Source of the DNA: a virus
Taxonomy: Duplodnaviria > Caudoviricetes
Direction: 5' to 3' (one strand)
Length of the DNA: 64,000 bases
IMG/VR virus record: IMGVR_UViG_3300035034_000127
Span: 8,031 to 72,030 of that record
Shown here: positions 1 through 64,000 of the stretch, piece after piece
Layout: each line of letters opens with the position of its first letter
Position numbering within the stretch: the stretch's first letter is position 1
Notes under the pieces: generated by a model
Database searches by the model: none
What the model was told of the DNA's origin: nothing
The model's input: only the letters and a program-made list of their open reading frames with translations
Translations under genes and position numbers: made by a program

Positions 1-377
1 GGTAGAACGTCGACTATGTTTCTTCCAGAATAAATGATATGGTTAAGCGTTTCGCCGCCCCATTCGATAAATATCTTCTTAGTGTTATAATCTATTTCGA
101 CAATATTTGGTGCCCACAGCTTATCTTGAAATAGCATTAAGTATTTTACTTCTCGATAAAAAACGTAATCAACTAATTCTTTAGTATAGTCTGGTCGCTC
201 AGGTAACCATTGTGCTAGGTCGGTAGTCTGGTATGCATTTGTGTGATCAAAGTGCATACATAGTACATCATTTTCTTTATTTGCTAAAGGAGTATAAACC
301 ATATTAGTTCCGGCCTTCTCCATATCATACGACTTGTACTTATATACAGGATCCCATGTTGAGGTATCAATACTCAT
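1..377 (-). CDS. Kinase-like protein, partial (runs off the left edge)
   Basis: Not in the ORF track; translated by hand from ATG at 377, open to the edge: MSIDTSTWDPVYKY...FYREVKYLMLFQDKLWAPNIVEIDYNTKKIFIEWGGETLNHII. The RE..YL / AP / IFIEW pattern resembles the N-lobe of a protein/LPS kinase-like fold; catalytic motifs would lie outside the window. Confidence 0.5.
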   Translation of the reverse strand, partial: MSIDTSTWDPVYKYKSYDMEKAGTNMVYTPLANKENDVLCMHFDHTNAYQTTDLAQWLPERPDYTKELVDYVFYREVKYLMLFQDKLWAPNIVEIDYNTKKIFIEWGGETLNHIIYSGRNIVDVL

Positions 378-1038
378 TAGTCTGTCCTAATCTAACTTCG
401 AATTGTTTAGGTACAATTTGCAATTCATCAATGCAACTGTACTCTATAAAAAATGCTACGCCTGCTGTAGTAGTTCTAAAATTTGTTATAATGTGCCTTT
501 TATTAGAACAATTAAGCCACGAGCTAACACTGTTGTCGAAAAGATATCGACAATTTACACCCTGCACTAAGATTTCGACTTCCACAGGATTCATCAGAGT
601 GGCATTATTAAGTAATTTCCTAACTACTAGCTGTACTCGGTTAAACTCGCCAAATACCGCTGCTGAATGACATATACTAGTGTCCATTAAATACCACTTC
701 CCGTCAACGATAGACGGGTACATCTTTTTACTTTCAAGGTCTATTAAAAATGCCTCATCGCTTCGAACAGTCAAATGATATCGATCGTCGATGTCAGCGT
801 GACGAAGATAAGACGTGCCGTTTTGCATGATAATAACTCTAGCTTCGCCTATGTTGCTAGGTAAGCTGTGCAGTGCAGTTTCAAATACAGTGCCGTTAAA
901 CTCAGGCTTTATTGCCCACGGATCATAAAAAAAATCACCAGTAGGATAATTAATTGAAATTTTAGCAGGATCGTCGCCCATTATGTCAAGAGATTGTGCG
1001 ATCGATATAGGAATAAAAAAGTTAGTAGCTGATATCAT
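367..1038 (-). CDS. 2OG-Fe(II) oxygenase, Asp/Asn beta-hydroxylase-like
   Basis: HxD motif (YLRHADIDDRYHL), distal His (ICHSA) and Arg (NRVQLVVR) match the double-stranded beta-helix facial triad. Confidence 0.65.
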   Translation of the reverse strand: MISATNFFIPISIAQSLDIMGDDPAKISINYPTGDFFYDPWAIKPEFNGTVFETALHSLPSNIGEARVIIMQNGTSYLRHADIDDRYHLTVRSDEAFLIDLESKKMYPSIVDGKWYLMDTSICHSAAVFGEFNRVQLVVRKLLNNATLMNPVEVEILVQGVNCRYLFDNSVSSWLNCSNKRHIITNFRTTTAGVAFFIEYSCIDELQIVPKQFEVRLGQTNEY

Positions 1039-1043
1039 AAAGC

Positions 1044-1072
1044 TATTTACCTAACAATAGAACAGGTAAATA
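1044..1072. promoter_or_regulatory. Back-to-back late-promoter cores (TAAATA on each strand) forming a 9-bp inverted repeat
   Basis: TATTTACCT (1044-1052) and AGGTAAATA (1064-1072); each TAAATA ends 5 nt before an ATG (1038 on -, 1078 on +). Confidence 0.65.
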
Positions 1073-1077
1073 TTAGT

Positions 1078-1815
1078 ATGAAACCGTACCACTATATTAA
1101 TATCAACGGAGTTCGACTGCCTGTATCTAACGAATGGAAGAAGATAGGCATAAGCGTTAGCGGAGGAGCTGATAGTGCGCTGCTTGCTTATTTAATTTGT
1201 TTGGACACTACAGCAGAAATACATATTATAAGTCAAGTAAGAGGATGGAAAACAAAACCTTGGCAAAGACATAATAGTATAGAAGTATACGAGTGGCTGG
1301 TTCAACATTTCCCGCATTTAACATTTGTAAGACACGAAGGATTTATACCGCCAGACCTTGAGTGGGGTGATAAAGGTCCTAATATTATAGACGAGTACAA
1401 CAAGTTAAAAAGTGGTAATCAAATTATTCTTCGATCACACAATGAGTTTATAATTCACAAAGAAAAATTAGACTCGTGGTTTGCTGCTGTAAATAAGAAT
1501 CCAGAGGTACCATTCCAAGGTGCACTTGCTGATAGAGACGAAGGGCACCTTCCGTTAATAATGGAACACATGGGTATTACAATTTGCCATCCTTTTGTGT
1601 ATACTATGAAAGACTGGATTATTAAACAATATTATAACTACGATATCCTAGACCTTCTTAATATTACAAGAAGCTGTGAAGGAGACCTAAACGATTACCC
1701 CGAGGTATTTGGAGACCTAGATTATCAAACATACATCCCAGGACAATACGTTCCAGAATGTCAACAATGCTTCTGGTGCAAAGAAAGACAGTGGGCTATT
1801 GAACAAGTCAAATAG
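1078..1815 (+). CDS. QueC-like PP-loop ATPase (adenine nucleotide alpha-hydrolase superfamily)
   Basis: PP-loop GISVSGGADSALL plus a C-terminal Zn-type cluster TRSC...ECQQCFWCKER, as in QueC. Substrate unknown. Confidence 0.7.
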   Translation: MKPYHYININGVRLPVSNEWKKIGISVSGGADSALLAYLICLDTTAEIHIISQVRGWKTKPWQRHNSIEVYEWLVQHFPHLTFVRHEGFIPPDLEWGDKGPNIIDEYNKLKSGNQIILRSHNEFIIHKEKLDSWFAAVNKNPEVPFQGALADRDEGHLPLIMEHMGITICHPFVYTMKDWIIKQYYNYDILDLLNITRSCEGDLNDYPEVFGDLDYQTYIPGQYVPECQQCFWCKERQWAIEQVK

Positions 1816-3070
1816 TTGTACTTTTTGTATGCATCCTTTTACAGGATTAGCCACCCGCGAAGACGGCGCTATTAAGGTGTGCTGTCGTTCTCAGCCCATT
1901 GGGTGGATACAAGAAGAAACCTTAGAACAAGCGTGGAACAACGACAAGATGAGAGAGGTTCGTAAGCAAGTATTAAACAACGAGCGTCCTGACGTATGTA
2001 AGCCGTGCTTTGATCTCGAAGATCAGGGGGTCGAGAGCTTACGACAACGCCACATAGCAGGTGTTATACCCGAAGCAAGGGCCAACTTATACCCTGACGC
2101 ACTGGACGGTTTGGAGGACGACTATACTATGCCCTTCGAATTCCCTACTATAGAAATAAAAATCAACAACTTATGCAATCTCAAGTGTAGAATGTGTAAT
2201 CCACTGGACAGCACTAGCTGGAAAGACTGGGATCAGGTCACTGAGTTTTACAAAAAGGAAAACAACTACTTGATTCCCACAGTAGAAAAGCTAGTAGATA
2301 AGCCAGGACAGTACATAGGTCCGTTTGACAATACAGCAAACTGGTGGGATAGCTTCGAAAAGCTGCTACCTTTCTTTAGACGAGTAGAATTTGCTGGTGG
2401 GGAACCGTTAATGGACCCTAATCACTACAAGATTCTTGACATGCTAGCGCCGTACGGTGAGAACATTGAAATAAAATACGCAACAAACGGCACAAAGCTG
2501 GGCATAGGCAAGGGCCGGACTATACAGGAGTACTGGCCCAAGTTTAGAAGTGTAGCTGTAAACGTGAGCATAGACGGTATACACGATGTATACGAATATA
2601 TCCGCGGCAACGGCAAATTTAACGAAGTAGTCGACAATATCAGAATTATGCAATCTATCCCTACAGTGAGCAGAATTGTTGGGGCATTTACTGTACAAGC
2701 AAATAACATCATGCAAATTGACAAAGTGATTGACTATTTCTTAAACGAACTAGATATTATCTTTTACAGCCACCGGGTAACCTATCCAATGGCGTTGAGT
2801 GCGCAAGTATTGCCGCCCGCATTAAAACAGGAGGTCGTTAACAAGCTAGAAATAATGAAAACAGAAGTGTTGACCTATCCTAAAATTCAATCAAGTGAGT
2901 TGCTAAAGAAAGTAACGCTGCAACAGATTCAAGACAACATTAACTTCTTACAAGCAAAGTGTATGTTCGAATCACACTGGCAAGACTGCATTGCGTTTAA
3001 CAAAAAACTAGATGCTACACGAGGTCAAGACTTTTTGGCAGCTAACCCAAGGTTTAGACCCTACGCATGA
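1799..3070 (+). CDS. Radical SAM enzyme with N-terminal SPASM/twitch-like Cys domain
   Basis: CNLKCRMC (CxxxCxxC) and FAGGEP; N-terminal CMHPF...DGAIKVCC...CKPC. Confidence 0.9.
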   Translation: MNKSNSCTFCMHPFTGLATREDGAIKVCCRSQPIGWIQEETLEQAWNNDKMREVRKQVLNNERPDVCKPCFDLEDQGVESLRQRHIAGVIPEARANLYPDALDGLEDDYTMPFEFPTIEIKINNLCNLKCRMCNPLDSTSWKDWDQVTEFYKKENNYLIPTVEKLVDKPGQYIGPFDNTANWWDSFEKLLPFFRRVEFAGGEPLMDPNHYKILDMLAPYGENIEIKYATNGTKLGIGKGRTIQEYWPKFRSVAVNVSIDGIHDVYEYIRGNGKFNEVVDNIRIMQSIPTVSRIVGAFTVQANNIMQIDKVIDYFLNELDIIFYSHRVTYPMALSAQVLPPALKQEVVNKLEIMKTEVLTYPKIQSSELLKKVTLQQIQDNINFLQAKCMFESHWQDCIAFNKKLDATRGQDFLAANPRFRPYA

Positions 3071-3951
3071 AACACGTGACCAGCAAGTGGCCTCACCAAG
3101 ACAGTATTAAGGTAGAATGGAATCTAGGAAAACGCTGTAACCTAGATTGCGGCTACTGCCCTGCTGAAATCCACGATAACTTTAGCCCACACACTAATAT
3201 TGAGATACTAAAACGCACAGTAGATCACCTTGCGGCTCTAGGCAAGCCGGTGCGTATAAGCTTCACAGGGGGCGAGCCTTGTGTGCATCCTCAAATAGAC
3301 GAACTGCTACGCTACGCAAAAGAGAGAGTAGATTGGATTAATGTGACCACTAATGCATCCAGGAAAGCAGAGTGGTATATTAAACAACCTGTAAACCATT
3401 ATGTGTTCAGTCTTCACTTTGACAATAAAACCGTAGATCGAATGATTAGGCAAATTATGCAAGTCAAAACAACCTCAATCATTCCGTTCCATGTAAATAT
3501 CATGGCGCACCACGAACACATGGACCGTGTTAGATCTGCTGTTAGATTATTTAGTTTGTTTGATATACACTACGCTGTACGACGCATACGATGGACTGAA
3601 AAACACGACTGGTTTGACGACTTACGATACGTTCAAGAAGATCTAGAATGGTTGCTAGAAAACGATGCCACGGCAAAATCCAACGTAATTATCGACCATA
3701 CAACTGAGTTACATGCTAACGATGTTATTAAGAAACATCTTAATCAATTTAAAGGGTGGCAGTGTAACGCCGGTGTTGAGAGCTTGATGATAAACTGGGA
3801 CGGTGAAGTGCATAGAGCAACATGCAGAGTAGGTGGCAGTTTAGGTAACATTTATACTGGAACATTTACGCAACCGCCCGAAGCTATAATTTGCACTAGG
3901 CAATGGTGTACTTGTGCCGCAGATATTCCTTTAACAAAGACCAAAATATGA
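3067..3951 (+). CDS. Radical SAM enzyme with C-terminal twitch/SPASM-like domain
   Basis: CNLDCGYC, FTGGEP, TTN; C-terminal GWQCNAG...TC...CTRQWCTC. ATGA overlap with the upstream gene. Confidence 0.9.
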   Translation: MKHVTSKWPHQDSIKVEWNLGKRCNLDCGYCPAEIHDNFSPHTNIEILKRTVDHLAALGKPVRISFTGGEPCVHPQIDELLRYAKERVDWINVTTNASRKAEWYIKQPVNHYVFSLHFDNKTVDRMIRQIMQVKTTSIIPFHVNIMAHHEHMDRVRSAVRLFSLFDIHYAVRRIRWTEKHDWFDDLRYVQEDLEWLLENDATAKSNVIIDHTTELHANDVIKKHLNQFKGWQCNAGVESLMINWDGEVHRATCRVGGSLGNIYTGTFTQPPEAIICTRQWCTCAADIPLTKTKI

Positions 3952-5006
3952 TAAAAACAGAAGCAATAACATTAGCTGGCCCAGAAAAAATGATGGTGAC
4001 CTGGGACACGGGTAGACGATGTAACTTTGATTGCACCTACTGCGAAGCTACTAGACACAACACGTATAGCCCCTATCATTCCTACGAAGAATTATTAACT
4101 ACACTAGAATTTGTTAAAGAGTACACTAGTATATACGACACAGAAAAACAAGGCGTAAACGTAGATTTTACCGGCGGAGAACCTACTGCTAATCCTAACT
4201 TTTGGAAACTGGCCAGACATATAAAAGATCACGAACCTCAGTTAAGTTGCGGATTAACAACCAACGGAGTATGGAATCCTAGGCGAACTGAAGAGATAGT
4301 AGAATTGTTTCACGGGCTAACGGTTAGCTACCATCCCGAAGGCGGAGCAAAGGCCAAGGCTCACGTTATAGAAAATATAAAACGCCTTCACAAATCCGGT
4401 ATTTGGTTGCAAATAAATGTAATGATGCACGTTGATCACTTTGAAGAAGTACAACGAGTGTGTCGCTTACTAACAGATCTTGGTATAACGCATTTTCCAA
4501 GGCCAATCGGAGACGGAACGGTTGAAAGAAGTGGATGGTTTAAGGATACTGACGGATCTATGCGCAGAACTAGTCATAGTTACAGTGAAGATCAACAAGA
4601 GTGGTTCTTTGACTATATTGGCCAGCCTAATCCTGCAAAACAAAAGAAGGAAGGATCTTCAATAGGAAGAGGCTGCTGCGGTGGAAGATGCATGACAGGA
4701 AAAGTTGACGGCGAGTGGATTCCAGTAACTCACGTTGACAATAATTTTAAAGGATGGTTTTGCTCTGTTAATAAATTCTTTATGCATATTGACCAACATG
4801 ATAAATTAGTCTATCATCATCAAACTTGTCAATCACTTCACGGTGGCAAAAGAGGACCGCTAGGCAGTTTAAACAACACTGCTGCCATTCTGGACTACGC
4901 CAAAAATGCAGTAAACGGTAGTCCTATAGTATGCCCGAACAATCGTTGCGGGTGCGGAACTTGCATTCCTAAAGCTAAACATATAGAAGTGTTCAACTTG
5001 CTTTAA
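3948..5006 (+). CDS. Radical SAM enzyme with C-terminal Cys-rich domain
   Basis: CNFDCTYC, FTGGEP, TTNG; GCCGGRC, GWFC, CPNNRCGCGTC. Start moved to ATG 3948 (ATGA coupling) from the track's 3903. Confidence 0.9.
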   Translation: MIKTEAITLAGPEKMMVTWDTGRRCNFDCTYCEATRHNTYSPYHSYEELLTTLEFVKEYTSIYDTEKQGVNVDFTGGEPTANPNFWKLARHIKDHEPQLSCGLTTNGVWNPRRTEEIVELFHGLTVSYHPEGGAKAKAHVIENIKRLHKSGIWLQINVMMHVDHFEEVQRVCRLLTDLGITHFPRPIGDGTVERSGWFKDTDGSMRRTSHSYSEDQQEWFFDYIGQPNPAKQKKEGSSIGRGCCGGRCMTGKVDGEWIPVTHVDNNFKGWFCSVNKFFMHIDQHDKLVYHHQTCQSLHGGKRGPLGSLNNTAAILDYAKNAVNGSPIVCPNNRCGCGTCIPKAKHIEVFNLL

Positions 5007-6412
5007 AGCAAGTGTGCTAACTCCGGAAATACTATCTTAGCTGAGTTGCCTCGTATTGCATCCAGTTTAGTCACATATTCTTTAAAGCCAGGCAACAGAT
5101 AGCTGTTGTCTTGAGCGTCCATATGTTTTAATACCGCTTCCCATCGCTTCCATCCATAAGGGTTAATTTTCCAAAAGTCGTCGTCTTGACGATAGTTTTC
5201 CCAAAGCCACATTTTAAACTCTGCAAAAATTCGATGTACTTCTAGTTTGTCTTCTAGCGGAAGTATCTGTATGCTAAGAAACGTAGGAATATACAGTAGG
5301 TGCATGTTCACAAGTCCGCCTCCCATCTGTACTCCACCCGGAACTGTTCCTTCGTTTAGCTTCTTAAAGTTCGAACGTATCTTCCATTTCATGAACTCTG
5401 GCAAATGTTTGATGTTAAAAATCTGTATTGCTGTTGCTAGACTAGTCTGAATATTATCAGGTGAATCGTCTAACATATGAAGCGTCTTCTCAACTTGTGC
5501 AAAGTCTGTAGGAAAGCGAATGTATTCGTCGCGTGGACCACAGGCATCCATGCTGATAGCAAACTTAACCTTTTTAAACTTCTTCCATAACTCTAACAAT
5601 TCGTTGTCGACTAGCAGTCCGTTTGAGTTATAACGCAGTAGTATCTTATCTTGGTAGCCTTGTCTTATAATTTCTTGAATAAACATTTTGTGTTCTTTAA
5701 TCATAAGCGGTTCACCGCCAGCAAAGTATACTTGTTTAAGGTTTGGTACCTGTTTGTACATCTCTTTCCAGAAAGTATCTTTTTGATGCCACTTATTGTC
5801 AAAATTATCTTTGTCGAATTGGAGTTGTTGTTTGACATTATCGTCTTCAATTTGAGGTAATAACTTTTGCCAATCTTTAACCCACTTACTAGAATCATGA
5901 GGACTACACATTACACATTTAATGTTACAAGTATGTCCGAGTCTTAGGTCAAGGTATTGCAGTTCTTCTGGTACTGTTCCGTCTTGTTTAGTTTGCTCTA
6001 TTAGATAGGGGATGTCAACATCATCGCGGTGCCAAGTCATTGTCTCCCATATTCGTTTAGACACAACTCCTTGACTTTCTTCTTTAAAGCACTTAGTACA
6101 ACTTGCAGGAACTTCGCCTTTGAGCATAGTTGTACGCACACTTTTCATGTAATCGTTATTCCATGCGGCCATTGGAGTGTCCTTGCCAAAGTTTGCAGGT
6201 TTGCCGTCTTCCATTTTAACCAAGCCCACTTCGTGGTCATTGCCTGCGCCGCTGGCGTTTGCACTGCAACACAAGCGCATATCTCCGTTAGGACGAGTGG
6301 CGAAGTGAATCCACGGCAGTACGCAGTAACTTTGCGAACCTGAAACTGTTTCTATTTCTCGTTGATATTTGCCTAGTGCACTGTCTTTGTCATTGTACCA
6401 TTTGTTAGTCAT
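5003..6412 (-). CDS. Radical SAM enzyme with N-terminal SPASM/twitch-like domain (paralog of 1799..3070)
   Basis: CNIKCVMC, FAGGEP, YNSNG; N-terminal CVLPW...NGDMRLCC...CTKC. Confidence 0.9.
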   Translation of the reverse strand: MTNKWYNDKDSALGKYQREIETVSGSQSYCVLPWIHFATRPNGDMRLCCSANASGAGNDHEVGLVKMEDGKPANFGKDTPMAAWNNDYMKSVRTTMLKGEVPASCTKCFKEESQGVVSKRIWETMTWHRDDVDIPYLIEQTKQDGTVPEELQYLDLRLGHTCNIKCVMCSPHDSSKWVKDWQKLLPQIEDDNVKQQLQFDKDNFDNKWHQKDTFWKEMYKQVPNLKQVYFAGGEPLMIKEHKMFIQEIIRQGYQDKILLRYNSNGLLVDNELLELWKKFKKVKFAISMDACGPRDEYIRFPTDFAQVEKTLHMLDDSPDNIQTSLATAIQIFNIKHLPEFMKWKIRSNFKKLNEGTVPGGVQMGGGLVNMHLLYIPTFLSIQILPLEDKLEVHRIFAEFKMWLWENYRQDDDFWKINPYGWKRWEAVLKHMDAQDNSYLLPGFKEYVTKLDAIRGNSAKIVFPELAHLL

Positions 6413-7484
6413 TGTTTAATATAGTTACCTTAATAAATTGATCTTTTGGCTTAGGAAGCTCTGCTACGCTTCCGCAGGTTCTCGCACATGTTACTAACTT
6501 GTTTTGCGTCCAATAGTATTCCCAAGCAGTCTGCCAACTATCAGAGCTAACAATGTCGTTAACTGATCGATTCAGGGCGTTAGTATCTCCCAGTGTTTGT
6601 TTTAACTCTCGATACTGCTGTAGCATGTGAGTTCTTATCTCTCTAGTGATGTCATTTGCAGGTGCGTAGTTGTAAGGTGCGCTTGCAAGAAAACAGCACG
6701 GAAAAACATTTCTATACGCATCAATGTATATCTCTTTAGTGTGCTGAACGTAACAATTAATTTCAGAGTCGCCTAATACTTTTCTATAATTCTTAACAGT
6801 ATCTTCTGAAATAAAAGGAAGCTCCGAGGAAGAAGGCGGCTCAATGAAGTACTGCGTTTCTCCTTTATTGTCGTATACCGGAAATTTAGGACTTCCTACA
6901 AATCTAGAACTGTTCTTCTCAGTAAACAGCGCAAATCCGGTCTCTTTGGCCCGGCTTCTGGCTTCTTCTACTTGATGCTCGTTATGTTTAAATTTTATAA
7001 AACACCATTCGGCATTACCGCCGGCGCCGATAAATGCAATAGCATTTTTAATAATACGATTGAAATCAGTACCAATACGATAAAGATGATGTGTATCTTC
7101 TAGCCCATCTAACGCAAAGATTACTTTATGTGTCCTAGGTAGCACTTTGGCTAACTGTGCCCACCATGCTGTAGTTCTAGCACTTCCGTTTGTGTGTATA
7201 CGAATATTAAGACTAGGATTTGTTTGGGCGGCGTAATCAATCATATCAATAAGATCCTTGTTAATAATAGGATCACCAAAGTTGCCGCACATATAGAAAC
7301 CTTTAATTTGGTCCAGAACTCCGGGCGTGGCTATCTTCTTAAAATCGTCAACTGACCATTCCTGATTTTTTATTAACGGATTATCTTGGCCGCCATGATG
7401 GTTTCTTGAGCACATCGGACAAGCTGCTTGACACTTGTTGGTTATCTCAAAGTGGATATCTTCGAGCTCTGTAAATTTAAACAA
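6405..7484 (-). CDS. Radical SAM enzyme with C-terminal SPASM/twitch-like domain
   Basis: CQAACPMC, GNFGDP, HTNG, ALDG; C-terminal C...YIDAYRNVFPCC...CARTC. TTG start with GGAGG upstream. Confidence 0.9.
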   Translation of the reverse strand: MFKFTELEDIHFEITNKCQAACPMCSRNHHGGQDNPLIKNQEWSVDDFKKIATPGVLDQIKGFYMCGNFGDPIINKDLIDMIDYAAQTNPSLNIRIHTNGSARTTAWWAQLAKVLPRTHKVIFALDGLEDTHHLYRIGTDFNRIIKNAIAFIGAGGNAEWCFIKFKHNEHQVEEARSRAKETGFALFTEKNSSRFVGSPKFPVYDNKGETQYFIEPPSSSELPFISEDTVKNYRKVLGDSEINCYVQHTKEIYIDAYRNVFPCCFLASAPYNYAPANDITREIRTHMLQQYRELKQTLGDTNALNRSVNDIVSSDSWQTAWEYYWTQNKLVTCARTCGSVAELPKPKDQFIKVTILNND

Positions 7485-8079
7485 TTTTCCTCCCTATCAA
7501 CATAAATCTTGTGTACAGTGGTGTTTCTAGTTCGTCGCGGTGTATAACTTCTATTTCCGAATGTTCTTCAAATTCTTGTAGTGTTGAGTGGCACCGAACG
7601 TGCTCTGCACAATCAAAATAGTTGTTACTCTGCAGAACAACAAGCGCATTCGTCGGAACTAAGCTTAACCACTGATCATATTGTACTTGTGTTAAGTGCT
7701 CACAAATAGTGTTAATTACTACGTCACCTCTATATATCTGCCGAGTTAAATCGCCAGTAATTGCTCGGAACCTTCCCTGCATCTCTTGTCTTTTATTTAC
7801 CGTGCAGGCTGTTTCCTCACAGTAAGGATCGATATCGTAAGAATGTATTTCTCTAATTTGCAGATTGCTATTAAATAAAATACTAGCAAGCACGCCGTTC
7901 CAGCCACCGTGAATGACATATTTCGATGCACTTGTAGGGGCATACCTAGTAAGTGCTTCTACTAACCATACTTTCGATCGTACTTGTCCCTTCCAAAAGC
8001 TCTCAAGAGTTCTGTATCTACTACTCGAGTTGCGCACCGCATCCATCCAAAATAATACGTCTTCGATTTCTACTTTCAT
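7477..8079 (-). CDS. Class I SAM-dependent methyltransferase
   Basis: Motif I-like VIHGGWNG, acidic YDIDP, and VVINTICEHL. Start moved to ATG 8079 (MKVEIEDVLFW), coupled to the upstream stop. Confidence 0.7.
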   Translation of the reverse strand: MKVEIEDVLFWMDAVRNSSSRYRTLESFWKGQVRSKVWLVEALTRYAPTSASKYVIHGGWNGVLASILFNSNLQIREIHSYDIDPYCEETACTVNKRQEMQGRFRAITGDLTRQIYRGDVVINTICEHLTQVQYDQWLSLVPTNALVVLQSNNYFDCAEHVRCHSTLQEFEEHSEIEVIHRDELETPLYTRFMLIGRKIV

Positions 8080-9062
8080 TGTTTTACCTTGGGTATTTTT
8101 GAATCTGCAGAACTTACGCAAGTCGGAGTAATACAAGTAGCTGGACTTGTAAATAAGCTAAATCCGTCTTGGATAGTTCCTAGTGGAACGTCGTGGCAAC
8201 TATAGGCTCGTTTAACTTCGCCACCGGGCTCGCGTATAATGCAACTTTGAAAACCTGCGTTACAGTTCCATCCTTGAAACTTATTAAAACCAAATGCATT
8301 AAATCGTTCTGCTTGATCTATATAATAAGTATTGCCTTGTCTATCTTCCAAGCGAACTTGCGGAGCGACCTCTCCGTGGTACTCTTGAGGGAATCCAATT
8401 TGAAGAAGTTGTTTTTGTGCGTCAGTATAGCCCTCTACCACTTCAGTAGCCGTATCGTTGCTCTGTGGCTTTAGTGTGACGTTTATACCACGTTCCGCAA
8501 ACCTTGCACATCTCTCATAATACTCGTCAAACAGTTCAGGAACCATTACTTGGTTAATAGTGAGATAAGTGTTGTTGTCAAGTAGTTGCAAACACTTGTC
8601 TCCAAACTCTTGTTCACGAGCAAACTCTGCATGAAAGCTAGCTGTAATACTGCGACGAGCAAGAGGTGCAGTTACTTCTAGCCATTTGTTCCACCATTTA
8701 CTACCTGGGCTTAGATTCGTAGTCATATGCAGACTTTGATACTGGGCAAAGTCGTCGTTTACATAGTGCTCTATTAACTGGCCAAATTTCTTGTACGCTG
8801 TTGGCTCACCGCCACTAAACGAGAAATGAAACTCTGTAAATCCGTTGGCTCTAGCTTGACGTTTGATCTCTGTTATTGTGTTTTTGTATAGTTCTAGCTG
8901 ACGGTGGTCCGGAACACTTGTTCGCGCATAAGGCCAGCAGTAAGAACAATTATAGTTGCAAAATCTAGCCAATATCCAAGATACAGCAAACAGTTTGTTA
9001 TCTAACATTGTTTGCTGTCCGAAACTAGTTATGTCTTCGAACGGAATATCTTGATAGCTCAT
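8076..9062 (-). CDS. Radical SAM enzyme with C-terminal twitch-like domain (paralog of 3067..3951)
   Basis: CNYNCSYC, FSGGEP, TTN; GWNCNAG...SC...CITPTC. Confidence 0.9.
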   Translation of the reverse strand: MSYQDIPFEDITSFGQQTMLDNKLFAVSWILARFCNYNCSYCWPYARTSVPDHRQLELYKNTITEIKRQARANGFTEFHFSFSGGEPTAYKKFGQLIEHYVNDDFAQYQSLHMTTNLSPGSKWWNKWLEVTAPLARRSITASFHAEFAREQEFGDKCLQLLDNNTYLTINQVMVPELFDEYYERCARFAERGINVTLKPQSNDTATEVVEGYTDAQKQLLQIGFPQEYHGEVAPQVRLEDRQGNTYYIDQAERFNAFGFNKFQGWNCNAGFQSCIIREPGGEVKRAYSCHDVPLGTIQDGFSLFTSPATCITPTCVSSADSKIPKVKQ

Positions 9063-9748
9063 ACGTTGAGTTTGTTCTCCTCTAAGAATTGTTGGTACAG
9101 CCAGTCATAATCGTTTATCTTTCCTAGCTCATTATTAAACTGATAAACAGTGCCGTATTTGCGGCCAGCGGCGGCTCCTCTAAGAGCATAGTCTCCAAAC
9201 ATTGCTCCTCTGCCACTTGTGCACCAAACATCAAGGCGTTGTTTAGTTTCTTCGTCTATTTGTCCTCTTATAGTGTTGCTTGCTAGTTTAGCACACTCTC
9301 TAAATGCGCTTCTCCATGTTGCAAACGCATCTGTATTAAAACTGGTTATATTTGATATATCTGGCATTGCTTTAAAATTGGTTGAAATACTGGTAGTCAC
9401 GTCATGGCTGTCAAAATCCATATTTAAAGTGAGCCTGCGCGGCAGTAACTTTACGCCTCCGTAGCCGTATTCTAATCCGTTAATAGGATTAATGCTGCGC
9501 CAAACATGCACTGTGTCTAGGGAATACTCATCTACTTTATATTCAAAAGAAAAATCGTCAGCTAGCTGCGCGTCAGCATCGACTACCCAAAACATCTTAG
9601 TAAAGCACTGTTTAGCTGCTTTGATGTGAGCTTGGTGAATTCCTTTAACTCCGTCTACCCGTTTAGCTGCCGGGAATCTGCGTTTAAGAGATTCCCAGTT
9701 TTCTTCTGCGTTAATTTCATTGTAGCTTATAAAAATTATATCATACAT
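9059..9748 (-). CDS. GT-A fold glycosyltransferase-like protein
   Basis: DIIFISYNE N-terminus and DxD motif (WVVDADA); paralog of 12310..13212. Confidence 0.65.
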   Translation of the reverse strand: MYDIIFISYNEINAEENWESLKRRFPAAKRVDGVKGIHQAHIKAAKQCFTKMFWVVDADAQLADDFSFEYKVDEYSLDTVHVWRSINPINGLEYGYGGVKLLPRRLTLNMDFDSHDVTTSISTNFKAMPDISNITSFNTDAFATWRSAFRECAKLASNTIRGQIDEETKQRLDVWCTSGRGAMFGDYALRGAAAGRKYGTVYQFNNELGKINDYDWLYQQFLEENKLNV

Positions 9749-9753
9749 AATAT

Positions 9754-9782
9754 ATTGTACTACTTTTTATTAAATATGTCAA
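9754..9782 (-). promoter_or_regulatory. sigma70-type promoter
   Basis: Minus strand TTGACA (9782-9777), 17-nt spacer, TACAAT (9759-9754); ATG at 9748 is only 5 nt further, suggesting a leaderless mRNA. Confidence 0.75.
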
Positions 9783-11000
9783 TTACTTAGTATTACCATA
9801 ATGAATAACTGTGCTTACACTGGATGTTATTTTACGCCAAGGATCGACTATAATACTAAAAGGAGGTATTGAACAGTACAGTTCATCTACTGACTGTTTA
9901 CCTGTATACTCGTAAGTAACCGAAGCAGAGTGTGCCATTAAGAATACGCCTGGTTCTGTAGGTTGATAATCATCACCAGTGTACGGATCTATATACGTGG
10001 GCAGAAATCCTGCTTTTTCACAATAATATCCAACCAGTAAACTGTAACTTCCGTCAACGTACGGAACCCTTGGCTTATACGCTTTTCCATGGATGTATAT
10101 GGGCATATTGTGTTGTTTAGCTTGCTCAACTAATACTTTTGCTAGATTCTCTGCCTGGGTCTCCCTTGACTGCATAACGGCACCAAACAGATCGTACCCT
10201 AGATCTAGCTTTTCTGCCAAATAGCGTAGAGCAATGTTATCTCTTGGGTGACAACCACCACCGTCGCCCATTCCTGCTGTCATGTACTGTTTGCCCATAA
10301 TGCGCATATCAGACTCAGCTAATGCTTTAGTCACAACATCAACGTCAATATTGCCTTGCTTTTGCGCAACGTCTTGTATCATATTCACTAACCCAATCTT
10401 AGTTGATATAAAGGTATTGTAAAACACTTTGATGCACTCGCACTCGTCCCAAGTACCGACAACATAACGAGGATCGTTCTTCATGATAGTTTTATAGAAC
10501 TCTATTAGTTCGTTAGCATCACCTGTCTCGTTGCCGTCACAAGTACCTATCATTACCATCTCTGGATTTACCATATCCCACTTAACGCTGCCCATAGCAA
10601 TAAGATACGGGTTGTAAACAAATCTAGTGTTGTCTACTAACTCAACAAACTCTCTTCTTGTAGTGCCCGGAAGAACAGTTGATACGAGAACTAGTAATTG
10701 GTTCTCATTCATATACTGGTTTGCTTCTGCTAACACAACTTTGACTATATCATAAGAAAAGTCTTTTGGCGTTAAATGCGCAGTCGGAATACTGCCGTCG
10801 TAGTCTGGGTCGTGTGGTGTCGGCACTGCCACAAATACAATATCTGTGTCCTCTACACATTCTTTAATCGAGTCTACTATATAAACTGTGTCGCTTGCGC
10901 AATGCGCAACGTCATATCCTTTAACACAGTGTCCGTTGCTTGACATTACTTCAGCGCAGGGCATGCCTAATTTACCTGTACCTATAAATCCTATGTTCAT
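9783..11000 (-). CDS. ugd: UDP-glucose/GDP-mannose dehydrogenase family protein
   Basis: Rossmann GFIGTGKLG, VAVPTP, STVLPGTT, YNP, catalytic Lys region (IKVFYNTF) and catalytic Cys motif GGGCHPRD. Confidence 0.9.
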   Translation of the reverse strand: MNIGFIGTGKLGMPCAEVMSSNGHCVKGYDVAHCASDTVYIVDSIKECVEDTDIVFVAVPTPHDPDYDGSIPTAHLTPKDFSYDIVKVVLAEANQYMNENQLLVLVSTVLPGTTRREFVELVDNTRFVYNPYLIAMGSVKWDMVNPEMVMIGTCDGNETGDANELIEFYKTIMKNDPRYVVGTWDECECIKVFYNTFISTKIGLVNMIQDVAQKQGNIDVDVVTKALAESDMRIMGKQYMTAGMGDGGGCHPRDNIALRYLAEKLDLGYDLFGAVMQSRETQAENLAKVLVEQAKQHNMPIYIHGKAYKPRVPYVDGSYSLLVGYYCEKAGFLPTYIDPYTGDDYQPTEPGVFLMAHSASVTYEYTGKQSVDELYCSIPPFSIIVDPWRKITSSVSTVIHYGNTK

Positions 11001-11029
11001 CGTAGCTCCTGTTAGTTAATTTATTTACT

Positions 11030-12313
11030 CTACCCGTTGCAATGTTTCATTAATATCGGCACTAGCTGTGATTCGGTACACCTTGCGGGAGAGTTTTTAA
11101 CCAAATACGCATTGTGTAATAGATCTTCTGTCATATCATACAGCATATTAGCCCATTGCTCTGCCGGTATTGCTTGAAGCCTATCAAATTCTGCTAACAC
11201 CATCCTTAGGCGTTTAACATCATCTGGCTCACTATCATAGCTGTGATCAATGTAAGTGTCAAAAGTATTGTAGCCAAACTCTTTTAGAAATTTAATATTA
11301 TTCATGGGACCGCACTGAATAAAAGGCTGTAGCATAGCACACGATTTTAATGTCTTTTCTGTTAAGAACGGATACGGTGCATTAGGTGAGTGTGTTTCTG
11401 TTACTAACTGGAAGCTAGAATTAAGTCCGTGTATCCATCCAGTAGTAGGAGCTAGATTTACTTGAAGATCAGCTTCTTTTTCTTTGATACTAGGGTATAT
11501 ATCTCCTGCTGTTTCTAGTATCTTAAACTGATTTTCGTACTCAGGAAAATAGCTTCTCCAATTAAACCACCGAGACTCTTTTGGAATTTTAGAAAACGTC
11601 CCTAAGCTAAACAACGTCTGGTCTTCGTACTTCTTGTTCATTATGTGCGCTACTATCACAGTACGATGTTGACGAGGTAGTCTGTTATAGCATAAAGATT
11701 TATATGGCATTATCGACTTACGTAATATCAACGACAACTTTTCTTGAATGTATTCGTTATGATTGTCTAAGTTAACAAAGTCAAAAAGATCATACCCAGT
11801 AACAACATTGTATCTTTTATTTGTTAATGCATCGTCTGATAACAATCTTCCTGTACTTCCAAACGACGATGACCCTGTAAGTAAAGTGACATTATCTGGG
11901 GTTGTATTAAGAGTTTGCAATAACTTTGCTGTATCAGTCCCCCATTGTTCATTAAGTTGCTCACATTCGGTAGAAAAGTCAATTATCCAATGCACTCGTC
12001 CTTTTCTATTATCTTTCTTAACACGCAGTGGCATTGGATATCTAGATAGTTTTAGACGACTATCTCTGTGAAATGCAAACATTGGGTTGTAAGCCTTATC
12101 AAGTATATCTCTGTACACACTTATATAAATTATGTATTTTTCTCCAGGTACAATTTCATCTAGGGTCTTGTGATCGCACAGGCCAAATTTATCATAAAGA
12201 GCATTCCATCTGTTCATATCAAAACTGTGCGACCAGTTGGAATGCTTGTGAGGCAATCCTGCCAGTAACTTGTGTTTGTGCTTTGTTACTAGTATATTAA
12301 TTCTTTTATTCAT
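11030..12313 (-). CDS. Putative glycosyltransferase-like protein (C-terminal VTET...TEK motif, reminiscent of GT10/GT-B)
   Basis: LCYNR..R.HR, FQLVTET, FLTEKTLK, QPFI..G, FGYNTFD..IDHSYD; lies between sugar-metabolism genes. Family assignment is inference. Confidence 0.45.
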   Translation of the reverse strand: MNKRINILVTKHKHKLLAGLPHKHSNWSHSFDMNRWNALYDKFGLCDHKTLDEIVPGEKYIIYISVYRDILDKAYNPMFAFHRDSRLKLSRYPMPLRVKKDNRKGRVHWIIDFSTECEQLNEQWGTDTAKLLQTLNTTPDNVTLLTGSSSFGSTGRLLSDDALTNKRYNVVTGYDLFDFVNLDNHNEYIQEKLSLILRKSIMPYKSLCYNRLPRQHRTVIVAHIMNKKYEDQTLFSLGTFSKIPKESRWFNWRSYFPEYENQFKILETAGDIYPSIKEKEADLQVNLAPTTGWIHGLNSSFQLVTETHSPNAPYPFLTEKTLKSCAMLQPFIQCGPMNNIKFLKEFGYNTFDTYIDHSYDSEPDDVKRLRMVLAEFDRLQAIPAEQWANMLYDMTEDLLHNAYLVKNSPARCTESQLVPILMKHCNG

Positions 12314-13212
12314 ACGCTCCTTCTAATAATTCGCGGAGTGTTCTCGTAAACTTGCTTAAAGAATGCCGAACCCATTGAGTCAAGGGCTGCAATTTCGAGA
12401 CCTGCGTTGACACGTAATACCGTGCCAAGTTCTTGCATTTTTTCATCAACGCAGGTCTCGGTCATGCCTTTGTACTTTTCGTTCCATAAACTTGTCAGGT
12501 ACTCAAAATCTCTCACCTGATTGTGATCCCAGTCAGTGCAAGCTGTTAGGTAACATCCCTCGCGGGCCCCTAACATACTCCAGAGCCCGTTTTTTACATC
12601 TGCTCCCACATTACACCAAATTAATAATCGTTGATAGTTCTGCCACCACACGTCTTTAATGTTATTAGCCTTTACTCCTTGATCAAGACTCATTTTTACA
12701 CCTTCACGAAATCCAGCGCGCCAGGCCTGGAAAGGACTAGAACAAATGAAGCTAGTACTGTAGTTTTCATTAAACTGGTAATATCTATGATCAAAACAAA
12801 AATCAACTGCGCCGTCGGCGTCATCTACTTCTGCTGCTTCGTGCGTCCTCATGTTTTCAACAAACTTCTTGGTCCACAATTTGAGACCGCCGTTGCCGTA
12901 CATTAATCCATTGACTGAAATCTTGCCGCACCAACTAAACACGTGATCTTGGGTCAGTTCTAACTTGTCTAAATCTATTTGCACTTGAAGGAACGCTGGG
13001 TCAACAATGTTGTCAGCGTCTACAGTAACAAAATACTCAGTCTCTGACAGTGCTGCACACGCTTTATGGGCTGCGTCACTGCCTTTAACACCGTGTACGC
13101 GCTTGGACCACGGTACCTTAGAACACAGGTCTGCGTAATTCTTCTCTGCGTTTGGCTCGTCGTAAGAGAGGAAGATTATATCACACTCTACTACGTTAAT
13201 CACGCTTGACAT
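12310..13212 (-). CDS. GT-A fold glycosyltransferase-like protein
   Basis: DIIFLSYDEPNAE..., RVHGVKG, DxD motif (VTVDADN), GLMYGNGGLKL, AWRAGFRE; paralog of 9059..9748. Confidence 0.65.
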   Translation of the reverse strand: MSSVINVVECDIIFLSYDEPNAEKNYADLCSKVPWSKRVHGVKGSDAAHKACAALSETEYFVTVDADNIVDPAFLQVQIDLDKLELTQDHVFSWCGKISVNGLMYGNGGLKLWTKKFVENMRTHEAAEVDDADGAVDFCFDHRYYQFNENYSTSFICSSPFQAWRAGFREGVKMSLDQGVKANNIKDVWWQNYQRLLIWCNVGADVKNGLWSMLGAREGCYLTACTDWDHNQVRDFEYLTSLWNEKYKGMTETCVDEKMQELGTVLRVNAGLEIAALDSMGSAFFKQVYENTPRIIRRSV

Positions 13213-13826
13213 TAAATTTCCTCTATTGAATATGTTTCAAAAAACTTAGTTGTATATATGCTGATGTTTTTTAACTTGGTATTATAACGAAATAGCGCAG
13301 TTAGGTCTAGGTAGTCGTTGGTCAAAAGGTCTTGTAGGTTAACTGAAAAGTGTTCATGCAGAATATTAGGATCGTTATTTGCAGTTATACTAAAGTTCAA
13401 ACTCAGTTTGGCACATTGATGCAGTAAGACTTTATCTAATCGTAGACTGTTGCTAGCTGATAATCTTAGAATGTTGTTGTTTATGTCCTTAACGAATTTT
13501 ATATCAGCAGGTTTGTTAGTAATTGGAATTTGATACAATTGCTGTCTGATGTCTGCTGATTGATGTTTACGTACTACTTCGTTAAGAGCTATTCGTTTTA
13601 ACGTGGCGTTGAATGCTACAAAAAACTCACTAAATTGTCTTTTTCCTAGCTTTAGCTCTTTTACTTCGCTGTAATCGACTTCCAGTACCTCGTAGTCTTC
13701 TACTTTAGATTGCCTATTAGCAATCTTAACAATTTCCCCTGTCTCTTGTACATAGTGAACGTAACCTTTTATATTATTTGAAGTTTCTACTGTCATTTGA
13801 TTAACTAGGTCTGTAAAATTAGACAT
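13212..13826 (-). CDS. Hypothetical protein
   Basis: 204-aa ORF translationally coupled within the glycosyltransferase operon; no motif recognised. Confidence 0.75.
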   Translation of the reverse strand: MSNFTDLVNQMTVETSNNIKGYVHYVQETGEIVKIANRQSKVEDYEVLEVDYSEVKELKLGKRQFSEFFVAFNATLKRIALNEVVRKHQSADIRQQLYQIPITNKPADIKFVKDINNNILRLSASNSLRLDKVLLHQCAKLSLNFSITANNDPNILHEHFSVNLQDLLTNDYLDLTALFRYNTKLKNISIYTTKFFETYSIEEI

Positions 13827-14670
13827 TTAGGTATCTCCTATACGTGTCAAGTACTGAGTTTTCTTTCACAAAGCTGTTTTCAGTATAGTGAAATATGCCT
13901 GTCTGCAAGTAGTTTCCTATCTTTAGCTCACAGTTATCGTTAATATAAGTTCCTACAGATTCCTGCCAGCTTGTCTGTACACTTTTCCAGTCCTGTGCGT
14001 GGGGTTTCATGTGAGTGAAACATGGGAACTTAGCAACCTTATTAGTAATATTACTTTCGCAGGCAAGTATCTTTGTAACAATTGCTGCACATACGTCTAC
14101 GCTGTAATGCTGTGGACTACTACTGTCCTTGTTTGCATATAATTCATAAAACTTCTCCCAATTGTATGTTACAAATTCCAACCATCTATAAAACTCATGA
14201 GCAAAGTCACATTTCTTAAAATAATGAAACCCACTATATATATTTGGCAAATCGTTAATTACAAAAGTTTTTCTATAAACACTGCTGGTTACTAATTCGT
14301 TTCTGTACGTATGAACCGCACTAGTAAAGTACAGATCGTAGTTGTTAAGAAAAGTTACCCAGTTAGATATATCCTGTAGTACCAACATATCTGTATCCAT
14401 TACAATAGTTCTTTCGTAAGGTGTAGAGTGATATATCTTCCAGCGGTTTTCTACCTTCCATTCTTTATTAGCAGCATGGTCGCCAAACGGAATAGGTATT
14501 ATTTTATCAAACAGTGGTTGATACTCCTGCGGCACTGTGTCGTTAGTAACCAAGCTTACAGGGAGAGAAGGATTTGTCACGCTAACGCTCATTGCCAAAA
14601 GACAAGCTTGCTGTACGTAATCGTCATTGGCGTTATTTTGAGCAAGTACTACTATTCCGGTATTATCCAT
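13819..14670 (-). CDS. GT-A fold glycosyltransferase (GT8/mannosyltransferase-like)
   Basis: TPYERTIVMDTDML (DxD), YSGFHYF, HMK, FHY; paralog of the next gene. Confidence 0.7.
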   Translation of the reverse strand: MDNTGIVVLAQNNANDDYVQQACLLAMSVSVTNPSLPVSLVTNDTVPQEYQPLFDKIIPIPFGDHAANKEWKVENRWKIYHSTPYERTIVMDTDMLVLQDISNWVTFLNNYDLYFTSAVHTYRNELVTSSVYRKTFVINDLPNIYSGFHYFKKCDFAHEFYRWLEFVTYNWEKFYELYANKDSSSPQHYSVDVCAAIVTKILACESNITNKVAKFPCFTHMKPHAQDWKSVQTSWQESVGTYINDNCELKIGNYLQTGIFHYTENSFVKENSVLDTYRRYLNV

Positions 14671-15514
14671 TTGTTACCTTGTCTATTGCTCTATTCAAAC
14701 TGAGCTTGTTCATTACATGGACAGTTTGTCCTTGTGTTTTTATTGGGGTATATTCTCCAAGTCGATGTTTCTTTTCAACAAGAAACATCATCTCGTCGTC
14801 TTGTAGTCGCCAAAGAATGTCTTTATCTGTGACATAAAGTATTTTTCCCGGCATACTCGCAGTAAAATTACCCTTCTGAAAGCCGTTCATAATGTGTATA
14901 GCGATACTAAAAGCAAAGTCATTTCTGAACATAGTAGTTGAGAGTTGGTAAACTTTAACATAGTGTGTCCAATTATCTTGAACATGCTTTACTAGATCAA
15001 AGAAAGTACTGTTGATCTCATTTTTTCTAAAGAAAATACATGTAGCCCAGTAAAACTCTACGCCGCAATCGCTTATATATTCAAATTCCGACACATCTCG
15101 GACGTTTCCTAGGTCGTGTGATTCTTTATATATTAAAAAGTCACGAGACGACGTAAAACAATTTTTGTATATGTCATTACAAATAACAATATCGGTGTCT
15201 AACAACAAAGTTTCTGAGTAAGGACTTAGGGCATAAGCATCTGACCGCCGTCTATTGTTGAAGCTGGCAGAAGCATGAGCCATTGCTCCGTCAAAGTAAA
15301 GTCTACTATTTTCATCACTGTATTTTTCTAGTGAAATTACGTGATCAAAGGTATCAGGAAAGTTATCGTTGAGATAGCGGGGGCTGTCTGTTACAATACT
15401 TGTAGGAAGATCTAAATAATATTTTACTCTGTCTGCCAAGAAAGCAGCCTGCTTGACATAGTCAATGTGACCGTTGTTTCTAGCAAAGACCAAGACACCT
15501 CTAGTCTTTGTCAT
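14663..15514 (-). CDS. GT-A fold glycosyltransferase (GT8/mannosyltransferase-like)
   Basis: SPYSETLLLDTDIV (DxD), RNDFAFSIA, HVMNK. Confidence 0.7.
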   Translation of the reverse strand: MTKTRGVLVFARNNGHIDYVKQAAFLADRVKYYLDLPTSIVTDSPRYLNDNFPDTFDHVISLEKYSDENSRLYFDGAMAHASASFNNRRRSDAYALSPYSETLLLDTDIVICNDIYKNCFTSSRDFLIYKESHDLGNVRDVSEFEYISDCGVEFYWATCIFFRKNEINSTFFDLVKHVQDNWTHYVKVYQLSTTMFRNDFAFSIAIHIMNGFQKGNFTASMPGKILYVTDKDILWRLQDDEMMFLVEKKHRLGEYTPIKTQGQTVHVMNKLSLNRAIDKVTNG

Positions 15515-15860
15515 AATTGACCAACTTTGCTGGACTTCGGTTTTTCTTTAGCTGCTCGTATTGTGTGTGATAACTGTTTGATGCACTAAAGTATACATCG
15601 AGAATACTGTCGTAGAAATCAGTAAGATCGTCTATTGATGCAGGTGTGTCGTTGTCGTCTACAAGTACGACCGTATCATTGCCTTTATCTACTAACATAT
15701 TTACAAATGTTATTAGCTCACTGGAAACAGTAAACTGACTTCCTTTATAAAAGTAGAGTAACTCTTCGTGATAGTTTTCTTTAAGTAGTCTTTTCTGGTT
15801 GGTTAACGTAACCATGTAATTAGAAAAGTCTAGTGCTTTTTCTAGTCGCTCGTCCATCAA
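15501..15860 (-). CDS. Hypothetical protein, first gene of the glycosyltransferase operon
   Basis: 119 aa with RBS AGGAG upstream (start TTG 15860 or ATG 15857). Confidence 0.8.
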   Translation of the reverse strand: MMDERLEKALDFSNYMVTLTNQKRLLKENYHEELLYFYKGSQFTVSSELITFVNMLVDKGNDTVVLVDDNDTPASIDDLTDFYDSILDVYFSASNSYHTQYEQLKKNRSPAKLVNYDKD

Positions 15861-15880
15861 AATCTCCTATATGTTACACA

Positions 15881-15909
15881 ATTATATAGTAGTTTAACAT
15901 TCTTGTCAA
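15881..15909 (-). promoter_or_regulatory. Consensus sigma70 promoter
   Basis: Minus strand TTGACA (15909-15904), 17-nt spacer, TATAAT (15886-15881). Confidence 0.85.
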
Positions 15910-15921
15910 GGAGAGTTTTGG

Positions 15922-16938
15922 TTATAATCCAGAGATTAGAGTTCCTACTATAGCACCGTCATAGCTCACAGTATCCGTAACTACTCCATTGATAGTAGCA
16001 CTACCGTCTGGAATTAGGACTGACACGTTGCTCGAAAAGTCCCCAAACACTGCTTCGTCAATAGGAGTATCTGGTGGCGGAGATGACACTGCGTTGCCAT
16101 CAACAAATAACACTCGAACTCTTACAGTAGTGTCATTAAGTGACAGGGCTTGTATTGTATAGTAATTATTAACGTAAGCATTAGAAAATGCATAAAAGTA
16201 CAATTGCTGATAGGATCCAGTAAGGGAGTAATTGCCAACACTGGTGTTTTTATTGGTATAGAATGCTGTAGTATTACCAATAAAACTGCGATTGCCTGCT
16301 ATACTATAAGCATCTAAGTCGTTCATCCTGTTGGCCCAATCAACTGATTTAGCTTGACTACCTGAATAGTTCACATCAGCATCTACTCGAATTTCGCCTC
16401 CTGCGTTAAAAAAGTGTCTTCTATCAGCAGCATTCTCAAAAGATACATCAAATATGTGAATTAGCTGTCCGTCCCATGTTCCTCTAACAGACTGATCGTA
16501 AACAGATGAAATCGAATTACTAAACTGATCGAACACTAACGAAGTACTGGCTTGTGATGCGGCATCAATACTGAACCTGTCAGTCTCAACGTTGCTTGCT
16601 AGAGTTTCTAATAATTGTATGTAGGACTCGTCGATAATATCAGCGCCTGGATTGTTGTTAATATCTCCTTCGGGATAAGGTAAAATTGTAACGTTGCCGG
16701 AACCTAATTGATGAATACGAGATCGTATCAAGTCAAAGTATATCTCTTCGTATTCTTGTACAGATATCTTATTGGTGTCTGTGTTATTGTCTTCGAAGTT
16801 GCCGACTACATCACTAGTAGAAATAAAGTCGCCATAACCGTACGTAGGAGTTAAAGGAGAAGATACTCCTAGTACTAGGTTTACTGTATCTCTAAGGGCA
16901 TTATATCTTGCTGCTGTTACTGGTGTCGTGGTTGCCAT
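15922..16938 (-). CDS. Virion structural protein (tail-associated), paralog of 16984..17910
   Basis: Shares V.AAR...L...LVLG...GYG and RRxFFNxGGEIR motifs with the neighbour; located in the tail module. Confidence 0.6.
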   Translation of the reverse strand: MATTTPVTAARYNALRDTVNLVLGVSSPLTPTYGYGDFISTSDVVGNFEDNNTDTNKISVQEYEEIYFDLIRSRIHQLGSGNVTILPYPEGDINNNPGADIIDESYIQLLETLASNVETDRFSIDAASQASTSLVFDQFSNSISSVYDQSVRGTWDGQLIHIFDVSFENAADRRHFFNAGGEIRVDADVNYSGSQAKSVDWANRMNDLDAYSIAGNRSFIGNTTAFYTNKNTSVGNYSLTGSYQQLYFYAFSNAYVNNYYTIQALSLNDTTVRVRVLFVDGNAVSSPPPDTPIDEAVFGDFSSNVSVLIPDGSATINGVVTDTVSYDGAIVGTLISGL

Positions 16939-16983
16939 AATATTGTCTCTTGTATTGTTATAATTATACTATCAGAAACAAAT

Positions 16984-17910
16984 TTATGCAAGAGTTGATT
17001 GATTGGAAAAACTAGGACCTGCAACTGATACATTAATGCTATTTGCTCGTAGTTGATTAACACTGCTTTCTAATTTACCGTCGACATTATCGTCTATGTT
17101 TCCTACGAAAGCTGCGTCGTTAAACTGTATTTTGAATAGAATAACGTTAGGATTTGCCTCAGGTTGCGTTGCTTGAATTGTGTAGATGTTCGAAGAGTAA
17201 ATACCTGACCCAGTCTTGCTGTATATTCCTTGATAATTGTCTGTTAATTGATAATTACCAATGGCAGCCGCGGCGCCCGAACCAGTAGTCACTGTGCTAT
17301 TACTTTTAAATTTTACAGTACCCATATTCGATAATAAATTTACCCAGTCAGCTCCTTTGCTGCCCGACGAACTAGTAAGATTGGCACTAAACCGAATTTC
17401 GCCGCCTGTATTAAAAAAATAACGTCGTTCATTAGCATCGGCAAATGTTACTTGTACTTCGTGTGTTATTGTCCCGTTCCACGGAGATTCTCGTCGATCA
17501 GAAATACCTGTTTCTAGCTCAGCCTGAGTCGGTACATCTATTAAAGCTTTTTCTGTTTCAATTACGGACATTAGGTTTTCGTAGTCAACCATACCTTTTA
17601 ACGAGCCATTTACATCAGACGTTGTTACTCCGTCGTCATCAACAAAAAAGCTAGCATCTTCAGCTACAATATTTCTGTCTTTTATTAGCAAAGCAATCAT
17701 CGTGCTAGTAATTCCTACTTGATGTGCTCTTGCATTAATCATATCTCTATATATACTGTTGATATCTTCAGCAAGTATAAAGTTGTTCTGGTTGCTTACC
17801 GGAGCACTTTCGACCAGTTGCCCGTAACCAAACTGTCCTGCGCCTTCTCCTAATACTAGTTTAATGCGTTCGTGTAAGTTTGTTACTCTTGCTGCTGTAA
17901 CGTTTGCCAT
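16984..17910 (-). CDS. Virion structural protein (tail-associated)
   Basis: RRYFFNTGGEIRFS motif; Ser/Gly/Thr-rich beta character; paralog of the adjacent gene. Confidence 0.6.
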   Translation of the reverse strand: MANVTAARVTNLHERIKLVLGEGAGQFGYGQLVESAPVSNQNNFILAEDINSIYRDMINARAHQVGITSTMIALLIKDRNIVAEDASFFVDDDGVTTSDVNGSLKGMVDYENLMSVIETEKALIDVPTQAELETGISDRRESPWNGTITHEVQVTFADANERRYFFNTGGEIRFSANLTSSSGSKGADWVNLLSNMGTVKFKSNSTVTTGSGAAAAIGNYQLTDNYQGIYSKTGSGIYSSNIYTIQATQPEANPNVILFKIQFNDAAFVGNIDDNVDGKLESSVNQLRANSINVSVAGPSFSNQSTLA

Positions 17911-17919
17911 GCTGGATCC

Positions 17920-19410
17920 TTAAACCTTTAGTACACATTCTACTAGCTTTTCATTTTCATCATTGCTAGACTCTAGTGCGATACCTACCATACTTGCTCC
18001 AGTATGTGATGTACATGCTGTGCCTTTTCCATGTACGTAAACTGCTTGACCTTTTTTTACCATACCAACAACTCTCACCGGCACTCGACCTTTTAATCCA
18101 ACTGCTTGACCGGGTGCATCGCTATTCATTAAATATGCAGGGTTTTCTGAAATTACGCCAATTGCAATTTCACCCGCGTTTGCAGCGCCGACGTCGTGGT
18201 CGTTGTGCGCACAGACGGATACCACAGTTCCAACCGGGTATGTTTTGTTAGTTGAATAAATTTCTGCTAGGTCCGCATAACGGGCTTGAGTTGCAGTACC
18301 CTGGAATAAGGTAGCTGATAAGTTGCCAGATGGGTCTCTTACTGCAATAGTGTTTGGAATAGCTGTGACTGAAGCAGTTCTAAAATTAGATCCTACTCTT
18401 AGGTTAGTTGCATTAACAGCTTCACCCCTAAAGTTAGCTGCATACACGTCCTGTATTCTATTGGTTAGTGACCCAAGATTAAACACGTTGTCTGTCGCAG
18501 GTAACATACCAGTAGGACCAAACGTAAACGTAGGAGTAACTGCACCAGCACCGTCAGTAACTTTTATTTTGATAATACTATTTTGGCCTGTGACGTTTTG
18601 TATAACTCCCTGGTTACCGTTTTCTATGTTTAATTGCAAATCGTTAGAATCGCCGATTGCAATGCCAGCGTCTGGAAATTCTACTAAGCTGTCAAAACTA
18701 GCTAGATCCCGTGTTGCAAAGTTTTCTGCTGATATACCACCAAGCTTCTCAGAGTTACTAGCAGTTCCCCAGTAACGGAAATCGTTACCTGCAACTTGTT
18801 GGCTGTTGGTTACTCCATCGTCTGCTAGTCTAGTCCACTTTAGAGTTACGCCTCTTTTGATTCCATCGAACCCAAGAATAGGAGTAGACACTCCTAGAGT
18901 AAAATTATTTGCAGCATTAATAACAAAAATAACTTCGTCGTTAACTGTAGCTGATATCAAATTGCGGACTGCGCCTGTAGCATCAACTACCTCAATACTC
19001 TGCAACTGAGTAACGCCGTTTCCTACGTTTTGCGGACCTACTAGAACAAAGTTAATTCCGTTGTATACATATAATTGATCACTTGATGAATTCCACCAAA
19101 AGTCCCCAACTGACAGTCCAGTTGGCTGAGTCCCAGAAGTCTCTGATCCGCCAGTACTACGCCACTGGGCTCCATCATAAAATTTTAACTTGCTACTTCC
19201 TAAGTCAAACCACACCTGTCCACTCAGTGGCCTGGCCGGTTCGTTAATTCCTGAAAAGTTTTCTAATAAGAACAAAAAGTTCTCGTTATGTAATTCACCG
19301 TAGCCCGAATAGTTCTTGCCGATAAATTTTAAATCAGTTGTTTGGTCAATAGTACCATCATCAACTACTGTTAATAAAGTATTATTGTATCTATCAATTT
19401 GATAAGCCAT
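17920..19410 (-). CDS. Tail fibre-like protein with C-terminal chaperone/autocleavage-like domain
   Basis: Shared N-terminal module (GKNYSGYGE..NENFLFLLENF) and C-terminal ARYADLAEIY...IGVIS.NPAYLMN...GRVPVRV domain typical of fibre chaperone ends. Confidence 0.65.
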   Translation of the reverse strand: MAYQIDRYNNTLLTVVDDGTIDQTTDLKFIGKNYSGYGELHNENFLFLLENFSGINEPARPLSGQVWFDLGSSKLKFYDGAQWRSTGGSETSGTQPTGLSVGDFWWNSSSDQLYVYNGINFVLVGPQNVGNGVTQLQSIEVVDATGAVRNLISATVNDEVIFVINAANNFTLGVSTPILGFDGIKRGVTLKWTRLADDGVTNSQQVAGNDFRYWGTASNSEKLGGISAENFATRDLASFDSLVEFPDAGIAIGDSNDLQLNIENGNQGVIQNVTGQNSIIKIKVTDGAGAVTPTFTFGPTGMLPATDNVFNLGSLTNRIQDVYAANFRGEAVNATNLRVGSNFRTASVTAIPNTIAVRDPSGNLSATLFQGTATQARYADLAEIYSTNKTYPVGTVVSVCAHNDHDVGAANAGEIAIGVISENPAYLMNSDAPGQAVGLKGRVPVRVVGMVKKGQAVYVHGKGTACTSHTGASMVGIALESSNDENEKLVECVLKV

Positions 19411-19449
19411 TTAAGTATAATCCTTAGCGTTTGTATTATTTATCATATA

Positions 19450-21345
19450 TTAATATGGATTTGTTACTACTATCAAGTTCCAATTGGTTCCGTCCGCAGC
19501 GTATTCCATTAGTGCTCTACTTGGAGTTAATGACACTGTGCCAGCAGCGCCAGCTGGGTCAAACGCAATGTCCTTTACTACTGACTCGTTCTCAGTTCCG
19601 TTCTTGTCAACAAGAGTCGAAGTTATTGTTGTGGCGCTAGCAATATCTACACCACTAACGACTGAGTTAGAATACGATACTGTATGAATCATAGCTACTT
19701 TACTGGCATAAGGTTGGTAAAGATCTAATAGAATTACAGCCACAGCATCTGCTAACGCAGTTCCTGTGCCTAGGCCGGTCACGTCTAACGAAAATCCTAC
19801 TGGTTCTGTTCTAGCAGCAGTGTCTGTATAGAGTTTAGTAGCAGCATCTTGCGGCTGAGTTGGATCCAACACGCCAGTAATCCTTGCTGGGGTTGTTAAT
19901 GCAATGTTGCCGTTTAATGAAGATATGTTAATTCCAGCAGTGCCTATAATGTTTAGAGGAAGTAAGTTATCAGTAGGGTCACTTGCTGCGATTGCAGCAC
20001 CTGCCTTTATGGTCGTTCCGTCGATTGATGTATTGTCAACGCTGAGTGATATTAAAGTACCGATTTCATTTAGGTCGAGCGCTTTTTGAATATTAACTAA
20101 ACTAGTATTTGTTAGTTTGAGCTCGCCTCCTATATGATAACCGGTAGAACTATCAGATATGTTGATTCCTACGTTAGAAGTCCATGCATTGGTTACACTT
20201 TCCCACGTCCATTTCTTTGTTAACGAGCCGGCGATATCAAATATTATACCAGTATCATTTGCATCAGCAGCACTAAGTTCGGATCCAGGTACCGTCCTAG
20301 CTAGTTGTATAACCTTATCCTCAACTCTCAATATGTTAATATCTAGACTATTTGCTGTCCCTGAAAATAATAGATTACCGGAAATTCGTAAATCACCGGT
20401 AACATCTAAAGCATACTGTGGGTTATTATTAAAAATACCTACCCTTGCTGTACTTGCATCTATATACACTGCATCTATTGTTGATGATGTTAACGATGAT
20501 GCAACTCGTAAGCTCATATCCTGATCAAAAATTTGGTTTTCTATATAAAACTTTCCACCTACTATTTTTTGTGTAGTGTTTCGTATCATGCCAATTGTTA
20601 ATCCACCTGCGTTTTGAATAGTAATCGTGCCTGAGGTTATTCCGTCTGTGTCTGACGGTAGGAACGAGTCAACCGGTCTAATTCTACCGTCAGACGATAC
20701 TAATGACTCTGCTGCTTCTGCTATGCCTCTAAACTTAAATGTAGCTTGATTAATAACATTAAAGCCTTCGTATATTCGTCCTGTCGGATTTTCCTGAGTA
20801 ATCAAACCAGCTATTTTCTGTCCAGTTACTGGAGTAAAATCTAAGCTGCTAAGTAGACCAACTAGGGTGCCGCCGATGTACAAATAAGACACTGTGCGAG
20901 AACGGCTACTTTCATCTAACAGTGTTCCGGTTCTAAAGCCGCTCTCACCTTGTGATTTAGTATACTGTGGACCAATTAATATAACGTCAACACCGTCAAA
21001 CGCATATAACTGATTATTTAGGTTGTCTATCCATAAATCGCCAGTTACCATTAGAGGAATAGTAGGCTGCACAAACGGACTGCCGCTGGCTATCCACACT
21101 AATCCATTATAAACTTTTAGTCTTTGATTAGCAGTGTCCCACCAAGTTTGTCCTTTTAACGGATTACTCGGCGCTGCACTATTTGAAAAATTTTCTAATA
21201 GTCTAACAAAGTTTTCATTAAAAATTTCACCATAGCCGGTGTAGTTTCTCCCTACTAACACAAGGTTAGTACTATTAGAATCAATTTGTCCGTCAACTAA
21301 GTCAACTAATAGCGATCCGTCAGTTTTGTTTATTTGATAACTCAT
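19450..21345 (-). CDS. Tail fibre / baseplate-attached structural protein
   Basis: Same N-terminal module (GRNYTGYGE..NENFVRLLENF); fibre-like RVGIFNNNPQYALDVTG and PTQPQDAATKLY segments. Confidence 0.65.
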   Translation of the reverse strand: MSYQINKTDGSLLVDLVDGQIDSNSTNLVLVGRNYTGYGEIFNENFVRLLENFSNSAAPSNPLKGQTWWDTANQRLKVYNGLVWIASGSPFVQPTIPLMVTGDLWIDNLNNQLYAFDGVDVILIGPQYTKSQGESGFRTGTLLDESSRSRTVSYLYIGGTLVGLLSSLDFTPVTGQKIAGLITQENPTGRIYEGFNVINQATFKFRGIAEAAESLVSSDGRIRPVDSFLPSDTDGITSGTITIQNAGGLTIGMIRNTTQKIVGGKFYIENQIFDQDMSLRVASSLTSSTIDAVYIDASTARVGIFNNNPQYALDVTGDLRISGNLLFSGTANSLDINILRVEDKVIQLARTVPGSELSAADANDTGIIFDIAGSLTKKWTWESVTNAWTSNVGINISDSSTGYHIGGELKLTNTSLVNIQKALDLNEIGTLISLSVDNTSIDGTTIKAGAAIAASDPTDNLLPLNIIGTAGINISSLNGNIALTTPARITGVLDPTQPQDAATKLYTDTAARTEPVGFSLDVTGLGTGTALADAVAVILLDLYQPYASKVAMIHTVSYSNSVVSGVDIASATTITSTLVDKNGTENESVVKDIAFDPAGAAGTVSLTPSRALMEYAADGTNWNLIVVTNPY

Positions 21346-21347
21346 TC

Positions 21348-23381
21348 TTAATTTCCAGTATAGATTATGTAGTTCGACCCTAAAAATGGGTTCATTACTG
21401 ATAACGGTTGGCCTAGTTGCTCATTTGTTTTTACGCCGCCAGATGACGCTAGTCCCTGCGTGCCGCCGGCGCCAGCTTCGGTTGAAAGGGTAATTGCATC
21501 ATCGTCGATTGGTGCACCAGAGCCTACCCTAAACCCATAATACTGAGTTCCTGATTCCCCTTCCATATCGTGCTCGTGTTCTGGTAAGTTCTCTGTGTTA
21601 ACTTGCACTGTTTCGGAACCGTTGACGCCCCCAATTATATCTGCTGCGGGGTTAGTCACTGTGTTAGCACTAGGTCCTCCCATATTATCTAAACCTAGAG
21701 GAAATCTTCCTCTCATATCAGGTAGAGCAAATGTGCTAACACCTTGGTCGCTTAATAACGAAGCATCTCGAAAGTTATAACGTATTACGGTAAACAACTC
21801 TGTATACCGAGACTTATCAACTTCACTTCCGTCACACAGTAGCCAACCTGCAGGAGCTTCTTCACCAGCAAACGGCATATATGCTCCTACTGGCATAAGT
21901 GGGATTGACTTTAAAAAGTTTCGTTTAGTAACTCTAAATACCCCAGTGTCACCTACTATTCTATTTATTATTATTTCGTCTGCGGAGTCTACGTCCAAAA
22001 CCGGGTCTTTATTTGCTATAAAGCTATTCGCAATTCGAATGTCAAACGTCTTGTTAGTACCGCCAACCTGACCATCAAAAGCAAAACTTGTATCTTCTAC
22101 GTCCCCAGTAACTCCAAAGGTAGTAGTACTTGCTAGTCTGCTTGCACTGCCTGCTCTGCCTGACACAGTTCCGCTTACGTTACCCTGCAGGTTACCAAAA
22201 AACGTTTGGGCATGCATTTGATCATAGCGCAACGCTGAAGTGCCTACGTTTCGCTCAGTAGCACCGTCAGGAATAATATTTCCAGCAATTACGTCACCGT
22301 TTATTTTTGCATCGGCACCGACATTTAAGTTTCCAGCAACACCGGCACTTCCTTTGGTTACAAAAGAACCAGAACTAAAGTTTGTGCTATTTTCAGTGCT
22401 GCCAACAACTAGCGAGCCTGAAGTAACAACATTTCCTATAACGTCAAGCGCTTCTTCCGGAGCAGCATTATTGATTCCTACTAGTCCTTCAGAGTCAATT
22501 CGAAGAACAGTTGGTGTTCTGTTTCCGTTCCTCAACCGAAAGTCAATGTTTGAGCCAGCTGTATTGTGCTGAATAACTCCGGCTTCGTTGTCAACAGCTA
22601 GAGATAGCTGCCCACCTACTCCTATTGTGATACCGTTGTTGTTTTTAACTTTAAATTCAAAGTTAGTAGTGGAAACTGAGTCTCCTCTTAGAAAAGAGCT
22701 TGCTGGTATTGCTTGCTCTGCAATAACTAAGCTTTCGGCTTTCTCTGACGTGCCCCAATATTTTGACACACCTGCGCCTGCAATAATCAACGTACTTAGA
22801 TTAAGTCCTGGATTTATTCCAGCTCTAAATCCCGATATTGCTGCTTTAGGTACGAACTGACTAGGACTGACAATGATAGTTGGAACATTTTTTACTTTAA
22901 TAGCAAGTACGGTATAGGTTATATTATCTGTTCCTACTATTTCCTGCGATTCTGTTCCTGTTAACAACCCGTCACTAAAATTAGGACCGACTAGCACCCA
23001 GCTAGTGCCAGTAAACAAATATAGTTGCTGACTTTCGGTATTAACCCAAAGTTCTCCTGAGACAGAATTTGATACTGCCGGTACAGAAGTTGCTTTTTTT
23101 AGTCCGCCACTTGCAGTCCAATTAGTGCCGTCATACACTTTTAACTGATCAATGCCGGCTCTAGTGTCGTACCATAATTGACCTTCTACAGGAGTTTGGG
23201 GGGCTGTGTCACTAGCAAAGTTTTCTAACAAATGCAGGAAGTTCTCAGCAATTACTCCTCCATACTGCCGGGAGTCTCTTCCAGGAAAAGCCAAAGAAGT
23301 TGAAGTAGTGTCTATATCGCCTTCCTCAACAATAATAATACCCTTATTAACATTGTCGGTGTATTTAATTTCGTATGCCAT
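21348..23381 (-). CDS. Short tail fibre-like protein with phage tail collar domain
   Basis: Tail-collar motif PVGAYMPFAG..APAGWLLCDG...Y.ELF.VI...FALPDMRGRFPLG, then NLPEHEH; same N-terminal module as the two downstream genes. Confidence 0.8.
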   Translation of the reverse strand: MAYEIKYTDNVNKGIIIVEEGDIDTTSTSLAFPGRDSRQYGGVIAENFLHLLENFASDTAPQTPVEGQLWYDTRAGIDQLKVYDGTNWTASGGLKKATSVPAVSNSVSGELWVNTESQQLYLFTGTSWVLVGPNFSDGLLTGTESQEIVGTDNITYTVLAIKVKNVPTIIVSPSQFVPKAAISGFRAGINPGLNLSTLIIAGAGVSKYWGTSEKAESLVIAEQAIPASSFLRGDSVSTTNFEFKVKNNNGITIGVGGQLSLAVDNEAGVIQHNTAGSNIDFRLRNGNRTPTVLRIDSEGLVGINNAAPEEALDVIGNVVTSGSLVVGSTENSTNFSSGSFVTKGSAGVAGNLNVGADAKINGDVIAGNIIPDGATERNVGTSALRYDQMHAQTFFGNLQGNVSGTVSGRAGSASRLASTTTFGVTGDVEDTSFAFDGQVGGTNKTFDIRIANSFIANKDPVLDVDSADEIIINRIVGDTGVFRVTKRNFLKSIPLMPVGAYMPFAGEEAPAGWLLCDGSEVDKSRYTELFTVIRYNFRDASLLSDQGVSTFALPDMRGRFPLGLDNMGGPSANTVTNPAADIIGGVNGSETVQVNTENLPEHEHDMEGESGTQYYGFRVGSGAPIDDDAITLSTEAGAGGTQGLASSGGVKTNEQLGQPLSVMNPFLGSNYIIYTGN

Positions 23382-23391
23382 TCTTTGCTCC

Positions 23392-23994
23392 TTAACCTGC
23401 TAGACTTTGAATACGCACTGTATAGTCAATTTGTATCAGTCGGTTTAATGATTTTTGTATTGGGTGAAATATAACATGAGTCATTAGACGACCAGCTTGC
23501 CCGGGCGAAAAAGCTCTCAGGCCTAACTCATCAAATACAAATAAATCATCTGTGTTAGTAGCAGTGTCAAACGCTTGCTGACCGTCTGGCTCACCATAGT
23601 CTAATAAACAACTAATAATCAAGTCAGTGTAATTAGTACCACTAAGATGTCTTGTTTCTATTCTATTTCTGGCTGGGTCTGTATTATTTACGCTTCTGTC
23701 GTCAACAACCTTAGTATAAGTCTGATTATACAAGCTTGCGTTGGTGCCATTTGAGTTAGGAGTAAGATATGTAATAATACCTGTTTGATCAACAGTAGTT
23801 CCACCGTTGCCAAAATTCATCTCGTAAACAAAACCGCGGCCAGCATTAGACACACTCTCTGCTAGCGAGATACTCATATTTTCGTAATGTATAGCATTGC
23901 GTTTGTTTACGTACTCGTAATTAGTTTCAGGGTCAAAGACTCTAATATGTCCTGTTACTCGTATACCGTTATTGTCTTGCATAGTTCCGCTCAT
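23392..23994 (-). CDS. Virion structural protein (baseplate region)
   Basis: Start reassigned to ATG 23994 (MSGTMQDN), which has an AGGA RBS and a TAAATA at 24016-24011; FDELGL and HVIFHPIQKSLNR motifs; baseplate context. Confidence 0.6.
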   Translation of the reverse strand: MSGTMQDNNGIRVTGHIRVFDPETNYEYVNKRNAIHYENMSISLAESVSNAGRGFVYEMNFGNGGTTVDQTGIITYLTPNSNGTNASLYNQTYTKVVDDRSVNNTDPARNRIETRHLSGTNYTDLIISCLLDYGEPDGQQAFDTATNTDDLFVFDELGLRAFSPGQAGRLMTHVIFHPIQKSLNRLIQIDYTVRIQSLAG

Positions 23995-24013
23995 TGTTTT
24001 TCCTATACTGTAT

Positions 24014-27000
24014 TTATTCTGGCTGCGCCGAAGTTCCTGCACGTAAGAAGTTTGCTATTGGTGTGTTAGTTGTTGCAAGAGATTCGCCGGGTTTAGCCCA
24101 CGTATTTCCAACTTTTTTAACTACTGTAACTCTTACATTTTCAGCCGGTACTGTAGTTAGCACAATTTCTCCGTCCACAATTTCAAAGTCTGCAGGTATA
24201 CTAATATCGCCGTCCGGACTATTTAATGCAACTGTTGCATCAAAAACCTGCGTTGCTTGCTTGCGCAATCTAGTGCCAGCTACAAATACTTCAATTTCGT
24301 TAACTGACGATATAGTAAAGCCAATTGCAAACGATCCAGTAACGCCATCTGTCGTAAAATTCTGTACAATAGTTCTGTCTTTATACGGAATTGTTTTGTC
24401 ACTGTTTTGATCGTACACTTTTGTTCCTACAGCATGCTGTTGGGCAGTGCCTGTGCCCAGCGTACCACGACGCAATTGTCGGAGTGTGTTACCGTCTTTA
24501 ACAAAATATTCAATTCTTTCTTTGTCAATAAAGATAATTCCAGGGAGATTTCTCCCTTTATCCGGCACTGCTAGGTTCGCCCCGTCTTGAACTTCGATCC
24601 TAAGATCATAACTATTTAAAGGTTGAGCAAGGGTTGTTACTGCACTGTTTAGACGCTTAAAGTGTGTTCTGTTGAGTATGTCTTTAAACTGGCGATATGC
24701 AAACGTTGACACATTTGTTGCCGCGGAGACATCTCTATTATAAACTCTCAAATCTAGCGCGTCCATTACCTGTCCAGATACTAGCTCCTCTGGTCCTCCG
24801 CTGGTTGTTGGAGTTATGAAGCTGTCACCGTCGACAATAATTTCCTCTGGGTTAATTCCTCGCGCAGACGAGTACGCAAGATTGCCACCTATCAATGCTT
24901 GGTCATAACTTTCATCATCAGGCGCTACACTACCGTCGCTAGTGGATTTTCTAATTATCAACACATCCTCGTTGACCAACGTAATTCCTAGATCAGCTAG
25001 CTCAACTACAGAAGTCGAACCGTCACCGAAGATACTTGATGTTACTGCATTTTGGTTAACCTGTTCTGCGGTTCCGTATTCTGGATCGTCTAAACGAATA
25101 CCGTTCTTGTAGATGTTATAAATAACGCCATCTTCAAGAGCCTCTCTTAATTCAACAGCAGTTGTTGACCCATCTGCTACAAATACTTCATCTTCAAAGT
25201 TAGTACCATCAGTGTCCCATGTATCAGTATACCATCCTTCGGTATCCCACCCTGTTTCTATTTCAAAGCCCAGCCCGCTAACTTCTACTCCGCCATAATC
25301 AATCCCTGTCATTACCTGTGCTAGTTCACTACCTAACATTCCACTTAATGGGTTATATGCAAACTTAATTCTGTCTGCTGCTGACAACATACTTATTGGT
25401 CTGTAATACTCTATTCGTACATCAGACTGGTTAGCAGGAGGCTTAGTAAATATTATTCTTCCTTGCTGGTAAGTGTAGCCATTGGATATCTGTTGAGTGC
25501 CTGGCCCTGCTGCTACATTACCATTACCGTAGTTAAAATCTTCAGCTAATGTATCAATAGTCGGAGAGTAGGTTATATTAGTGTATGAATACTGGCTTCT
25601 CAACTGCTGCACTTCATTAACATATACTTTAACTTTTCTGTTATCAAGATCCATTGGCCATTTCAAGTTGTAGTTAATATCTACATTTGACCCTACAAAA
25701 TTAGCAACTTCTGCCAGTTCTTCTATAGTGTATTGTCCAGAAGTTCTATCAAACTTAATCTTAACAGTAGGTGTACGTACAACACCGTCGCCTAGTATAG
25801 CTGTTGCAGATGCCCTAATTCCAACGTCACTCTGTGGAACATCAATTATTACAGTTGGCATATTGATATACCCAACGCCAGGCGACGTAACTTTGATAGC
25901 AGTAATTTTGCCATAGCCGATAAATGCCTTAGCAGTGGCCTGCTTTGCAGATGCTCCTTCAAGTTTAATCTCAGGAGCAATGGTATAACCACTACCTGGG
26001 TTTTGTATCCTAACCTCAGTAACTGTGTATCCAATGTTGTCCTTCCAGTATTTCCTTGGGTAAGAGTCTGTATTAGCCCCTGCATCAATTAGTTCACCGT
26101 TACTGATAAACGCTTTGCTTGTAACAATTCGTTTAGTCAGGATGTCGTATTGTGGTGCTAAATCAAAGTCAGTAACAGCACTTTGAGTATCGTCGATACT
26201 AGTGTAGGAACTTATAAACTCTCGTACTTTAGAAGAATAAGGTTTTACTTCGTTTACATAGGCTTGATAACTAGCTAGCTTATCGTTTTCAAAGTTTACT
26301 TTTTGATCAAGGTTACCTACATTATGCTTAACGTTGATAAACGCTGACTTAAACATCCAGTCAACTGCCGGCTGCTCAGATAGCACGTATCTAAGGCTAG
26401 CAAAGAACAACTGGTTGTATTCAACTGCTAACTCTGCAATGAATAGGTCGTCACGTATAACTTCAAAAATTATTCTTAGTTCTTTTGCAATAACACTATC
26501 GTAAAAGAAACTGTCGTAACTTCTGCTGTCAAAGCCAACTGCATTTTTCTCAACATTATATAAGCTTTCATTAAAGCTTATAGTTCCTGCTTGACGTCCG
26601 ATAGTATCGTAATTAATCGTAAAATCTTCAGTTTCTTCGTTGGCAATCTTTTTAAGCAGTAACCAGCCACCGCTGCTTATACTTTTAGCTTTTACTACAT
26701 TGCCAATAGTGTCACGTAGGCCTCCTAGCAAGTAAGTGCCCTCGATCTCAAAATCAATGTCAGTAAACTGATTAAACCCTTCTGCATACCAATCTCTGTA
26801 GTCCCAGAACCTGGACACGTCAAACGCTTGAATCTGCGTTCTAAACCAGTTTCTCTCAATTTCGTTCCACGAATATATTGCCCATTTGCCATTTAGATTA
26901 TCGTCATTATTTACTAACACACTGTAGCGTCTTGGCAGCAGCACTGTTGCATCACCGTAGCCACTGCCTTCATTTGTAATAATTGCAGTTGTAACTTGAC

Positions 27001-30000
27001 CTAAATTGTTTATAGACAACTTAACTTCAAAGTTCTTACCGGCGCCTGCTACTTCGACTGTAGGTTCGATCTTATACCCTCTTCCCGAAGACAGTATGTT
27101 AACTTGAATTATCTTACCATTAACGATCACCGGTTCTAGTCGTGCTGGTGTAATTTTGTTTATACTTAAAAAGTCTAGGTCAAATGTCGTGTCAACAACA
27201 ATATCGTATTTACGAGTAGCAATCGAAGGTGCATCGTCCTTACTAAACAAGCGCGAAGTTTGATATTGATCTACTACAAGATTCTTGGATAGTACTAGGT
27301 TTACACGCTCAATAAACTGCTTTAATGCTTCAGTCCTATTTACAAACATTCCCTGTCGTGGTCGATTTTGAATACCTGTGCGTTTTGCTATCGGAATAGC
27401 AGGGTTTGGCACTGGTCTGTTGTTTTCATCAAACCCAATTAAGCTATCGAACCACTTGCGTTCGATATCTGCGGTAGGCTTACTTACTCCTGATCCGTCC
27501 GACATCAACAGGTATTGTAAATGTGTATTCTGTATCTTAGTTTCTCGCGTATCATATCTAATGTTAAGTACCACGTCATCTGATGTAACAATATTTTCAA
27601 AGTTGTTCAACACCATTCTTGAATCACTTAAGAAGCTAACAAATCTATAACCCTGCTCTCTAGGTGATCTAATTAAATTAGTAATATCAAATATACTTAG
27701 TGTGCGGTTAACAGGTACGTCACGCTTGTTCTGCACCCAGAAGTAATAGACAGTACTAAACGTTTGACTAATATCATCATAAGTCAACCTAGCGCTATAT
27801 TTTTCATCGCCGTATAACGAAGTCCCAGTAATACCTAACGAGGAGCCCGCATCTGTTGCTGATAATGCATCCCACCGCAACGGAGTATACTGCGTTTCAA
27901 CCCATTCATAAACATCTATAGAGGCCCCTTGAGCAAGAACGTTCCATACCTCCTTTTGGTACGATATGCTTCCTTGGTAAGGCCATTCAAATCTAGCAGT
28001 GTTAATATTCCACCAAACTTGTCCTACTTGCTTTTCCGCCCAGAATATGTCAACGTCAACTGTGTTGTCACTTAGGATTCCTACGTTATACGCTGCTGGG
28101 TCTGTACCTATCTTGTAGGTAATGTCCTGCTCGGCAATACCTGCAATCTTGCCCTGAACTGGATCAATATAATCCAAGTAAGTGATAATTTCGTTAGTAC
28201 GTTTGTTATAGACAAACACACCCTGAATCTTCGAAATATCTACTGGAACAATACTTTCTCTTAATACGTTCCATGCAAACTTGCCTTTCGGCTTTCTGTA
28301 ATCAACAACTACACCTTGGCCCGTAGTTGTAACCAGCGAAGGAATTCCTACGTAGACGTGATTACCGTTTGATAATAAAGTTTCACCAAATTGGCTAGTT
28401 GCACTGTCATACCTAAATCTTTCGCTAAAGACAAGTTGATCGTTTAGTGTTTCAAATATGTATACAACACCTGAATCCAGTATAGTTTCGTTAAACCTAG
28501 TGAATCTATTGTCAATTATAGTCTCATTGTTGGTCACTAAGTCGAACGTTGTCGGAATCTTTTGATCCCCGTTCAGACTCGATATTACCAAATTATCTTG
28601 ACCGTAACTCATATCGTACCCAAACTGCTCGCCTTCTTCGTTATTAGGCGGAAGCAGTGTTTGGGTCAATACAAACTCACTGTCAACTTGCATATAGATG
28701 TATACTTGCCCTTGATTTACTTTTGCAGAATCATCAAGAGAAGCACTGATAGCAAAAGACATACCGTCTGGTCGCATGCTAATTTTGTATGCCCAGTTAG
28801 TTGAGTTTTGCAATTCCGGAGCATTTATTATTTGAGATAACAAAAATTTATTGTCTGTTTCTCTATAAATTAATACTCGAGTGTCGTTAACCGTGCTATC
28901 AGAACCTGTAATAGTAGCGGTAGTTACAATTACCTGGCCGTTTGAACTAATATCATATGCCTTACTGAAGTCTACTAACACATTCGGAGTATTACTGGAT
29001 TCAAACACTTCCTCGTTGTATGCTGTAAATCCGGTAACGTTTGGCAAAAATCCCACATAGTCTATTAGGTTGGATAGTTGCTTCCAGTCTGTTGTGACAA
29101 AACCAGCACCGGTTGATATGTTAGTAACAGCGCTATAGAATTTATCATTATAAAAAACAATAGAACCCTCTGCATAACCATAGCTGTTATTCCATTCTCC
29201 TCTGTAGTTTGAATCTTTTCCTTGCTTCCAACTGATGTTAGCCCAAAATATTGAATCTTTAATCCTACTTTCTACTTCGGTTTGATCTTTATTAGCAACA
29301 TAGTAATCGTCTTCGAAGGTAACTATATCTCCTTTTATGTAAGTGCCCGGTGCATAATTTCCCTTGAAGTTTTCGCCCGCCAGTGCGCCATGCCTAAAGA
29401 TTTCAATGCCGCCTACTAACTCTTGTTGGTCACCATTGCCTATACTAGATACAAACAAAGTATAATAGTTGCCTACTTGCCTAATTTCTACATCTCTGCC
29501 AAACTGCCTATCTTCCATTCCGTATTCTGACACAATAGTACGCTGATAGCTGTAGGTGCCGCCAGTTAGTCTTCGGTATATTGCTACAGCACCTTCGTTT
29601 ACTGGTCCAGCTGTTCCGAAGTTGTCTGCTTCTATATGGTATATTTGAACGTAATCCTTGTTTAGACTGAAGGGCGGATTAGGTACTCGGCCCGCTCCCT
29701 GTGCTATATTTTCTGTATAGAACCAATATTCTTCGCCAGTTATTGGAATAATTTCATTCCACTTTCTGCTATCTGCAAAAATTTCGTCTGCTTCAAATAC
29801 TATTAACTTACCTATTAGGTCATTACCTACACAGATATCATTATCGGAATCTTCAACGACACCAATAATTCGATCAACATCTGCTTGACCTCTTATAGCA
29901 GTGTTGCGGTTTCTTTTAACATTGTAACGGCCTATGTTGTTTAGCTGGTCCCATGTTCCGGTTATGTTTTTTACATAGACTCTGACTTGGTTAAAGTTTC

Positions 30001-33000
30001 GTTGTACCCATGTAACTTCGGCACTGCTAGTGGTTATTCCGGTAATTGCAAGTCCACCTTGGCCATTACGCGGCATCTGTAAATCTTCTAAAACATCGCC
30101 TATTTGAGGTTGAAACACAAATCCCTGTGCGTCAAACCTAGTAAAATTAAAGTCAATATAACCATCCCACATGTCTACTATTGTTTGTAATTTGTTGAAT
30201 GTTGAATAGCCTCCAGTTAGCCCGCTAGGAGCAAAGTTAATAATTCGCTCGTTAGATTCGAATAGGCTAAGTTGAAGTTGATCACCGGATACTAGCGTAT
30301 CACTGAATACTTTACCTGTCCTAACTAACCATTGACTGCTGGGTACACTGACTTCGGGGCCAACCTGCCCATCAGCCGAAGTTAAATCACCAGTAAAGGA
30401 TAGTTGAGCAACAAAACTAGCTTGATTTCGATCATCAAAATCATTGCCTATAACGCCTGCTGTTAGCTGTATATTGTAGTAATCGTTGACCTCACGCGTC
30501 TCGTTCTCTATCCTGACATCGGCATAAACTAATCCCTTACCTGCATCATAATAAACACCATTATTAGAATAATCAGTAGGGGTTTCAATGTACCAAAATC
30601 CTGTTACTGCATCATTAGTACTAACTGTATCTTCTTCAGTGTAAACGCCAATTAAATCCTGATTGTCTATAAACAGCTGGCCAGATGTTTCAAATGTACC
30701 GTTTGATTCTTTTAGGTAAATGATGACTCCGTCTCTACTGGTGCTAACATAATAAACAGTTGCTTGGCCGGTGTCAGTAGTTACTCTGTCGTTTACTGAC
30801 GGCAGTGCAGTATATAACTCAACATAAAAGACATGGTCTATCTTTTCCTTAATAATATGCTCTTGGTTCAAAAAGCTAGAAGAGATTTCCGGTATAAGTC
30901 CGTCAAATGGCTCGTAAAAATCCAGTGTAGGATAAGAGTAACTGCGAGCATTCCAGAACAAGTTAACTTTATCGCCAGCTGTTGTTCCTTGGTACATTTC
31001 TTTAGGCGCACGTACTAATATGTGATTAGTAATATTATTTGCCAGTTGCGAATCGCCTGCTATTATCAGTGCAGCAAGTTGGTCATTATCATCAAACGAG
31101 CCTATAATGTTGTTGTACGAGCTAAAGGTCGAGAACGGCTGAGTGGAAATTTGAGGAAAAATTGTTCTGTTGGCTCTCCACAAGCTTTCTCTAAACTTAA
31201 CAATTTGATTTTTTGTGTAAGTAGCGTCTGGGTCAAACAGCCCTTGAAACCTAGTTTTAACGCCAGATGCCTGAGGTAATCCGGCGATTAAATATTCACC
31301 GTCTGGCGACACACTTACTGAAGACGCAAACCCGTTAGCAAAGGAGGTCATTAGTCCTTGCTGGGCAAAGCTTATTTCCTGATCTAGTTGCACATTAAAA
31401 CTTTCTGACGACCGTCTATAGTAGTATACTTTTCCGTTTTCTACTTCTGGAGCCGTTACAAACACGTTATTGTTATCAGCAGTAACCAATACCTCGTTAC
31501 CGTATTTGTGTTCAATACCTTCTTCTTGAACAGGATTAGTAAGTGCCTGCTCGTTAGTATATACGCTGGAGTTATTTAGAACAGCCCAATCGCCATTGTA
31601 ATTATCAATCCATGCTGTTTGGTCTTGGTATAGTGTATCTTGTACAACATCCTGTAGTTCTAAAAGATTGTTTAGTCTAACTGAACGCAGCAAGGTTAAC
31701 TGAAAATTTTCATCAGCAAATGTTTCAAATGCTGCATCGGTTGGTACACGAATGTTAATAACGTTTAACTTAATCAGGTCAATACTATCAACTTCGTAGA
31801 ATCCATTAACTCCTAATGTTCGAGTGTCTCTTACTCCTATAATATCGCCAACTAAAATGCGATTAGTTGTGTATCGATCCAACGTCAACTCTCGTAAGGA
31901 GTCACCAAACTTGTTAGTTTCCTTATTATCAAGTAATTTACTAACCTTTATCCCAGTTGTTACGTGCTGATAAACATCCCATGGTCGGTCAAGTATTTCG
32001 GTAATCCAGATGTATTCACCTAGTGCAACGTCATCTACATTGCCATTTCTAAGATCTTCTGTAGAGCCAGCAACAAAGGTTACGTCGTTTTCGTCTACGT
32101 AGCCAGCAGTTCTCACATACTCGTTAACTAACGGCTTAGTAAAGAACGGTGCTCCTGTATAGTTAGCAGGCTTATCATACAGCTCAAAAGATTTTATTCT
32201 GTAGACTTTTTCCAAATTACTTAGAGGAATGTCATCTGTTAATTCAATAGTCTGCGGAGAAATCCGTATTTGGTCTTGTTTCAAATTGATCTCAATTTGA
32301 CTTGTGTTATCAATTGCACCATACCGGCCAACTTGTATGGCCCATTCTTCAAAGAACTCTAAGCTTTCTTTACCTGCTGCACCTAGTTTTTCGAACATTT
32401 TGGACAATGCATTTTTAGTACCTTTGTCCTGAATCATGCCTTGATAAAACTTGTACTGAGAAACGTCATCAGTAATGATGTTTGCTAGGTACTGTCTCTT
32501 TTGATAGCCAGTTAAATGTTGTGCCATTCTTTGTAGCTCAGCATCAAACCCGTCTGTATCAAGATCATAAAAGTCAGTAAACTGATTAATCCTATAATCA
32601 AAGTTAGTGATTAGTTCTGCTTCTGGCTTTTTGCTCAATCTGTACCAAAGATTAGTATTAAATTCTTTTGAACCAGGTACGTTTTCTGTAGCTACGTAAT
32701 AGAATTGCTTGTACTTAACCAAGCTGCCAATTTGAAAATCTTTCCAGCTGGCCCATTCAGAAATAACTGCGCCATCGTAAACAAAACCAGGAATGTTTAG
32801 TCCACCGTTCCAATCACCTGAACGGTAACCTACTATCTTAATCCGATCTCTTCTATACCCAGTTGATGGCTCATAAATTATATCGTTAAAGATGGTTCGA
32901 TTGTCTATTACGACTACATGTTCTTTTTGTACTAACGCAAGTGCTACTGAATACAACCCGTCGTCGGTGTTTACTGTTTGTATTCCGAAACTATTTTGAT

Positions 33001-36000
33001 CTCGTAACAAGCTACTATATTCGCTTAGCAAAGCAAGTCCATCTGCTTTTAGCAAGCTGTATGTATAAAAATTATCAAAAATGTTGTCTACTACTGTAAA
33101 GTCTCTTTTGAAATTAACCTTGTTAGCAGCTGGTGAAATTGTAATTGCTGTGCCCGCAGCCCATCCTTGAGTAGACCAAAACAAAAACTCTTTTGCTGCT
33201 TGGTTCCAATTATTAACTGTTTCGTTTTCAACATAATTAAAATCGAACCCTAAATCTTCTAGTCTTTGACCGTAACCTAGCAAGAAGTCTATAACTTCTT
33301 GCGACGACTCTAGTCTTTCCCCATACTGTAGAGATAGTACCTTTCTGTTATCAAAGTTCTTTTTAAAGTTTGCTGACTTCCCCCCGTTTACGGGCAGCTT
33401 AGGTAGCTTGGCTAGATTATCTGTAGAAAACAACTGAGCTGATCTAAATCGAGCAGTAGCTCTATAATAAACATTGTTATTTTCGATTACTTGCCCTTCA
33501 TAAAATTGAGTGTCGGACTGCCACGCTGACGGAATTTCTGATATTCCACCCACAGTTATATCCACACTTGAAGTGCCTACTCTTGGGGCGTAATAATCTA
33601 AGAACGGCATATCGTTATTGTAGCCGCGTAACAAGAATCCGCCTGCTGTTTTTTCAATAGCTACACCGCTGTATATTACAAAATCAACAGGAGAGCTAGT
33701 ATTGAAGACTACTTCATAGTTCTCCTGAGGAACGAATACTCCTGCTTGCGTATCTGTTCTCGGAGTTGTACTTTCCAACACTAGATTAATTTTAGACTTA
33801 TCACTAAAGCCTGCTAGTTTAAATCCTAGCTGATTTCTTAATTCTAAAAACTGTAACTGATAATCGGAATATACAGAAAGTATATCACCTGCTACTAAAT
33901 TATAAATGTAATTTACAAAGCCGCTAGTTAATACTCTGCTACTATCCTGAGAAGTATTTGGAAACACAACATCAGCATTAGACATAAACTTCCTAGTCTC
34001 TGAGTAAACTTGCTGTCCTACTAGGTTAGTTGTAATTCTACTAACGTCATATCCCGCTGCGAACACTTTAGCAGGTTGGTTTAACAGCATTGTAGTTACT
34101 ACAGAGAATGGATATTGTGAACTTCTTCTCCACGCGGTTTCGACAGGAGATTGGTCACCAAACTTAAAACTCTGCGTGCTTAATCTTAAAATAAAGTTCT
34201 TAACATAGCTAGACGCTAGCGGTGATTTTAACTTTCCTTTTTGGTCCGACGGAATAAAATTTACCAAACCAGGTCTTGCAAATTTGGCAAGAAATATAAT
34301 GTTCTTGCCAGGTTCGCGTACAATACCCTGTTCAAGGTCACGCCACATGTTGAGGTTATCACCTGTGTAAGGTGCCGAACCGTAAGATTCGTTCCACCAC
34401 AACGGCTTGATTCTAAATCCTAACATTTCCCAAGGATGACTATGCGGTCTGTCAGTGTCAAATGCCTGCTTATAAACAGCTCGCCAAAATCCTAGTAGGT
34501 CTTCATCTGCTAGATTATTTGCATTAGAATAGTTGTAGGTAAACTCATTGGTCCTATCATAGAAGAAATTATCAGTGTAGTCATTGTCTACTAATTTAAG
34601 CCATTGAGTAAACTCAGGTGACAAACTTTTATTAATTTCTGCTGAGCTAAACTCCGACGGTCTAAAGTCGCCGCCGAAGAATCCGTCTACATCAATTACG
34701 TCTTCAGACCATTGTACTTTAATATTGTTAAAAATGCGTTTTTCAAAATCAAGCAACAACTCGTCTCTGAAATCTAAGTAGGCTCGAACATAGCTTCCGT
34801 CGTGGCCTCTAATAAAAGGAATGCCTACCGGATACGCATCTATTTCGACGTCGTCCTGGCCTCCCAGTATATTTGCCGCACTGTTTGCTATGTAAAGTGA
34901 TTCAGTTAGGCCTTTAAATCTGACTGTCGATACTTGGCCCGACCCGCCTGCATCTTGATCTGCGGTTTTTGCAGCGCTCTTAGTAGTATATACAGGGCGA
35001 AACCAGCCGCGAGCAGCATTTGCGGCTGCGACATCTTGTTCGCCGTAGACCTTATATGGGCCGGAATTGGCTGGCGCTGTTGTTTGATACGTGTCGTCAA
35101 TTGTTAGCTCTGGTGAAAACTTAGGGTACAGTCCTAGCTTGCTAGGGGTTGGGGCAACAAATGAACCGTCTGTAACTTCATATTCAATCAGCTCAAGAAT
35201 ATCACCTTCCTGCTGTCCAGCATTAACAACAACAAATCCTTGAGGATCAAATGTATAATGCTGTCCTACAGTTAATTGCTTGCCGTTTAGGTAAACCAGC
35301 ACGCTGCTTGCAGAAAGAGTTTCTAGATCAAATGCATTATTTAATGCGTATAATTCTGTTCTTGAATCTAGAATCTGGTATTCTATAATATTGTTAGGTC
35401 CGTAAGCTATCATATCTGAGAAGTAAAACGGTTGTGTTTTGATCTTGTCTTTGTTAACACGCTCTAGGATCTTGTCAACATGCCTTGAAGTGTTGCCGTC
35501 AAAACCTAGAGTGGTCGCTGTCTCTAAAAATATTCTCTTGAACTTTGCATACTCGTCGCGACTGTATCGCAACGCCTTGACAATGTTGTATTCCTTGCTA
35601 GTTGTGTGATATAATGGAAAGTTGATCGATCCCGAATGCTTTACGAATTTCTTACCAAATCTAGAAACGTCTCCTAGATCTCTTAGGTTTCCTGGGCCCG
35701 GAAACGCACCTGCAAAACTAGGAACTTCTTCAATCAACGAATCAACATGAGCTATAACTTCACCTAAAGTAAAGTCTTTGATATCCTCATTTAGAGGATT
35801 TCTTTCTAGGTTATGTGGAAACTCATAATATCCATTGTTATTTTTAACAGTTTTTGAGTCTGTTTTTATTTGTACAATATCACCGCTTAGTAGGTTCTTA
35901 TCAAATTGCACGATTGCTACTTTATTAATTCTGTTAATTTTGTAGTCAACGTTAATAAGTTGGAGTTTGTTGTTTACGTACACAATAGTTGTTAAATCGT

Positions 36001-38113
36001 TTAGTAATCCAGAATCCTTGTATACATCAATACGAAAGTTGTTGTTTTCGATATTAGTAACTTCATATTGTCTAATCACATACTGCTTGGATTTAACCGG
36101 AGTCTTGGACCATCCATTAAGCCATTCGAAGCTGGTTCTCGTTGAATACTTTCTTAGCAGAGCACTGCCAGTAGTTACTTCAGCTATTCCTTCATCTGCC
36201 TGATATGTAAATTTATCACTAAGAAGATTAAAGTCAAATAGTATGTCACCTGAGTTTTCAATATTTCTGTATGCTAAGGGAAAGCCTAGCTCTAAGTCAT
36301 TAGATCCCAATCCTTGCCTATAGCTAAATAGTTTGGTTCCGTTAAACGTCGTGCTATCAAAGATATCAGGATCTTCAAGTCTATTACCGGCTTGGCAGTC
36401 ACATAGATCAAAGCGTGGAGCTTGGTTTAACGTTTCTTTTAGTTGGCCTTTCTTCCACGTGTTATTGTAATAAAAACTTACGCCAGCATTTGCTTTGCCT
36501 TGTGTTACCAGTACAGTTTCATTTTCCTTAGGTTCGCTGTCCTCTACCTCAACTAAACTAATTTGTCGTTGGTCACTAACATTGATAAAATTGACTTCAT
36601 AAATCTTACCATTTATAAGGACGTCGGTATCTGCAGTAAACAATACTCGCATGCCCTGAGTTAGATCAACATTATCTACGTTGTATCCCAGCTGGCCTTC
36701 GATAGTAGAAAACACATCTTTTGTAAAATCGTCAATCAGCGTAACGTCGGCTTTAGCTTCTGTTCCAAAAGAATACAGCTTTAGTCCTGCTTCAAATTCA
36801 ATAATAGGACGTTTTGCTCTAGTTTCTTCGTCGATATTTATAGGAAGATCGGCTTGCTCAAAGCTGGCAGTAATAACATCTTTATGGAACCATCTGTTAT
36901 ATCGCGACCACGCATTACGGTCTTTGCTTGCTCGGTTGCTTAATATGTAGTCTTTTGATTTAGCATACGAACTGGCGTTAGCGAACGGAAACCTGTCAAA
37001 CTGATCAGAGTCGTAAGGAATCAACTTGTTAGTAGAGTAGGCCGCAGGTATAACTAGGTCAGCTTCGTTGATCAATCTTATATTGGTACCAACTCCTTCA
37101 ACATACCATGCTGAGTTAGCGTAGTATGCTGGAGTTATGTTTCCAACAAAAGTTAGCTTCATACCGTTACTTAGGTCTAGTCCGGTTGCTGTTTGATATG
37201 TTTTCTTTCCTAGTATATCATCAGCAACATCAAGAAAGGTATTACTCTCTATATCGTAAATTCGAAAAAGTCCGCTAGTGTCGATACTATTTTTACTTAG
37301 GTAGAACACTCGTTCCGCTGCATTATACGGTACTGTGAATTCAATCGTACCCTTCTCGATATACGCAATAGCTACTTCCTGGCCGGCGTCGTCTAAATTA
37401 CGTACGCCGTCCGGAAGCAAAGTGGATACATTTACTGAATCATCAAATATTCTGTTAACAGAAAACGCTAATGGATATCCAGGAGTGTTGATTTCAAATC
37501 TGTATGTCTGTCCTCTGTAAAGTTTTAGAGTTGGATTTCTTGTCGCAGTGTCATTAAATACATAGGCAACATTGTCGCCATCGTCTACAGTTGAAACTGA
37601 GTAGGTGCTTACAACGTCACGCTGCTCGCCTGATACTTGAATAGATAAAGGTCCATTGGGTAGCCAATAGTACTCACGAAAGTTAACAAACTTATCGTAA
37701 TCAATATGAGGAGCCCAAGCGTAAGTGTCTTGTGAATTTAAACGGCTTGCGTTATCTGTGTTTGCGCCAAAATATCTCAGCGAGCCAAGGTAGTCGTTAT
37801 AGTCTTTATAAAAAGTAACGTTGTCTAGATTATCCTTAATAACAGCCACTGGTTCTAGTTGATAATTGCCTCTATCAATACTTACGTCACCGATGTAATT
37901 GTCAGTACTCTTATAGGCCTTGGCAGTCTTGCGCCCAACAAACCCGTTGAGCTTTTCAGCTACGCCGGGCTGAATTAGCTGATCAATTGTGCCTTGCAGA
38001 AATTTTCTGTTAGCTTCTGTCCTAAAGAATTTAGGTAGAAGGTCTGCTGCTGTACGCTTAGTATTGCCTGGCGTCGGAAGTGGGCTCTCGTTTTGACTAT
38101 CGTTATAAGCCAT
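24014..38113 (-). CDS. Giant (4699 aa) baseplate wedge / virion structural protein
   Basis: One uninterrupted ORF directly downstream of the gp6-like gene (the gp7 position); contains FG-GAP-like propeller repeats, CBM-like W/F...Y..G..V.Y repeats and GSGY beta repeats. Confidence 0.7.
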   Translation of the reverse strand: MAYNDSQNESPLPTPGNTKRTAADLLPKFFRTEANRKFLQGTIDQLIQPGVAEKLNGFVGRKTAKAYKSTDNYIGDVSIDRGNYQLEPVAVIKDNLDNVTFYKDYNDYLGSLRYFGANTDNASRLNSQDTYAWAPHIDYDKFVNFREYYWLPNGPLSIQVSGEQRDVVSTYSVSTVDDGDNVAYVFNDTATRNPTLKLYRGQTYRFEINTPGYPLAFSVNRIFDDSVNVSTLLPDGVRNLDDAGQEVAIAYIEKGTIEFTVPYNAAERVFYLSKNSIDTSGLFRIYDIESNTFLDVADDILGKKTYQTATGLDLSNGMKLTFVGNITPAYYANSAWYVEGVGTNIRLINEADLVIPAAYSTNKLIPYDSDQFDRFPFANASSYAKSKDYILSNRASKDRNAWSRYNRWFHKDVITASFEQADLPINIDEETRAKRPIIEFEAGLKLYSFGTEAKADVTLIDDFTKDVFSTIEGQLGYNVDNVDLTQGMRVLFTADTDVLINGKIYEVNFINVSDQRQISLVEVEDSEPKENETVLVTQGKANAGVSFYYNNTWKKGQLKETLNQAPRFDLCDCQAGNRLEDPDIFDSTTFNGTKLFSYRQGLGSNDLELGFPLAYRNIENSGDILFDFNLLSDKFTYQADEGIAEVTTGSALLRKYSTRTSFEWLNGWSKTPVKSKQYVIRQYEVTNIENNNFRIDVYKDSGLLNDLTTIVYVNNKLQLINVDYKINRINKVAIVQFDKNLLSGDIVQIKTDSKTVKNNNGYYEFPHNLERNPLNEDIKDFTLGEVIAHVDSLIEEVPSFAGAFPGPGNLRDLGDVSRFGKKFVKHSGSINFPLYHTTSKEYNIVKALRYSRDEYAKFKRIFLETATTLGFDGNTSRHVDKILERVNKDKIKTQPFYFSDMIAYGPNNIIEYQILDSRTELYALNNAFDLETLSASSVLVYLNGKQLTVGQHYTFDPQGFVVVNAGQQEGDILELIEYEVTDGSFVAPTPSKLGLYPKFSPELTIDDTYQTTAPANSGPYKVYGEQDVAAANAARGWFRPVYTTKSAAKTADQDAGGSGQVSTVRFKGLTESLYIANSAANILGGQDDVEIDAYPVGIPFIRGHDGSYVRAYLDFRDELLLDFEKRIFNNIKVQWSEDVIDVDGFFGGDFRPSEFSSAEINKSLSPEFTQWLKLVDNDYTDNFFYDRTNEFTYNYSNANNLADEDLLGFWRAVYKQAFDTDRPHSHPWEMLGFRIKPLWWNESYGSAPYTGDNLNMWRDLEQGIVREPGKNIIFLAKFARPGLVNFIPSDQKGKLKSPLASSYVKNFILRLSTQSFKFGDQSPVETAWRRSSQYPFSVVTTMLLNQPAKVFAAGYDVSRITTNLVGQQVYSETRKFMSNADVVFPNTSQDSSRVLTSGFVNYIYNLVAGDILSVYSDYQLQFLELRNQLGFKLAGFSDKSKINLVLESTTPRTDTQAGVFVPQENYEVVFNTSSPVDFVIYSGVAIEKTAGGFLLRGYNNDMPFLDYYAPRVGTSSVDITVGGISEIPSAWQSDTQFYEGQVIENNNVYYRATARFRSAQLFSTDNLAKLPKLPVNGGKSANFKKNFDNRKVLSLQYGERLESSQEVIDFLLGYGQRLEDLGFDFNYVENETVNNWNQAAKEFLFWSTQGWAAGTAITISPAANKVNFKRDFTVVDNIFDNFYTYSLLKADGLALLSEYSSLLRDQNSFGIQTVNTDDGLYSVALALVQKEHVVVIDNRTIFNDIIYEPSTGYRRDRIKIVGYRSGDWNGGLNIPGFVYDGAVISEWASWKDFQIGSLVKYKQFYYVATENVPGSKEFNTNLWYRLSKKPEAELITNFDYRINQFTDFYDLDTDGFDAELQRMAQHLTGYQKRQYLANIITDDVSQYKFYQGMIQDKGTKNALSKMFEKLGAAGKESLEFFEEWAIQVGRYGAIDNTSQIEINLKQDQIRISPQTIELTDDIPLSNLEKVYRIKSFELYDKPANYTGAPFFTKPLVNEYVRTAGYVDENDVTFVAGSTEDLRNGNVDDVALGEYIWITEILDRPWDVYQHVTTGIKVSKLLDNKETNKFGDSLRELTLDRYTTNRILVGDIIGVRDTRTLGVNGFYEVDSIDLIKLNVINIRVPTDAAFETFADENFQLTLLRSVRLNNLLELQDVVQDTLYQDQTAWIDNYNGDWAVLNNSSVYTNEQALTNPVQEEGIEHKYGNEVLVTADNNNVFVTAPEVENGKVYYYRRSSESFNVQLDQEISFAQQGLMTSFANGFASSVSVSPDGEYLIAGLPQASGVKTRFQGLFDPDATYTKNQIVKFRESLWRANRTIFPQISTQPFSTFSSYNNIIGSFDDNDQLAALIIAGDSQLANNITNHILVRAPKEMYQGTTAGDKVNLFWNARSYSYPTLDFYEPFDGLIPEISSSFLNQEHIIKEKIDHVFYVELYTALPSVNDRVTTDTGQATVYYVSTSRDGVIIYLKESNGTFETSGQLFIDNQDLIGVYTEEDTVSTNDAVTGFWYIETPTDYSNNGVYYDAGKGLVYADVRIENETREVNDYYNIQLTAGVIGNDFDDRNQASFVAQLSFTGDLTSADGQVGPEVSVPSSQWLVRTGKVFSDTLVSGDQLQLSLFESNERIINFAPSGLTGGYSTFNKLQTIVDMWDGYIDFNFTRFDAQGFVFQPQIGDVLEDLQMPRNGQGGLAITGITTSSAEVTWVQRNFNQVRVYVKNITGTWDQLNNIGRYNVKRNRNTAIRGQADVDRIIGVVEDSDNDICVGNDLIGKLIVFEADEIFADSRKWNEIIPITGEEYWFYTENIAQGAGRVPNPPFSLNKDYVQIYHIEADNFGTAGPVNEGAVAIYRRLTGGTYSYQRTIVSEYGMEDRQFGRDVEIRQVGNYYTLFVSSIGNGDQQELVGGIEIFRHGALAGENFKGNYAPGTYIKGDIVTFEDDYYVANKDQTEVESRIKDSIFWANISWKQGKDSNYRGEWNNSYGYAEGSIVFYNDKFYSAVTNISTGAGFVTTDWKQLSNLIDYVGFLPNVTGFTAYNEEVFESSNTPNVLVDFSKAYDISSNGQVIVTTATITGSDSTVNDTRVLIYRETDNKFLLSQIINAPELQNSTNWAYKISMRPDGMSFAISASLDDSAKVNQGQVYIYMQVDSEFVLTQTLLPPNNEEGEQFGYDMSYGQDNLVISSLNGDQKIPTTFDLVTNNETIIDNRFTRFNETILDSGVVYIFETLNDQLVFSERFRYDSATSQFGETLLSNGNHVYVGIPSLVTTTGQGVVVDYRKPKGKFAWNVLRESIVPVDISKIQGVFVYNKRTNEIITYLDYIDPVQGKIAGIAEQDITYKIGTDPAAYNVGILSDNTVDVDIFWAEKQVGQVWWNINTARFEWPYQGSISYQKEVWNVLAQGASIDVYEWVETQYTPLRWDALSATDAGSSLGITGTSLYGDEKYSARLTYDDISQTFSTVYYFWVQNKRDVPVNRTLSIFDITNLIRSPREQGYRFVSFLSDSRMVLNNFENIVTSDDVVLNIRYDTRETKIQNTHLQYLLMSDGSGVSKPTADIERKWFDSLIGFDENNRPVPNPAIPIAKRTGIQNRPRQGMFVNRTEALKQFIERVNLVLSKNLVVDQYQTSRLFSKDDAPSIATRKYDIVVDTTFDLDFLSINKITPARLEPVIVNGKIIQVNILSSGRGYKIEPTVEVAGAGKNFEVKLSINNLGQVTTAIITNEGSGYGDATVLLPRRYSVLVNNDDNLNGKWAIYSWNEIERNWFRTQIQAFDVSRFWDYRDWYAEGFNQFTDIDFEIEGTYLLGGLRDTIGNVVKAKSISSGGWLLLKKIANEETEDFTINYDTIGRQAGTISFNESLYNVEKNAVGFDSRSYDSFFYDSVIAKELRIIFEVIRDDLFIAELAVEYNQLFFASLRYVLSEQPAVDWMFKSAFINVKHNVGNLDQKVNFENDKLASYQAYVNEVKPYSSKVREFISSYTSIDDTQSAVTDFDLAPQYDILTKRIVTSKAFISNGELIDAGANTDSYPRKYWKDNIGYTVTEVRIQNPGSGYTIAPEIKLEGASAKQATAKAFIGYGKITAIKVTSPGVGYINMPTVIIDVPQSDVGIRASATAILGDGVVRTPTVKIKFDRTSGQYTIEELAEVANFVGSNVDINYNLKWPMDLDNRKVKVYVNEVQQLRSQYSYTNITYSPTIDTLAEDFNYGNGNVAAGPGTQQISNGYTYQQGRIIFTKPPANQSDVRIEYYRPISMLSAADRIKFAYNPLSGMLGSELAQVMTGIDYGGVEVSGLGFEIETGWDTEGWYTDTWDTDGTNFEDEVFVADGSTTAVELREALEDGVIYNIYKNGIRLDDPEYGTAEQVNQNAVTSSIFGDGSTSVVELADLGITLVNEDVLIIRKSTSDGSVAPDDESYDQALIGGNLAYSSARGINPEEIIVDGDSFITPTTSGGPEELVSGQVMDALDLRVYNRDVSAATNVSTFAYRQFKDILNRTHFKRLNSAVTTLAQPLNSYDLRIEVQDGANLAVPDKGRNLPGIIFIDKERIEYFVKDGNTLRQLRRGTLGTGTAQQHAVGTKVYDQNSDKTIPYKDRTIVQNFTTDGVTGSFAIGFTISSVNEIEVFVAGTRLRKQATQVFDATVALNSPDGDISIPADFEIVDGEIVLTTVPAENVRVTVVKKVGNTWAKPGESLATTNTPIANFLRAGTSAQPE

Positions 38114-38127
38114 TATTAATTATGTCC

Positions 38128-41100
38128 TTATCTAGATATAATGCCTGAAGTAGCTGTCATAACGCTAGTTATTACGTTACCGCTTGCTTGCAATTCTGTT
38201 GCTGTTAGTTCGTCAATAATTTCTACATCACGTACACTAGCAGCACTAATAAAAATTTCATCAAGTTCGGATTTTATTTCAAATAAACTACCGAACGATT
38301 GTGAACCTTGTCTTGGCACAATTACTATACTTACTAATCTGGGTGACATAGTGTTCATAATATATGCACTAAGCTCTTGAAAGTAAAAAGTCTCTCCAAA
38401 GTCCCAATTCTCAATAGCAAAAAATTGATTCATTGATTCAATTATCTCTGCTTTTAACTCATTTTCGTTAACTACTATTGATTTATTTCGAACCACTTTA
38501 AACTTAACTTGTAAATCATTCATTGCCTTCTCACCAAACAGTACCTTGTACTTAACTGGATGATAAACTATCTCGTCACTAATTGACTTTATTGCATTAA
38601 TTGCAGTGCCGTAAGATCTGAAAAGGCTATCACTACTTTCAGGTTTTGGTTTTACTGTAACTATTCCTGCAACATATTTTCTAACTTCTGTATCATAATT
38701 CTTTGTTAGCAAGAAAGTATCAATAATATTACTTGCGCTGGGATCAATTCTATAATTGCTGTCAGCTACGTGCACGTAATGAAACTTCAGCCCTGACCTT
38801 CCAAAGTAAACTTTATAATCTGTATTAATCGTTGTATTATTTAACAATTTATTTAGAGTCTTAAATACGCCTACCTCAAACAGGTAAAATATTTGTCCTT
38901 CCTGTTCTGCGCTATAAATTATGTTCGATTGGTTATTAACTACCTTAATAGAACCACTCGAGTTATCGAAAAATCTAAAGTCTTCTACTCCGTCAGACGT
39001 CGTAAATCGCTGTTGAAAGATAATTTTCTGAGACGGTAATACTTCTGGTTCGACAATTCTATTAAATAGGTCCGGATCGTCAATAACACCGTCGTTGTCT
39101 AAATCAACAAACTGTATTTCGATCTTTGTAGTATCTACATATCCTTCTTTGTCTCTATAAGCATCAGAAATTCCCCAGTTAAAATCTCTTGTGAAACTAC
39201 TAGCACTGTCTGGCTGCTTATTAATTCCTAATACTCGAATCCCATCACGAGCAATTTTTCCTGTTTTGGGATTAAAGACTTTGTCTGCGCCGTCAAATGT
39301 AAACCGGACTTCGTCTTTACTTTCGAATACGTATCTAAGATTGCGATGAGTAATAGTATACGTATTGCCATTGGTTTTAAAATTCAATAACCAACTTGCA
39401 TCAAGATTTTGTCCGCTGAGATCTCCTGCTTTACCTGTGCTAAATTCAGATAGTGTATTAATATTCGATGCAAGCACCAATTGCCACTCGCGAGTGTTTG
39501 TATTATATCTTAGAGCATAATCTTTGTAAGCAAATGTTTGATCAATTATTTGCGTTTTTAGGTCAGTTAGTAATGTTCTAGAGATTTTTGGAATAACTTG
39601 ACTCAGCAGCGAACCATCAGGAATAAGATCAACTAGTGTAATAGGACCCCTATCGTCTATAGTTAATGTTGTTCCGTCTGATACAGTGCCAGCGACCTTG
39701 GTCCATAGGTATATAGTCGAGCCATCTAGATTTGGGTTAGCTGTGTAAGTACCGTCTGCTAAGAAATACTGTTGCACACCGTTAACAATGGGTGCCACAA
39801 ACTTAAGAAGAGTTCCGGACTCTACTAATCGTAAATTATTAGCAGTAAACGCGCCGACAGCGTAGGCTTCGCCCTGTGTGTCATTAAGGAATCCAGTATA
39901 CTGGTTAGTAAATTTCGTTGTATTTTCCCAACTTGCACTTAAATCCGAAGTAATTGTTCTTGGAAATTCCGAGTAGTAAAAGTTCTTGAGGTTAGTACTA
40001 TTAATGATATCCTCAACAGTATTAACCAATATGCCTTCAATATCACTTTGTGAAGAAAATGCAAATTGTGTTTTTACCTCGTATAATTCTTTATATATAA
40101 TGCCGTCATCAGCAAACAAACTAGTATTAGAATACTTGCCACTTGCATCTTTTAAATCAAAATATCTACTTATGCCACTACTAACTCTGTTAACACTCTT
40201 AGTTTTTATAATGTCTTGGCTGACTGCGAGAGGACCTATGTTGTAATCTTCGCCTGTGATTAATCGATTCTGTGTGTAATAAGTCGCAGGTGCATTTTGT
40301 TTAATACTGTCGTTAGATTCAGTAGGAGTACCATTAGATACTGTATAGTTTAATCTTAGTACAAACGTTAGTGTTTCGAGCGAACCGCTGCGGCTTTGAT
40401 AAGGAATTTCAATAGTGACGTTGCCTACTGCGCCAGGTGAAATTACACTGAATCTATTCAAGCTGGTTCTGTAATATATTTTAAAGTTTCCTGCTGGAAG
40501 ATTACCAAAAATTCCGTCACTAAACACTAGATTAATTCTATCACTAATTCGAGTAGACACAGCATACACATTGCTAATACCTTTAAAAAGGCTGTTATAG
40601 ATAATATTGTTGCCTTCTACTGCGTCTAGTTTGGACCACGCTGTAGTCTCAAAACCGTTTGTATCCACGCTGTAAAGCCATACATCGTCGTTATTAATAT
40701 TCTCTGCGTCAATGCCTACGATCTGGTTCGGGATCGGATTGGTTACCGAAAATGTACCTTCGTCTAGTCTACCCTGCCGAAAGTGCATGAAAAATCCAGT
40801 ATTGTTAGAGCCAGCGCCCTGGCCGTCATCTCTAAACAAAAACGCAGGGCTAGTGCCAGGAAGTGGTGGTTCTTCTCTTATCACGCTATTGGAAAAGTCA
40901 GTAGATACTACTTCATATCTAGTACTAACTCCTTCAATAGACTTTGTAAACGGAAACACTGGGACCCCAGTGTTAGTTGCGTTCAATCGGTATTTCTGTG
41001 TCTGTACACCGTCAATATTTTCAGTCTTTAAAGGACTGCCTACTGCATTAGTAACAGGAAGAGCTGCGTTTATTATCTTAATAAATTGTTCAAAAAAGTT

Positions 41101-41550
41101 AGGATTGCTTTGATCGTTCCACCGAATTGCGGAACCTGCAAGATTTAATCCAGCACTGTCAACAACCTGCTCTGTGGTCTTTACTGTAGAAATTTTAAGC
41201 AGTCCATTAGCTGCTTGATTTCGACGAGGATTGTAGGTCAACATACGTGCAAGACGTAGTACGCTTTCCCTGCGTTCAGCTGTTTCGAGGAAGTTTTCTC
41301 TGGCATTTAAGTCTATTCTAAAAGATAGGTTTTGACCTAGAAACGCGATCATATCAATAAGAGCAAGATATTCGCTTGATTCGATATAATCGTTAAAATC
41401 TTCAGGGTAGTTTTGTCGCAGATAATTAATCATGGTTCTGCGCAAGTTGTCAAAATCATAGCTCTGGAAGTCAGCGTTTCTGAAACTCTGATAGATTCTT
41501 TTCCAGTCTTCTGCTACTAAAAGCCGTGTTTGTCTATCTGTTGCAGACAT
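38128..41550 (-). CDS. gp6: Baseplate wedge protein, T4 gp6-like
   Basis: DFDNLR..MINYL, FLETAERRESVLRLAR...YNP, ES..SIKQNAP..Y.TQNRLIT.EDY; follows the gp25-like gene. Confidence 0.8.
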   Translation of the reverse strand: MSATDRQTRLLVAEDWKRIYQSFRNADFQSYDFDNLRRTMINYLRQNYPEDFNDYIESSEYLALIDMIAFLGQNLSFRIDLNARENFLETAERRESVLRLARMLTYNPRRNQAANGLLKISTVKTTEQVVDSAGLNLAGSAIRWNDQSNPNFFEQFIKIINAALPVTNAVGSPLKTENIDGVQTQKYRLNATNTGVPVFPFTKSIEGVSTRYEVVSTDFSNSVIREEPPLPGTSPAFLFRDDGQGAGSNNTGFFMHFRQGRLDEGTFSVTNPIPNQIVGIDAENINNDDVWLYSVDTNGFETTAWSKLDAVEGNNIIYNSLFKGISNVYAVSTRISDRINLVFSDGIFGNLPAGNFKIYYRTSLNRFSVISPGAVGNVTIEIPYQSRSGSLETLTFVLRLNYTVSNGTPTESNDSIKQNAPATYYTQNRLITGEDYNIGPLAVSQDIIKTKSVNRVSSGISRYFDLKDASGKYSNTSLFADDGIIYKELYEVKTQFAFSSQSDIEGILVNTVEDIINSTNLKNFYYSEFPRTITSDLSASWENTTKFTNQYTGFLNDTQGEAYAVGAFTANNLRLVESGTLLKFVAPIVNGVQQYFLADGTYTANPNLDGSTIYLWTKVAGTVSDGTTLTIDDRGPITLVDLIPDGSLLSQVIPKISRTLLTDLKTQIIDQTFAYKDYALRYNTNTREWQLVLASNINTLSEFSTGKAGDLSGQNLDASWLLNFKTNGNTYTITHRNLRYVFESKDEVRFTFDGADKVFNPKTGKIARDGIRVLGINKQPDSASSFTRDFNWGISDAYRDKEGYVDTTKIEIQFVDLDNDGVIDDPDLFNRIVEPEVLPSQKIIFQQRFTTSDGVEDFRFFDNSSGSIKVVNNQSNIIYSAEQEGQIFYLFEVGVFKTLNKLLNNTTINTDYKVYFGRSGLKFHYVHVADSNYRIDPSASNIIDTFLLTKNYDTEVRKYVAGIVTVKPKPESSDSLFRSYGTAINAIKSISDEIVYHPVKYKVLFGEKAMNDLQVKFKVVRNKSIVVNENELKAEIIESMNQFFAIENWDFGETFYFQELSAYIMNTMSPRLVSIVIVPRQGSQSFGSLFEIKSELDEIFISAASVRDVEIIDELTATELQASGNVITSVMTATSGIISR

Positions 41551-41606
41551 AAATTAGATTCCTCGTTAACTATGATATTTATCATAATAAAAAACTGCGT
41601 ACTTAA

Positions 41607-42044
41607 TTAAGTTAGGCCGTTTTTCTGATCGAAGGTAAATGTAATTGATTCAGAGATATCGTAAGGTAAGTATGTAAGTTCACAATCAATAGAAATACCC
41701 TGTTCGTATGTATCGACTATTACATCCTTAGCTGATAGTCTAGGATCAAAGTTAAAAATATTTGTTACGTTTTCAATAATTGCTTCCTGTACAGCCGGAG
41801 TAAATGGCTCAAATAACATATCCCAGATTATACATCCAAAGCTAGGATTTGATAACTTTTCGCCCTGCCGTATGTGAAAGTGATTGATTAGATCCTGTTT
41901 AATTAGCTCGAAATCATACAAAGAAAAACCTTGGTTAGTCTGCGCCACAGAACTGAACCCTCTATACGCTCGGCCTGCCGAAGCAGTAGTTTTGGTAGGA
42001 GTTACACTTACTCGTTGGTATAAATTCTTTTCTAAGCTGCTCAT
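41607..42044 (-). CDS. gp25: Baseplate wedge subunit, gp25-like
   Basis: LIKQDLINHF.IRQGEKL.NPSFG..IWDMLFEP...DPRL, the GPW/gp25 family pattern. Confidence 0.85.
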   Translation of the reverse strand: MSSLEKNLYQRVSVTPTKTTASAGRAYRGFSSVAQTNQGFSLYDFELIKQDLINHFHIRQGEKLSNPSFGCIIWDMLFEPFTPAVQEAIIENVTNIFNFDPRLSAKDVIVDTYEQGISIDCELTYLPYDISESITFTFDQKNGLT

Positions 42045-42060
42045 ATCGTATTTACCTCAC

Positions 42061-44658
42061 TCAGCTAGTGCTCTGCATGCCAGGAAGAATAGAGTCATCT
42101 ACTCCGCTAGGCTCGTTAGTATCTGATGCGCCACCGGCTACTAATGGCACTCCGTCATCTCTATTGTCTGACGGCCCTTTAGGTATAAAGCCTCTGCGAA
42201 AGTTAAATGCTCCGCCTTCACCTTTGTACGCGCTGAAATGCATAGCATCGTCAATCGACTGCCATGCACCTCCCCAGCCTAATCCATGTTTATTTGCTAA
42301 CGAAAGCGTTGATCTTGGCATATCAGTAATAGGAGCATTTGGTGGCCGGGGTGAAAAGAACCCGTTTGGTCCGTTGTTAAACACTGGATTAGGTGGGTTA
42401 ATATCTATAGCGCCGCCGCTGGCGTGAATCGACCATCCTGATCCACTTACTGTTTCTCGTTTAGCATATCCAAGTAATGTCCTTATCTGATAACCAGTAG
42501 ACTCTAGGTCATCAATGAATCCCTGGAAATTAGTAACAAACACCTCTGCTACTTGCGCTGATAAGCCAGTCCTAGTTGTAATTGTACCTAACGCGCCGTC
42601 ACCTATAAAGAAACGCTGAGAAATATTTGACGGTGTTCCTCTATCTGGGTCTATTCTAGCACCATTAGCATACGAAGTAATAGAATTTTTAGATTCCACT
42701 GTGTTGTTAGTAATCGTAGAGTCACCGGTGCCGCCATCAAAGTTTTCTCCTCCGCCACTGTTAAACACAGTTTGACTGGACTGAGGACCAAACCCTCTAG
42801 TAAATGTATCAGGTGTAAGTATCCTGTCATTTACTGCTAACCCTCCTGGATCCTCTCTGTCAGACTGCTCTTTCTTATAAGCTTGTGGATTCATATTTTC
42901 GTGATGTGACCACGGTTCATGTTGCGGTGCTCTTGTTAATATGCTTTCATAGGGTACTGGTTTTGCAGAACCAGGAAACATATAAGGCAGCGTAACAGTA
43001 GATAGTTCTTCTGCACGTTCAGCGTCTACTGCATCTTCCGCAGTCAGTGCAATTTTTACGGACGGACTTGCTGCTCCTACTGATCCTGCGGCTCCTTCAA
43101 TACTAATGCCAGCAATTGCACTGATAGCCATTGCGCTTTTTGACTCTATTACCGCAGTACCAGCAGTGACCTTATACGCTTTGCCAATATTTTGACTTAA
43201 AATTCCAGCAACTGAAAAACTGCTATTTGCTTTTATAGCAACGTCACTAGAGGTTGCGCTTAATAAATAGGAAAGACCGGCACTGTCATGCAGTGTTTTG
43301 CCAGCAGTTCTATATATACTGCTGGTTGCTTTTTCATGAATAGACTTGTTTGACAGAAAATTTATGTTTTGTTTTGCATGAAGATTGTAGGCTTGATCTA
43401 TTAACTGGTTTGAATCTAGCCCTATCACTACATCGCTGTTTCCTTCTATAGTATGTTTAAAATTGTTGCCCACTAATATGTTGGTATCCCATGCACTTTC
43501 TATTTGTATTCTGCCACTTTGCTTATTATCTAAAAACTGTGCACTATCGGAATAACGTGCACTTGCTTTCATATTAATGTTTCGACCTGCATCAATATTG
43601 AAATCTCGTTCAGCAGTAAAGTTAATATCAGTATCTGACATTACAGAAATACTGTCTTGAGCATGTATATCTATCTTTCCATCAGATGTAAACTCTATCC
43701 AAGCTGTACCACGGCTGTTTCCAATATATATTAGATCCTCCGAATTATGTAGTACAATTTGGTGTCCGGTCCTAGTTCGAAAACGCATCAACTCGTTCTG
43801 GGGTATAGTTGTATCGCCTCCAGTTTCACCAGCTTGCTTGTTTACATAAATTGGTGGGCCGTCTTCTGCATGAGTTTTACGCACAAACTTTTCGTCGCCG
43901 TCGTCCATAACAAAACTAGATCCGCCTAACCTATTGTAAGGAACACTTGCACTTTTTTTGTTTGGTCCGAAATTTGCTCTTGGAGCGCCGGTGCGTTTGT
44001 CTCTTGGTCCTGGTGTCGATATACCAAATACCATCGACGGAACTTCACGACGTGCTGAAGTAGTAGTAGTGCCCCTTGACTCATCGGTTAGCAACCCTTG
44101 AATTTCAAGAATTCGCGTAAAGTCTTTGTTGTAAGGCTTTTTAAACAACGTAGGGTCTAAAGAATCACCTGTTTCTATAAGTTTATTGTATTCACCTACA
44201 GGTAACTTTGCGCCTTCTAATTCTGGCGGGGTTTCTGGTGTTGTAAGTGTTGTGCTAGGTCTTCCGTCTGGAACCATAAAGTTCATGTAGTCGTCTTGGA
44301 TACACCCAATCCAATAGCCATAGTTGGGATTGCCTTCAGCAAAAGTAACAAGAACCTTTGTACCTACATCAGGAGGTACAGCCCAGAATCCGTAGCTTTT
44401 TTGAGAGTTAGCATACCCATCTTGTGGAGTGGCACCTTTTCCAGGTGTTACTCCGTAAAAAGGACTGAGGTATCTCACGTTGAAAACTTCGCCGCTTTTT
44501 TCTGGAGTGTTAGCACCTCCTGTGTACTTTAATATTTCAACCTCAAGTGATCCCATGTAACGAGTATCAAGGTTGTTTACTACAATCGCCTCATACGGCC
44601 CTGCATTTTTTACTATTGTATTATTGATCGCTGAACGACTATACGAATCTTGCGACAT
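42061..44658 (-). CDS. gp5: Baseplate central spike (gp5/VgrG-like) with C-terminal M15-type peptidoglycan peptidase
   Basis: OB-fold PPDVGTKVLVTFAEG, RTRTGHQI, beta-helix repeats; C-terminal SIHASGGAIDIN...GLGWGGAW...DAMHF (SxH..D, WGG.W, D..H). Confidence 0.8.
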   Translation of the reverse strand: MSQDSYSRSAINNTIVKNAGPYEAIVVNNLDTRYMGSLEVEILKYTGGANTPEKSGEVFNVRYLSPFYGVTPGKGATPQDGYANSQKSYGFWAVPPDVGTKVLVTFAEGNPNYGYWIGCIQDDYMNFMVPDGRPSTTLTTPETPPELEGAKLPVGEYNKLIETGDSLDPTLFKKPYNKDFTRILEIQGLLTDESRGTTTTSARREVPSMVFGISTPGPRDKRTGAPRANFGPNKKSASVPYNRLGGSSFVMDDGDEKFVRKTHAEDGPPIYVNKQAGETGGDTTIPQNELMRFRTRTGHQIVLHNSEDLIYIGNSRGTAWIEFTSDGKIDIHAQDSISVMSDTDINFTAERDFNIDAGRNINMKASARYSDSAQFLDNKQSGRIQIESAWDTNILVGNNFKHTIEGNSDVVIGLDSNQLIDQAYNLHAKQNINFLSNKSIHEKATSSIYRTAGKTLHDSAGLSYLLSATSSDVAIKANSSFSVAGILSQNIGKAYKVTAGTAVIESKSAMAISAIAGISIEGAAGSVGAASPSVKIALTAEDAVDAERAEELSTVTLPYMFPGSAKPVPYESILTRAPQHEPWSHHENMNPQAYKKEQSDREDPGGLAVNDRILTPDTFTRGFGPQSSQTVFNSGGGENFDGGTGDSTITNNTVESKNSITSYANGARIDPDRGTPSNISQRFFIGDGALGTITTRTGLSAQVAEVFVTNFQGFIDDLESTGYQIRTLLGYAKRETVSGSGWSIHASGGAIDINPPNPVFNNGPNGFFSPRPPNAPITDMPRSTLSLANKHGLGWGGAWQSIDDAMHFSAYKGEGGAFNFRRGFIPKGPSDNRDDGVPLVAGGASDTNEPSGVDDSILPGMQSTS

Positions 44659-44675
44659 CTAAAACTCCTGTGCTG

Positions 44676-45755
44676 TTACCTAGCACCAGTTAATGGACTG
44701 CTAGGCAATGCTTTCTTAATCTGTATTCTGGTCAGAGGAACTGGTGGACCCTGTCTTGTATCCTGCTCTTGGGTATCTGCTGCTAGGTCTTTTTCTGCAG
44801 ATGCATTGTCGTAAACTGAACCTGCTCCTCCGGGTACAGGCCCGGGAAAGCCTGGCGGAGCAACTGCGCCAGAGTTAGTAGTTCTTCCTAGGGCCGGTCC
44901 TATGTTGCCGTTAATGATAGGATTAGCTGCTGCTGCGCCGGTTCCGTAGAGCAGCAGGTCTTTCACAGTCTGTCCAGTTCTAAAATCATAACGATCATCT
45001 AGAGGATCTAACGGTCGATAATCGTAAACATTTTTACTATCAGGCAACTCAGCAGCAGGAAGAGGACGAGCGCCGGCATTTCCGCCAGTGAATGCACCCA
45101 CTCCTATACCAGCAGCAATCGCCGCGGTCTGTGACTTGGGAGTAGATCCTGTTGCTGGGATAACTCCGTTTGGCCCAGACTCTAGTATCGACACAACTCG
45201 AACTGCTCCCTCAGTTATTTCTAAAATGTCTTCTAGTTCCTGGAAGAACGTGTCTGCATTGTGTGTAGTTGTGTTGAATGCTTCTGTAGAATAATAACTC
45301 TCGCCCTTAACTACTCGACGGTAGGCTCCATTTAGCGGGTAAGGTACTGGAATACTAGAAAACTCCTGTGCTAATCTAATCATAAACTTATCAGATGTCA
45401 GTACGCCAGCTAACCATTGGTTCAGTAACCTAACGCTCTTTAATCGAGCAATCATCAAAGCATCCTGTATGCCGGCTGTGAATCTAATTTTTCCTGCATC
45501 TACCGCTAAAACACTTATGCTCTGTTTCAAGTCAGTTCTTAACAATTGATAACGTCCCACTGCGTTTGATCCAAAACCTTCGTTAGTTCTTACTTCTTGA
45601 AACCGCAAGACTTCACTAAGTGTCATTTGTGTTAGACTAGGTTCTGACGTACTAGGCCATAAACTAGTATAGGAGTTTGCTCCTTTCAGAGCCTCTCCTT
45701 TGCTAACAAGAGCTAATAACGCAATTTGCTGTGCTGTAATTGTTATTTCTGACAT
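44676..45755 (-). CDS. Lysozyme-like (lambda-type/GH104-like) tail-associated muramidase
   Basis: LLALVSKGE (catalytic-type Glu), MTLSEV...Q, AVGRYQ, QD.L, LAQEFSSIP. Confidence 0.6.
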   Translation of the reverse strand: MSEITITAQQIALLALVSKGEALKGANSYTSLWPSTSEPSLTQMTLSEVLRFQEVRTNEGFGSNAVGRYQLLRTDLKQSISVLAVDAGKIRFTAGIQDALMIARLKSVRLLNQWLAGVLTSDKFMIRLAQEFSSIPVPYPLNGAYRRVVKGESYYSTEAFNTTTHNADTFFQELEDILEITEGAVRVVSILESGPNGVIPATGSTPKSQTAAIAAGIGVGAFTGGNAGARPLPAAELPDSKNVYDYRPLDPLDDRYDFRTGQTVKDLLLYGTGAAAANPIINGNIGPALGRTTNSGAVAPPGFPGPVPGGAGSVYDNASAEKDLAADTQEQDTRQGPPVPLTRIQIKKALPSSPLTGAR

Positions 45756-45820
45756 TTATATTTCCCTTGCTCTTTACTTATATTACGTTTTAATATTAAA
45801 ATGCAGTTTGGAAGAATTGT

Positions 45821-48739
45821 CTACCTGCTTGTTTGATTAACGTTAACTCTTCTAATAGCAGACGAAAGTGCTGCTTGACCAGTTGCTGCATTTTCCCGAT
45901 TTGTTGGCGGTGCTGTAAATACTGAATTATTTTGATCAGTTACACCGTTAGAGTCTACAGGAACAACATTTATCAGAGGCTCAACATCTGTAGCGCTAGA
46001 CGATTGTTCAACAGGGTTCTGTGCAGGTCGAGCTGTACTTGGCTTTCCTGGGGTATCACTGTACACTACAGCATCACTAAGCTTAGCACTATCGTCTAGT
46101 ATAACTGGACCAGCATTATTAGGTGTTGAAGGATCGTCTTGTCCTCTTCTTCTAATTAACTTAATATTCTGCTCAAACTTGCCGCCTGAAAACGTATTAG
46201 TAACAGCCCAAACGCTAAACAGTCCGCTAAACTGCTTTACTACTCTAGGAAATTCCATTGTAGCTCCTTCAACTTGATAATCAAACGGAGTTTTAAAATT
46301 CACTATAACAAATACCTCGTCCATCATGTAGTTAACTGTGCCTTCTTCCAAAACGTTAGAATTCTTAATAGGGCTGCCTTTAAAGTTTCCAGTTTGTTGA
46401 GGTATGAAAAAAGGGTCTCCCATTATTTTCATTTCAGCAGTGATCATGTCAAGTGTTTGATTTATTATGGAATTATGAAATTGCTGCGCTATTCTTAGAC
46501 GCATATCAGGCGACCTAGATCCGCTGTCCGGAATTAAGGAAGCTTGTCTATGTGTCATTTCGCCTATTTTAGCACCCGGTTCTGAATCAGGATTACCACA
46601 ACCTTGTTTTACTACAGAAGCTCCAGTAGTTGCTGCTAGTGAGCCGGTACTAACTGCGCTGTCTGCACTGCCTACACCTCCGACGTTTTGCCCGTAATTA
46701 CTAAATGCGGTTAGCATAAAAGCATTGTTAAACACTAGGTCAAAGTCCAGTATTTCCTCGTTTCGACCGGTATAGATATAATTGTATTCCTTTGCAGCCT
46801 TTGCTCTAAGCTGTTCTGTAGTATTTGGCGTTGGCTTTTGATTTGTAGCTAGAGTTTTTGCTTCGTCTGGATAATACGGAATAACATTAAACAAATATAT
46901 CTTAGCAAGTGAGCCACGTTGGCATTCTGATGACGGATTAGGATCAATAAACACCTGTGTATCTATCTTGAACCAGTTTCGTGTACCGTTAGCAGCGCTG
47001 ATAGCAGTAGACTCTACAGCAGCGTATTGACTTCTCAGTACTACCTTTTCTATCATAGTAATTATTGTTTCGCCTTGACTGAATTTATGTTCTCTTGCTT
47101 TAGGACTAGGATTGTTCCCGGTACGACCAGTATCTTCAAACAACTCAGTTTCAGGGTTGTATACCTGCGCTGGTACAGCTTGAGCTTGGTCGCCGCCCTC
47201 ACTAACATCGTCTACAATTGAACTTAAACCAATATTGTTCATTTGTCTAGTGTCACGAGCATACTGCTGCAATCTTTCATATAAACTCGAGTTAGGAGCA
47301 ACTGATATTTTATTAGTGTTTACAGTTGCACTACCCAGCACAGGAGTTACACCCTGCTCCTGTTTAAGTTCCACATTTCTTGATAATCCGTCATCTTTGT
47401 CTACAACTTCCCTAGAAACTGTGCTATTAAAGCCATCTAGGTCACGAGGGAAAGCAATTATAAATCTGTCGTTCTTTGTGGTAACATTTTTGTCTTCGAG
47501 ATTAGCCAATCGTTGATTCATTGTTTCAGCTACACTAGTGTCTTCGCCGTTTAACACTTCCCATACGTTTGATCCTACTGCGTTAATAGTAGTCTTTGTT
47601 TCGTTAATATTATCATCTAGTGCAGTTTCGCTAAACGGCACTGCCATTACAAAATATTCACTACCTGCACCGCTTACACTGAGCTCTACTTTGGTTATCT
47701 TTATAGGTACGTAGATAGGCTTTCCGATATATTTTGTCGACCATTCACCGTATTCGTTCCATCCTACAAAGTCAATTCTTATGCAAAACGGTGCATCAAT
47801 ATAGTTAGAGTATCCTTCAAACTTTGCTGAACCAATAAGTGCTTGAATAAAATTACCCATTGAAAACGGTTCAGTTACTTTAAACGATAGGGTTGTGCCT
47901 AGTGCCACTCCAGTATTTTGATTAGGTGCTATTACTGCGTCCATTTCTAGGTCGTCTATATAGTACTCCGCATCGCCTCCGCTTGCAGAGTTTATTTCGT
48001 CCTGTACTTTGTAACGATTGGCATAATTTCCGCCGGATGACTTGATTATATAAGACGCAAAGTCGCCTCTATTTCGGTAGGTGTTGGGATCGTTATATTC
48101 TCGAGGATTTAACACTCCTAGCGTAATGATATAATTGTAGGTGTTGTGATTTCTTAAAGGATTAGGTATTTTGCCTGTAGAGATATTACTTGCCCGTATT
48201 GTGCTGGCCCGCTGCATCGAATCTTCAGCAGAAGTAATATTTTGCCATTTCTCAGGCACAAGGTCACGTAAGCTGTCTTCATTGTCCTGGCCTGCTATGC
48301 GTCGTCTAATAGGTGTATAATCGTCGTTACTACCAGCAGGCAACACTGACGCTACCGAAGCGGTGCTTGTTTTTGTTTCAAAATTGCCCGACGGTGCGGC
48401 CTGTGCAGCATCGGTAGTGACAGGAGGCACTACAGGCGGCGCTGTTGCTCCGAGGGTTGCGGCCAGCTTTTTAGCACGTTCAGCAGCTTCCGTTTTTTCC
48501 ATCTGGGCAACAACACGAAATACATTTTCGTTAAGTGTACGATCCCCCACAACAGAAACAGACTCCGGCTTTGGCGCGAAATCTTCCGGATTAGCAGCCC
48601 GCCTGTCGGCAGTAAACTGTGCAAGCCTATCCTGAAAATTTGTGGTTTTTAAATTGTCAGCGCGGATGCTTGCTTTTTCACTCTCACTTAAATTAGCAAC
48701 GCGGATTCTTTCTCTCTCACTTCCACTTATTCTTTCCAT
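45821..48739 (-). CDS. Baseplate hub / tail protein (gp27-like position)
   Basis: PNPL...TYNYIITL, F.VTEPFS, KEYNYIYTG.N, MKIMGDPFF, FSGLF.V..V...FSGGKFEQ; sits between gp53-like and gp5-like genes. Confidence 0.6.
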   Translation of the reverse strand: MERISGSERERIRVANLSESEKASIRADNLKTTNFQDRLAQFTADRRAANPEDFAPKPESVSVVGDRTLNENVFRVVAQMEKTEAAERAKKLAATLGATAPPVVPPVTTDAAQAAPSGNFETKTSTASVASVLPAGSNDDYTPIRRRIAGQDNEDSLRDLVPEKWQNITSAEDSMQRASTIRASNISTGKIPNPLRNHNTYNYIITLGVLNPREYNDPNTYRNRGDFASYIIKSSGGNYANRYKVQDEINSASGGDAEYYIDDLEMDAVIAPNQNTGVALGTTLSFKVTEPFSMGNFIQALIGSAKFEGYSNYIDAPFCIRIDFVGWNEYGEWSTKYIGKPIYVPIKITKVELSVSGAGSEYFVMAVPFSETALDDNINETKTTINAVGSNVWEVLNGEDTSVAETMNQRLANLEDKNVTTKNDRFIIAFPRDLDGFNSTVSREVVDKDDGLSRNVELKQEQGVTPVLGSATVNTNKISVAPNSSLYERLQQYARDTRQMNNIGLSSIVDDVSEGGDQAQAVPAQVYNPETELFEDTGRTGNNPSPKAREHKFSQGETIITMIEKVVLRSQYAAVESTAISAANGTRNWFKIDTQVFIDPNPSSECQRGSLAKIYLFNVIPYYPDEAKTLATNQKPTPNTTEQLRAKAAKEYNYIYTGRNEEILDFDLVFNNAFMLTAFSNYGQNVGGVGSADSAVSTGSLAATTGASVVKQGCGNPDSEPGAKIGEMTHRQASLIPDSGSRSPDMRLRIAQQFHNSIINQTLDMITAEMKIMGDPFFIPQQTGNFKGSPIKNSNVLEEGTVNYMMDEVFVIVNFKTPFDYQVEGATMEFPRVVKQFSGLFSVWAVTNTFSGGKFEQNIKLIRRRGQDDPSTPNNAGPVILDDSAKLSDAVVYSDTPGKPSTARPAQNPVEQSSSATDVEPLINVVPVDSNGVTDQNNSVFTAPPTNRENAATGQAALSSAIRRVNVNQTSR

Positions 48740-48740
48740 G

Positions 48741-49037
48741 TTATAAACCCAACTCCTTCCTTAGATTAGCACCTTGAGGCAACAATATTTTAGTACCTGC
48801 AACAAAATCGTACACAGGGTCTTTTATGATATCCGGATTACGCTGAGCAAACACCCACCACAACTCTTTCTTGCCATAGAGATCGTATGCCAGTAGGTCT
48901 GGTCGGTAAGTGTATGCCGGAGTAATTACATATAATACATCGTCGCCAGCAACTGGTACAGGCCTAGGAGTAAATATGTCTAAATATCCTGCTGGATTAA
49001 TTTGTGTGTTACTGTATGGTCCAAAGTTTTTAGACAT
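48741..49037 (-). CDS. gp53: Baseplate wedge gp53-like (LysM-like) protein
   Basis: YRPDLLAYDLYG...LWWVFAQRN motif. Confidence 0.75.
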   Translation of the reverse strand: MSKNFGPYSNTQINPAGYLDIFTPRPVPVAGDDVLYVITPAYTYRPDLLAYDLYGKKELWWVFAQRNPDIIKDPVYDFVAGTKILLPQGANLRKELGL

Positions 49038-49954
49038 TATACAAATCCTTCTGGTCCAGATATATGAGTTCCGTTAATGTAGTCCTGAAAGCTGAACTTG
49101 GATTGACTACGTCTTGCATAGTTTGGAGCTAGAGTAACAGTGAATACACTTTGAGTAGGTACATAATCAATCTCTCCTGCTACATTGCACTCTATGTAGT
49201 CAACATCAGCTGGCATATCAGTAGTGAAGTTGGTTATTACTACTGGTATATTGTTTAGAACGTGCTTACCGTAGCCGTTAAGTCTTGCAATAGGTGGCGG
49301 ATTGCCTAATGATTCTGTACTGGCTCCAGAGAACATCTTAGTCATCGCTCGTAAATAGTGCAGGCATGCTATCCAATACCTCGCATCTTCTTGATTTTCA
49401 TTATAAAACTCGCCTGTTATAGTTATATTATCAACTTGACTATTTTCATACACATGATATGGATAATTTGAATGCACAGGATGCATGTTAGTATAATTTG
49501 CAGTATGACCCAGTAATATTGTAGGAGTAAAAGGAAAGATCATTCTATTACCGGTTCTTGATAATTCTGCAATAATTGATCCTTGCATTACAACATCAGG
49601 CACACTAAGGCTAACTCGCCAGTCAACTGTGTCGCTACCAGTTAGTGAATCATTTAATATTACTCTTGGCAGACTTTTTGGTTCAGGAGCTGCACCTGGG
49701 AAGATTCGCTGAGCTGCATTACCTACCATCCTAATAGCTTTGCCAACATCAGAGTTAGCTCCGCCCTGCCTGGCGATTATGTTGTCTACTATCCCAATAG
49801 AGTTCTTTACTATCTCCCCGGTCTCTGCTCGATCAGCAGAATTATCCGAATCTTTCGTTCTCCTAAAGAACGAAGTCTGGTTGGCTAGACCACCTGAGCT
49901 GCTTGCCGAGGCATCACCGCCTGAGTTACTATTAAAAGCGCTAAAAATTGACAT
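49037..49954 (-). CDS. Tail tube initiator / baseplate protein (gp48/gp54-like)
   Basis: FPFTPTI, ITITGEF, PPPIARLNGYG, PVVITNF...P.DVDY. Confidence 0.6.
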   Translation of the reverse strand: MSIFSAFNSNSGGDASASSSGGLANQTSFFRRTKDSDNSADRAETGEIVKNSIGIVDNIIARQGGANSDVGKAIRMVGNAAQRIFPGAAPEPKSLPRVILNDSLTGSDTVDWRVSLSVPDVVMQGSIIAELSRTGNRMIFPFTPTILLGHTANYTNMHPVHSNYPYHVYENSQVDNITITGEFYNENQEDARYWIACLHYLRAMTKMFSGASTESLGNPPPIARLNGYGKHVLNNIPVVITNFTTDMPADVDYIECNVAGEIDYVPTQSVFTVTLAPNYARRSQSKFSFQDYINGTHISGPEGFV

Positions 49955-49981
49955 AAGTTGTTGATCTCCAACAGTATTTAG

Positions 49982-50015
49982 TTGACAAAATTAAGTATGT
50001 AGTTTATAATAAATA
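49982..50015 (+). promoter_or_regulatory. Consensus sigma70 promoter for the late sigma gene, overlapped by a TAAATA core
   Basis: TTGACA 49982-49987, 17-nt spacer, TATAAT 50005-50010; TAAATA 50010-50015; RBS AAGGAG 50022-50027. A divergent TAAATA on the minus strand at 49980-49975 points at the tail operon. Confidence 0.85.
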
Positions 50016-50033
50016 TATAATAAGGAGTAACAA

Positions 50034-51896
50034 TTGAGAAAACGCAATTACTTAAATAACAGAGATATCCTCAAAGAAATTCATAAATCTAAAAATACTT
50101 TCAATAGTTACGTTGAGCCTAGCTACAATCAATATGATATCATTCTCAAGAACGTGGATGATATACACTTATTGGAATCGTACATGGTTAACGACGAAGG
50201 CGAAACTGTCAAGATACTCGGAACTATAGCGCAAGCCAAAACTAACAAAGCAAAAAGACTGTCAACTGCTGAATATGAAAGAAGACGTATTGCTGGTGAA
50301 AAGGTTAAACAAGCGGAATGTGAAATTACTCCAGACGAAATCACTAAAGAAGAACTAATCTTCAGAGTCATGGATTTTGATCATATTCCTGAACAGCCGG
50401 GAAGAAAGAAAAATCCAAAAACAATAGCAGACACCAAGGTCAAGCTAAACTTTCCTCCTTTCAAGCATTACAAGTTTGAAGGAGATGATCTAGTATGTGT
50501 TGGAAAAAGTCATTGGAAAGGGGATTTGGAATCTGGACATTTTGACAGAGAACACGGCAAGGCCACAAATAATCTAGCTCTAATGTGGCTTAAATTAGTT
50601 GATAGATACGCTACTCGTGGGAATGTTAGAGGTTATTGTGTTGATATAAACACCGAAGCACTAACCGATCGTGGTTGGATGAGTATAAACGAAATTAGCG
50701 AAAATGATCAAATTTTATCATATACTGACGGCAATTTGAAATGGTCAAAAATTAAATCAATATACCGAGGTGACTATAACGGGTTAATGCACAAAATGAC
50801 TCTTCAAGGGTTTGACTCACTAGTAACGCCGGGGCACAAGTTTGTTACAGAACGGGGACTAGTTAAGGCCGAGCACCTTAAAGAAACTGACAAATTGGTA
50901 TTACTAGGTAATGCAGTAGTTGACATTACCCCTGCTGTATATACAGATGAATTTGTTGAATTAATTGGATGGATTGTAACCGAAGGATGTTATCAAAAAG
51001 GCAGAAACAACAAATTTGGATGCATTAGTGTCTATCAAAATAAAGGAATTTATGCTGATCGTATGAGAGACTGTTTAACAAAATTAAATTATAAATTTTC
51101 TGAAAATAAAGAAAAAAATATATGCTTTAGAATTTCTGCAGAATCTAGTAGAAACGTTGAATCTATCTTTAAAGAAAAAAACCTTAATATGAAATTTATA
51201 ATGTCATTGACATCAAATCAGCGGCAATTATTAATTGAGACAATGATTGACGGTGACGGATGGAGGACTAATGGGTATAAAAGATATTGTCAAAAAGATC
51301 CTGCTCACGTAAACCTATTCCAGGCAGTGTGTGCTATTTCTGGCATAAGAAGTAATTCTCATCTAGTAGATGGTGTGTCATTTGGGAAGCCTGTTACTTA
51401 CTATAACATAAACTTGTTTACCGAAAAGAAAAATACAACTAGAGTAGAATGTGTAAATTTTCACGGTGGGAAGAATAACGGCAGAAACAGAACAACTGGA
51501 CGCGGTAAAGAGTCACATCCTAACTATCCAACAACGCAGTATAACGGGAAAGTATGGTGCCCGGAAACTGAATATGGTAGTTTTGTAGCCAGAAGAAGTG
51601 GTGGGGTATTTTTAACCGGAAACACCTACAACGATGAAATGAAAGGCCAGGCGATACTACAACTAGCGCAAATAGGATTACAATTTGACGAATCCAAGTC
51701 AGACAATCCTTTCGCATATTATACGGCGGCTGTAACCAATTCGTTTGTGCGAGTGATAAATATTGAGAAGCGCAATCAAAACATACGTGACGATATACTT
51801 GAAATGAATGACTTAAATCCGTCACACACGCGAATAAATAACGGCAAGTGGGAAGCAGAGGTTAAACGCAATGAGTCTAACTCAGAAAACAATTGA
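50034..51896 (+). CDS. gp55: Late-transcription sigma factor (T4 gp55-like) containing an intein
   Basis: NYLNNRDIL N-terminus; the exteins join as RYATRGNVRGY|TYNDEMKGQAILQL...QFDESKSDNPFAYYT, the gp55 signature; upstream of gp47/gp46 as in T4. Confidence 0.85.
   Translation: MRKRNYLNNRDILKEIHKSKNTFNSYVEPSYNQYDIILKNVDDIHLLESYMVNDEGETVKILGTIAQAKTNKAKRLSTAEYERRRIAGEKVKQAECEITPDEITKEELIFRVMDFDHIPEQPGRKKNPKTIADTKVKLNFPPFKHYKFEGDDLVCVGKSHWKGDLESGHFDREHGKATNNLALMWLKLVDRYATRGNVRGYCVDINTEALTDRGWMSINEISENDQILSYTDGNLKWSKIKSIYRGDYNGLMHKMTLQGFDSLVTPGHKFVTERGLVKAEHLKETDKLVLLGNAVVDITPAVYTDEFVELIGWIVTEGCYQKGRNNKFGCISVYQNKGIYADRMRDCLTKLNYKFSENKEKNICFRISAESSRNVESIFKEKNLNMKFIMSLTSNQRQLLIETMIDGDGWRTNGYKRYCQKDPAHVNLFQAVCAISGIRSNSHLVDGVSFGKPVTYYNINLFTEKKNTTRVECVNFHGGKNNGRNRTTGRGKESHPNYPTTQYNGKVWCPETEYGSFVARRSGGVFLTGNTYNDEMKGQAILQLAQIGLQFDESKSDNPFAYYTAAVTNSFVRVINIEKRNQNIRDDILEMNDLNPSHTRINNGKWEAEVKRNESNSENN
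50637..51623 (+). mobile_element. Intein (329 aa) with LAGLIDADG homing endonuclease, in gp55
   Basis: Starts CVDINTEALT; block B VTPGHKF; LAGLIDADG-like ELIGWIVTEG and LIETMIDGDG; ends VWCP...FVARR...FLTGN followed by Thr(+1). Confidence 0.9.
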
Positions 51897-53616
51897 TAGC
51901 TTTCTAAATAAAAAAAGACTAACTTTTGCTTTGCTGGCAGCGTCTTGTTTAAAAGACAGCGCCGTCAGCGTGTCTTTGGCTATTAATTCTAAAAACGCAA
52001 GACAGGTATTACATCACATAGAAACAGGATCTACTATTGTACCCCAATGTCCTTGTGGTACTGCGTTAGCTTGGCATCCCGACAAATACTGCTATCGAAC
52101 GTATTGTTCAAACGCATGTACAGCCACATACACTGTTAAGGAAAAGAAAAAAAAGAACCTAGAATTACTGGGAGTAGAATGGCATTCACAAAGTGCGGAT
52201 TGGGCTAACAAGGTTAAAAAGACTAGTTTAGAAAAGTTCGGAGTAGACCATTACAGTAAAACTAATAGTTTCAATCAGGCAGTCAAAACCACTAACCTAA
52301 AAAATTACGGAGTAGAACACCCGGCGCAGAGCTTTGAAATTAAAGAAAAGATGATTGCAACTTGGAAAAAGAATCACGGCGTAACTAATCCAATGCAGCT
52401 ATTAAGCGTTCGACAAAAAGTTGCAGAAACAACATTTGATCGGCTAGGTGTACACAACGCATTCAGTTGTTTATTGGTACAACAGCAAATCAAGCAAACT
52501 AATCTAGATAGATACGGCGTAGAAAATCCTATGCAATGTGTAGATACTCAATCAAAGGTTGTTGCAACACGTAAAAAAAACTATTATACAACTGACACGC
52601 TAGATAAACTTCATTCGCCGGCCTGGTTATTTAAAGAACACGTTAGTGGAAAGACAATTACAGAAATTGCCAGCAACATTGGCGTAAGTTCCAGCAACTT
52701 AGCAAAGTATTTTCAAAAATACAATATTGACGTGATTCGGCATCGACAAACATACGCTGAAAAAAAGATGTTATCATTTTTTAATCACTATAATGTGAAA
52801 GTAATACCTAACAATCGAAGTATTATATCTCCGAAAGAACTAGACTTCTTTTTGCCCGAACATAATTTAGCAATTGAGATAAACGGAGTATACTGGCATA
52901 CTGAACAGTTTAACAAACACTCACAGTATCATCTTAATAAAACTCAGGAGTGTGCGCAATTGGGTATTGAATTATGGCAATTCTGGGATTACGAAATAGA
53001 ACAGTTATGGGAATTGATCACTCAGAAACTGCTATCCAGAATGCAAATACAACAAAAAAAGACAGGTGCTAGAAAACTAAAAGTAGTTAATGTAGGTAAA
53101 GAACAAAAAAGTGCGTTCTTTGCTGAATCTCACCTACAAGGAGACTGCGGTAGTTCTATAAACCTAGGACTAGTAGATCAACACCAAACATTGGTTATGT
53201 GTGCTAGTTTCAGTAAATCACGATTTTCAAAAAAACACAAATGGGAGCTAATAAGATTAGCCACAAAGAAAGGTAACCTTGTCGTCGGTGGGGCTAGCAA
53301 ATTAATAGCTCGTTTCTCGAAAGATTATATGAAACACAACGAGAACCTAGTAAGTTATTGCAATCGTAGGTTTTCTAGAGGTAACGTTTACCAAAAACTA
53401 GGATTTACCTGCATTTCATCCAATACACCAGGGTATGTATATGCAAAAGGCAATAGAATTATAGGCAGTCGACAGCAATGGCAAAAACATAAGCTGGCAG
53501 CTAGGCTGGCGGTTTTTGATTCGAGACTCACCGAAGTTGAAAATATGGCAGCAAGTTCCTGTTATAGGCTATGGGATTGCGGGCAAGATACTTGGGTACT
53601 AACTAAACTCCATTGA
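51871..53616 (+). CDS. Free-standing putative homing endonuclease (PD-(D/E)XK, Hef/Vsr-like) with Zn finger and about 23-aa repeats
   Basis: CPCG...YCSNAC; six K.T....YGV..P.Q-like repeats; HTH-like TITEIASNIGVS; nuclease ELDFFLPEHNLAIEINGVYWH; C-terminal HLQG...WELIRLA...GGASKL...WDCG domain. Confidence 0.75.
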   Translation: MSLTQKTIDSFLNKKRLTFALLAASCLKDSAVSVSLAINSKNARQVLHHIETGSTIVPQCPCGTALAWHPDKYCYRTYCSNACTATYTVKEKKKKNLELLGVEWHSQSADWANKVKKTSLEKFGVDHYSKTNSFNQAVKTTNLKNYGVEHPAQSFEIKEKMIATWKKNHGVTNPMQLLSVRQKVAETTFDRLGVHNAFSCLLVQQQIKQTNLDRYGVENPMQCVDTQSKVVATRKKNYYTTDTLDKLHSPAWLFKEHVSGKTITEIASNIGVSSSNLAKYFQKYNIDVIRHRQTYAEKKMLSFFNHYNVKVIPNNRSIISPKELDFFLPEHNLAIEINGVYWHTEQFNKHSQYHLNKTQECAQLGIELWQFWDYEIEQLWELITQKLLSRMQIQQKKTGARKLKVVNVGKEQKSAFFAESHLQGDCGSSINLGLVDQHQTLVMCASFSKSRFSKKHKWELIRLATKKGNLVVGGASKLIARFSKDYMKHNENLVSYCNRRFSRGNVYQKLGFTCISSNTPGYVYAKGNRIIGSRQQWQKHKLAARLAVFDSRLTEVENMAASSCYRLWDCGQDTWVLTKLH

Positions 53617-53641
53617 CATCAACAACTTAATGCTGTATAGT
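53613..53641 (+). promoter_or_regulatory. sigma70-type promoter for gp47-gp46
   Basis: TTGACA 53613-53618, 17-nt spacer, TATAGT 53636-53641; GAGG RBS before ATG 53665. Confidence 0.75.
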
Positions 53642-53664
53642 TTACTATAAATTAGAGGAAAAAA

Positions 53665-54672
53665 ATGTTTAATAAAGCAGCAGTTTTTACCGACATTCAC
53701 TTTGGTCTCAAAGGAAATAGTCGGGTACACAATCAAGATTGTGAAGATTTTGTTGACTGGTACATCGAAACCGCAAAATCCAACGGGTGTGAAACTGGAA
53801 TCTTTTGCGGAGACTGGCATCACAACCGAAATTCCCTAAACCTAACTACAATGGACGCGACAATACGCAGTTTAGAGAAACTAGGAGCAGCATTTGACAA
53901 CTTCTACTTGTTTGTAGGTAACCATGACTTGTATTATAAGGATAAAAGAGATGTAACGTCAATGAGTTTTGGACGGCACATTCCCGGCGTCACATTTGTT
54001 GACTCAATTCTAGAAAAAGATGATGTTGCTCTCATTCCGTGGCTAATAGGAGACGAATGGAAAAAAATTCAAAAGATCAAAGCCAAGTATATGTTTGGTC
54101 ACTTTGAGTTACCGCACTTTTACATGAATGCCATGGTACAGATGCCAGACCACGGTGAGCTTAAAGCTGAAAACTTTAAGAACCAGGAATATGTGTTCTC
54201 AGGTCACTTTCATAAAAGACAACAGCAAGGAAAGATACACTATATTGGTAATGCGTTTCCACATAACTACGCCGATGCCTGGGATGATAAACGAGGCATG
54301 ATGATATTAGAGAAAAACGGAGAACCAGAATTTATCGATTGGCCTGAATGTCCCAAATACCGAACAGTTAATCTTTCACAGCTGATCGATGAAGCGGATA
54401 CGTTAATTAAGAGTAAAATGTACCTTAGGGTAACGTTAGACCTTCCTATCAGCTACGAAGAAGCAAGTTTTATCAAGGAAACTTTCATTAATCAATACGG
54501 ATGTAGAGAAATTACATTGATTTCTCAAAAACAGATAGACGAATTGTCTACAGACTTAGATATTCAAGCATTCGAGAGTGTAGACCAAATTGTTGCTAAA
54601 GAAATTACCGAACTAGACACTAACAACTACGATAAGAAAATGTTATTAGATATTTACAACGGATTAGAATAA
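53665..54672 (+). CDS. gp47: Recombination nuclease subunit, Mre11/SbcD-like
   Basis: Metallophosphoesterase motifs DIHFG, GDWHH, GNHD, GHF, SGHFH. Confidence 0.92.
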   Translation: MFNKAAVFTDIHFGLKGNSRVHNQDCEDFVDWYIETAKSNGCETGIFCGDWHHNRNSLNLTTMDATIRSLEKLGAAFDNFYLFVGNHDLYYKDKRDVTSMSFGRHIPGVTFVDSILEKDDVALIPWLIGDEWKKIQKIKAKYMFGHFELPHFYMNAMVQMPDHGELKAENFKNQEYVFSGHFHKRQQQGKIHYIGNAFPHNYADAWDDKRGMMILEKNGEPEFIDWPECPKYRTVNLSQLIDEADTLIKSKMYLRVTLDLPISYEEASFIKETFINQYGCREITLISQKQIDELSTDLDIQAFESVDQIVAKEITELDTNNYDKKMLLDIYNGLE

Positions 54673-54673
54673 T

Positions 54674-56455
54674 ATGATACAGATACAGGATTTAACGGTT
54701 CGCAACTTTATGTCGGTTGGAAACTGTGCTCAAGCTATAGACTTTAGTAAAGAGCAACTAACACTGGTGCTTGGTGAGAACCTAGATCAGGGCGGGGGTG
54801 GTGACGGGAATCGAAACGCCACAGGGAAATCAACTATTATTAACGCGCTTAGCTATGCTCTTTATGGCCAAGCGCTGACTAACATCAAGAAAAATAATCT
54901 AATTAACAAGACCAACAGTAAAAATATGTTGGTCACTCTTCATTTTAAGAAGAGCAACGTGGACTATAGAATAGAAAGAGGACGAAGCCCCAACATTCTT
55001 AAGTTTTATGTGGATGATGCAGAACAAGACATGACTGATGAGTCACAAGGTGATAGTCGCAGAACACAGGACACGATTAACGACCTATTGGGTATGAGCC
55101 ACGATATGTTTAAACACATTGTTGCTCTTAATACCTATACTGAGCCGTTCCTGTCAATGAGAGCCAACGATCAACGTGCTATCATTGAGCAATTACTAGG
55201 TATTACTATACTAACTGAAAAAGCAGTGGCATTAAAAGAACAAGTACGAGTGTCTAAAGACTCTATAACCGAAGAGACACTAAAGATAGACGCAATTAAA
55301 ACAGCAAACGGCAAAATTGAGCAAAGTATAGCTACCTTGGTCAGCAGACAACGTGCATGGCAATCAAAGAAGAAGCAAGACAGTATAAAACTACAACAAG
55401 GTATTGACCAATTAGAAAAACTTGATATTGAGCTAGAACTTAGCGATCACGAAAAGTTGCAGCATTGGACTCAAATGAATACTGCTGTTACTGCTCTTAA
55501 TAAAGAGAAAAGTACACTAGATACTGCGTTAATGAGAGCAGATACTGCTGTGAGCAAGGTAAAAAAGAACATTGTTGAACTAGATGATGCTACCTGTTAC
55601 ACATGCGGTCAAGAATTACACGCAGACAAAAGGGATGAAATACAAAAGTCCAAAGAAAAAGAACTAGCTGATGCCACTGCTTATCAAAAAGAAGTAGTAG
55701 ACAAGCTAAAGAAGGTAATGGCCAATCTGTCTGAGATCGGCGAGCTGAATGGTAAGCCTATCACATTCTACGACAGTGCAAAAGAAGCATACGAACACCG
55801 CAGCAACGTTGAGAACCTAAAAAACACGTTAACTGCAAAACAGAACGACGAAGATCCGTATGAAGCACAAGTATCTGATCTAAAGACGTCAGCTCTGCAA
55901 GAAATTAACTGGATTACAGTAAATGAAATAACCAATCTAAAAGAACATCAAGAGTTTCTTCTCAAACTGCTAACAAATAAGGATAGCTTCATACGCAAAA
56001 AGATTATAGATCAGAATCTTGCCTATTTAAACAACAGGCTTACTAATTATCTAGACAGATTAGGTTTACCTCACCAAGTTGAGTTTCAAAACGACTTATC
56101 AGTTGAGATCTCTCAATTAGGGCAGGACCTTGACTTTGATAACTTGTCACGAGGCGAACGAAACAGGCTTATACTAGGTCTTAGCTTTGCTTTCCGCGAC
56201 GTTTGGGAGAGTTTGTATCAGAACGTTAACCTGCTGTTCATCGACGAGCTGATAGACAGCGGCATGGACACAGCAGGAGTTGAGAGTTCGTTAAGCGTAC
56301 TCAAGAAGATGGCAAGAGAACGAGAGAAAAATATCTTTTTGATTAGTCATAAAGATGAATTGATAGGGCGAGTCAATCATGTGCTTAAAGTTATTAAAGA
56401 AGGCGGATTCACCTCTTATGCGAACGATTTAGATGTAGTGGAGTCAACTCAATGA
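54674..56455 (+). CDS. gp46: Recombination ATPase subunit, Rad50/SbcC-like
   Basis: RNFMS, Walker A NATGKS, coiled coil with zinc hook CYTC, signature LSRGE, Walker B LLFIDE, ISH. Confidence 0.92.
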   Translation: MIQIQDLTVRNFMSVGNCAQAIDFSKEQLTLVLGENLDQGGGGDGNRNATGKSTIINALSYALYGQALTNIKKNNLINKTNSKNMLVTLHFKKSNVDYRIERGRSPNILKFYVDDAEQDMTDESQGDSRRTQDTINDLLGMSHDMFKHIVALNTYTEPFLSMRANDQRAIIEQLLGITILTEKAVALKEQVRVSKDSITEETLKIDAIKTANGKIEQSIATLVSRQRAWQSKKKQDSIKLQQGIDQLEKLDIELELSDHEKLQHWTQMNTAVTALNKEKSTLDTALMRADTAVSKVKKNIVELDDATCYTCGQELHADKRDEIQKSKEKELADATAYQKEVVDKLKKVMANLSEIGELNGKPITFYDSAKEAYEHRSNVENLKNTLTAKQNDEDPYEAQVSDLKTSALQEINWITVNEITNLKEHQEFLLKLLTNKDSFIRKKIIDQNLAYLNNRLTNYLDRLGLPHQVEFQNDLSVEISQLGQDLDFDNLSRGERNRLILGLSFAFRDVWESLYQNVNLLFIDELIDSGMDTAGVESSLSVLKKMAREREKNIFLISHKDELIGRVNHVLKVIKEGGFTSYANDLDVVESTQ

Positions 56456-56709
56456 CCGACGACGAAAGATTTGAAAAAGAAAAAGAATTAGACCCCGATG
56501 ATAGTCTTCACCAACAGTTGGTCCAGGCGTATCTAGACTATTTTGTTTCAATGGAACATTGGGAAGCTATGAAAACTCACCGTAGGTACTACGTTCTACA
56601 ACAGAGGCTTCGTAAAATAAAAAAAATTACGCATCAACGAAACGCAGAAGTGAAAGCACAGTTTCAAGAGGTATATCCAGAAGTTTTTAAGTCAAAACCG
56701 AAGCAGTGA
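56452..56709 (+). CDS. Hypothetical protein
   Basis: 85 aa, ATGA-coupled to gp46, GGAG RBS. Confidence 0.7.
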   Translation: MTDDERFEKEKELDPDDSLHQQLVQAYLDYFVSMEHWEAMKTHRRYYVLQQRLRKIKKITHQRNAEVKAQFQEVYPEVFKSKPKQ

Positions 56710-56735
56710 GGTGCTGTAGGTAGATATATAACTGT

Positions 56736-57170
56736 ATGCATTGGACCTATGAAGGCGTAACTATTATTGAGATACCAGACGAGTATGAAGGATTTGTGTA
56801 TCTCATTACCAATCTACAGTCCGGAAAAAAATATATTGGCAAGAAGCTGGCTAAGTTTAAAACTACCAAGCCACCGCTTAAAGGTAAAAAGAATAAACGC
56901 AGAGGCTTTAAAGAAAGCGACTGGAGAACCTATTGGGGTTCGTCAGATAAGTTAAATGCTGATGTAGCAGCTTTAGGACAGGAGCAATTTACTCGAGAAG
57001 TACTTTATTTTTGTAAATCAAGAGCAGAAATGTCCTACATTGAGGCAAAAGAACAATTTGATCGCAAGGTACTTGAAACTGATGACTACTACAACGGTAT
57101 TATCAATGTTCGAGTAGGCGGATCAGAGAAATTAAGACAGTCACTAATAGAAAACAAAAATTTAAAATAG
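56736..57170 (+). CDS. Small single-domain GIY-YIG nuclease (Seg/endonuclease II-like)
   Basis: GFVYLITN...KKYIGKK, YWGSS, F.REVL, conserved Glu (YIEAKEQ) and YYN; 144 aa with no separate DNA-binding extension. Confidence 0.8.
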   Translation: MHWTYEGVTIIEIPDEYEGFVYLITNLQSGKKYIGKKLAKFKTTKPPLKGKKNKRRGFKESDWRTYWGSSDKLNADVAALGQEQFTREVLYFCKSRAEMSYIEAKEQFDRKVLETDDYYNGIINVRVGGSEKLRQSLIENKNLK

Positions 57171-57195
57171 GCAAGACAGGCATCTTCAGGCAAAG

Positions 57196-57635
57196 ATTAT
57201 TTCTTAGTTGTTGCGAACAAAGCAAGAAGTAATACACACTTAGGCATCAAAACAACACACAAGGCTGGCAGGCCGGACTATAATACTGCTGTGAAACAGC
57301 CGGTTGGTACCCGGACACGAAACATGTTGAGACACTCCCCTTCGAGAGACATCGTCGTAGCTGAAAAGGCAAGCGAGTTAAGTATTGACATAGAACGTTT
57401 GTTGGCGTTCAAGAAAAAATCGCACACTCCTAAAAACTGTACATCTAGGAACGAAAGTACAGGCGGCATGTTAAAATGCTATATCGACGTAGGTTGGGAA
57501 AGGTCAGAACCCGTGGAGTGAACAAATACCTGCTTCCAATGTGTCTTGGCTGGAAATACTCACATGAAGTATATTCATTAAGCAGACGGAACCTTTAAAC
57601 AGGTTCCGTCTGACCAGAGCAATCTACATGAATCA
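57196..57635 (+). ncRNA. Candidate large structured non-coding RNA (family not recognised; boundaries and strand approximate)
   Basis: Only long intergenic region of the window; many complementary segments, including a 12-bp perfect hairpin (57583-57612), a pseudoknot (57428-57462) and long-range pairings (see findings). Confidence 0.6.
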
Positions 57636-57745
57636 TTCAAAACAAAAGAAAAACAATTGCTTAAATCACTTATACAAACAAATTACCAAATTCTTTTTAC
57701 TATATTCACTTAAGAAACTATTAGTTTGAGCGTAGAGCGAAAACT

Positions 57746-57766
57746 AAATGAGCAAAGCTCATTTTT
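57746..57766 (+). terminator. Hairpin, possible intrinsic terminator
   Basis: AAATGAGC-AAA-GCTCATTT followed by TT; preceded by the TAGTTT/AAACTA hairpin at 57722-57746. The stem is AT-rich, so the call is weak. Confidence 0.45.
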
Positions 57767-57768
57767 AG

Positions 57769-57776
57769 TATAAATA
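57769..57776 (+). promoter_or_regulatory. T4-type late promoter TATAAATA
   Basis: Exact T4 gp55 consensus about 30 nt upstream of ATG 57806. Confidence 0.75.
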
Positions 57777-57805
57777 CATCTATATACACTTGGAATAACT
57801 CTCAT

Positions 57806-58474
57806 ATGAAGATGCACGAAATTAATGAAACACCTCTTGATGAGCTGGATGGTGACGGCGTAGGTAGGTCTCTGGGAAAGGCAGCTAAGTCTGTTGGCAA
57901 GGGCATTGCTGATTTTGGTAAAGGATTTAAAGCAGGCTTTACTGGAAAGAGTAGACGTGCCACGCCATCTAATAGAACCGCTGCATCATCTAATAGAAGT
58001 GGTGCAACGCCTCGTCGACGCACAAGGCCAACTCCTGCTGGCACTCCACCACCTGAGACTACTCCAACTCCTACTGGCACTCCACCTGCCAATTCCAGGA
58101 ATGCTACTCAAACTGATACCTTTGCAAAAGCAAAATCAGATATTAGAAAAGTACAGGGCGGGCAAAAACCTATGCCTCATAACACTGCTGTTGTAATTAA
58201 CCGCGCACTAACACAGTTATCTAAAGGCAGCAAAGAGCATGGGGTATGGGCAGCAGAGAAAATTTTAAGATTCGCTAGCGCAGGAGTAAACGTTACTAGA
58301 CAACAGCAACAGTGGATAGCAAACGCTAAAGCAGGGGAACGATTCCTGACGCAGAGCAGATATCTTGAATTATCAAGAATGTTACGCGAGCATGGAATTA
58401 GGTGGATTGACTTAGGATTAAGGATCCACCTGGTTGAAAGCACTAATAAACTAGTTGGGATCAGTCGAGTTTAG
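57806..58474 (+). CDS. Hypothetical basic protein, possible internal head protein
   Basis: Late promoter; N-terminus MKMHEINETPLDE with I/L-x-E motifs; Arg- and Pro/Thr-rich linker. Confidence 0.6.
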   Translation: MKMHEINETPLDELDGDGVGRSLGKAAKSVGKGIADFGKGFKAGFTGKSRRATPSNRTAASSNRSGATPRRRTRPTPAGTPPPETTPTPTGTPPANSRNATQTDTFAKAKSDIRKVQGGQKPMPHNTAVVINRALTQLSKGSKEHGVWAAEKILRFASAGVNVTRQQQQWIANAKAGERFLTQSRYLELSRMLREHGIRWIDLGLRIHLVESTNKLVGISRV

Positions 58475-58683
58475 AAAAATGGAAGCCCAGTTTTTTTTGT
58501 GGTTTCCATGTTATGTTCAACAATGTCTCCTATAAGAAGCTTATCTTCGTAAGTTAGATAATAAGCTTCCTCATAGGTCACTCCACCTCTCATATACCAA
58601 CACATCTTTAGCAGCTCGGATTTTATTTCTTTTTGATCATTTTCATACTTGGTTACTTCTTCAAGGATCTGACCTGTACTCAT
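58471..58683 (-). CDS. Small baseplate hub / tail assembly chaperone partner (gp51-like position)
   Basis: 70 aa, CWYMRGGVTYEEAY.LT.ED; in the -1 frame of the upstream gene and reachable through a slippery site. Confidence 0.6.
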   Translation of the reverse strand: MSTGQILEEVTKYENDQKEIKSELLKMCWYMRGGVTYEEAYYLTYEDKLLIGDIVEHNMETTKKTGLPFF

Positions 58684-58694
58684 TGGTAAGATCC

Positions 58695-59567
58695 TTATCC
58701 GAAAAAATTTGATTGATCAAATGTGATTGGCACTGTCCATGTTGCTGGTGCACCTTTTTTAATATCTTCAGGTGAGGATACAACGTTAATTGGTTCGATC
58801 TCAAACTTTTCTTTTTGTGCATCTAGGTGTTCAGTTACTTTATTATAAAAATCTTTGTCAGCATTAGCAATAAACTCATCAATATGTTCTTGATTATCAA
58901 CTAGTGTATTATCATCAATTGATATTGATGAGATACATTTACTAATAGTTTTTACTGTTAGATTGGTTAACTTTGTAAAACTTTCATTGAACTTAGTTAG
59001 TTTTTCTTCTTCTGGAATATTTTCATTGTTTACTAATACAAAAATTCGCTGTTCTTCAAATGTTATAAGACTTGCTTCAGTAAACTCTTTATAAGTTAGT
59101 GGGCGCATCTTAATTTTCATATTGTCAATTTGAAGATTTGGTTCGTAACTTACAGTAACTAACTTATTAAGTAGTTGTCGTAGGTCGACTGAGAAAGTTC
59201 TCTCTTCTCCTGACTTAGGAACTTTTACCTCAAGATCCATCATTGCCCCGTAGGTAGCAATTCGAATTGCTATTAGGACAGCGTCTAGGTCAATGCTTGG
59301 CATAGCCCAAGGATTTTTGATTGCAGGAATACAACTTTGGATTAGATTCACTGTTGCTTGGCCGTTTAGCAATGCGTCTGGAGTTTTCATTGTGAGTTCG
59401 TCTTTTGCTGTCATTGCAAAAACAGGAAACTCACCGCTTTCAGGAATCTCTAAGGTACCAGGAGCATAAAAATGTCCTAGACTAGGAAGAGTAATGTAAA
59501 CTTTAGGTTGTCTAAAGTATTTCTTTAATGGGTTTTCGTTGTGATTAATTGTGTTTGGATCTACCAT
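58695..59567 (-). CDS. gp26: Baseplate hub assembly protein, gp26-like
   Basis: YITLPS.G, MTAKDEL..KTPDALLNG, IDLDAVLIAIRIATYG, I.MRPLTY, C-terminal FDQSNFF; GGAGG RBS. Confidence 0.7.
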   Translation of the reverse strand: MVDPNTINHNENPLKKYFRQPKVYITLPSLGHFYAPGTLEIPESGEFPVFAMTAKDELTMKTPDALLNGQATVNLIQSCIPAIKNPWAMPSIDLDAVLIAIRIATYGAMMDLEVKVPKSGEERTFSVDLRQLLNKLVTVSYEPNLQIDNMKIKMRPLTYKEFTEASLITFEEQRIFVLVNNENIPEEEKLTKFNESFTKLTNLTVKTISKCISSISIDDNTLVDNQEHIDEFIANADKDFYNKVTEHLDAQKEKFEIEPINVVSSPEDIKKGAPATWTVPITFDQSNFFG

Positions 59568-59578
59568 GAATGCCTCCG

Positions 59579-59614
59579 CATAAATACAGTACTAATATGT
59601 ATCATATATTTATG
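59579..59614. promoter_or_regulatory. Face-to-face late-promoter cores
   Basis: CATAAATA on + (59579-59586, towards the tape measure gene) and on - (59614-59607, towards gp26); an 8-bp inverted repeat. Confidence 0.6.
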
Positions 59615-59640
59615 TGCGTATATAATTTGGACTTTTAATT

Positions 59641-62232
59641 GTGGCAGATGAAGTAGAGATTGGTAATGTAGGTGGCGAGAATGGTGTTGCTAGCGAAGCA
59701 ACGCTAGCATCTCTGTTGCGTGCAATGGAACGAATGGCCGGCGCAGATGGCTCTAATGCAAGTGAAGCTGCAAGGGCCGCTAGACGCTTGCGACAAGCAC
59801 TGCGGGATGCTGCCGATAGTACAGAAGATAATACAGATGCACTAGATGAAAACACTGGGGCGATTGAAAGTGCTGCTGAAGTCACTGGTAGATTTGCCAG
59901 AGCGATAGTAGACGTTACTGCAAATCTTGTAGGTGTACTTGCATCTAGCATTGTTGGATTTGGTAGCGTGTTATTATCCTCTAAAACAGAACTGTCAGAC
60001 TTTGCTGAGCAGATTCCGTTTGTGGGAGGAATCTTAGGTTCACTTGTCGGAATACTCGATGACAGCATTGCTACGTTTAGACAACTATCGTCAGTAGGTG
60101 CTGCTTTTAGCAATAGCATCGAGAATATGAGACTGTCGGCAGCTCAACTAGAATTAGGATTAGATGAAATGGCCAGTTTCGTGTCATCTAATTCAGAATC
60201 GTTGCGTTTGCTTAGTGGAACAGTAACAGATGGTATTACTAGATTTAAGGCTATCAACAAAACAATAAAAGACACAGGTGACTTTGCTGCTCTAAAAAAC
60301 CTAGGGTTTACAGTTGAAGAAATAAATGAAGGACTGGCTGATTTTACCGCCCTACAGTCTAGGCTAGGACGTCTACAACGCATGAGTACTAGTCAGATTG
60401 CCGCAGGCAGCGCTAGATATCTTGAGCAATTGGACAGGTTGGCAAAGGTCACAGGACAGAGTAGAAAAGAACTAGCAGCAACAATGCTGCAACAAAGTCA
60501 GGATGCTAGTTTTCGGGCACTAGCTAACCAATTTACTAACAGCTCAAAACAGCTAGAAAACTTTACTAGTAGTATGGCATTGATAGATACACTGCCAGAA
60601 AACGTGGCTAACGGGCTCAGAGACCTAGCAGACGGGATACCTCAGACTGCTGACGGTATTGCACTATTAACGACCATTGGTCCAGAAATACAAACAGCAA
60701 TGAAAAGGATAGCAAGTGGTGCTGATCCTCAAGTGTTGATTAATGCAATCGGCGCAGCAGGCCACGATATTGAAAATTTTATAGGCGGCTCTGCAAAGGA
60801 GCAAGCTGCAATTATAGCCCAACTTAGACAAACTCAACCAGAAATTGCAGCAGTACTAGATGCTGCTACTAAAATGAAAGAGTTTGGTACTAAAGAAATG
60901 AGTGCAGCTCGTGCTGAACAAGCAAAGAGAGCTGAAACTACTGCTTCATTAACTGAATTTGATGATACATTAAAAGCTTTTAGAGGAACTATTGCAAAGG
61001 CGTTTATTGATAGTGGCATATTTGAAAAGATGGCCGGCGGTGTTGCTACGGTTGCAGACTTATTAGAAAATACACTTGCATCTGATGAGTTTGAAACTAG
61101 TTTAAAAAATATATCTTCTACAATTAAGAACTTCCTGAATGAGATACAAGAGGTAGGAATTGAAGAAGCGTTTGCTGGTTTGTTTAAAGAGGGCGGCCCG
61201 TTTGCAGGACTAGGAAAATCTATAAGTGATACTATAGTATCAGCATTGAAAGAAACGCTGCCTATGATAGGTATTGGGTTAGTAGCTTTATTTAGTGGTG
61301 TATACCTAGCTAAAAAAATAAGCGGAGCATTTACTGGACTACTGGGTAGAGTTTTTGGCGGAGGCGGCCCTGACCTAGGAGGCGGAGGCGGGGATGACGA
61401 CCCGGATCGAGGACGTCGAGGCGGACGTCGAGGCGGACGTCGAGGCGGCGCAGATGGAGGCGGCAGAGCTGGCAGAAATATAGGAGGCTTCTTTGGCGGC
61501 ATTATAGGCAGTGTGATGAAAGGTGCAGCCCAAGGCATTAAAGCGTTTGCTAACCCAGCTGTACTTCTAGGTGCAGTTAATATTGGATTAGTTATTACTG
61601 CAATAGGAGCAGGAGTAGCTGGCGCCGCTTGGATAACCGGAAAGGCGCTTCCTACATTTGTTGAAGGAATAAAATCCTTTGAAGATATAAACGGCGAAAA
61701 GCTAAAAACAGCCGGCGCCGGTATGTTGTCTGTGTCGGCTGGCCTTGCAGCGTTTGGCGGAGCTTCGATTATAGCAGGTGTTGGTAATATTGCTGGCTTT
61801 GTCGGCGATTTATTTGGCGGTTCAGCACTTGAGAATATGCAAGAAACTGCCAAAGGTATGCAGTCAATTGCAGATGTTAAAGGATTAAAATCTAACTTAG
61901 AGGTCCTTAATCGAGGGCTTGATACAGACTCTATAAAAAACTATGCTGATGCAATGGAACGTTTAGTAGAAGCTCTTAGTGAAATGAACGACGAATTATC
62001 CAAGGACAACAAAGTAGGCTTTGGAAAAGGAACTAACGCCGGTGACGTGTTAAGTAAGGTCAACACTTCCACGTCTGGAGGCACCGAAGGTATCAAAGAG
62101 TTAAATAACTTGATGCAACAAGTGTTAATGACCTTACAAAGAATGCAAGTTGACACAAACAAGACAGAAAAAAATACAAAAAATCTAGGCGGCGGAAATA
62201 TTGCCAACGGATACATAAGTTCTATCCGCTAA
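59641..62232 (+). CDS. Tape-measure-like protein
   Basis: 863 aa, Ala/Gly-rich helical, ASEATL N-terminus, YLEQLDRLAKVTGQSR, hydrophobic segments; lies between gp26-like and portal genes. GTG start. Confidence 0.65.
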   Translation: MADEVEIGNVGGENGVASEATLASLLRAMERMAGADGSNASEAARAARRLRQALRDAADSTEDNTDALDENTGAIESAAEVTGRFARAIVDVTANLVGVLASSIVGFGSVLLSSKTELSDFAEQIPFVGGILGSLVGILDDSIATFRQLSSVGAAFSNSIENMRLSAAQLELGLDEMASFVSSNSESLRLLSGTVTDGITRFKAINKTIKDTGDFAALKNLGFTVEEINEGLADFTALQSRLGRLQRMSTSQIAAGSARYLEQLDRLAKVTGQSRKELAATMLQQSQDASFRALANQFTNSSKQLENFTSSMALIDTLPENVANGLRDLADGIPQTADGIALLTTIGPEIQTAMKRIASGADPQVLINAIGAAGHDIENFIGGSAKEQAAIIAQLRQTQPEIAAVLDAATKMKEFGTKEMSAARAEQAKRAETTASLTEFDDTLKAFRGTIAKAFIDSGIFEKMAGGVATVADLLENTLASDEFETSLKNISSTIKNFLNEIQEVGIEEAFAGLFKEGGPFAGLGKSISDTIVSALKETLPMIGIGLVALFSGVYLAKKISGAFTGLLGRVFGGGGPDLGGGGGDDDPDRGRRGGRRGGRRGGADGGGRAGRNIGGFFGGIIGSVMKGAAQGIKAFANPAVLLGAVNIGLVITAIGAGVAGAAWITGKALPTFVEGIKSFEDINGEKLKTAGAGMLSVSAGLAAFGGASIIAGVGNIAGFVGDLFGGSALENMQETAKGMQSIADVKGLKSNLEVLNRGLDTDSIKNYADAMERLVEALSEMNDELSKDNKVGFGKGTNAGDVLSKVNTSTSGGTEGIKELNNLMQQVLMTLQRMQVDTNKTEKNTKNLGGGNIANGYISSIR
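61411..61446 (+). repeat. Perfect tandem repeat, 3 x GGACGTCGAGGC (encodes GRRG x3)
   Basis: Read directly at 61411-61422, 61423-61434 and 61435-61446. Confidence 0.95.
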
Positions 62233-62276
62233 CAGGAATCTAATATGAATATTAAACGTACAATGGAGATTGTATA

Positions 62277-64000
62277 ATGTCGTGGCGTAAACACTTTACT
62301 CCGGTATCAGCAGACAATAACTCCGACGGCAGCTACAGTCCTTTTTCTAATGCGAGAAATGGCGCTCAAGCAGGACCTGCTAAAGCAAACTATTCGTCTT
62401 ATCTACCAGACATATATGTGGGAACGCCTAATAGAGTTGAGCGTTATGGACAGTACAATACCATGGACCAAGACAGTGAAGTAAATGCTGCTCTTGATAT
62501 TCTTGCAGAGTTTTGTACACAAAAGAATAAGCAAAACAACACCCCATTCACTACAGAATATAAGTCTGAGGCCACTAATTCAGAAGTCAAGATTATCCAG
62601 CAGTACCTACAACAGTGGGCTAAACTGCAAGACTTTGAAACTAAAATCTTTAGAATTCTAAGAAACGTGTTTAAGTTTGGCGATCAGTTTTTCCTTAGAG
62701 ACCCTGAAACTAAGAAATGGTTTAACGTAGATCCAGCAAACGTTACTAAAATAATTGTTAACGAAAGCGAAGGCAAAATTCCAGAGCAGTATGTAATTAA
62801 GAACGTAAACTTTAACTTTGTTGCAGGTATTGCTACTACTCCTTATGAATCTAATAATAGTACTTATGGAGGAGGAAACACCACTTACCAGCCAGTTGGT
62901 AACGCCAACGGAATGGCAGGACAGCCGCAGAGTAGCACATCAGCTTCGCGTTTTATGACAGAACAAAATGAATATGCGGTTAACGCAGAGCATATGGTTC
63001 ACATCAGTTTATCAGAAGGATTAGATAATAATTTTCCGTTTGGTAACAGTCTGTTAGAAACAATCTTTAAAGTTTACAAGCAAAAAGAGCTGCTTGAAGA
63101 TGCCATTATTATCTATCGAGTACAGCGTGCACCAGAGCGAAGAGTCTTCTACGTTGATGTGGGCAACATGCCCAGTCACCTTGCTATGCAGTTTGTTGAG
63201 CGTGTAAAGACGGAAATCCATCAACGTAGGATCCCATCGTCAACAGGTGGCGGACAAAATGTAATTGACTCAAGTTATAATCCTCTCTGTTTGGATTTAT
63301 CTACAAGGATTCCTCTACTTGACGGAAGAACATTAGCACTAACTGAGTTAATTGCAGAGTTTGAGCAAGGAAAAGAAAACTGGGCATACAGTTGTGATCC
63401 TGTGACTGGCAAAATAGCGCCAGGCGTAATTAACTGGGCTGGTATTACTCGCAGAAATACACAAACTATTCAATTAACATTTGATAATGGCGAAACTTTA
63501 GTTTGTACCCCAGACCACAAGATACCAGTATTTGGAAAAGGTATGGTAGAGGCCAAGGACATCGTCGAAACTGATAGTTTAATATCGTTTAATAAAAGAA
63601 ACAAAAAGATATCGTCTAACTCTAATGACTATGAGCAAGTTTGGGATCATAGCAAGAAGGAATGGATGTGGACTCATCGAGTTGTAGGCGAGTTTTTTAG
63701 AAACTTGAGCAAACATCAGGAATTTACATACCTTGAACAAAATGTAGGAAAGTCTAAAGCAGTAATACATCACCAAGATTATAATCGCTTTAATAACGAT
63801 CCACGTAATCTTCAATACATGAATAAAGCTGATCACATACAGTACCATGCTGCAAATAAATCAGATTACTGGTCTAATCTATCAGAAGAAGAATTTCAGT
63901 TAGTTACAGGAAAGATTTCTAATACGTTAAAAACACATTGGAAGAATATGACTATTGTAGAAAGACAATCAGCTCTTTACAATATTAGGTCAGCACAACA
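62277..64000 (+). CDS. gp20: Portal protein (T4 gp20-like), intein-containing, truncated by the window end
   Basis: Absent from the ORF track (no stop in the window); hand translation MSWRKHFTPV...EVNAALDILAEF...LLEDAIIIYRVQRAPERRVFYVDVGNMP, the gp20 signature; GGAG RBS. Confidence 0.92.
   Translation, partial: MSWRKHFTPVSADNNSDGSYSPFSNARNGAQAGPAKANYSSYLPDIYVGTPNRVERYGQYNTMDQDSEVNAALDILAEFCTQKNKQNNTPFTTEYKSEATNSEVKIIQQYLQQWAKLQDFETKIFRILRNVFKFGDQFFLRDPETKKWFNVDPANVTKIIVNESEGKIPEQYVIKNVNFNFVAGIATTPYESNNSTYGGGNTTYQPVGNANGMAGQPQSSTSASRFMTEQNEYAVNAEHMVHISLSEGLDNNFPFGNSLLETIFKVYKQKELLEDAIIIYRVQRAPERRVFYVDVGNMPSHLAMQFVERVKTEIHQRRIPSSTGGGQNVIDSSYNPLCLDLSTRIPLLDGRTLALTELIAEFEQGKENWAYSCDPVTGKIAPGVINWAGITRRNTQTIQLTFDNGETLVCTPDHKIPVFGKGMVEAKDIVETDSLISFNKRNKKISSNSNDYEQVWDHSKKEWMWTHRVVGEFFRNLSKHQEFTYLEQNVGKSKAVIHHQDYNRFNNDPRNLQYMNKADHIQYHAANKSDYWSNLSEEEFQLVTGKISNTLKTHWKNMTIVERQSALYNIRSAQ
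63288..64000 (+). mobile_element. Intein with HNH-type endonuclease in the portal gene (partial)
   Basis: After SSYNPL the frame reads CLDLSTRIPLLDG (block A), VCTPDHK (block B), then WTHRVV...VIHHQDYNRFNNDPRNL...DH (HNH). The C-terminal splice site is outside the window. Confidence 0.88.

Follow-up and report, generated by a model that had tools for sequence, protein, structure and literature searches.

A structured RNA beside a single-domain GIY-YIG nuclease gene in uncultured marine T4-like phages is separable from that gene

We analyzed a stretch of 64,000 nucleotides from a virus of the Caudoviricetes (hereafter, the window) in which a run of co-oriented genes and a structured RNA are arranged as follows.

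53665-54672, + strand: gp47-like (Mre11-type) phosphoesterase gene, which opens the co-oriented gene run (Pfam Metallophos, E 7.2e-5)
54674-56455, + strand: gp46-like (Rad50-type) ATPase gene (Pfam AAA_23, E 3.7e-10; SMC_N; Rad50 zinc hook)
56452-56709, + strand: 85-aa ORF between gp46 and the nuclease gene (ORF list; homologues in relatives)
56736-57170, + strand: predicted single-domain GIY-YIG nuclease gene, 144 aa (ORF list; PF19835; phrog_447, E 1.8e-36)
57171-57250, + strand: spacer, which aligns with the closest relative (L003) only
57251-57479, + strand: 5' domain of the structured RNA, opening with the CAACACAYAAGG motif and containing several covarying helices and variable hairpins
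57480-57634, + strand: 3' domain of the same RNA (matched by covariance model R1, 139.8 bits, E 4.8e-27)
57562-57568, + strand: repeat X1 (ACATGAA), 5' of the terminal hairpin
57583-57612, + strand: terminal 12-bp hairpin, from folding (helix 5 of the pair counts)
57626-57632, + strand: repeat X2 (ACATGAA), downstream of the terminal hairpin, where the conserved region ends
57746-57764, no strand assigned: small terminator-like hairpin within the A+T-rich tail (flagged on the - strand by the terminator scan)
57769-57776, + strand: TATAAATA, late-promoter-like, 30 nt before the next gene
57806-58474, + strand: variable downstream gene, 222 aa, outside the RNA (ORF list)

We inferred the name gp47 for the first product from its synteny with the gp46-like gene. 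The 85-aa ORF is matched by small homologous ORFs at the equivalent position in L003, L006, L009, L010, L014, L021, L082 and L237, and yielded no Pfam or PHROG match above threshold. The 222-aa downstream product likewise matched no Pfam or PHROG family, and its place is held by other genes in relatives. The octamer TATAAATA matches the T4 late-promoter consensus, and on the + strand the stem at 57746-57764 is directly followed by TTTTT.

By family and predicted fold, the 144-aa product is a single-domain GIY-YIG nuclease and is well conserved. Pfam PF19835 (SegE_GIY-YIG) covers residues 3-123 (E 4.1e-34) and was the sole family found at E ≤ 0.01; because Pfam shows no further domain, the protein comprises the catalytic domain only, in agreement with the sequence-only reading, which had described little more than a catalytic domain without the C-terminal DNA-binding module of homing enzymes. 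The Pfam match ends at residue 123 and the structure model ends in a single helix (131-143). The same reading had pointed to a basic insert, KFKTTKPPLKGKKNKRRG (residues 40-57). This stretch is present but is not peculiar to the protein, being nearly invariant in 28 relatives (P47, L48, K49, G50, K52, R55 and R56 are invariant); it is modelled as a beta-hairpin (E40-45/E55-60 in the AF2 model) that is also kept in homologues with no adjoining RNA. Across the 28 relatives, the mean column identity was 76%, and F20-V21-Y22, Y33-I34-G35, R55/R56, E103 and N120/N124 were invariant, the motif pattern that defines the GIY-YIG superfamily; we take these residues to be catalytic by analogy with the GIY-YIG active site. 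The AF2 model (pLDDT 91.5) has the alpha/beta GIY-YIG fold and is nearest to the I-TevI catalytic domain (Z 8.3, rmsd 2.6, 82 residues aligned), followed by PD-T4-3 (Z 7.3), the UvrC N-domain (Z 5.6) and T4 EndoII (Z 5.2). The top two Foldseek matches were also to I-TevI (prob 0.95 and 0.87, E 0.17 and 0.33), and a sequence search of solved structures returned a single match at chance level (E 0.41). The group I intron endonuclease model TIGR01453 matched with E 7e-4, which is under its own cut-off. Matches to the gene occurred in 841 phage records, mostly at <60% identity, and >594 relatives were found in IMG/VR.

The protein thus has the catalytic fold, motifs and phage setting of the I-TevI and T4 SegE-type homing endonucleases, but it lacks their linker and C-terminal DNA-binding domain. 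Moreover, no intron was found, and the gene is well conserved and resident at nearly all related loci rather than sporadic, unlike a selfish homing endonuclease.

The structured RNA reported downstream of this gene is real and is encoded on the same strand. The conserved core spans 57251-57634 (+ strand, ~385 nt). Among 11 sequences, 12 of the 33 predicted pairs showed compensatory changes. For 91 distinct sequences of the 3' domain, 97.9% of cells were paired, and the observed covariation was reached by none of 500 shuffles. In the 5' domain (71 sequences), the pair counts of one helix were GC:52/AU:12, CG:54/UG:10 and GC:51/AU:14, and those of another were CG:35/UA:30, CG:50/GC:15 and UA:40/CG:20. 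The RNA was assigned to the + strand because its G-U pairs (GU:64/GC:22, UG:57/CG:23, GC:72/GU:17 and AU:69/GU:16 in the 91 distinct 3'-domain sequences) would turn into A-C mismatches if the opposite strand were the transcribed one. Thermodynamic folding taken alone is weak evidence (z of -2.0 on the + strand and -2.6 on the - strand), and therefore the case for the RNA rests on covariation. The 3' domain contains two nested helices and a possible pseudoknot, GGUCA(57504-57508)/UGACC(57611-57615), which was 99.8% paired with zero pairs changed on both sides and which we keep as a candidate. The 3' limit of ~57634, obtained from the R1 model, agrees with the earlier placement at 57640. The 5' limit required revision, as the structure had been placed within about 25 nt of the nuclease stop codon, whereas in the window the conserved core begins at ~57251-57263, 81-92 nt past the stop. 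In L006, L009 and L010, the core abuts the GIY-YIG stop codon, which lies inside the conserved 5' motif.

A coding reading of the region was rejected: short ORFs were not kept, indels between relatives were not multiples of three, and the conserved ATGTCGACGTAG block contains an in-frame stop. Rfam 15 gave no matches at E ≤ 1 for positions 55000-60000, the group I intron included, and ARAGORN found no tRNA or tmRNA. With the R1 model, the 3' domain was detected just once in the 72-kb record, which is a fragment (CheckV 20%), and a blastn search of the intergenic region against the record returned only the region itself and its own hairpin on the opposite strand.

We then examined the distribution of the RNA. 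A 22-26-nt pattern from the 3' domain occurred in at least 120 IMG/VR stretches, and all 100 of those tested matched the RNA model (50-166 bits). At least two further sequence types of RNA are found at this locus and share its 3' architecture; for type B, 16 of 47 predicted pairs were compensatory (8 sequences). Following the GIY-YIG gene, at least 450 nt without long ORFs were observed in 44 of the 61 loci with at least 1 kb of downstream sequence. Blastn searches of 50,697 phage records with type A, B and C sequences did not recover the RNA, and no Rfam match at E ≤ 0.1 was obtained for 10 loci representing types B and C as well as others. Among bacterial genomes, there were 33 pattern matches, of which two were true RNA matches, both located on contigs that belong to one marine MAG and share this phage gene order; no cellular homologue was found among the 33. 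These results identify the RNA as a family absent from Rfam and carried by uncultured marine T4-like phages. GOLLD and ROOL (PMC12286853) are likewise large, many-helix phage non-coding RNAs that were found by comparative genomics and are not known to have a function. Both, however, are in Rfam, and neither matches the present RNA in sequence or structure; the latter is smaller, occurs in marine T4-like phages and has a fixed place after recombination genes.

The terminal hairpin (12-bp stem, 6-7-nt loop) was 98.7% paired among the 91 distinct sequences, with three pairs changed on both sides. The 7-nt repeats flanking it change together: X1 and X2 were identical in 69 of 72 loci and occurred in nine variants following the pattern NNN-U-R-A-W, which varies between lineages while the scaffold is conserved. 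A helix between X1 and X2 proposed by RNAalifold (CAUG..CAUG) showed no both-side changes and left 10-13 sequences unpaired at three pairs, and it was therefore dropped in favor of covariation by identity. No consistent reverse-complement 6-mer of the repeats was found within ±700 nt, and exact complementary 7-mers within ±2.5 kb numbered 7, compared with ~15 expected by chance. No 5'-domain columns discriminated the ACATAAT variant class, and those discriminating the remaining 7-mer classes revealed no consistent complementary partner. The GCA-variant lineage has CACACGCAAC in place of CACACGTAAC in the 5' domain, a single event that is too weak to use.

Several other roles for the repeats were considered and rejected. 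Pairing of the repeats to sequence around the start of the downstream gene was not enriched (7/46 for the own class, 3-26 of 46 for other classes). A third repeat-like copy at the next start codon (57801-57811; three matches, 0.81 expected) was within chance, as 5 of 100 shuffles reached it. For translational bypass, the frame ending at X1 was open for a median of 15 codons (minimum 2), compared with 15 and 17 for the other frames. The 5' motif CAACACATAAGG, considered as a third repeat, did not covary with X1 and X2. Our working guess is that X1 and X2 are both read by one trans-acting partner. The 7-mers might be a programmable specificity element, both base-pairing with one trans nucleic acid or both being cut by the co-transcribed small nuclease so as to free a hairpin unit; we regard this proposal as a long shot.

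Next, we considered whether the gene and the RNA belong together. The GIY-YIG gene lies upstream of the RNA in 72 of the 74 related loci with enough upstream DNA, a figure that cannot alone decide the matter either way because the loci come from related phages and it largely reflects shared ancestry. In the other two loci (L110 and L144), an unrelated PD-(D/E)XK nuclease occupies the GIY-YIG slot (PF24608, E 4.5e-24, scanned for L110; by look-alike translation for L144) and the whole RNA is kept, with no GIY-YIG homologue in the covered parts of either contig. Conversely, the complete genome of Melnitz-3, the nearest cultured phage, carries a 68%-identical gene with no long gap after it and no match to the RNA 3'-domain model, and in the cyanophages P-HM1 and P-SSM2 the homologue is directly followed by ORFs. 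The co-occurrence expected of a nuclease-RNA system was thus found as adjacency but not as obligate pairing. Nor is the spacing fixed, since in L003 a 210-aa homing-endonuclease gene on the reverse strand (phrog_314, E 2.5e-16) stands between the gene and the RNA, which is 94% conserved there, and in L034 a 102-aa ORF separates them. No variable guide-like segment was found at an RNA end next to mobile-element boundaries, the sole variable short segment being the duplicated 7-mer. A partnership of nuclease and RNA, or guidance of one by the other, had been proposed from the sequence on the understanding that an RNA occurring independently of the gene would refute it; because the RNA occurs without the GIY-YIG gene in L110 and L144, this proposal finds no support. 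The RNA and the enzyme are separable in both directions, and therefore the RNA is probably not the guide of the enzyme.

On balance, we lean towards the explanation that the locus holds two separable neighbors, a GIY-YIG gene and an independent structured non-coding RNA that is likely the tail of a shared transcript, the RNA being neither a guide nor an obligate subunit of the GIY-YIG protein. The conserved stand-alone gene would fill a 'small nuclease' slot that ends the gp47-gp46 (Mre11/Rad50-type) recombination run, and the RNA would be made as the tail of an early or middle transcript carrying the nuclease gene. Once released, the RNA may act alone, as a folded RNA apart from the GIY-YIG protein. 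The neighborhood would then reflect a shared operon position and a site at which nuclease genes of several kinds settle beside a highly conserved RNA gene. That the RNA might be processed from a gp47-gp46-GIY-YIG transcript had been suggested before; co-transcription is plausible because no promoter- or terminator-like site was found by the scan between the GIY-YIG stop codon and 57545, in line with the sequence-only reading, and because the stop codon lies inside the RNA 5' motif in relatives, and release by processing may follow. The replacement for the GIY-YIG gene in two loci is again a small nuclease, which could mean that 'a nuclease' and the RNA are linked by function and not just by where they lie. 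The identity of X1 and X2 is a feature for which the independent-RNA explanation offers no account.

A comparable arrangement is seen for T4 segB (PMC2330249), a free-standing GIY-YIG gene that lies beside highly conserved RNA genes in a tRNA cluster; conserved RNA genes offer conserved cleavage sites. In contrast, the adjoining RNA here is not a tRNA, and the resident nuclease lacks the Seg DNA-binding part. A true homing-endonuclease gene has also landed at this exact locus (L003).

An unlikely alternative is that the RNA is a cis-acting 3' UTR element that stays on the nuclease and recombination mRNA and controls how stable that mRNA is, how its 3' end is processed, or how much of a nuclease that could harm its own phage is made. 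The abutment or overlap of the RNA with the stop codon in relatives, the lack of a terminator or promoter in between and the retention of the RNA when another nuclease gene replaces the GIY-YIG gene are all in keeping with such an element. However, ~385 nt with many covarying helices greatly exceeds the need of known stabilizing hairpins, the RNA stays highly conserved in L003 behind a reverse-oriented gene, and Melnitz and the cyanophages have the homologous gene without the RNA.

We consider it quite unlikely that the region serves its own DNA as an element for replication or recombination, with a transcript that would form a persistent hybrid or primer at this locus (similar to ColE1 RNA II or a T4 ori-type R-loop). 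Its position at the end of the gp47-gp46 run beside structure-capable nucleases and the A+T-rich stretch after the RNA are compatible with this idea, but no RNA-DNA hybrid site feature was identified, and the numerous compensatory changes favor a fold that has to be maintained as RNA. In addition, the cumulative GC skew turns at ~49-50 kb rather than at 57.5 kb, which is weak evidence because the turn may just track gene direction.

The terminal hairpin and its flanks might instead be an ssDNA or RNA site recognized by the adjoining GIY-YIG nuclease, by analogy with the Ssn system. Chenal et al. (2025, PMC11893778) describe SsnA as a 94-aa single-domain GIY-YIG enzyme that recognizes NTS hairpin repeats flanking its own gene, binding the hairpin and oriented flanks, cutting just 5' of the hairpin and not acting on RNA; such a motif was reported beside the gene for 71% of ssnA homologues. 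The present locus likewise pairs a single-domain GIY-YIG gene with one strong hairpin that has conserved, oriented, non-palindromic flanks, and some type-C hairpins begin with ATTC and end with GAAT as in dRS3/NTS, although this is a resemblance only. However, the Pfam match of the protein is PF19835 (SegE type), a subfamily that would differ from the one named for Ssn (cd10448), and the hairpin module persists in L110 and L144, two loci for which no GIY-YIG gene was found. Furthermore, Ssn hairpins are many and dispersed, whereas here one copy of the 3' domain and no dispersed repeat were observed within the 72-kb record fragment, and the hairpin is embedded in the larger covarying 385-nt fold. 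We accordingly judge this analogy improbable.

In the OMEGA systems (IscB/omegaRNA and TnpB/reRNA), a compact RuvC/HNH nuclease gene is accompanied, on its own strand, by a large structured RNA. A similar system, in which the RNA would be both scaffold and guide and would give the minimal GIY-YIG protein its target specificity, is very improbable here: the missing DNA-binding domain, the near-constant adjacency and the lineage-specific 7-mer within a conserved scaffold would suit it, but the nuclease is GIY-YIG rather than RuvC/HNH, the gene and the RNA each occur alone and at variable spacing, unlike the mobile, always-paired OMEGA modules with their end-located guide, the basic beta-hairpin is kept in homologues with no neighboring RNA, and the locus is syntenic across relatives and not mobile, which leaves no transposon end as the source of a guide. 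SsnA, moreover, shows that a single-domain GIY-YIG enzyme can have site specificity without RNA (PMC11893778).

These results indicate that a many-helix RNA of ~385 nt, present on at least 100 contigs of uncultured marine T4-like phages and missing from Rfam, extends the small set of large structured phage RNAs by a new class, and that the analogy with IscB and TnpB guide RNAs does not hold at this locus. Three kinds of nuclease gene occur at the 5' edge of the RNA: the resident GIY-YIG gene, the PD-(D/E)XK gene that replaces it and a homing-endonuclease gene that has inserted there. The 7-nt repeats mutate in step with no visible complementary partner, a form of covariation for which ordinary RNA-structure tools do not search, and they may be the sign of a new mechanism of recognition or copying. 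If the repeats are a specificity element, the locus would encode a new kind of phage RNA device that needs a short sequence to be written twice and to evolve in step; if the nuclease version of that idea is true, then 'nuclease-RNA system' would be right in another form, with the RNA as the substrate or partner of whichever nuclease occupies the slot.

The GIY-YIG gene lies within a run of co-oriented genes, the parts of which are as follows (window coordinates).

53665-54672, + strand: Mre11-type phosphoesterase gene
54674-56455, + strand: Rad50-type ATPase gene
between the Rad50-type ATPase gene and the GIY-YIG gene, + strand: 85-aa ORF
56736-57170, + strand: GIY-YIG ORF, 144 aa
between the GIY-YIG gene and the 222-aa ORF: 635 bases without a credible gene
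57562-57568, + strand: repeat X1, ACATGAA
57583-57612, + strand: terminal hairpin of 12 bp, between the repeats
57626-57632, + strand: repeat X2, ACATGAA
3' of the gene-free stretch, + strand: 222-aa ORF
next after the 222-aa ORF, opposite strand: baseplate-hub-like gene (phrog_150)

The IMG/VR virus record to which the window belongs is 72 kb long. In a search of 50,697 phage records, DNA matches came from just four entries, all of Methylophilales phage Melnitz, and covered no more than part of the GIY-YIG gene (69% identity); from this and the gene run, the source phage is an uncultured marine T4-like myovirus. Just 5' of gp47, a 581-aa ORF (51871-53616, + strand) has repeats of DUF7487 (E 1.5e-25), matches DUF559 weakly (Vsr-like endonuclease; E 6.7e-4, slightly under the Pfam cut-off), and may be another nuclease-type gene of the neighbourhood. 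A sign change in cumulative GC skew, and in AT skew too, falls at about 49000-50000; the GC-skew turn, 8 kb from the RNA, is weak evidence against an RNA II-like action of the RNA on its own DNA.

Folding of the single sequence was unconvincing on both strands (z -2.0 and -2.6), and the evidence for a structured RNA 3' of the gene comes from comparison. We found more than 594 relatives of the GIY-YIG protein in IMG/VR and retained 80 loci, in a subset of which the non-coding stretch 3' of the gene could be aligned; 11 aligned sequences gave 33 predicted pairs, 12 of them with compensatory changes. A covariance model of the RNA 3' domain (R1, 158 positions) matched 13 of the 80 loci and the window. 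A short 3'-domain pattern occurred in at least 120 further IMG/VR stretches among the matches listed, and R1 matched all 100 of these that were tested (50-166 bits). Across 91 distinct 3'-domain sequences, standard pairs filled 97.9% of pair cells, none of 500 shuffles equalled the observed covariation, and pairing fell to 27-42% in slid controls. The folded strand is the + strand, the same as that of the gene, because the G-U pairs common in the 3' domain (e.g. UG:57/CG:23, GU:64/GC:22) would be mismatches on the opposite strand. RNAalifold predicted further well-covarying helices in the 5' domain from 71 distinct full-length sequences (e.g. CG:35/UA:30; CG:50/GC:15/UG:5; UA:40/CG:20). The conserved core extends from about 57251 to 57634, and bases 57171-57250 are common only to the window and its closest relative. 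The RNA had no match in Rfam 15, ARAGORN found nothing in the region, and a full-text search with the terms used found no publication on the family. The sequence-only reading, which had proposed a structured RNA beside a minimal nuclease, was largely right in its observation, and the structured RNA of these phages forms a new family. The order gp46, small ORF, GIY-YIG gene and RNA was also found, with identical RNA scores, in two contigs (L237, PBPT01000016.1, 335 kb; L239, PBPT01000082.1, 153 kb) that belong to a single marine MAG with the label Candidatus Neomarinimicrobiota; the phage DNA could have been mis-binned or chimerically assembled, or it could hint at the host.

The description of the protein as a minimal GIY-YIG nuclease is correct, since the domain match, invariant residues and modelled fold agree. 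Residues 3-123 match Pfam PF19835 (SegE GIY-YIG domain; E 4.1e-34), and the Pfam search found no second domain. The match to PHROG 447 (E 1.8e-36) carries the label 'NAD synthetase', which looks like a propagated misnomer. In an alignment with 28 IMG/VR relatives (mean column identity 76%), FVY, YIG, R55/R56, E103 and N120/N124 were invariant. The basic insert remarked on earlier exists, but it is a family-wide trait rather than particular to this protein, being equally invariant (P47, L48, K49, G50, K52, R55, R56). In the AlphaFold2 model from this alignment (pLDDT 91.5) the basic stretch is a beta-hairpin, and structural comparison gave the I-TevI catalytic domain (Z 8.3), a GIY-YIG 5hmC restriction enzyme (Z 7.3), the UvrC N-domain (Z 5.6) and T4 EndoII (Z 5.2), with Foldseek in weak agreement. 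Seg and I-TevI homing enzymes are GIY-YIG enzymes too, but the window's protein is without their DNA-binding domain and does not share their sporadic distribution. Tblastn found homologues in 841 phage records, chiefly cyanophages at <60% identity.

We then considered how firmly gene and RNA are linked, taking 80 loci with the 3'-domain pattern and 2.5-kb flanks and setting aside six with insufficient upstream DNA. The GIY-YIG gene lay just 5' of the RNA on the same strand in 72 of 74 loci (two of the 72 cut by a contig end); within this phage group, the RNA is tied to the gene by position. A site scan found no promoter-like or terminator-like site between them, as had been noted from the sequence, and in three loci (L006, L009 and L010) the gene's stop codon TAA lies inside the conserved CAACACATAAGG start of the RNA. 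A single transcript for gene and RNA, one part of the earlier proposal, is therefore plausible.

The tie nevertheless breaks both ways. In the two remaining loci, L110 and L144, gp46 and a small ORF are followed by a 170-184-aa protein and then a complete RNA, with no GIY-YIG homologue within 17 and 12 kb of contig, respectively. The L110 protein (1514-2026, + strand) has matches to PF24608 ('phage putative PDDEXK endonuclease', E 4.5e-24) and to phrog_244 ('RusA-like resolvase'). In L110, and probably in L144 to judge by the corresponding ORF, a PD-(D/E)XK nuclease has taken over the GIY-YIG gene's slot 3' of gp46, so that a small nuclease is displaced by a non-homologous one. Conversely, in the complete Melnitz-3 genome a 68%-identical gene is followed by ordinary ORFs, with no R1 match in the genome, and ORFs lie directly 3' of the homologues in cyanophages P-HM1 and P-SSM2. 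Spacing is not fixed either: in the closest relative, L003 (same contig as L155), with an RNA 94% identical to that of the window, gene and RNA are separated by a homing-endonuclease gene of the GIY-YIG type (210 aa; 1380-2012, - strand; phrog_314, E 2.5e-16), and in L034 by a 102-aa ORF. Occurrence of the RNA apart from the GIY-YIG gene is what the sequence-only reading had itself given as a refutation of its nuclease-RNA proposal, and the interpretation as an RNA-guided nuclease is not supported. The locus is unlike OMEGA systems in the type of its nuclease, in mobility and in having no obligate link between RNA and gene.

Another explanation would be that the terminal hairpin is a site for the single-domain nuclease encoded beside it. 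SsnA, a GIY-YIG enzyme of 94 aa and one domain (PMC11893778), binds single-stranded DNA at a hairpin with oriented flanks and cuts beside it, and its gene usually adjoins such hairpins; a minimal GIY-YIG enzyme can therefore be site-specific without an RNA guide. We consider this analogy improbable here, as the window's protein belongs to a different Pfam family, the 3' domain occurs once in the 72-kb record, the hairpin forms part of a larger fold, and it is retained in L110 and L144.

Downstream sequence of 1 kb or more was available for 61 GIY-YIG loci, and in 44 of them the gene is followed by 450 nt or more free of long ORFs; the window's RNA type (A) accounts for only some of the 44. A second type (B; L012, L016, L017, L024, L026, L031, L034, L035) showed 16 compensatory pairs among 47 predicted from 8 sequences, and a third (C; L027, L049, L070 and others) was visible by alignment; neither matched Rfam or any phage record searched. 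In one group of loci (L022, L028, L037 and others) the gene is instead followed by an ORF on the reverse strand and by a terminator. The L034 element (3740-4270) is a hybrid, its first ~165 nt matching the type-A 5' domain and the remainder type B, which suggests that RNA types may swap modules by recombination.

Several features of the flanks were also recorded. From 70 to 130 nt past the core (window 57700-57765), and at homologous places in L006, L009, L010, L014, L019, L021 and L082, lie a AGTTTGAGCG..GCGAAAACT block that is conserved and another small hairpin; GAATGAAATGA-like repeats replace the block in L050, L054, L061 and types B and C. The genes 3' of the RNA vary in length and sequence (142-303 aa; window 57806-58474, L006, L009, L014, L021, L082, L110, L144, L237), and all of these first + strand genes begin with a common N-terminal pattern, MK(I/M)(N/H)(E/D)(I/V)..E, which may be akin to the leader that targets T4 internal proteins, encoded at a hypervariable locus, to the capsid. 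A late-promoter-like TATAAATA box lies 5' of the window's downstream gene. In L019, the ORF ahead of the small ORF and GIY-YIG gene (70-2706, + strand) has 878 aa versus ~590; its start resembles an intein, and the gp46 homologue possibly carries one.

The strongest covariation in the 3' domain is not a helix but the identity of the two direct repeats around the terminal hairpin. The pairs of alignment columns with the highest mutual information are separated by 88 columns and agree in letter in 96-98% of sequences, and the 7-mers are identical in 69 of 72 loci, in nine variants (ACATGAA, ACATAAT, ACATGAT, GCATGAA, GCATAAA, ACGTGAA, GTATGAA, ACAGGAA, ACATGAG); the bases immediately outside do not obey the identity rule. 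The layout of repeat, U-rich linker, long hairpin, linker and repeat is shared by types B and C, with other 7-mers (e.g. GGGTAAT, AGGTAAT, TCGTGAT, TCTTGAT, ACATGAT, ATATGAT, TCATGAT, ACTTGAT, AGATAAT), and the consensus across all types is NNN-T-R-A-W. Requiring a stem of 9 bp or more and an exactly repeated segment of 7 nt or more, a strict scan detected the layout in 28 of 69 loci and 8 of 207 shuffled controls. A helix proposed by RNAalifold between the repeats was unsupported by pair counts on 91 sequences. Gene-60-like bypass was rejected because no reading frame ends at the first repeat. No complementary partner was found nearby, pairing with the next gene's start was at chance level, and no link to the RNA 5' motif was found. 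No explanation was found for the co-evolving pair. The sharp limits at 7 nt argue for one partner that would functionally read both copies, rather than gene conversion.

The nearest in kind are GOLLD and ROOL, large phage-borne RNAs without a known role, to which this RNA is unrelated by Rfam. The RNA is located where three kinds of nuclease gene gather, and, to judge from the homing-endonuclease gene inserted in L003, selfish nuclease genes seem to use the 5' edge of the RNA gene as a landing site.

Follow-up and report, generated by a model that had tools for sequence, protein, structure and literature searches.

In the window, which is the whole 64,000-nucleotide stretch of phage DNA analysed here, the longest segment without an open reading frame (ORF) of at least 90 aa spans 57171-57801 (631 nt, the next internal one being 280 nt). 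The original prediction had placed a large structured RNA in this only large gene-free gap and had described its core as richer in G+C than its surroundings. Gap and composition are both as described, G+C being 0.43-0.49 over 57175-57624 versus 0.25-0.35 in the flanks. Comparison of related loci shows 57241-57640 on the + strand to be the gene for a conserved structured, evidently non-coding RNA. At ~400 nt the conserved part is smaller than the ~450-600 nt first proposed. We refer to it as twin-box RNA, type 1 (Table 1).

The locus is flanked by recombination-nuclease genes (gp47/gp46) on one side and by baseplate genes (gp51/gp26) on the other. Upstream of the RNA stands a gene for a GIY-YIG protein of the SegE type (117.9 bits against a cut-off of 25, over residues 3-123), which also matches PHROG 447 (E 1.8e-36) and PHROG 7363, 'homing endonuclease' (E 1e-15). 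Its closest named homologue, with 67.6 % identity, is found in phage Melnitz, behind nrdB and with ~150 nt to the next gene. Kinship with T4 endonuclease II was considered and rejected, the PDB giving no sequence match (best E 0.41, an unrelated chain). The stop codon of the GIY-YIG gene precedes the RNA by 70 nt in the window, a distance filled by an insert confined to the window and its 94 % identical relatives (L001/L081/L082). The hairpin 57196-57233 of the original prediction does pair in the window's own sequence and belongs to this private insert. In most relatives, as read from the sequences, the stop codon falls within the conserved 5′ end of the RNA.

On the far side of the RNA, the genes separating it from the gp51/gp26-like genes vary by locus. 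TATAAATA, just past the A+T-rich spacer, resembles a T4 late promoter. Promoter and terminator scans returned a level equal to that of shuffles, and GC skew tracks gene strand with no feature at the RNA locus.

Table 1. Features at the twin-box RNA locus, in window coordinates
Feature	Position	Strand	Basis or remark
GIY-YIG gene, SegE type, 144 aa, catalytic domain only	56736-57170	+	PF19835, E 4.1e-34
Lineage-specific 70-nt insert with hairpin, outside the family core	57171-57240	+	matched only in L001/L081/L082
Twin-box RNA, type 1	57241-57640	+	nhmmer and pair statistics on alignment A2
PK1 5′ strand, partner 57400-57405 (loop of P5)	57252-57257	+	6 pairs, 5 both-sided changes, 97.4 % paired
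P1 5′ strand, partner 57611-57615 (long-range closing helix)	57263-57267	+	5 pairs, 97.5 % paired, mainly one-sided changes; weakest helix
P2 (57268-71/57286-89), P3 (57290-93/57316-19), P3a (57300-03/57311-14)	57268-57319	+	both-sided changes at 10/12 pairs
P4 (57324-30/57385-91) around variable-length domain	57324-57391	+	compensatory at 5/9 pairs
P5 hairpin, loop engaged in PK1	57393-57410	+	compensatory at 5/5 pairs
PK2 5′ strand, partner 57515-57519 within P9	57426-57430	+	compensatory at 5/5 pairs, 97.1 % paired
P7 hairpin, near-invariant loop GGAACGA at 57448-57454	57437-57462	+	compensatory at 5/5 pairs
P8 hairpin, variable length	57463-57482	+	compensatory at 5/7 pairs; 8 to ~90 nt in relatives
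P9 (57486-94/57528-35) around P10 (57495-98/57510-13) and PK2 3′ strand	57486-57536	+	99.1 % and 97.5 % paired, few changes; most conserved block
Box 1, ACAUGAA following invariant ACUC; single-stranded, 5′ of P11	57562-57568	+	identity covariation with box 2
P11 hairpin, between the boxes	57585-57610	+	9 pairs, 98.5 % paired, 4 compensatory
Box 2, ACAUGAA following invariant AAUCU; 11 nt past closing helix	57626-57632	+	identity covariation with box 1
A+T-rich spacer, G+C 0.25	57641-57768	+	composition
Motif GAGCG-N-GCGAAAAC in spacer	57728-57744	+	47-95 nt past box 2 in 49/100 distinct loci
Terminator-like hairpin in spacer	57746-57764	-	terminator scan
TATAAATA	57769-57776	+	within 420 nt past box 2 in 25/100 distinct loci
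Downstream gene, 222 aa, variable neighbour	57806-58474	+	no Pfam or PHROG family; only 2 viral loci

A conserved RNA on the + strand

The type 1 RNA was matched by nhmmer in 140 of 202 loci and is present in at least 140 viral contigs, and a pattern built from the P9 block matched at least 120 viral stretches. Two pattern scans each returned at least 120 such stretches. There is one copy in the 72-kb record to which the window belongs. The carriers of the family, which number in the hundreds, belong to the uncultured marine giant T4-like phages. Cultured phages gave no blastn match to RNAs of type 1, 2 or 3, and the matches in genome collections were two phage-like contigs, both in one MAG. 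A literature search found no paper joining GIY-YIG, structured phage RNA and covariation, and one on pelagimyophage noncoding RNA returned unrelated papers only.

All pair counts are based on alignment A2, which holds 79 non-redundant copies. In it 95.8 % of cells are paired over 75 pairs in 13 helices (two pseudoknots included); shuffling gives 85.2 %, and sliding the partners 36-42 %. Compensatory (both-sided) changes occur at 47 of the 75 pairs and none of 500 shuffles reaches that score; covariation in related loci, which the original prediction had named as a check, thus speaks for the RNA. Two pairs are G-U in 79 of 79 copies, a state compatible with the + strand only, and the RNA is therefore assigned to that strand; at one pair of P11 a U-G in 50 of the 79 copies likewise suits the + strand only. 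Indels in relatives cluster in hairpin tips, the interior of P4 differs between relatives in both length and sequence, and PK2 crosses P9.

Against this evidence it is scarcely credible that the gap holds no RNA gene but only the remains of a coding sequence, such as a DNA-binding domain that the nuclease has lost, or a signal acting at the DNA level. Such a reading could point to the single-sequence folding energy, another check named beforehand, which at z = -1.51 (+) and -0.80 (-) is no better than shuffles, and to gap ORFs of 76 aa (+) and 63 aa (-). The 76-aa ORF, however, has no Pfam family, and the longest + ORF across the 79 copies has a median of 36 aa; neither the compensatory changes at 47 pairs, nor a tolerance of G-U restricted to one strand, nor the concentration of indels in hairpin tips is what it would lead one to expect.

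Several pairings that had been drawn by eye recur in the family fold. GAACG/CGTTC (57393-410), CTGTAC/GTACAG (57437-62), GCAT/ATGC (57466-79) and GTAGGT/ACCTGC (57489-533) are all kept with compensatory changes in the 79 relatives, as is the hairpin at 57583-612, which retains 9 conserved pairs. For the long-range partner of GGAGTG (57515-20) two positions of CACTCC had been offered; the relatives uphold 57425-30, whereas the bases at 57333-38 are variable or paired otherwise. GCTGT/ACAGC, CGTCG-TAGC/GCTA-CGACG, TCCTA/TAGGA, AGACAC/GTGTCT and ATGAA/TTCAT fall away, lying in variable segments or using bases to which the family consensus gives other partners. A pseudoknot had rightly been expected, and there are two (PK1 and PK2); the H-type one that was drawn, with TCCTA/TAGGA, is not among them.

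Twin boxes and the linked nuclease gene

The RNA carries one short word twice, box 1 lying in a junction inside the fold. The word is 7-8 nt long, the same 7-mer stands in both boxes at 125 of 141 loci, and 11 variants of it occur. The box columns covary with each other only, and they do so by identity, not by complementarity. Sequence 3′ of box 2 is unconserved. No complement of the box occurs inside the type 1 RNA, and within 2.5 kb neither a third copy nor a complement is positionally consistent. In five long records (79-176 kb; 20-49 % of the genomes) the search for a site complementary to box 1 and its flank returned none except box 1 itself. An 11-nt complement at 14006-14016 of the window was rejected as a partner, not being conserved in the five long relatives searched. 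AUCUAC at box 2 could alternatively pair with the 5′ strand of P9, but relatives with a differing P9 do not keep this pairing, and hammerhead and k-turn readings of the box sequences misfit at the core bases, by eye, and have no model match. A generic test for repeated 8-mers behind GIY-YIG genes was uninformative (40/50 downstream versus 45/56 upstream).

A sister RNA, type 2, has 10-nt boxes with 9 positions identical in 75 of 77 distinct sequences; the exception is position 8, where box 1 consistently has G and box 2 has A. T or U opposite this position, as in the exact complement of box 2, would allow a partner to pair with both boxes, whereas a strand complementary to box 1 would fail at box 2. 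No cis complement of the type 2 boxes was found. Altogether there are three distinct RNA types, each behind orthologous GIY-YIG genes. The type 1 and type 2 sequence profiles detect neither each other's type nor PA5oct, and the type 2 profile misses the window; since the profiles give no cross-detection score, kinship of the three types rests on common position and architecture. The Pseudomonas phage PA5oct has an element that looks alike by eye only, at about 76.3-76.8 kb of NC_071039, beside a RusA-like resolvase gene and with no GIY-YIG gene. The PA5oct paper lists four ncRNAs, at coordinates other than those of the look-alike.

Boxes that covary by identity would mean one partner read by both, and it is conceivable that a co-evolving complementary RNA or single-stranded DNA of phage or host binds at both boxes, in two copies, or at either one, in a single copy, making the RNA a regulator or sponge in trans. 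The fixed G/A difference of type 2 suits a partner with U opposite, and the elaborate fold could present the boxes. We nevertheless consider this quite unlikely: the five long records, a weak test at their coverage, hold no complement to box 1 with its flank and do not conserve the 11-nt one, and 11 words among close phages would require rapid co-change at two unlinked loci.

The linkage to the nuclease gene is strict. Among type 1 loci that were found independently, by the RNA pattern alone, and that extend far enough upstream, all 100 have a GIY-YIG gene on the same strand no more than 350 nt upstream. Every genuine type 2 locus with enough DNA also has one upstream (96 within 700 nt, 10 farther), and the cassette of gene and RNA is turned round as a whole, with respect to gp46/gp26, in 29 type 2 loci or more. 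In L001, L214, L215 and L276 the GIY-YIG gene and an intact RNA are separated by one or two genes, part of them on the opposite strand. Neither the identity-covarying boxes nor this linkage had been mentioned in the original prediction.

These arrangements raise the possibility that the RNA works together with the GIY-YIG protein, which it would scaffold, guide or regulate, with the box supplying target recognition in the manner of the omega RNAs of TnpB and IscB. Linkage in both types, inversion as a unit, the orthology of the genes before all three RNA types, a 144-aa protein that is a catalytic domain without a DNA-binding domain, and a stop codon that most relatives have inside the conserved 5′ part of the RNA would all agree with it. 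We still rate it as unlikely. The RNA stays intact where genes intervene, the Melnitz homologue is followed after ~150 nt by the next gene, and the PA5oct look-alike, judged by eye, adjoins a resolvase gene instead. In addition the loci all come from related phages, in which linkage may equal plain synteny, and a 7-10-nt guide identical to sequence flanking the element would be aimed at the phage's own DNA.

The same position, directly behind the upstream genes on their strand and at a border of early-type and late-type genes, could also befit a cis-regulatory 3′ UTR or attenuator that controls read-through from an early gp47-gp46-GIY-YIG transcript to the genes further on or stabilises that mRNA, and several relatives have stable hairpins after box 2. 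This is very improbable, however, given downstream genes that vary between loci, a cassette that also occurs inverted and facing the gp46 end, and 400 nt with two pseudoknots that far exceed the needs of a terminator or stabiliser; it would moreover leave the twin boxes unexplained.

Possible roles of the boxes

The best explanation overall, to which we give a probability of roughly 0.4, joins the conserved RNA gene shown above with boxes that would anchor an R-loop serving as a start of replication or recombination. The template strand is favoured as the partner of the boxes because it is the only complement that is always present. By analogy we infer, tentatively, that box 1 of the folded RNA would pair with template DNA at box 2, beside the A+T-rich stretch. 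The transcript would thereby stay attached to the locus that encodes it, in a persistent R-loop anchored by this pairing. Such an R-loop could start DNA replication or recombination-dependent replication, as at ColE1, with its rG/dC contact, or T4 oriF and oriG, and the adjacent junction-cutting nuclease might process the resulting structure. The G/A rule of type 2 agrees with box 1 binding the strand complementary to box 2.

On the side of the R-loop reading are the A+T-rich stretch after box 2 (G+C 0.25) and the adjoining gp46/gp47 recombination genes. On the other side, an anchor of 7-10 bp is weak, GC skew is featureless at the locus, and the promoter and terminator scans stay at shuffle level. 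To our knowledge, R-loop origins need no 400-nt RNA structure in which loops are invariant; a fold kept this closely is commoner in ribozymes, riboswitches and protein-bound scaffolds. The strict GIY-YIG linkage suits a nuclease-RNA partnership equally well or better than it suits an R-loop. A fuller version, a portable and invertible origin cassette of RNA, box pair and nuclease, is speculative and rather unlikely: in it an 8-10-nt box would seize the template at its twin, and the R-loop would be recognised or cut by a junction-specific nuclease (GIY-YIG, or perhaps RusA in PA5oct-like phages), launching DNA synthesis.

The boxes could instead be sites of processing, possibly self-processing with the fold as catalyst, which frees or circularises the 64-nt hairpin segment or matures the 3′ end. 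The fold is ornate, with two pseudoknots and invariant unpaired bases, the boxes flank a conserved hairpin beside the closing helix, and cuts at the same position in each would leave ends that rejoin into a box. We find this distinctly improbable: no Rfam ribozyme model matches at E up to 10, a protein or ribozyme that recognises a fixed site would not be expected to leave 11 words varying freely, and an internal guide needs a complement, of which none was found in the RNA. Self-processing as a group I intron would further ask for an interrupted gene and a terminal G before box 2, and there is neither.

Large, highly structured RNAs of unsolved function are rare, and each one that was solved has brought new biochemistry. 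The RNA in the window's phage combines a large pseudoknotted fold behind a small nuclease gene with a short word that occurs twice and changes in step. Box identity and the fixed G/A difference of the sister type provide a testable rule for its function. Should template pairing prove true, the RNA locus would be the first origin-like element defined by sequence in these phages, and RNA would be seen to address DNA in a new way; should the RNA serve the nuclease, the latter would be the first GIY-YIG enzyme with RNA assistance. The giant marine phages that bear the RNA have no cultured member, and PA5oct, where the look-alike was seen by eye only, is a possible laboratory model.

Comparison with known RNAs and replication origins

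The RNA family is uncatalogued, with no match among the 4227 families of Rfam. At gathering cut-offs Rfam 15 gives no match over the whole window, and at E up to 10 on 56900-58000 it gives three, of 14.6-18.7 bits against cut-offs of 47-70; no ribozyme model is among them. Rfam likewise has no match in 28 related loci (17 + 11). ARAGORN and the Rfam models detect no tRNA, tmRNA or RNase P RNA at the locus, in line with the original prediction, whose broader claim of a large multi-domain phage RNA, possibly of a new class, is borne out. Its alternative of a ribozyme is neither backed nor opposed, no known ribozyme model matching. The Polynucleobacter-1 RNA motif (RF01718; Weinberg et al. 2010, PMC2864571) was rejected as an identification: its one match in the 72-kb record scores 9.8 bits (E 0.43), elsewhere and on the other strand, against a cut-off of 37 over a 141-position motif, and the 28 related marine loci give none at gathering score.

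GOLLD, ROOL, OLE and raiA RNAs resemble the twin-box RNA in size class, many helices, pseudoknots, invariant loops and a biochemical function that is not known, and GOLLD and ROOL also in their phage or mobile-element context. They differ in that none of their models matches the twin-box RNA, and we know of none described with an identity-repeated word or a fixed place behind a nuclease gene.

Group I introns of the T4 td/I-TevI type share with it a setting in which a T4-like phage has a GIY-YIG gene beside a structured RNA several hundred nt long, and a long-range pseudoknot at the core. The helix order here differs, and there can be no 5′ intron half because only 26 nt precede the nuclease gene. 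A group I intron was rejected accordingly: the flanks are two separate genes, none of them interrupted, U and not G precedes box 2, and no model matches.

The omega RNAs and HEARO of IscB and TnpB are large pseudoknotted RNAs encoded at the 3′ end of a small nuclease gene and past it, and omega RNAs have a short variable segment at the edge of a conserved scaffold. The twin-box RNA is also large, pseudoknotted and 3′ of a small nuclease gene, with a variable word at its edge. Unlike in those systems, the nuclease is GIY-YIG and not RuvC/HNH, there are no transposon ends, the word is just 7-10 nt long and repeated inside the scaffold, and genes may intervene after the nuclease gene. Assignment to omega RNA or HEARO, which go with an IscB or TnpB gene within IS200/IS605 ends, was rejected, the neighbour being a GIY-YIG domain protein and not IscB or TnpB, and no HEARO model matching.

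Closest in presumed action are ColE1 RNA II and the T4 origins. According to PMC4412123, the persistent hybrid of ColE1 needs contact between an rG stretch of the RNA and a dC stretch of the template strand, and T4 oriF and oriG each consist of a promoter and an unwinding element and form an R-loop. The twin-box RNA has no sequence or model similarity to RNA II, oriF or oriG. Its boxes are mixed-sequence words and not G runs, and its fold is far more conserved and knotted. The comparison is one of working and not of homology, and the twin-box RNA has no known antisense regulator, RNase H site or DNA start. The likeness, by inference, is that of a folded transcript acting on its own template with an easily unwound region after it. 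In ColE1 an upstream stretch of the RNA contacts the template further downstream, which needs two like stretches on the same strand, comparable to the twin boxes. Here box 1 is a stretch of this kind, placed upstream in the RNA and capable of pairing with the template further down, wherever it equals box 2, at 125 of 141 loci.

A conserved RNA established through its relatives

Type 1, the ~400-nt twin-box RNA, is a real, abundant and uncatalogued structured RNA that carries twin boxes covarying by identity and is fixed behind a small nuclease gene. The original prediction had placed a large structured phage RNA in the window's largest gap, which is indeed its longest stretch without an ORF of at least 90 aa. 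The gap core is also more GC-rich than its flanks, as proposed (G+C 0.43-0.49 versus 0.25-0.35), and the predicted lack of tRNA and tmRNA was borne out. An Rfam search, suggested as a check, gave zero matches in the window at gathering score and just three weak, irrelevant matches at E up to 10; blastn returned no similar sequence from cultured phages. Folding energy was not better than that of dinucleotide shuffles (z = -1.51 on the plus and -0.80 on the minus strand), and judged on this measure alone the candidate would have failed. After these negative or neutral first tests, it was the relatives that established the RNA.

A GIY-YIG protein search of viral contigs yielded 593 confirmed stretches, 80 of which were kept. 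Blastn of the gap against these revealed, in about a dozen loci, two conserved blocks on either side of a variable part, and a pattern derived from the most conserved block retrieved at least 120 further viral stretches. The profile of the first alignment detects type 1 RNA in 140 of 202 loci. Of 107 full-length copies, 92 differ from one another, and dropping pairs more than 93 % identical leaves 79. Alignment A2 consists of these 79 sequences, the window's copy being its first row.

Related records span 79-176 kb with completeness rated 21-49 %. The window's source record (72 kb, of which the window takes up bases 8031-72030) is rated ~20 % complete by CheckV, so the whole phage genome is probably ~350 kb. 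One ~14-kb open frame (~4700 aa; window 24014-38119, minus strand), amid minus-strand structural genes, fits a giant phage. In a collection of 185,579 species genomes the sole matches were L207 and L208, contigs of 335 kb and 153 kb from one MAG labelled Candidatus Neomarinimicrobiota; since each shows the phage order gp47-gp46-GIY-YIG-RNA-gp51-gp26, both probably derive from phages and ended up in a bacterial bin.

Features of the type 1 locus (window positions unless stated) and of the PA5oct look-alike
Feature	Position	Strand	Remarks
gp47-like phosphoesterase gene		+	first in gene run before RNA
gp46-like SbcC/Rad50 gene		+	after gp47-like gene
85-aa ORF		+	between gp46-like and GIY-YIG genes
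GIY-YIG gene	56736-57170	+	144 aa; PF19835, E 4.1e-34
ORF-poor gap	57171-57801		631 nt
PK1	57252-57 / 57400-05		3' strand is P5 loop
P1	57263-67 / 57611-15		closing helix
P2	57268-71 / 57286-89
P3	57290-93 / 57316-19
P3a	57300-03 / 57311-14
P4	57324-30 / 57385-91		variable domain inside
P5	57393-97 / 57406-10
PK2	57426-30 / 57515-19		P9 crossed
P7	57437-41 / 57458-62
P8	57463-69 / 57476-82		length varies
P9	57486-94 / 57528-35
P10	57495-98 / 57510-13
Box 1	57562-57568		ACAUGAA; after invariant ACUC, immediately 5' of hairpin P11
P11	57585-93 / 57602-10
Box 2	57626-57632		ACAUGAA; after invariant AAUCU, 11 nt beyond closing helix
GAGCG-N(2-6)-GCGAAAAC motif	57728-57744		3' of box 2
222-aa gene			downstream of gap; no assigned function; preceded by TATAAATA motif
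gp51-like and gp26-like baseplate genes		opposite	beyond 222-aa gene
PA5oct look-alike	L327 ~7180-7680 = NC_071039 ~76.3-76.8 kb	+	by eye

The TATAAATA motif before the 222-aa gene corresponds to the consensus of T4 late promoters. The GAGCG-N(2-6)-GCGAAAAC motif lies 47-95 nt past box 2 in 49 of 100 distinct loci; a hairpin and, after it, a TATAAATA motif usually come next.

Fold and twin boxes

Helices were detected by mutual information and stacked-pair scans and then counted on A2. The 79 sequences share 13 helices made up of 75 pairs. Of 5783 cells, 95.8 % are paired, against 85.2 % in shuffles and 36-42 % when partners were slid by 1-3 columns. Both sides change at 47 of the 75 pairs, and on every measure the observed value was reached by 0 of 500 shuffles. 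The weakest helix is P1, where changes are mostly one-sided. Two G-U pairs are invariant (79/79) and several more are frequent, which is compatible with the plus strand only. There is no conserved reading frame, the longest plus-strand ORF having a median of 36 aa over the 79 copies. That the stretch is not an RNA is barely conceivable.

Six of the pairings originally proposed match family helices, while the remainder were lost on comparison with relatives. The long hairpin proposed at the start of the gap falls within a 70-nt insert (57171-57240) private to the window's lineage; most relatives have a GIY-YIG ORF that runs into the RNA's conserved 5' end and stops there. In one sub-group (L150, L122, L105, L088, L111, L159, L156, L154, L093, L165 and L207) the profile matches the 3' half only (positions ~180-430), and because only ~100 nt separate this half from the nuclease gene, the 5' domain has been either greatly reduced or replaced.

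The top non-Watson-Crick mutual-information signal, linking alignment columns 495-503 with 565-573, is one of identity. The box word takes 11 forms across loci, and both copies change to the same form: the two boxes share a 7-mer in 125 of 141 loci, with a mismatch at position 7 in 3 of 79 aligned sequences. The two words are unable to pair together. We found no complement to them within the RNA, even with G-U and one mismatch allowed, and no recurring complement or third copy within 2.5 kb. Window 14006-14016 (plus strand), inside a minus-strand ORF, is complementary to box 1 plus flank at all 11 nt (~0.03 expected by chance); it is probably a chance match, since in the five long relatives searched the complement occurs at box 1 itself only.

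Linkage to the nuclease gene and sister RNAs

For type 1, linkage was counted at loci found by RNA pattern alone with at least 600 nt of upstream DNA (20 others were too short). Among the matches listed, 100 of 100 type 1 loci have a GIY-YIG gene on the same strand at most 350 nt upstream. Phage Melnitz encodes the closest named homologue of the protein (67.6 % identity; L203 3998-4438), behind a ribonucleotide reductase small-subunit gene and with the next gene only ~150 nt on; this member of the gene family lacks the RNA.

Types 2 and 3 are two other long conserved non-coding regions behind the GIY-YIG gene, found at 16 and 10, respectively, of the 62 GIY-YIG loci without type 1. Sequence profiles link none of the types to another and Rfam matches none of the three; RF01718 matched neither the window RNA nor 28 marine relatives. 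The layout of type 2 is that of type 1: a ACACAUAGG-like 5' start at the ORF end, a box, a G+C-rich hairpin, a closing strand and a second box. Its pattern occurs in at least 120 viral stretches. Among the matches listed, the GIY-YIG gene lies within 700 nt in 96 and farther in 10, owing to one or two inserted genes, some on the opposite strand. Four more pattern matches, in unrelated or coding DNA, were rejected as chance.

At 29 or more type 2 loci, gene and RNA have been flipped together in one piece relative to gp46/gp26. The nearest relatives of the window carry an additional GIY-YIG gene, I-TevI-like, which separates the SegE-type gene from an intact RNA. Linkage, joint inversion and tolerated insertions show that gene and RNA behave as a cassette for which strict co-transcription is not required. 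A nuclease gene that is no more than a neighbour would agree with the insertions and with the PA5oct lead below; the linkage at 100 of 100 loci and the joint inversion favour a tighter bond. In L001, a near relative of the window, the inserted homing endonuclease gene encodes 210 aa on the opposite strand (1380-2012), and a 36-aa duplicate of the SegE-type gene's end remains beside the RNA. Given how strongly the RNA is conserved and how it is linked to the nuclease gene, three readings stay in play: the RNA could be a partner of the nuclease, a minority possibility, or a trans regulator, which is somewhat less likely, whereas self-processing is doubtful. A cis-regulatory untranslated region is more improbable still.

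A lead in a cultured phage comes from Pseudomonas jumbo phage PA5oct, the closest cultured relative by gp46 (48.7 % identity). Downstream of gp46 this phage has a structural gene and then one for a RusA-like resolvase. Between the latter and the baseplate hub gene lie ~1.5 kb whose annotated ORFs are all tiny. By eye, a hairpin motif resembling one of type 2 can be made out in this interval, together with a G+C hairpin and a pair of boxes differing by G/A only. It is a possible family member and stays a lead, because RNA profiles and Rfam are silent and its sole relatives are at least 99.7 % identical. The PA5oct paper (PMC7318152) describes four ncRNAs, none at this site.

A putative partner for the boxes

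Covariation by identity means that both boxes read a single shared complement. Unless a further locus co-evolves, just one complement is present in every genome, the template DNA strand. Type 2 boxes add a rule: they are 10 nt long with nine positions identical in 75 of 77 distinct sequences, in nine word variants, and in the same 75 the remaining position, number 8, invariably reads G in box 1 but A in box 2. Both boxes can pair with one partner that has U or T facing this position. Such a partner is exactly complementary to box 2, and the rule thus points to the complement of box 2; no complement to these boxes was found in cis.

The ever-present template strand and the G/A rule lead us to favour, tentatively (probability about 0.3-0.35), pairing of the RNA with its own DNA as an R-loop; what remains after the alternatives falls to something unforeseen. 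Box 1, kept in the junction beside the closing helix, would pair at box 2 with the template strand and thereby anchor the transcript on its own locus beside an A+T-rich stretch. Precedents for such putative box-DNA pairing are the rG/dC contact of ColE1 and the R-loops of T4 oriF and oriG (PMC4412123).
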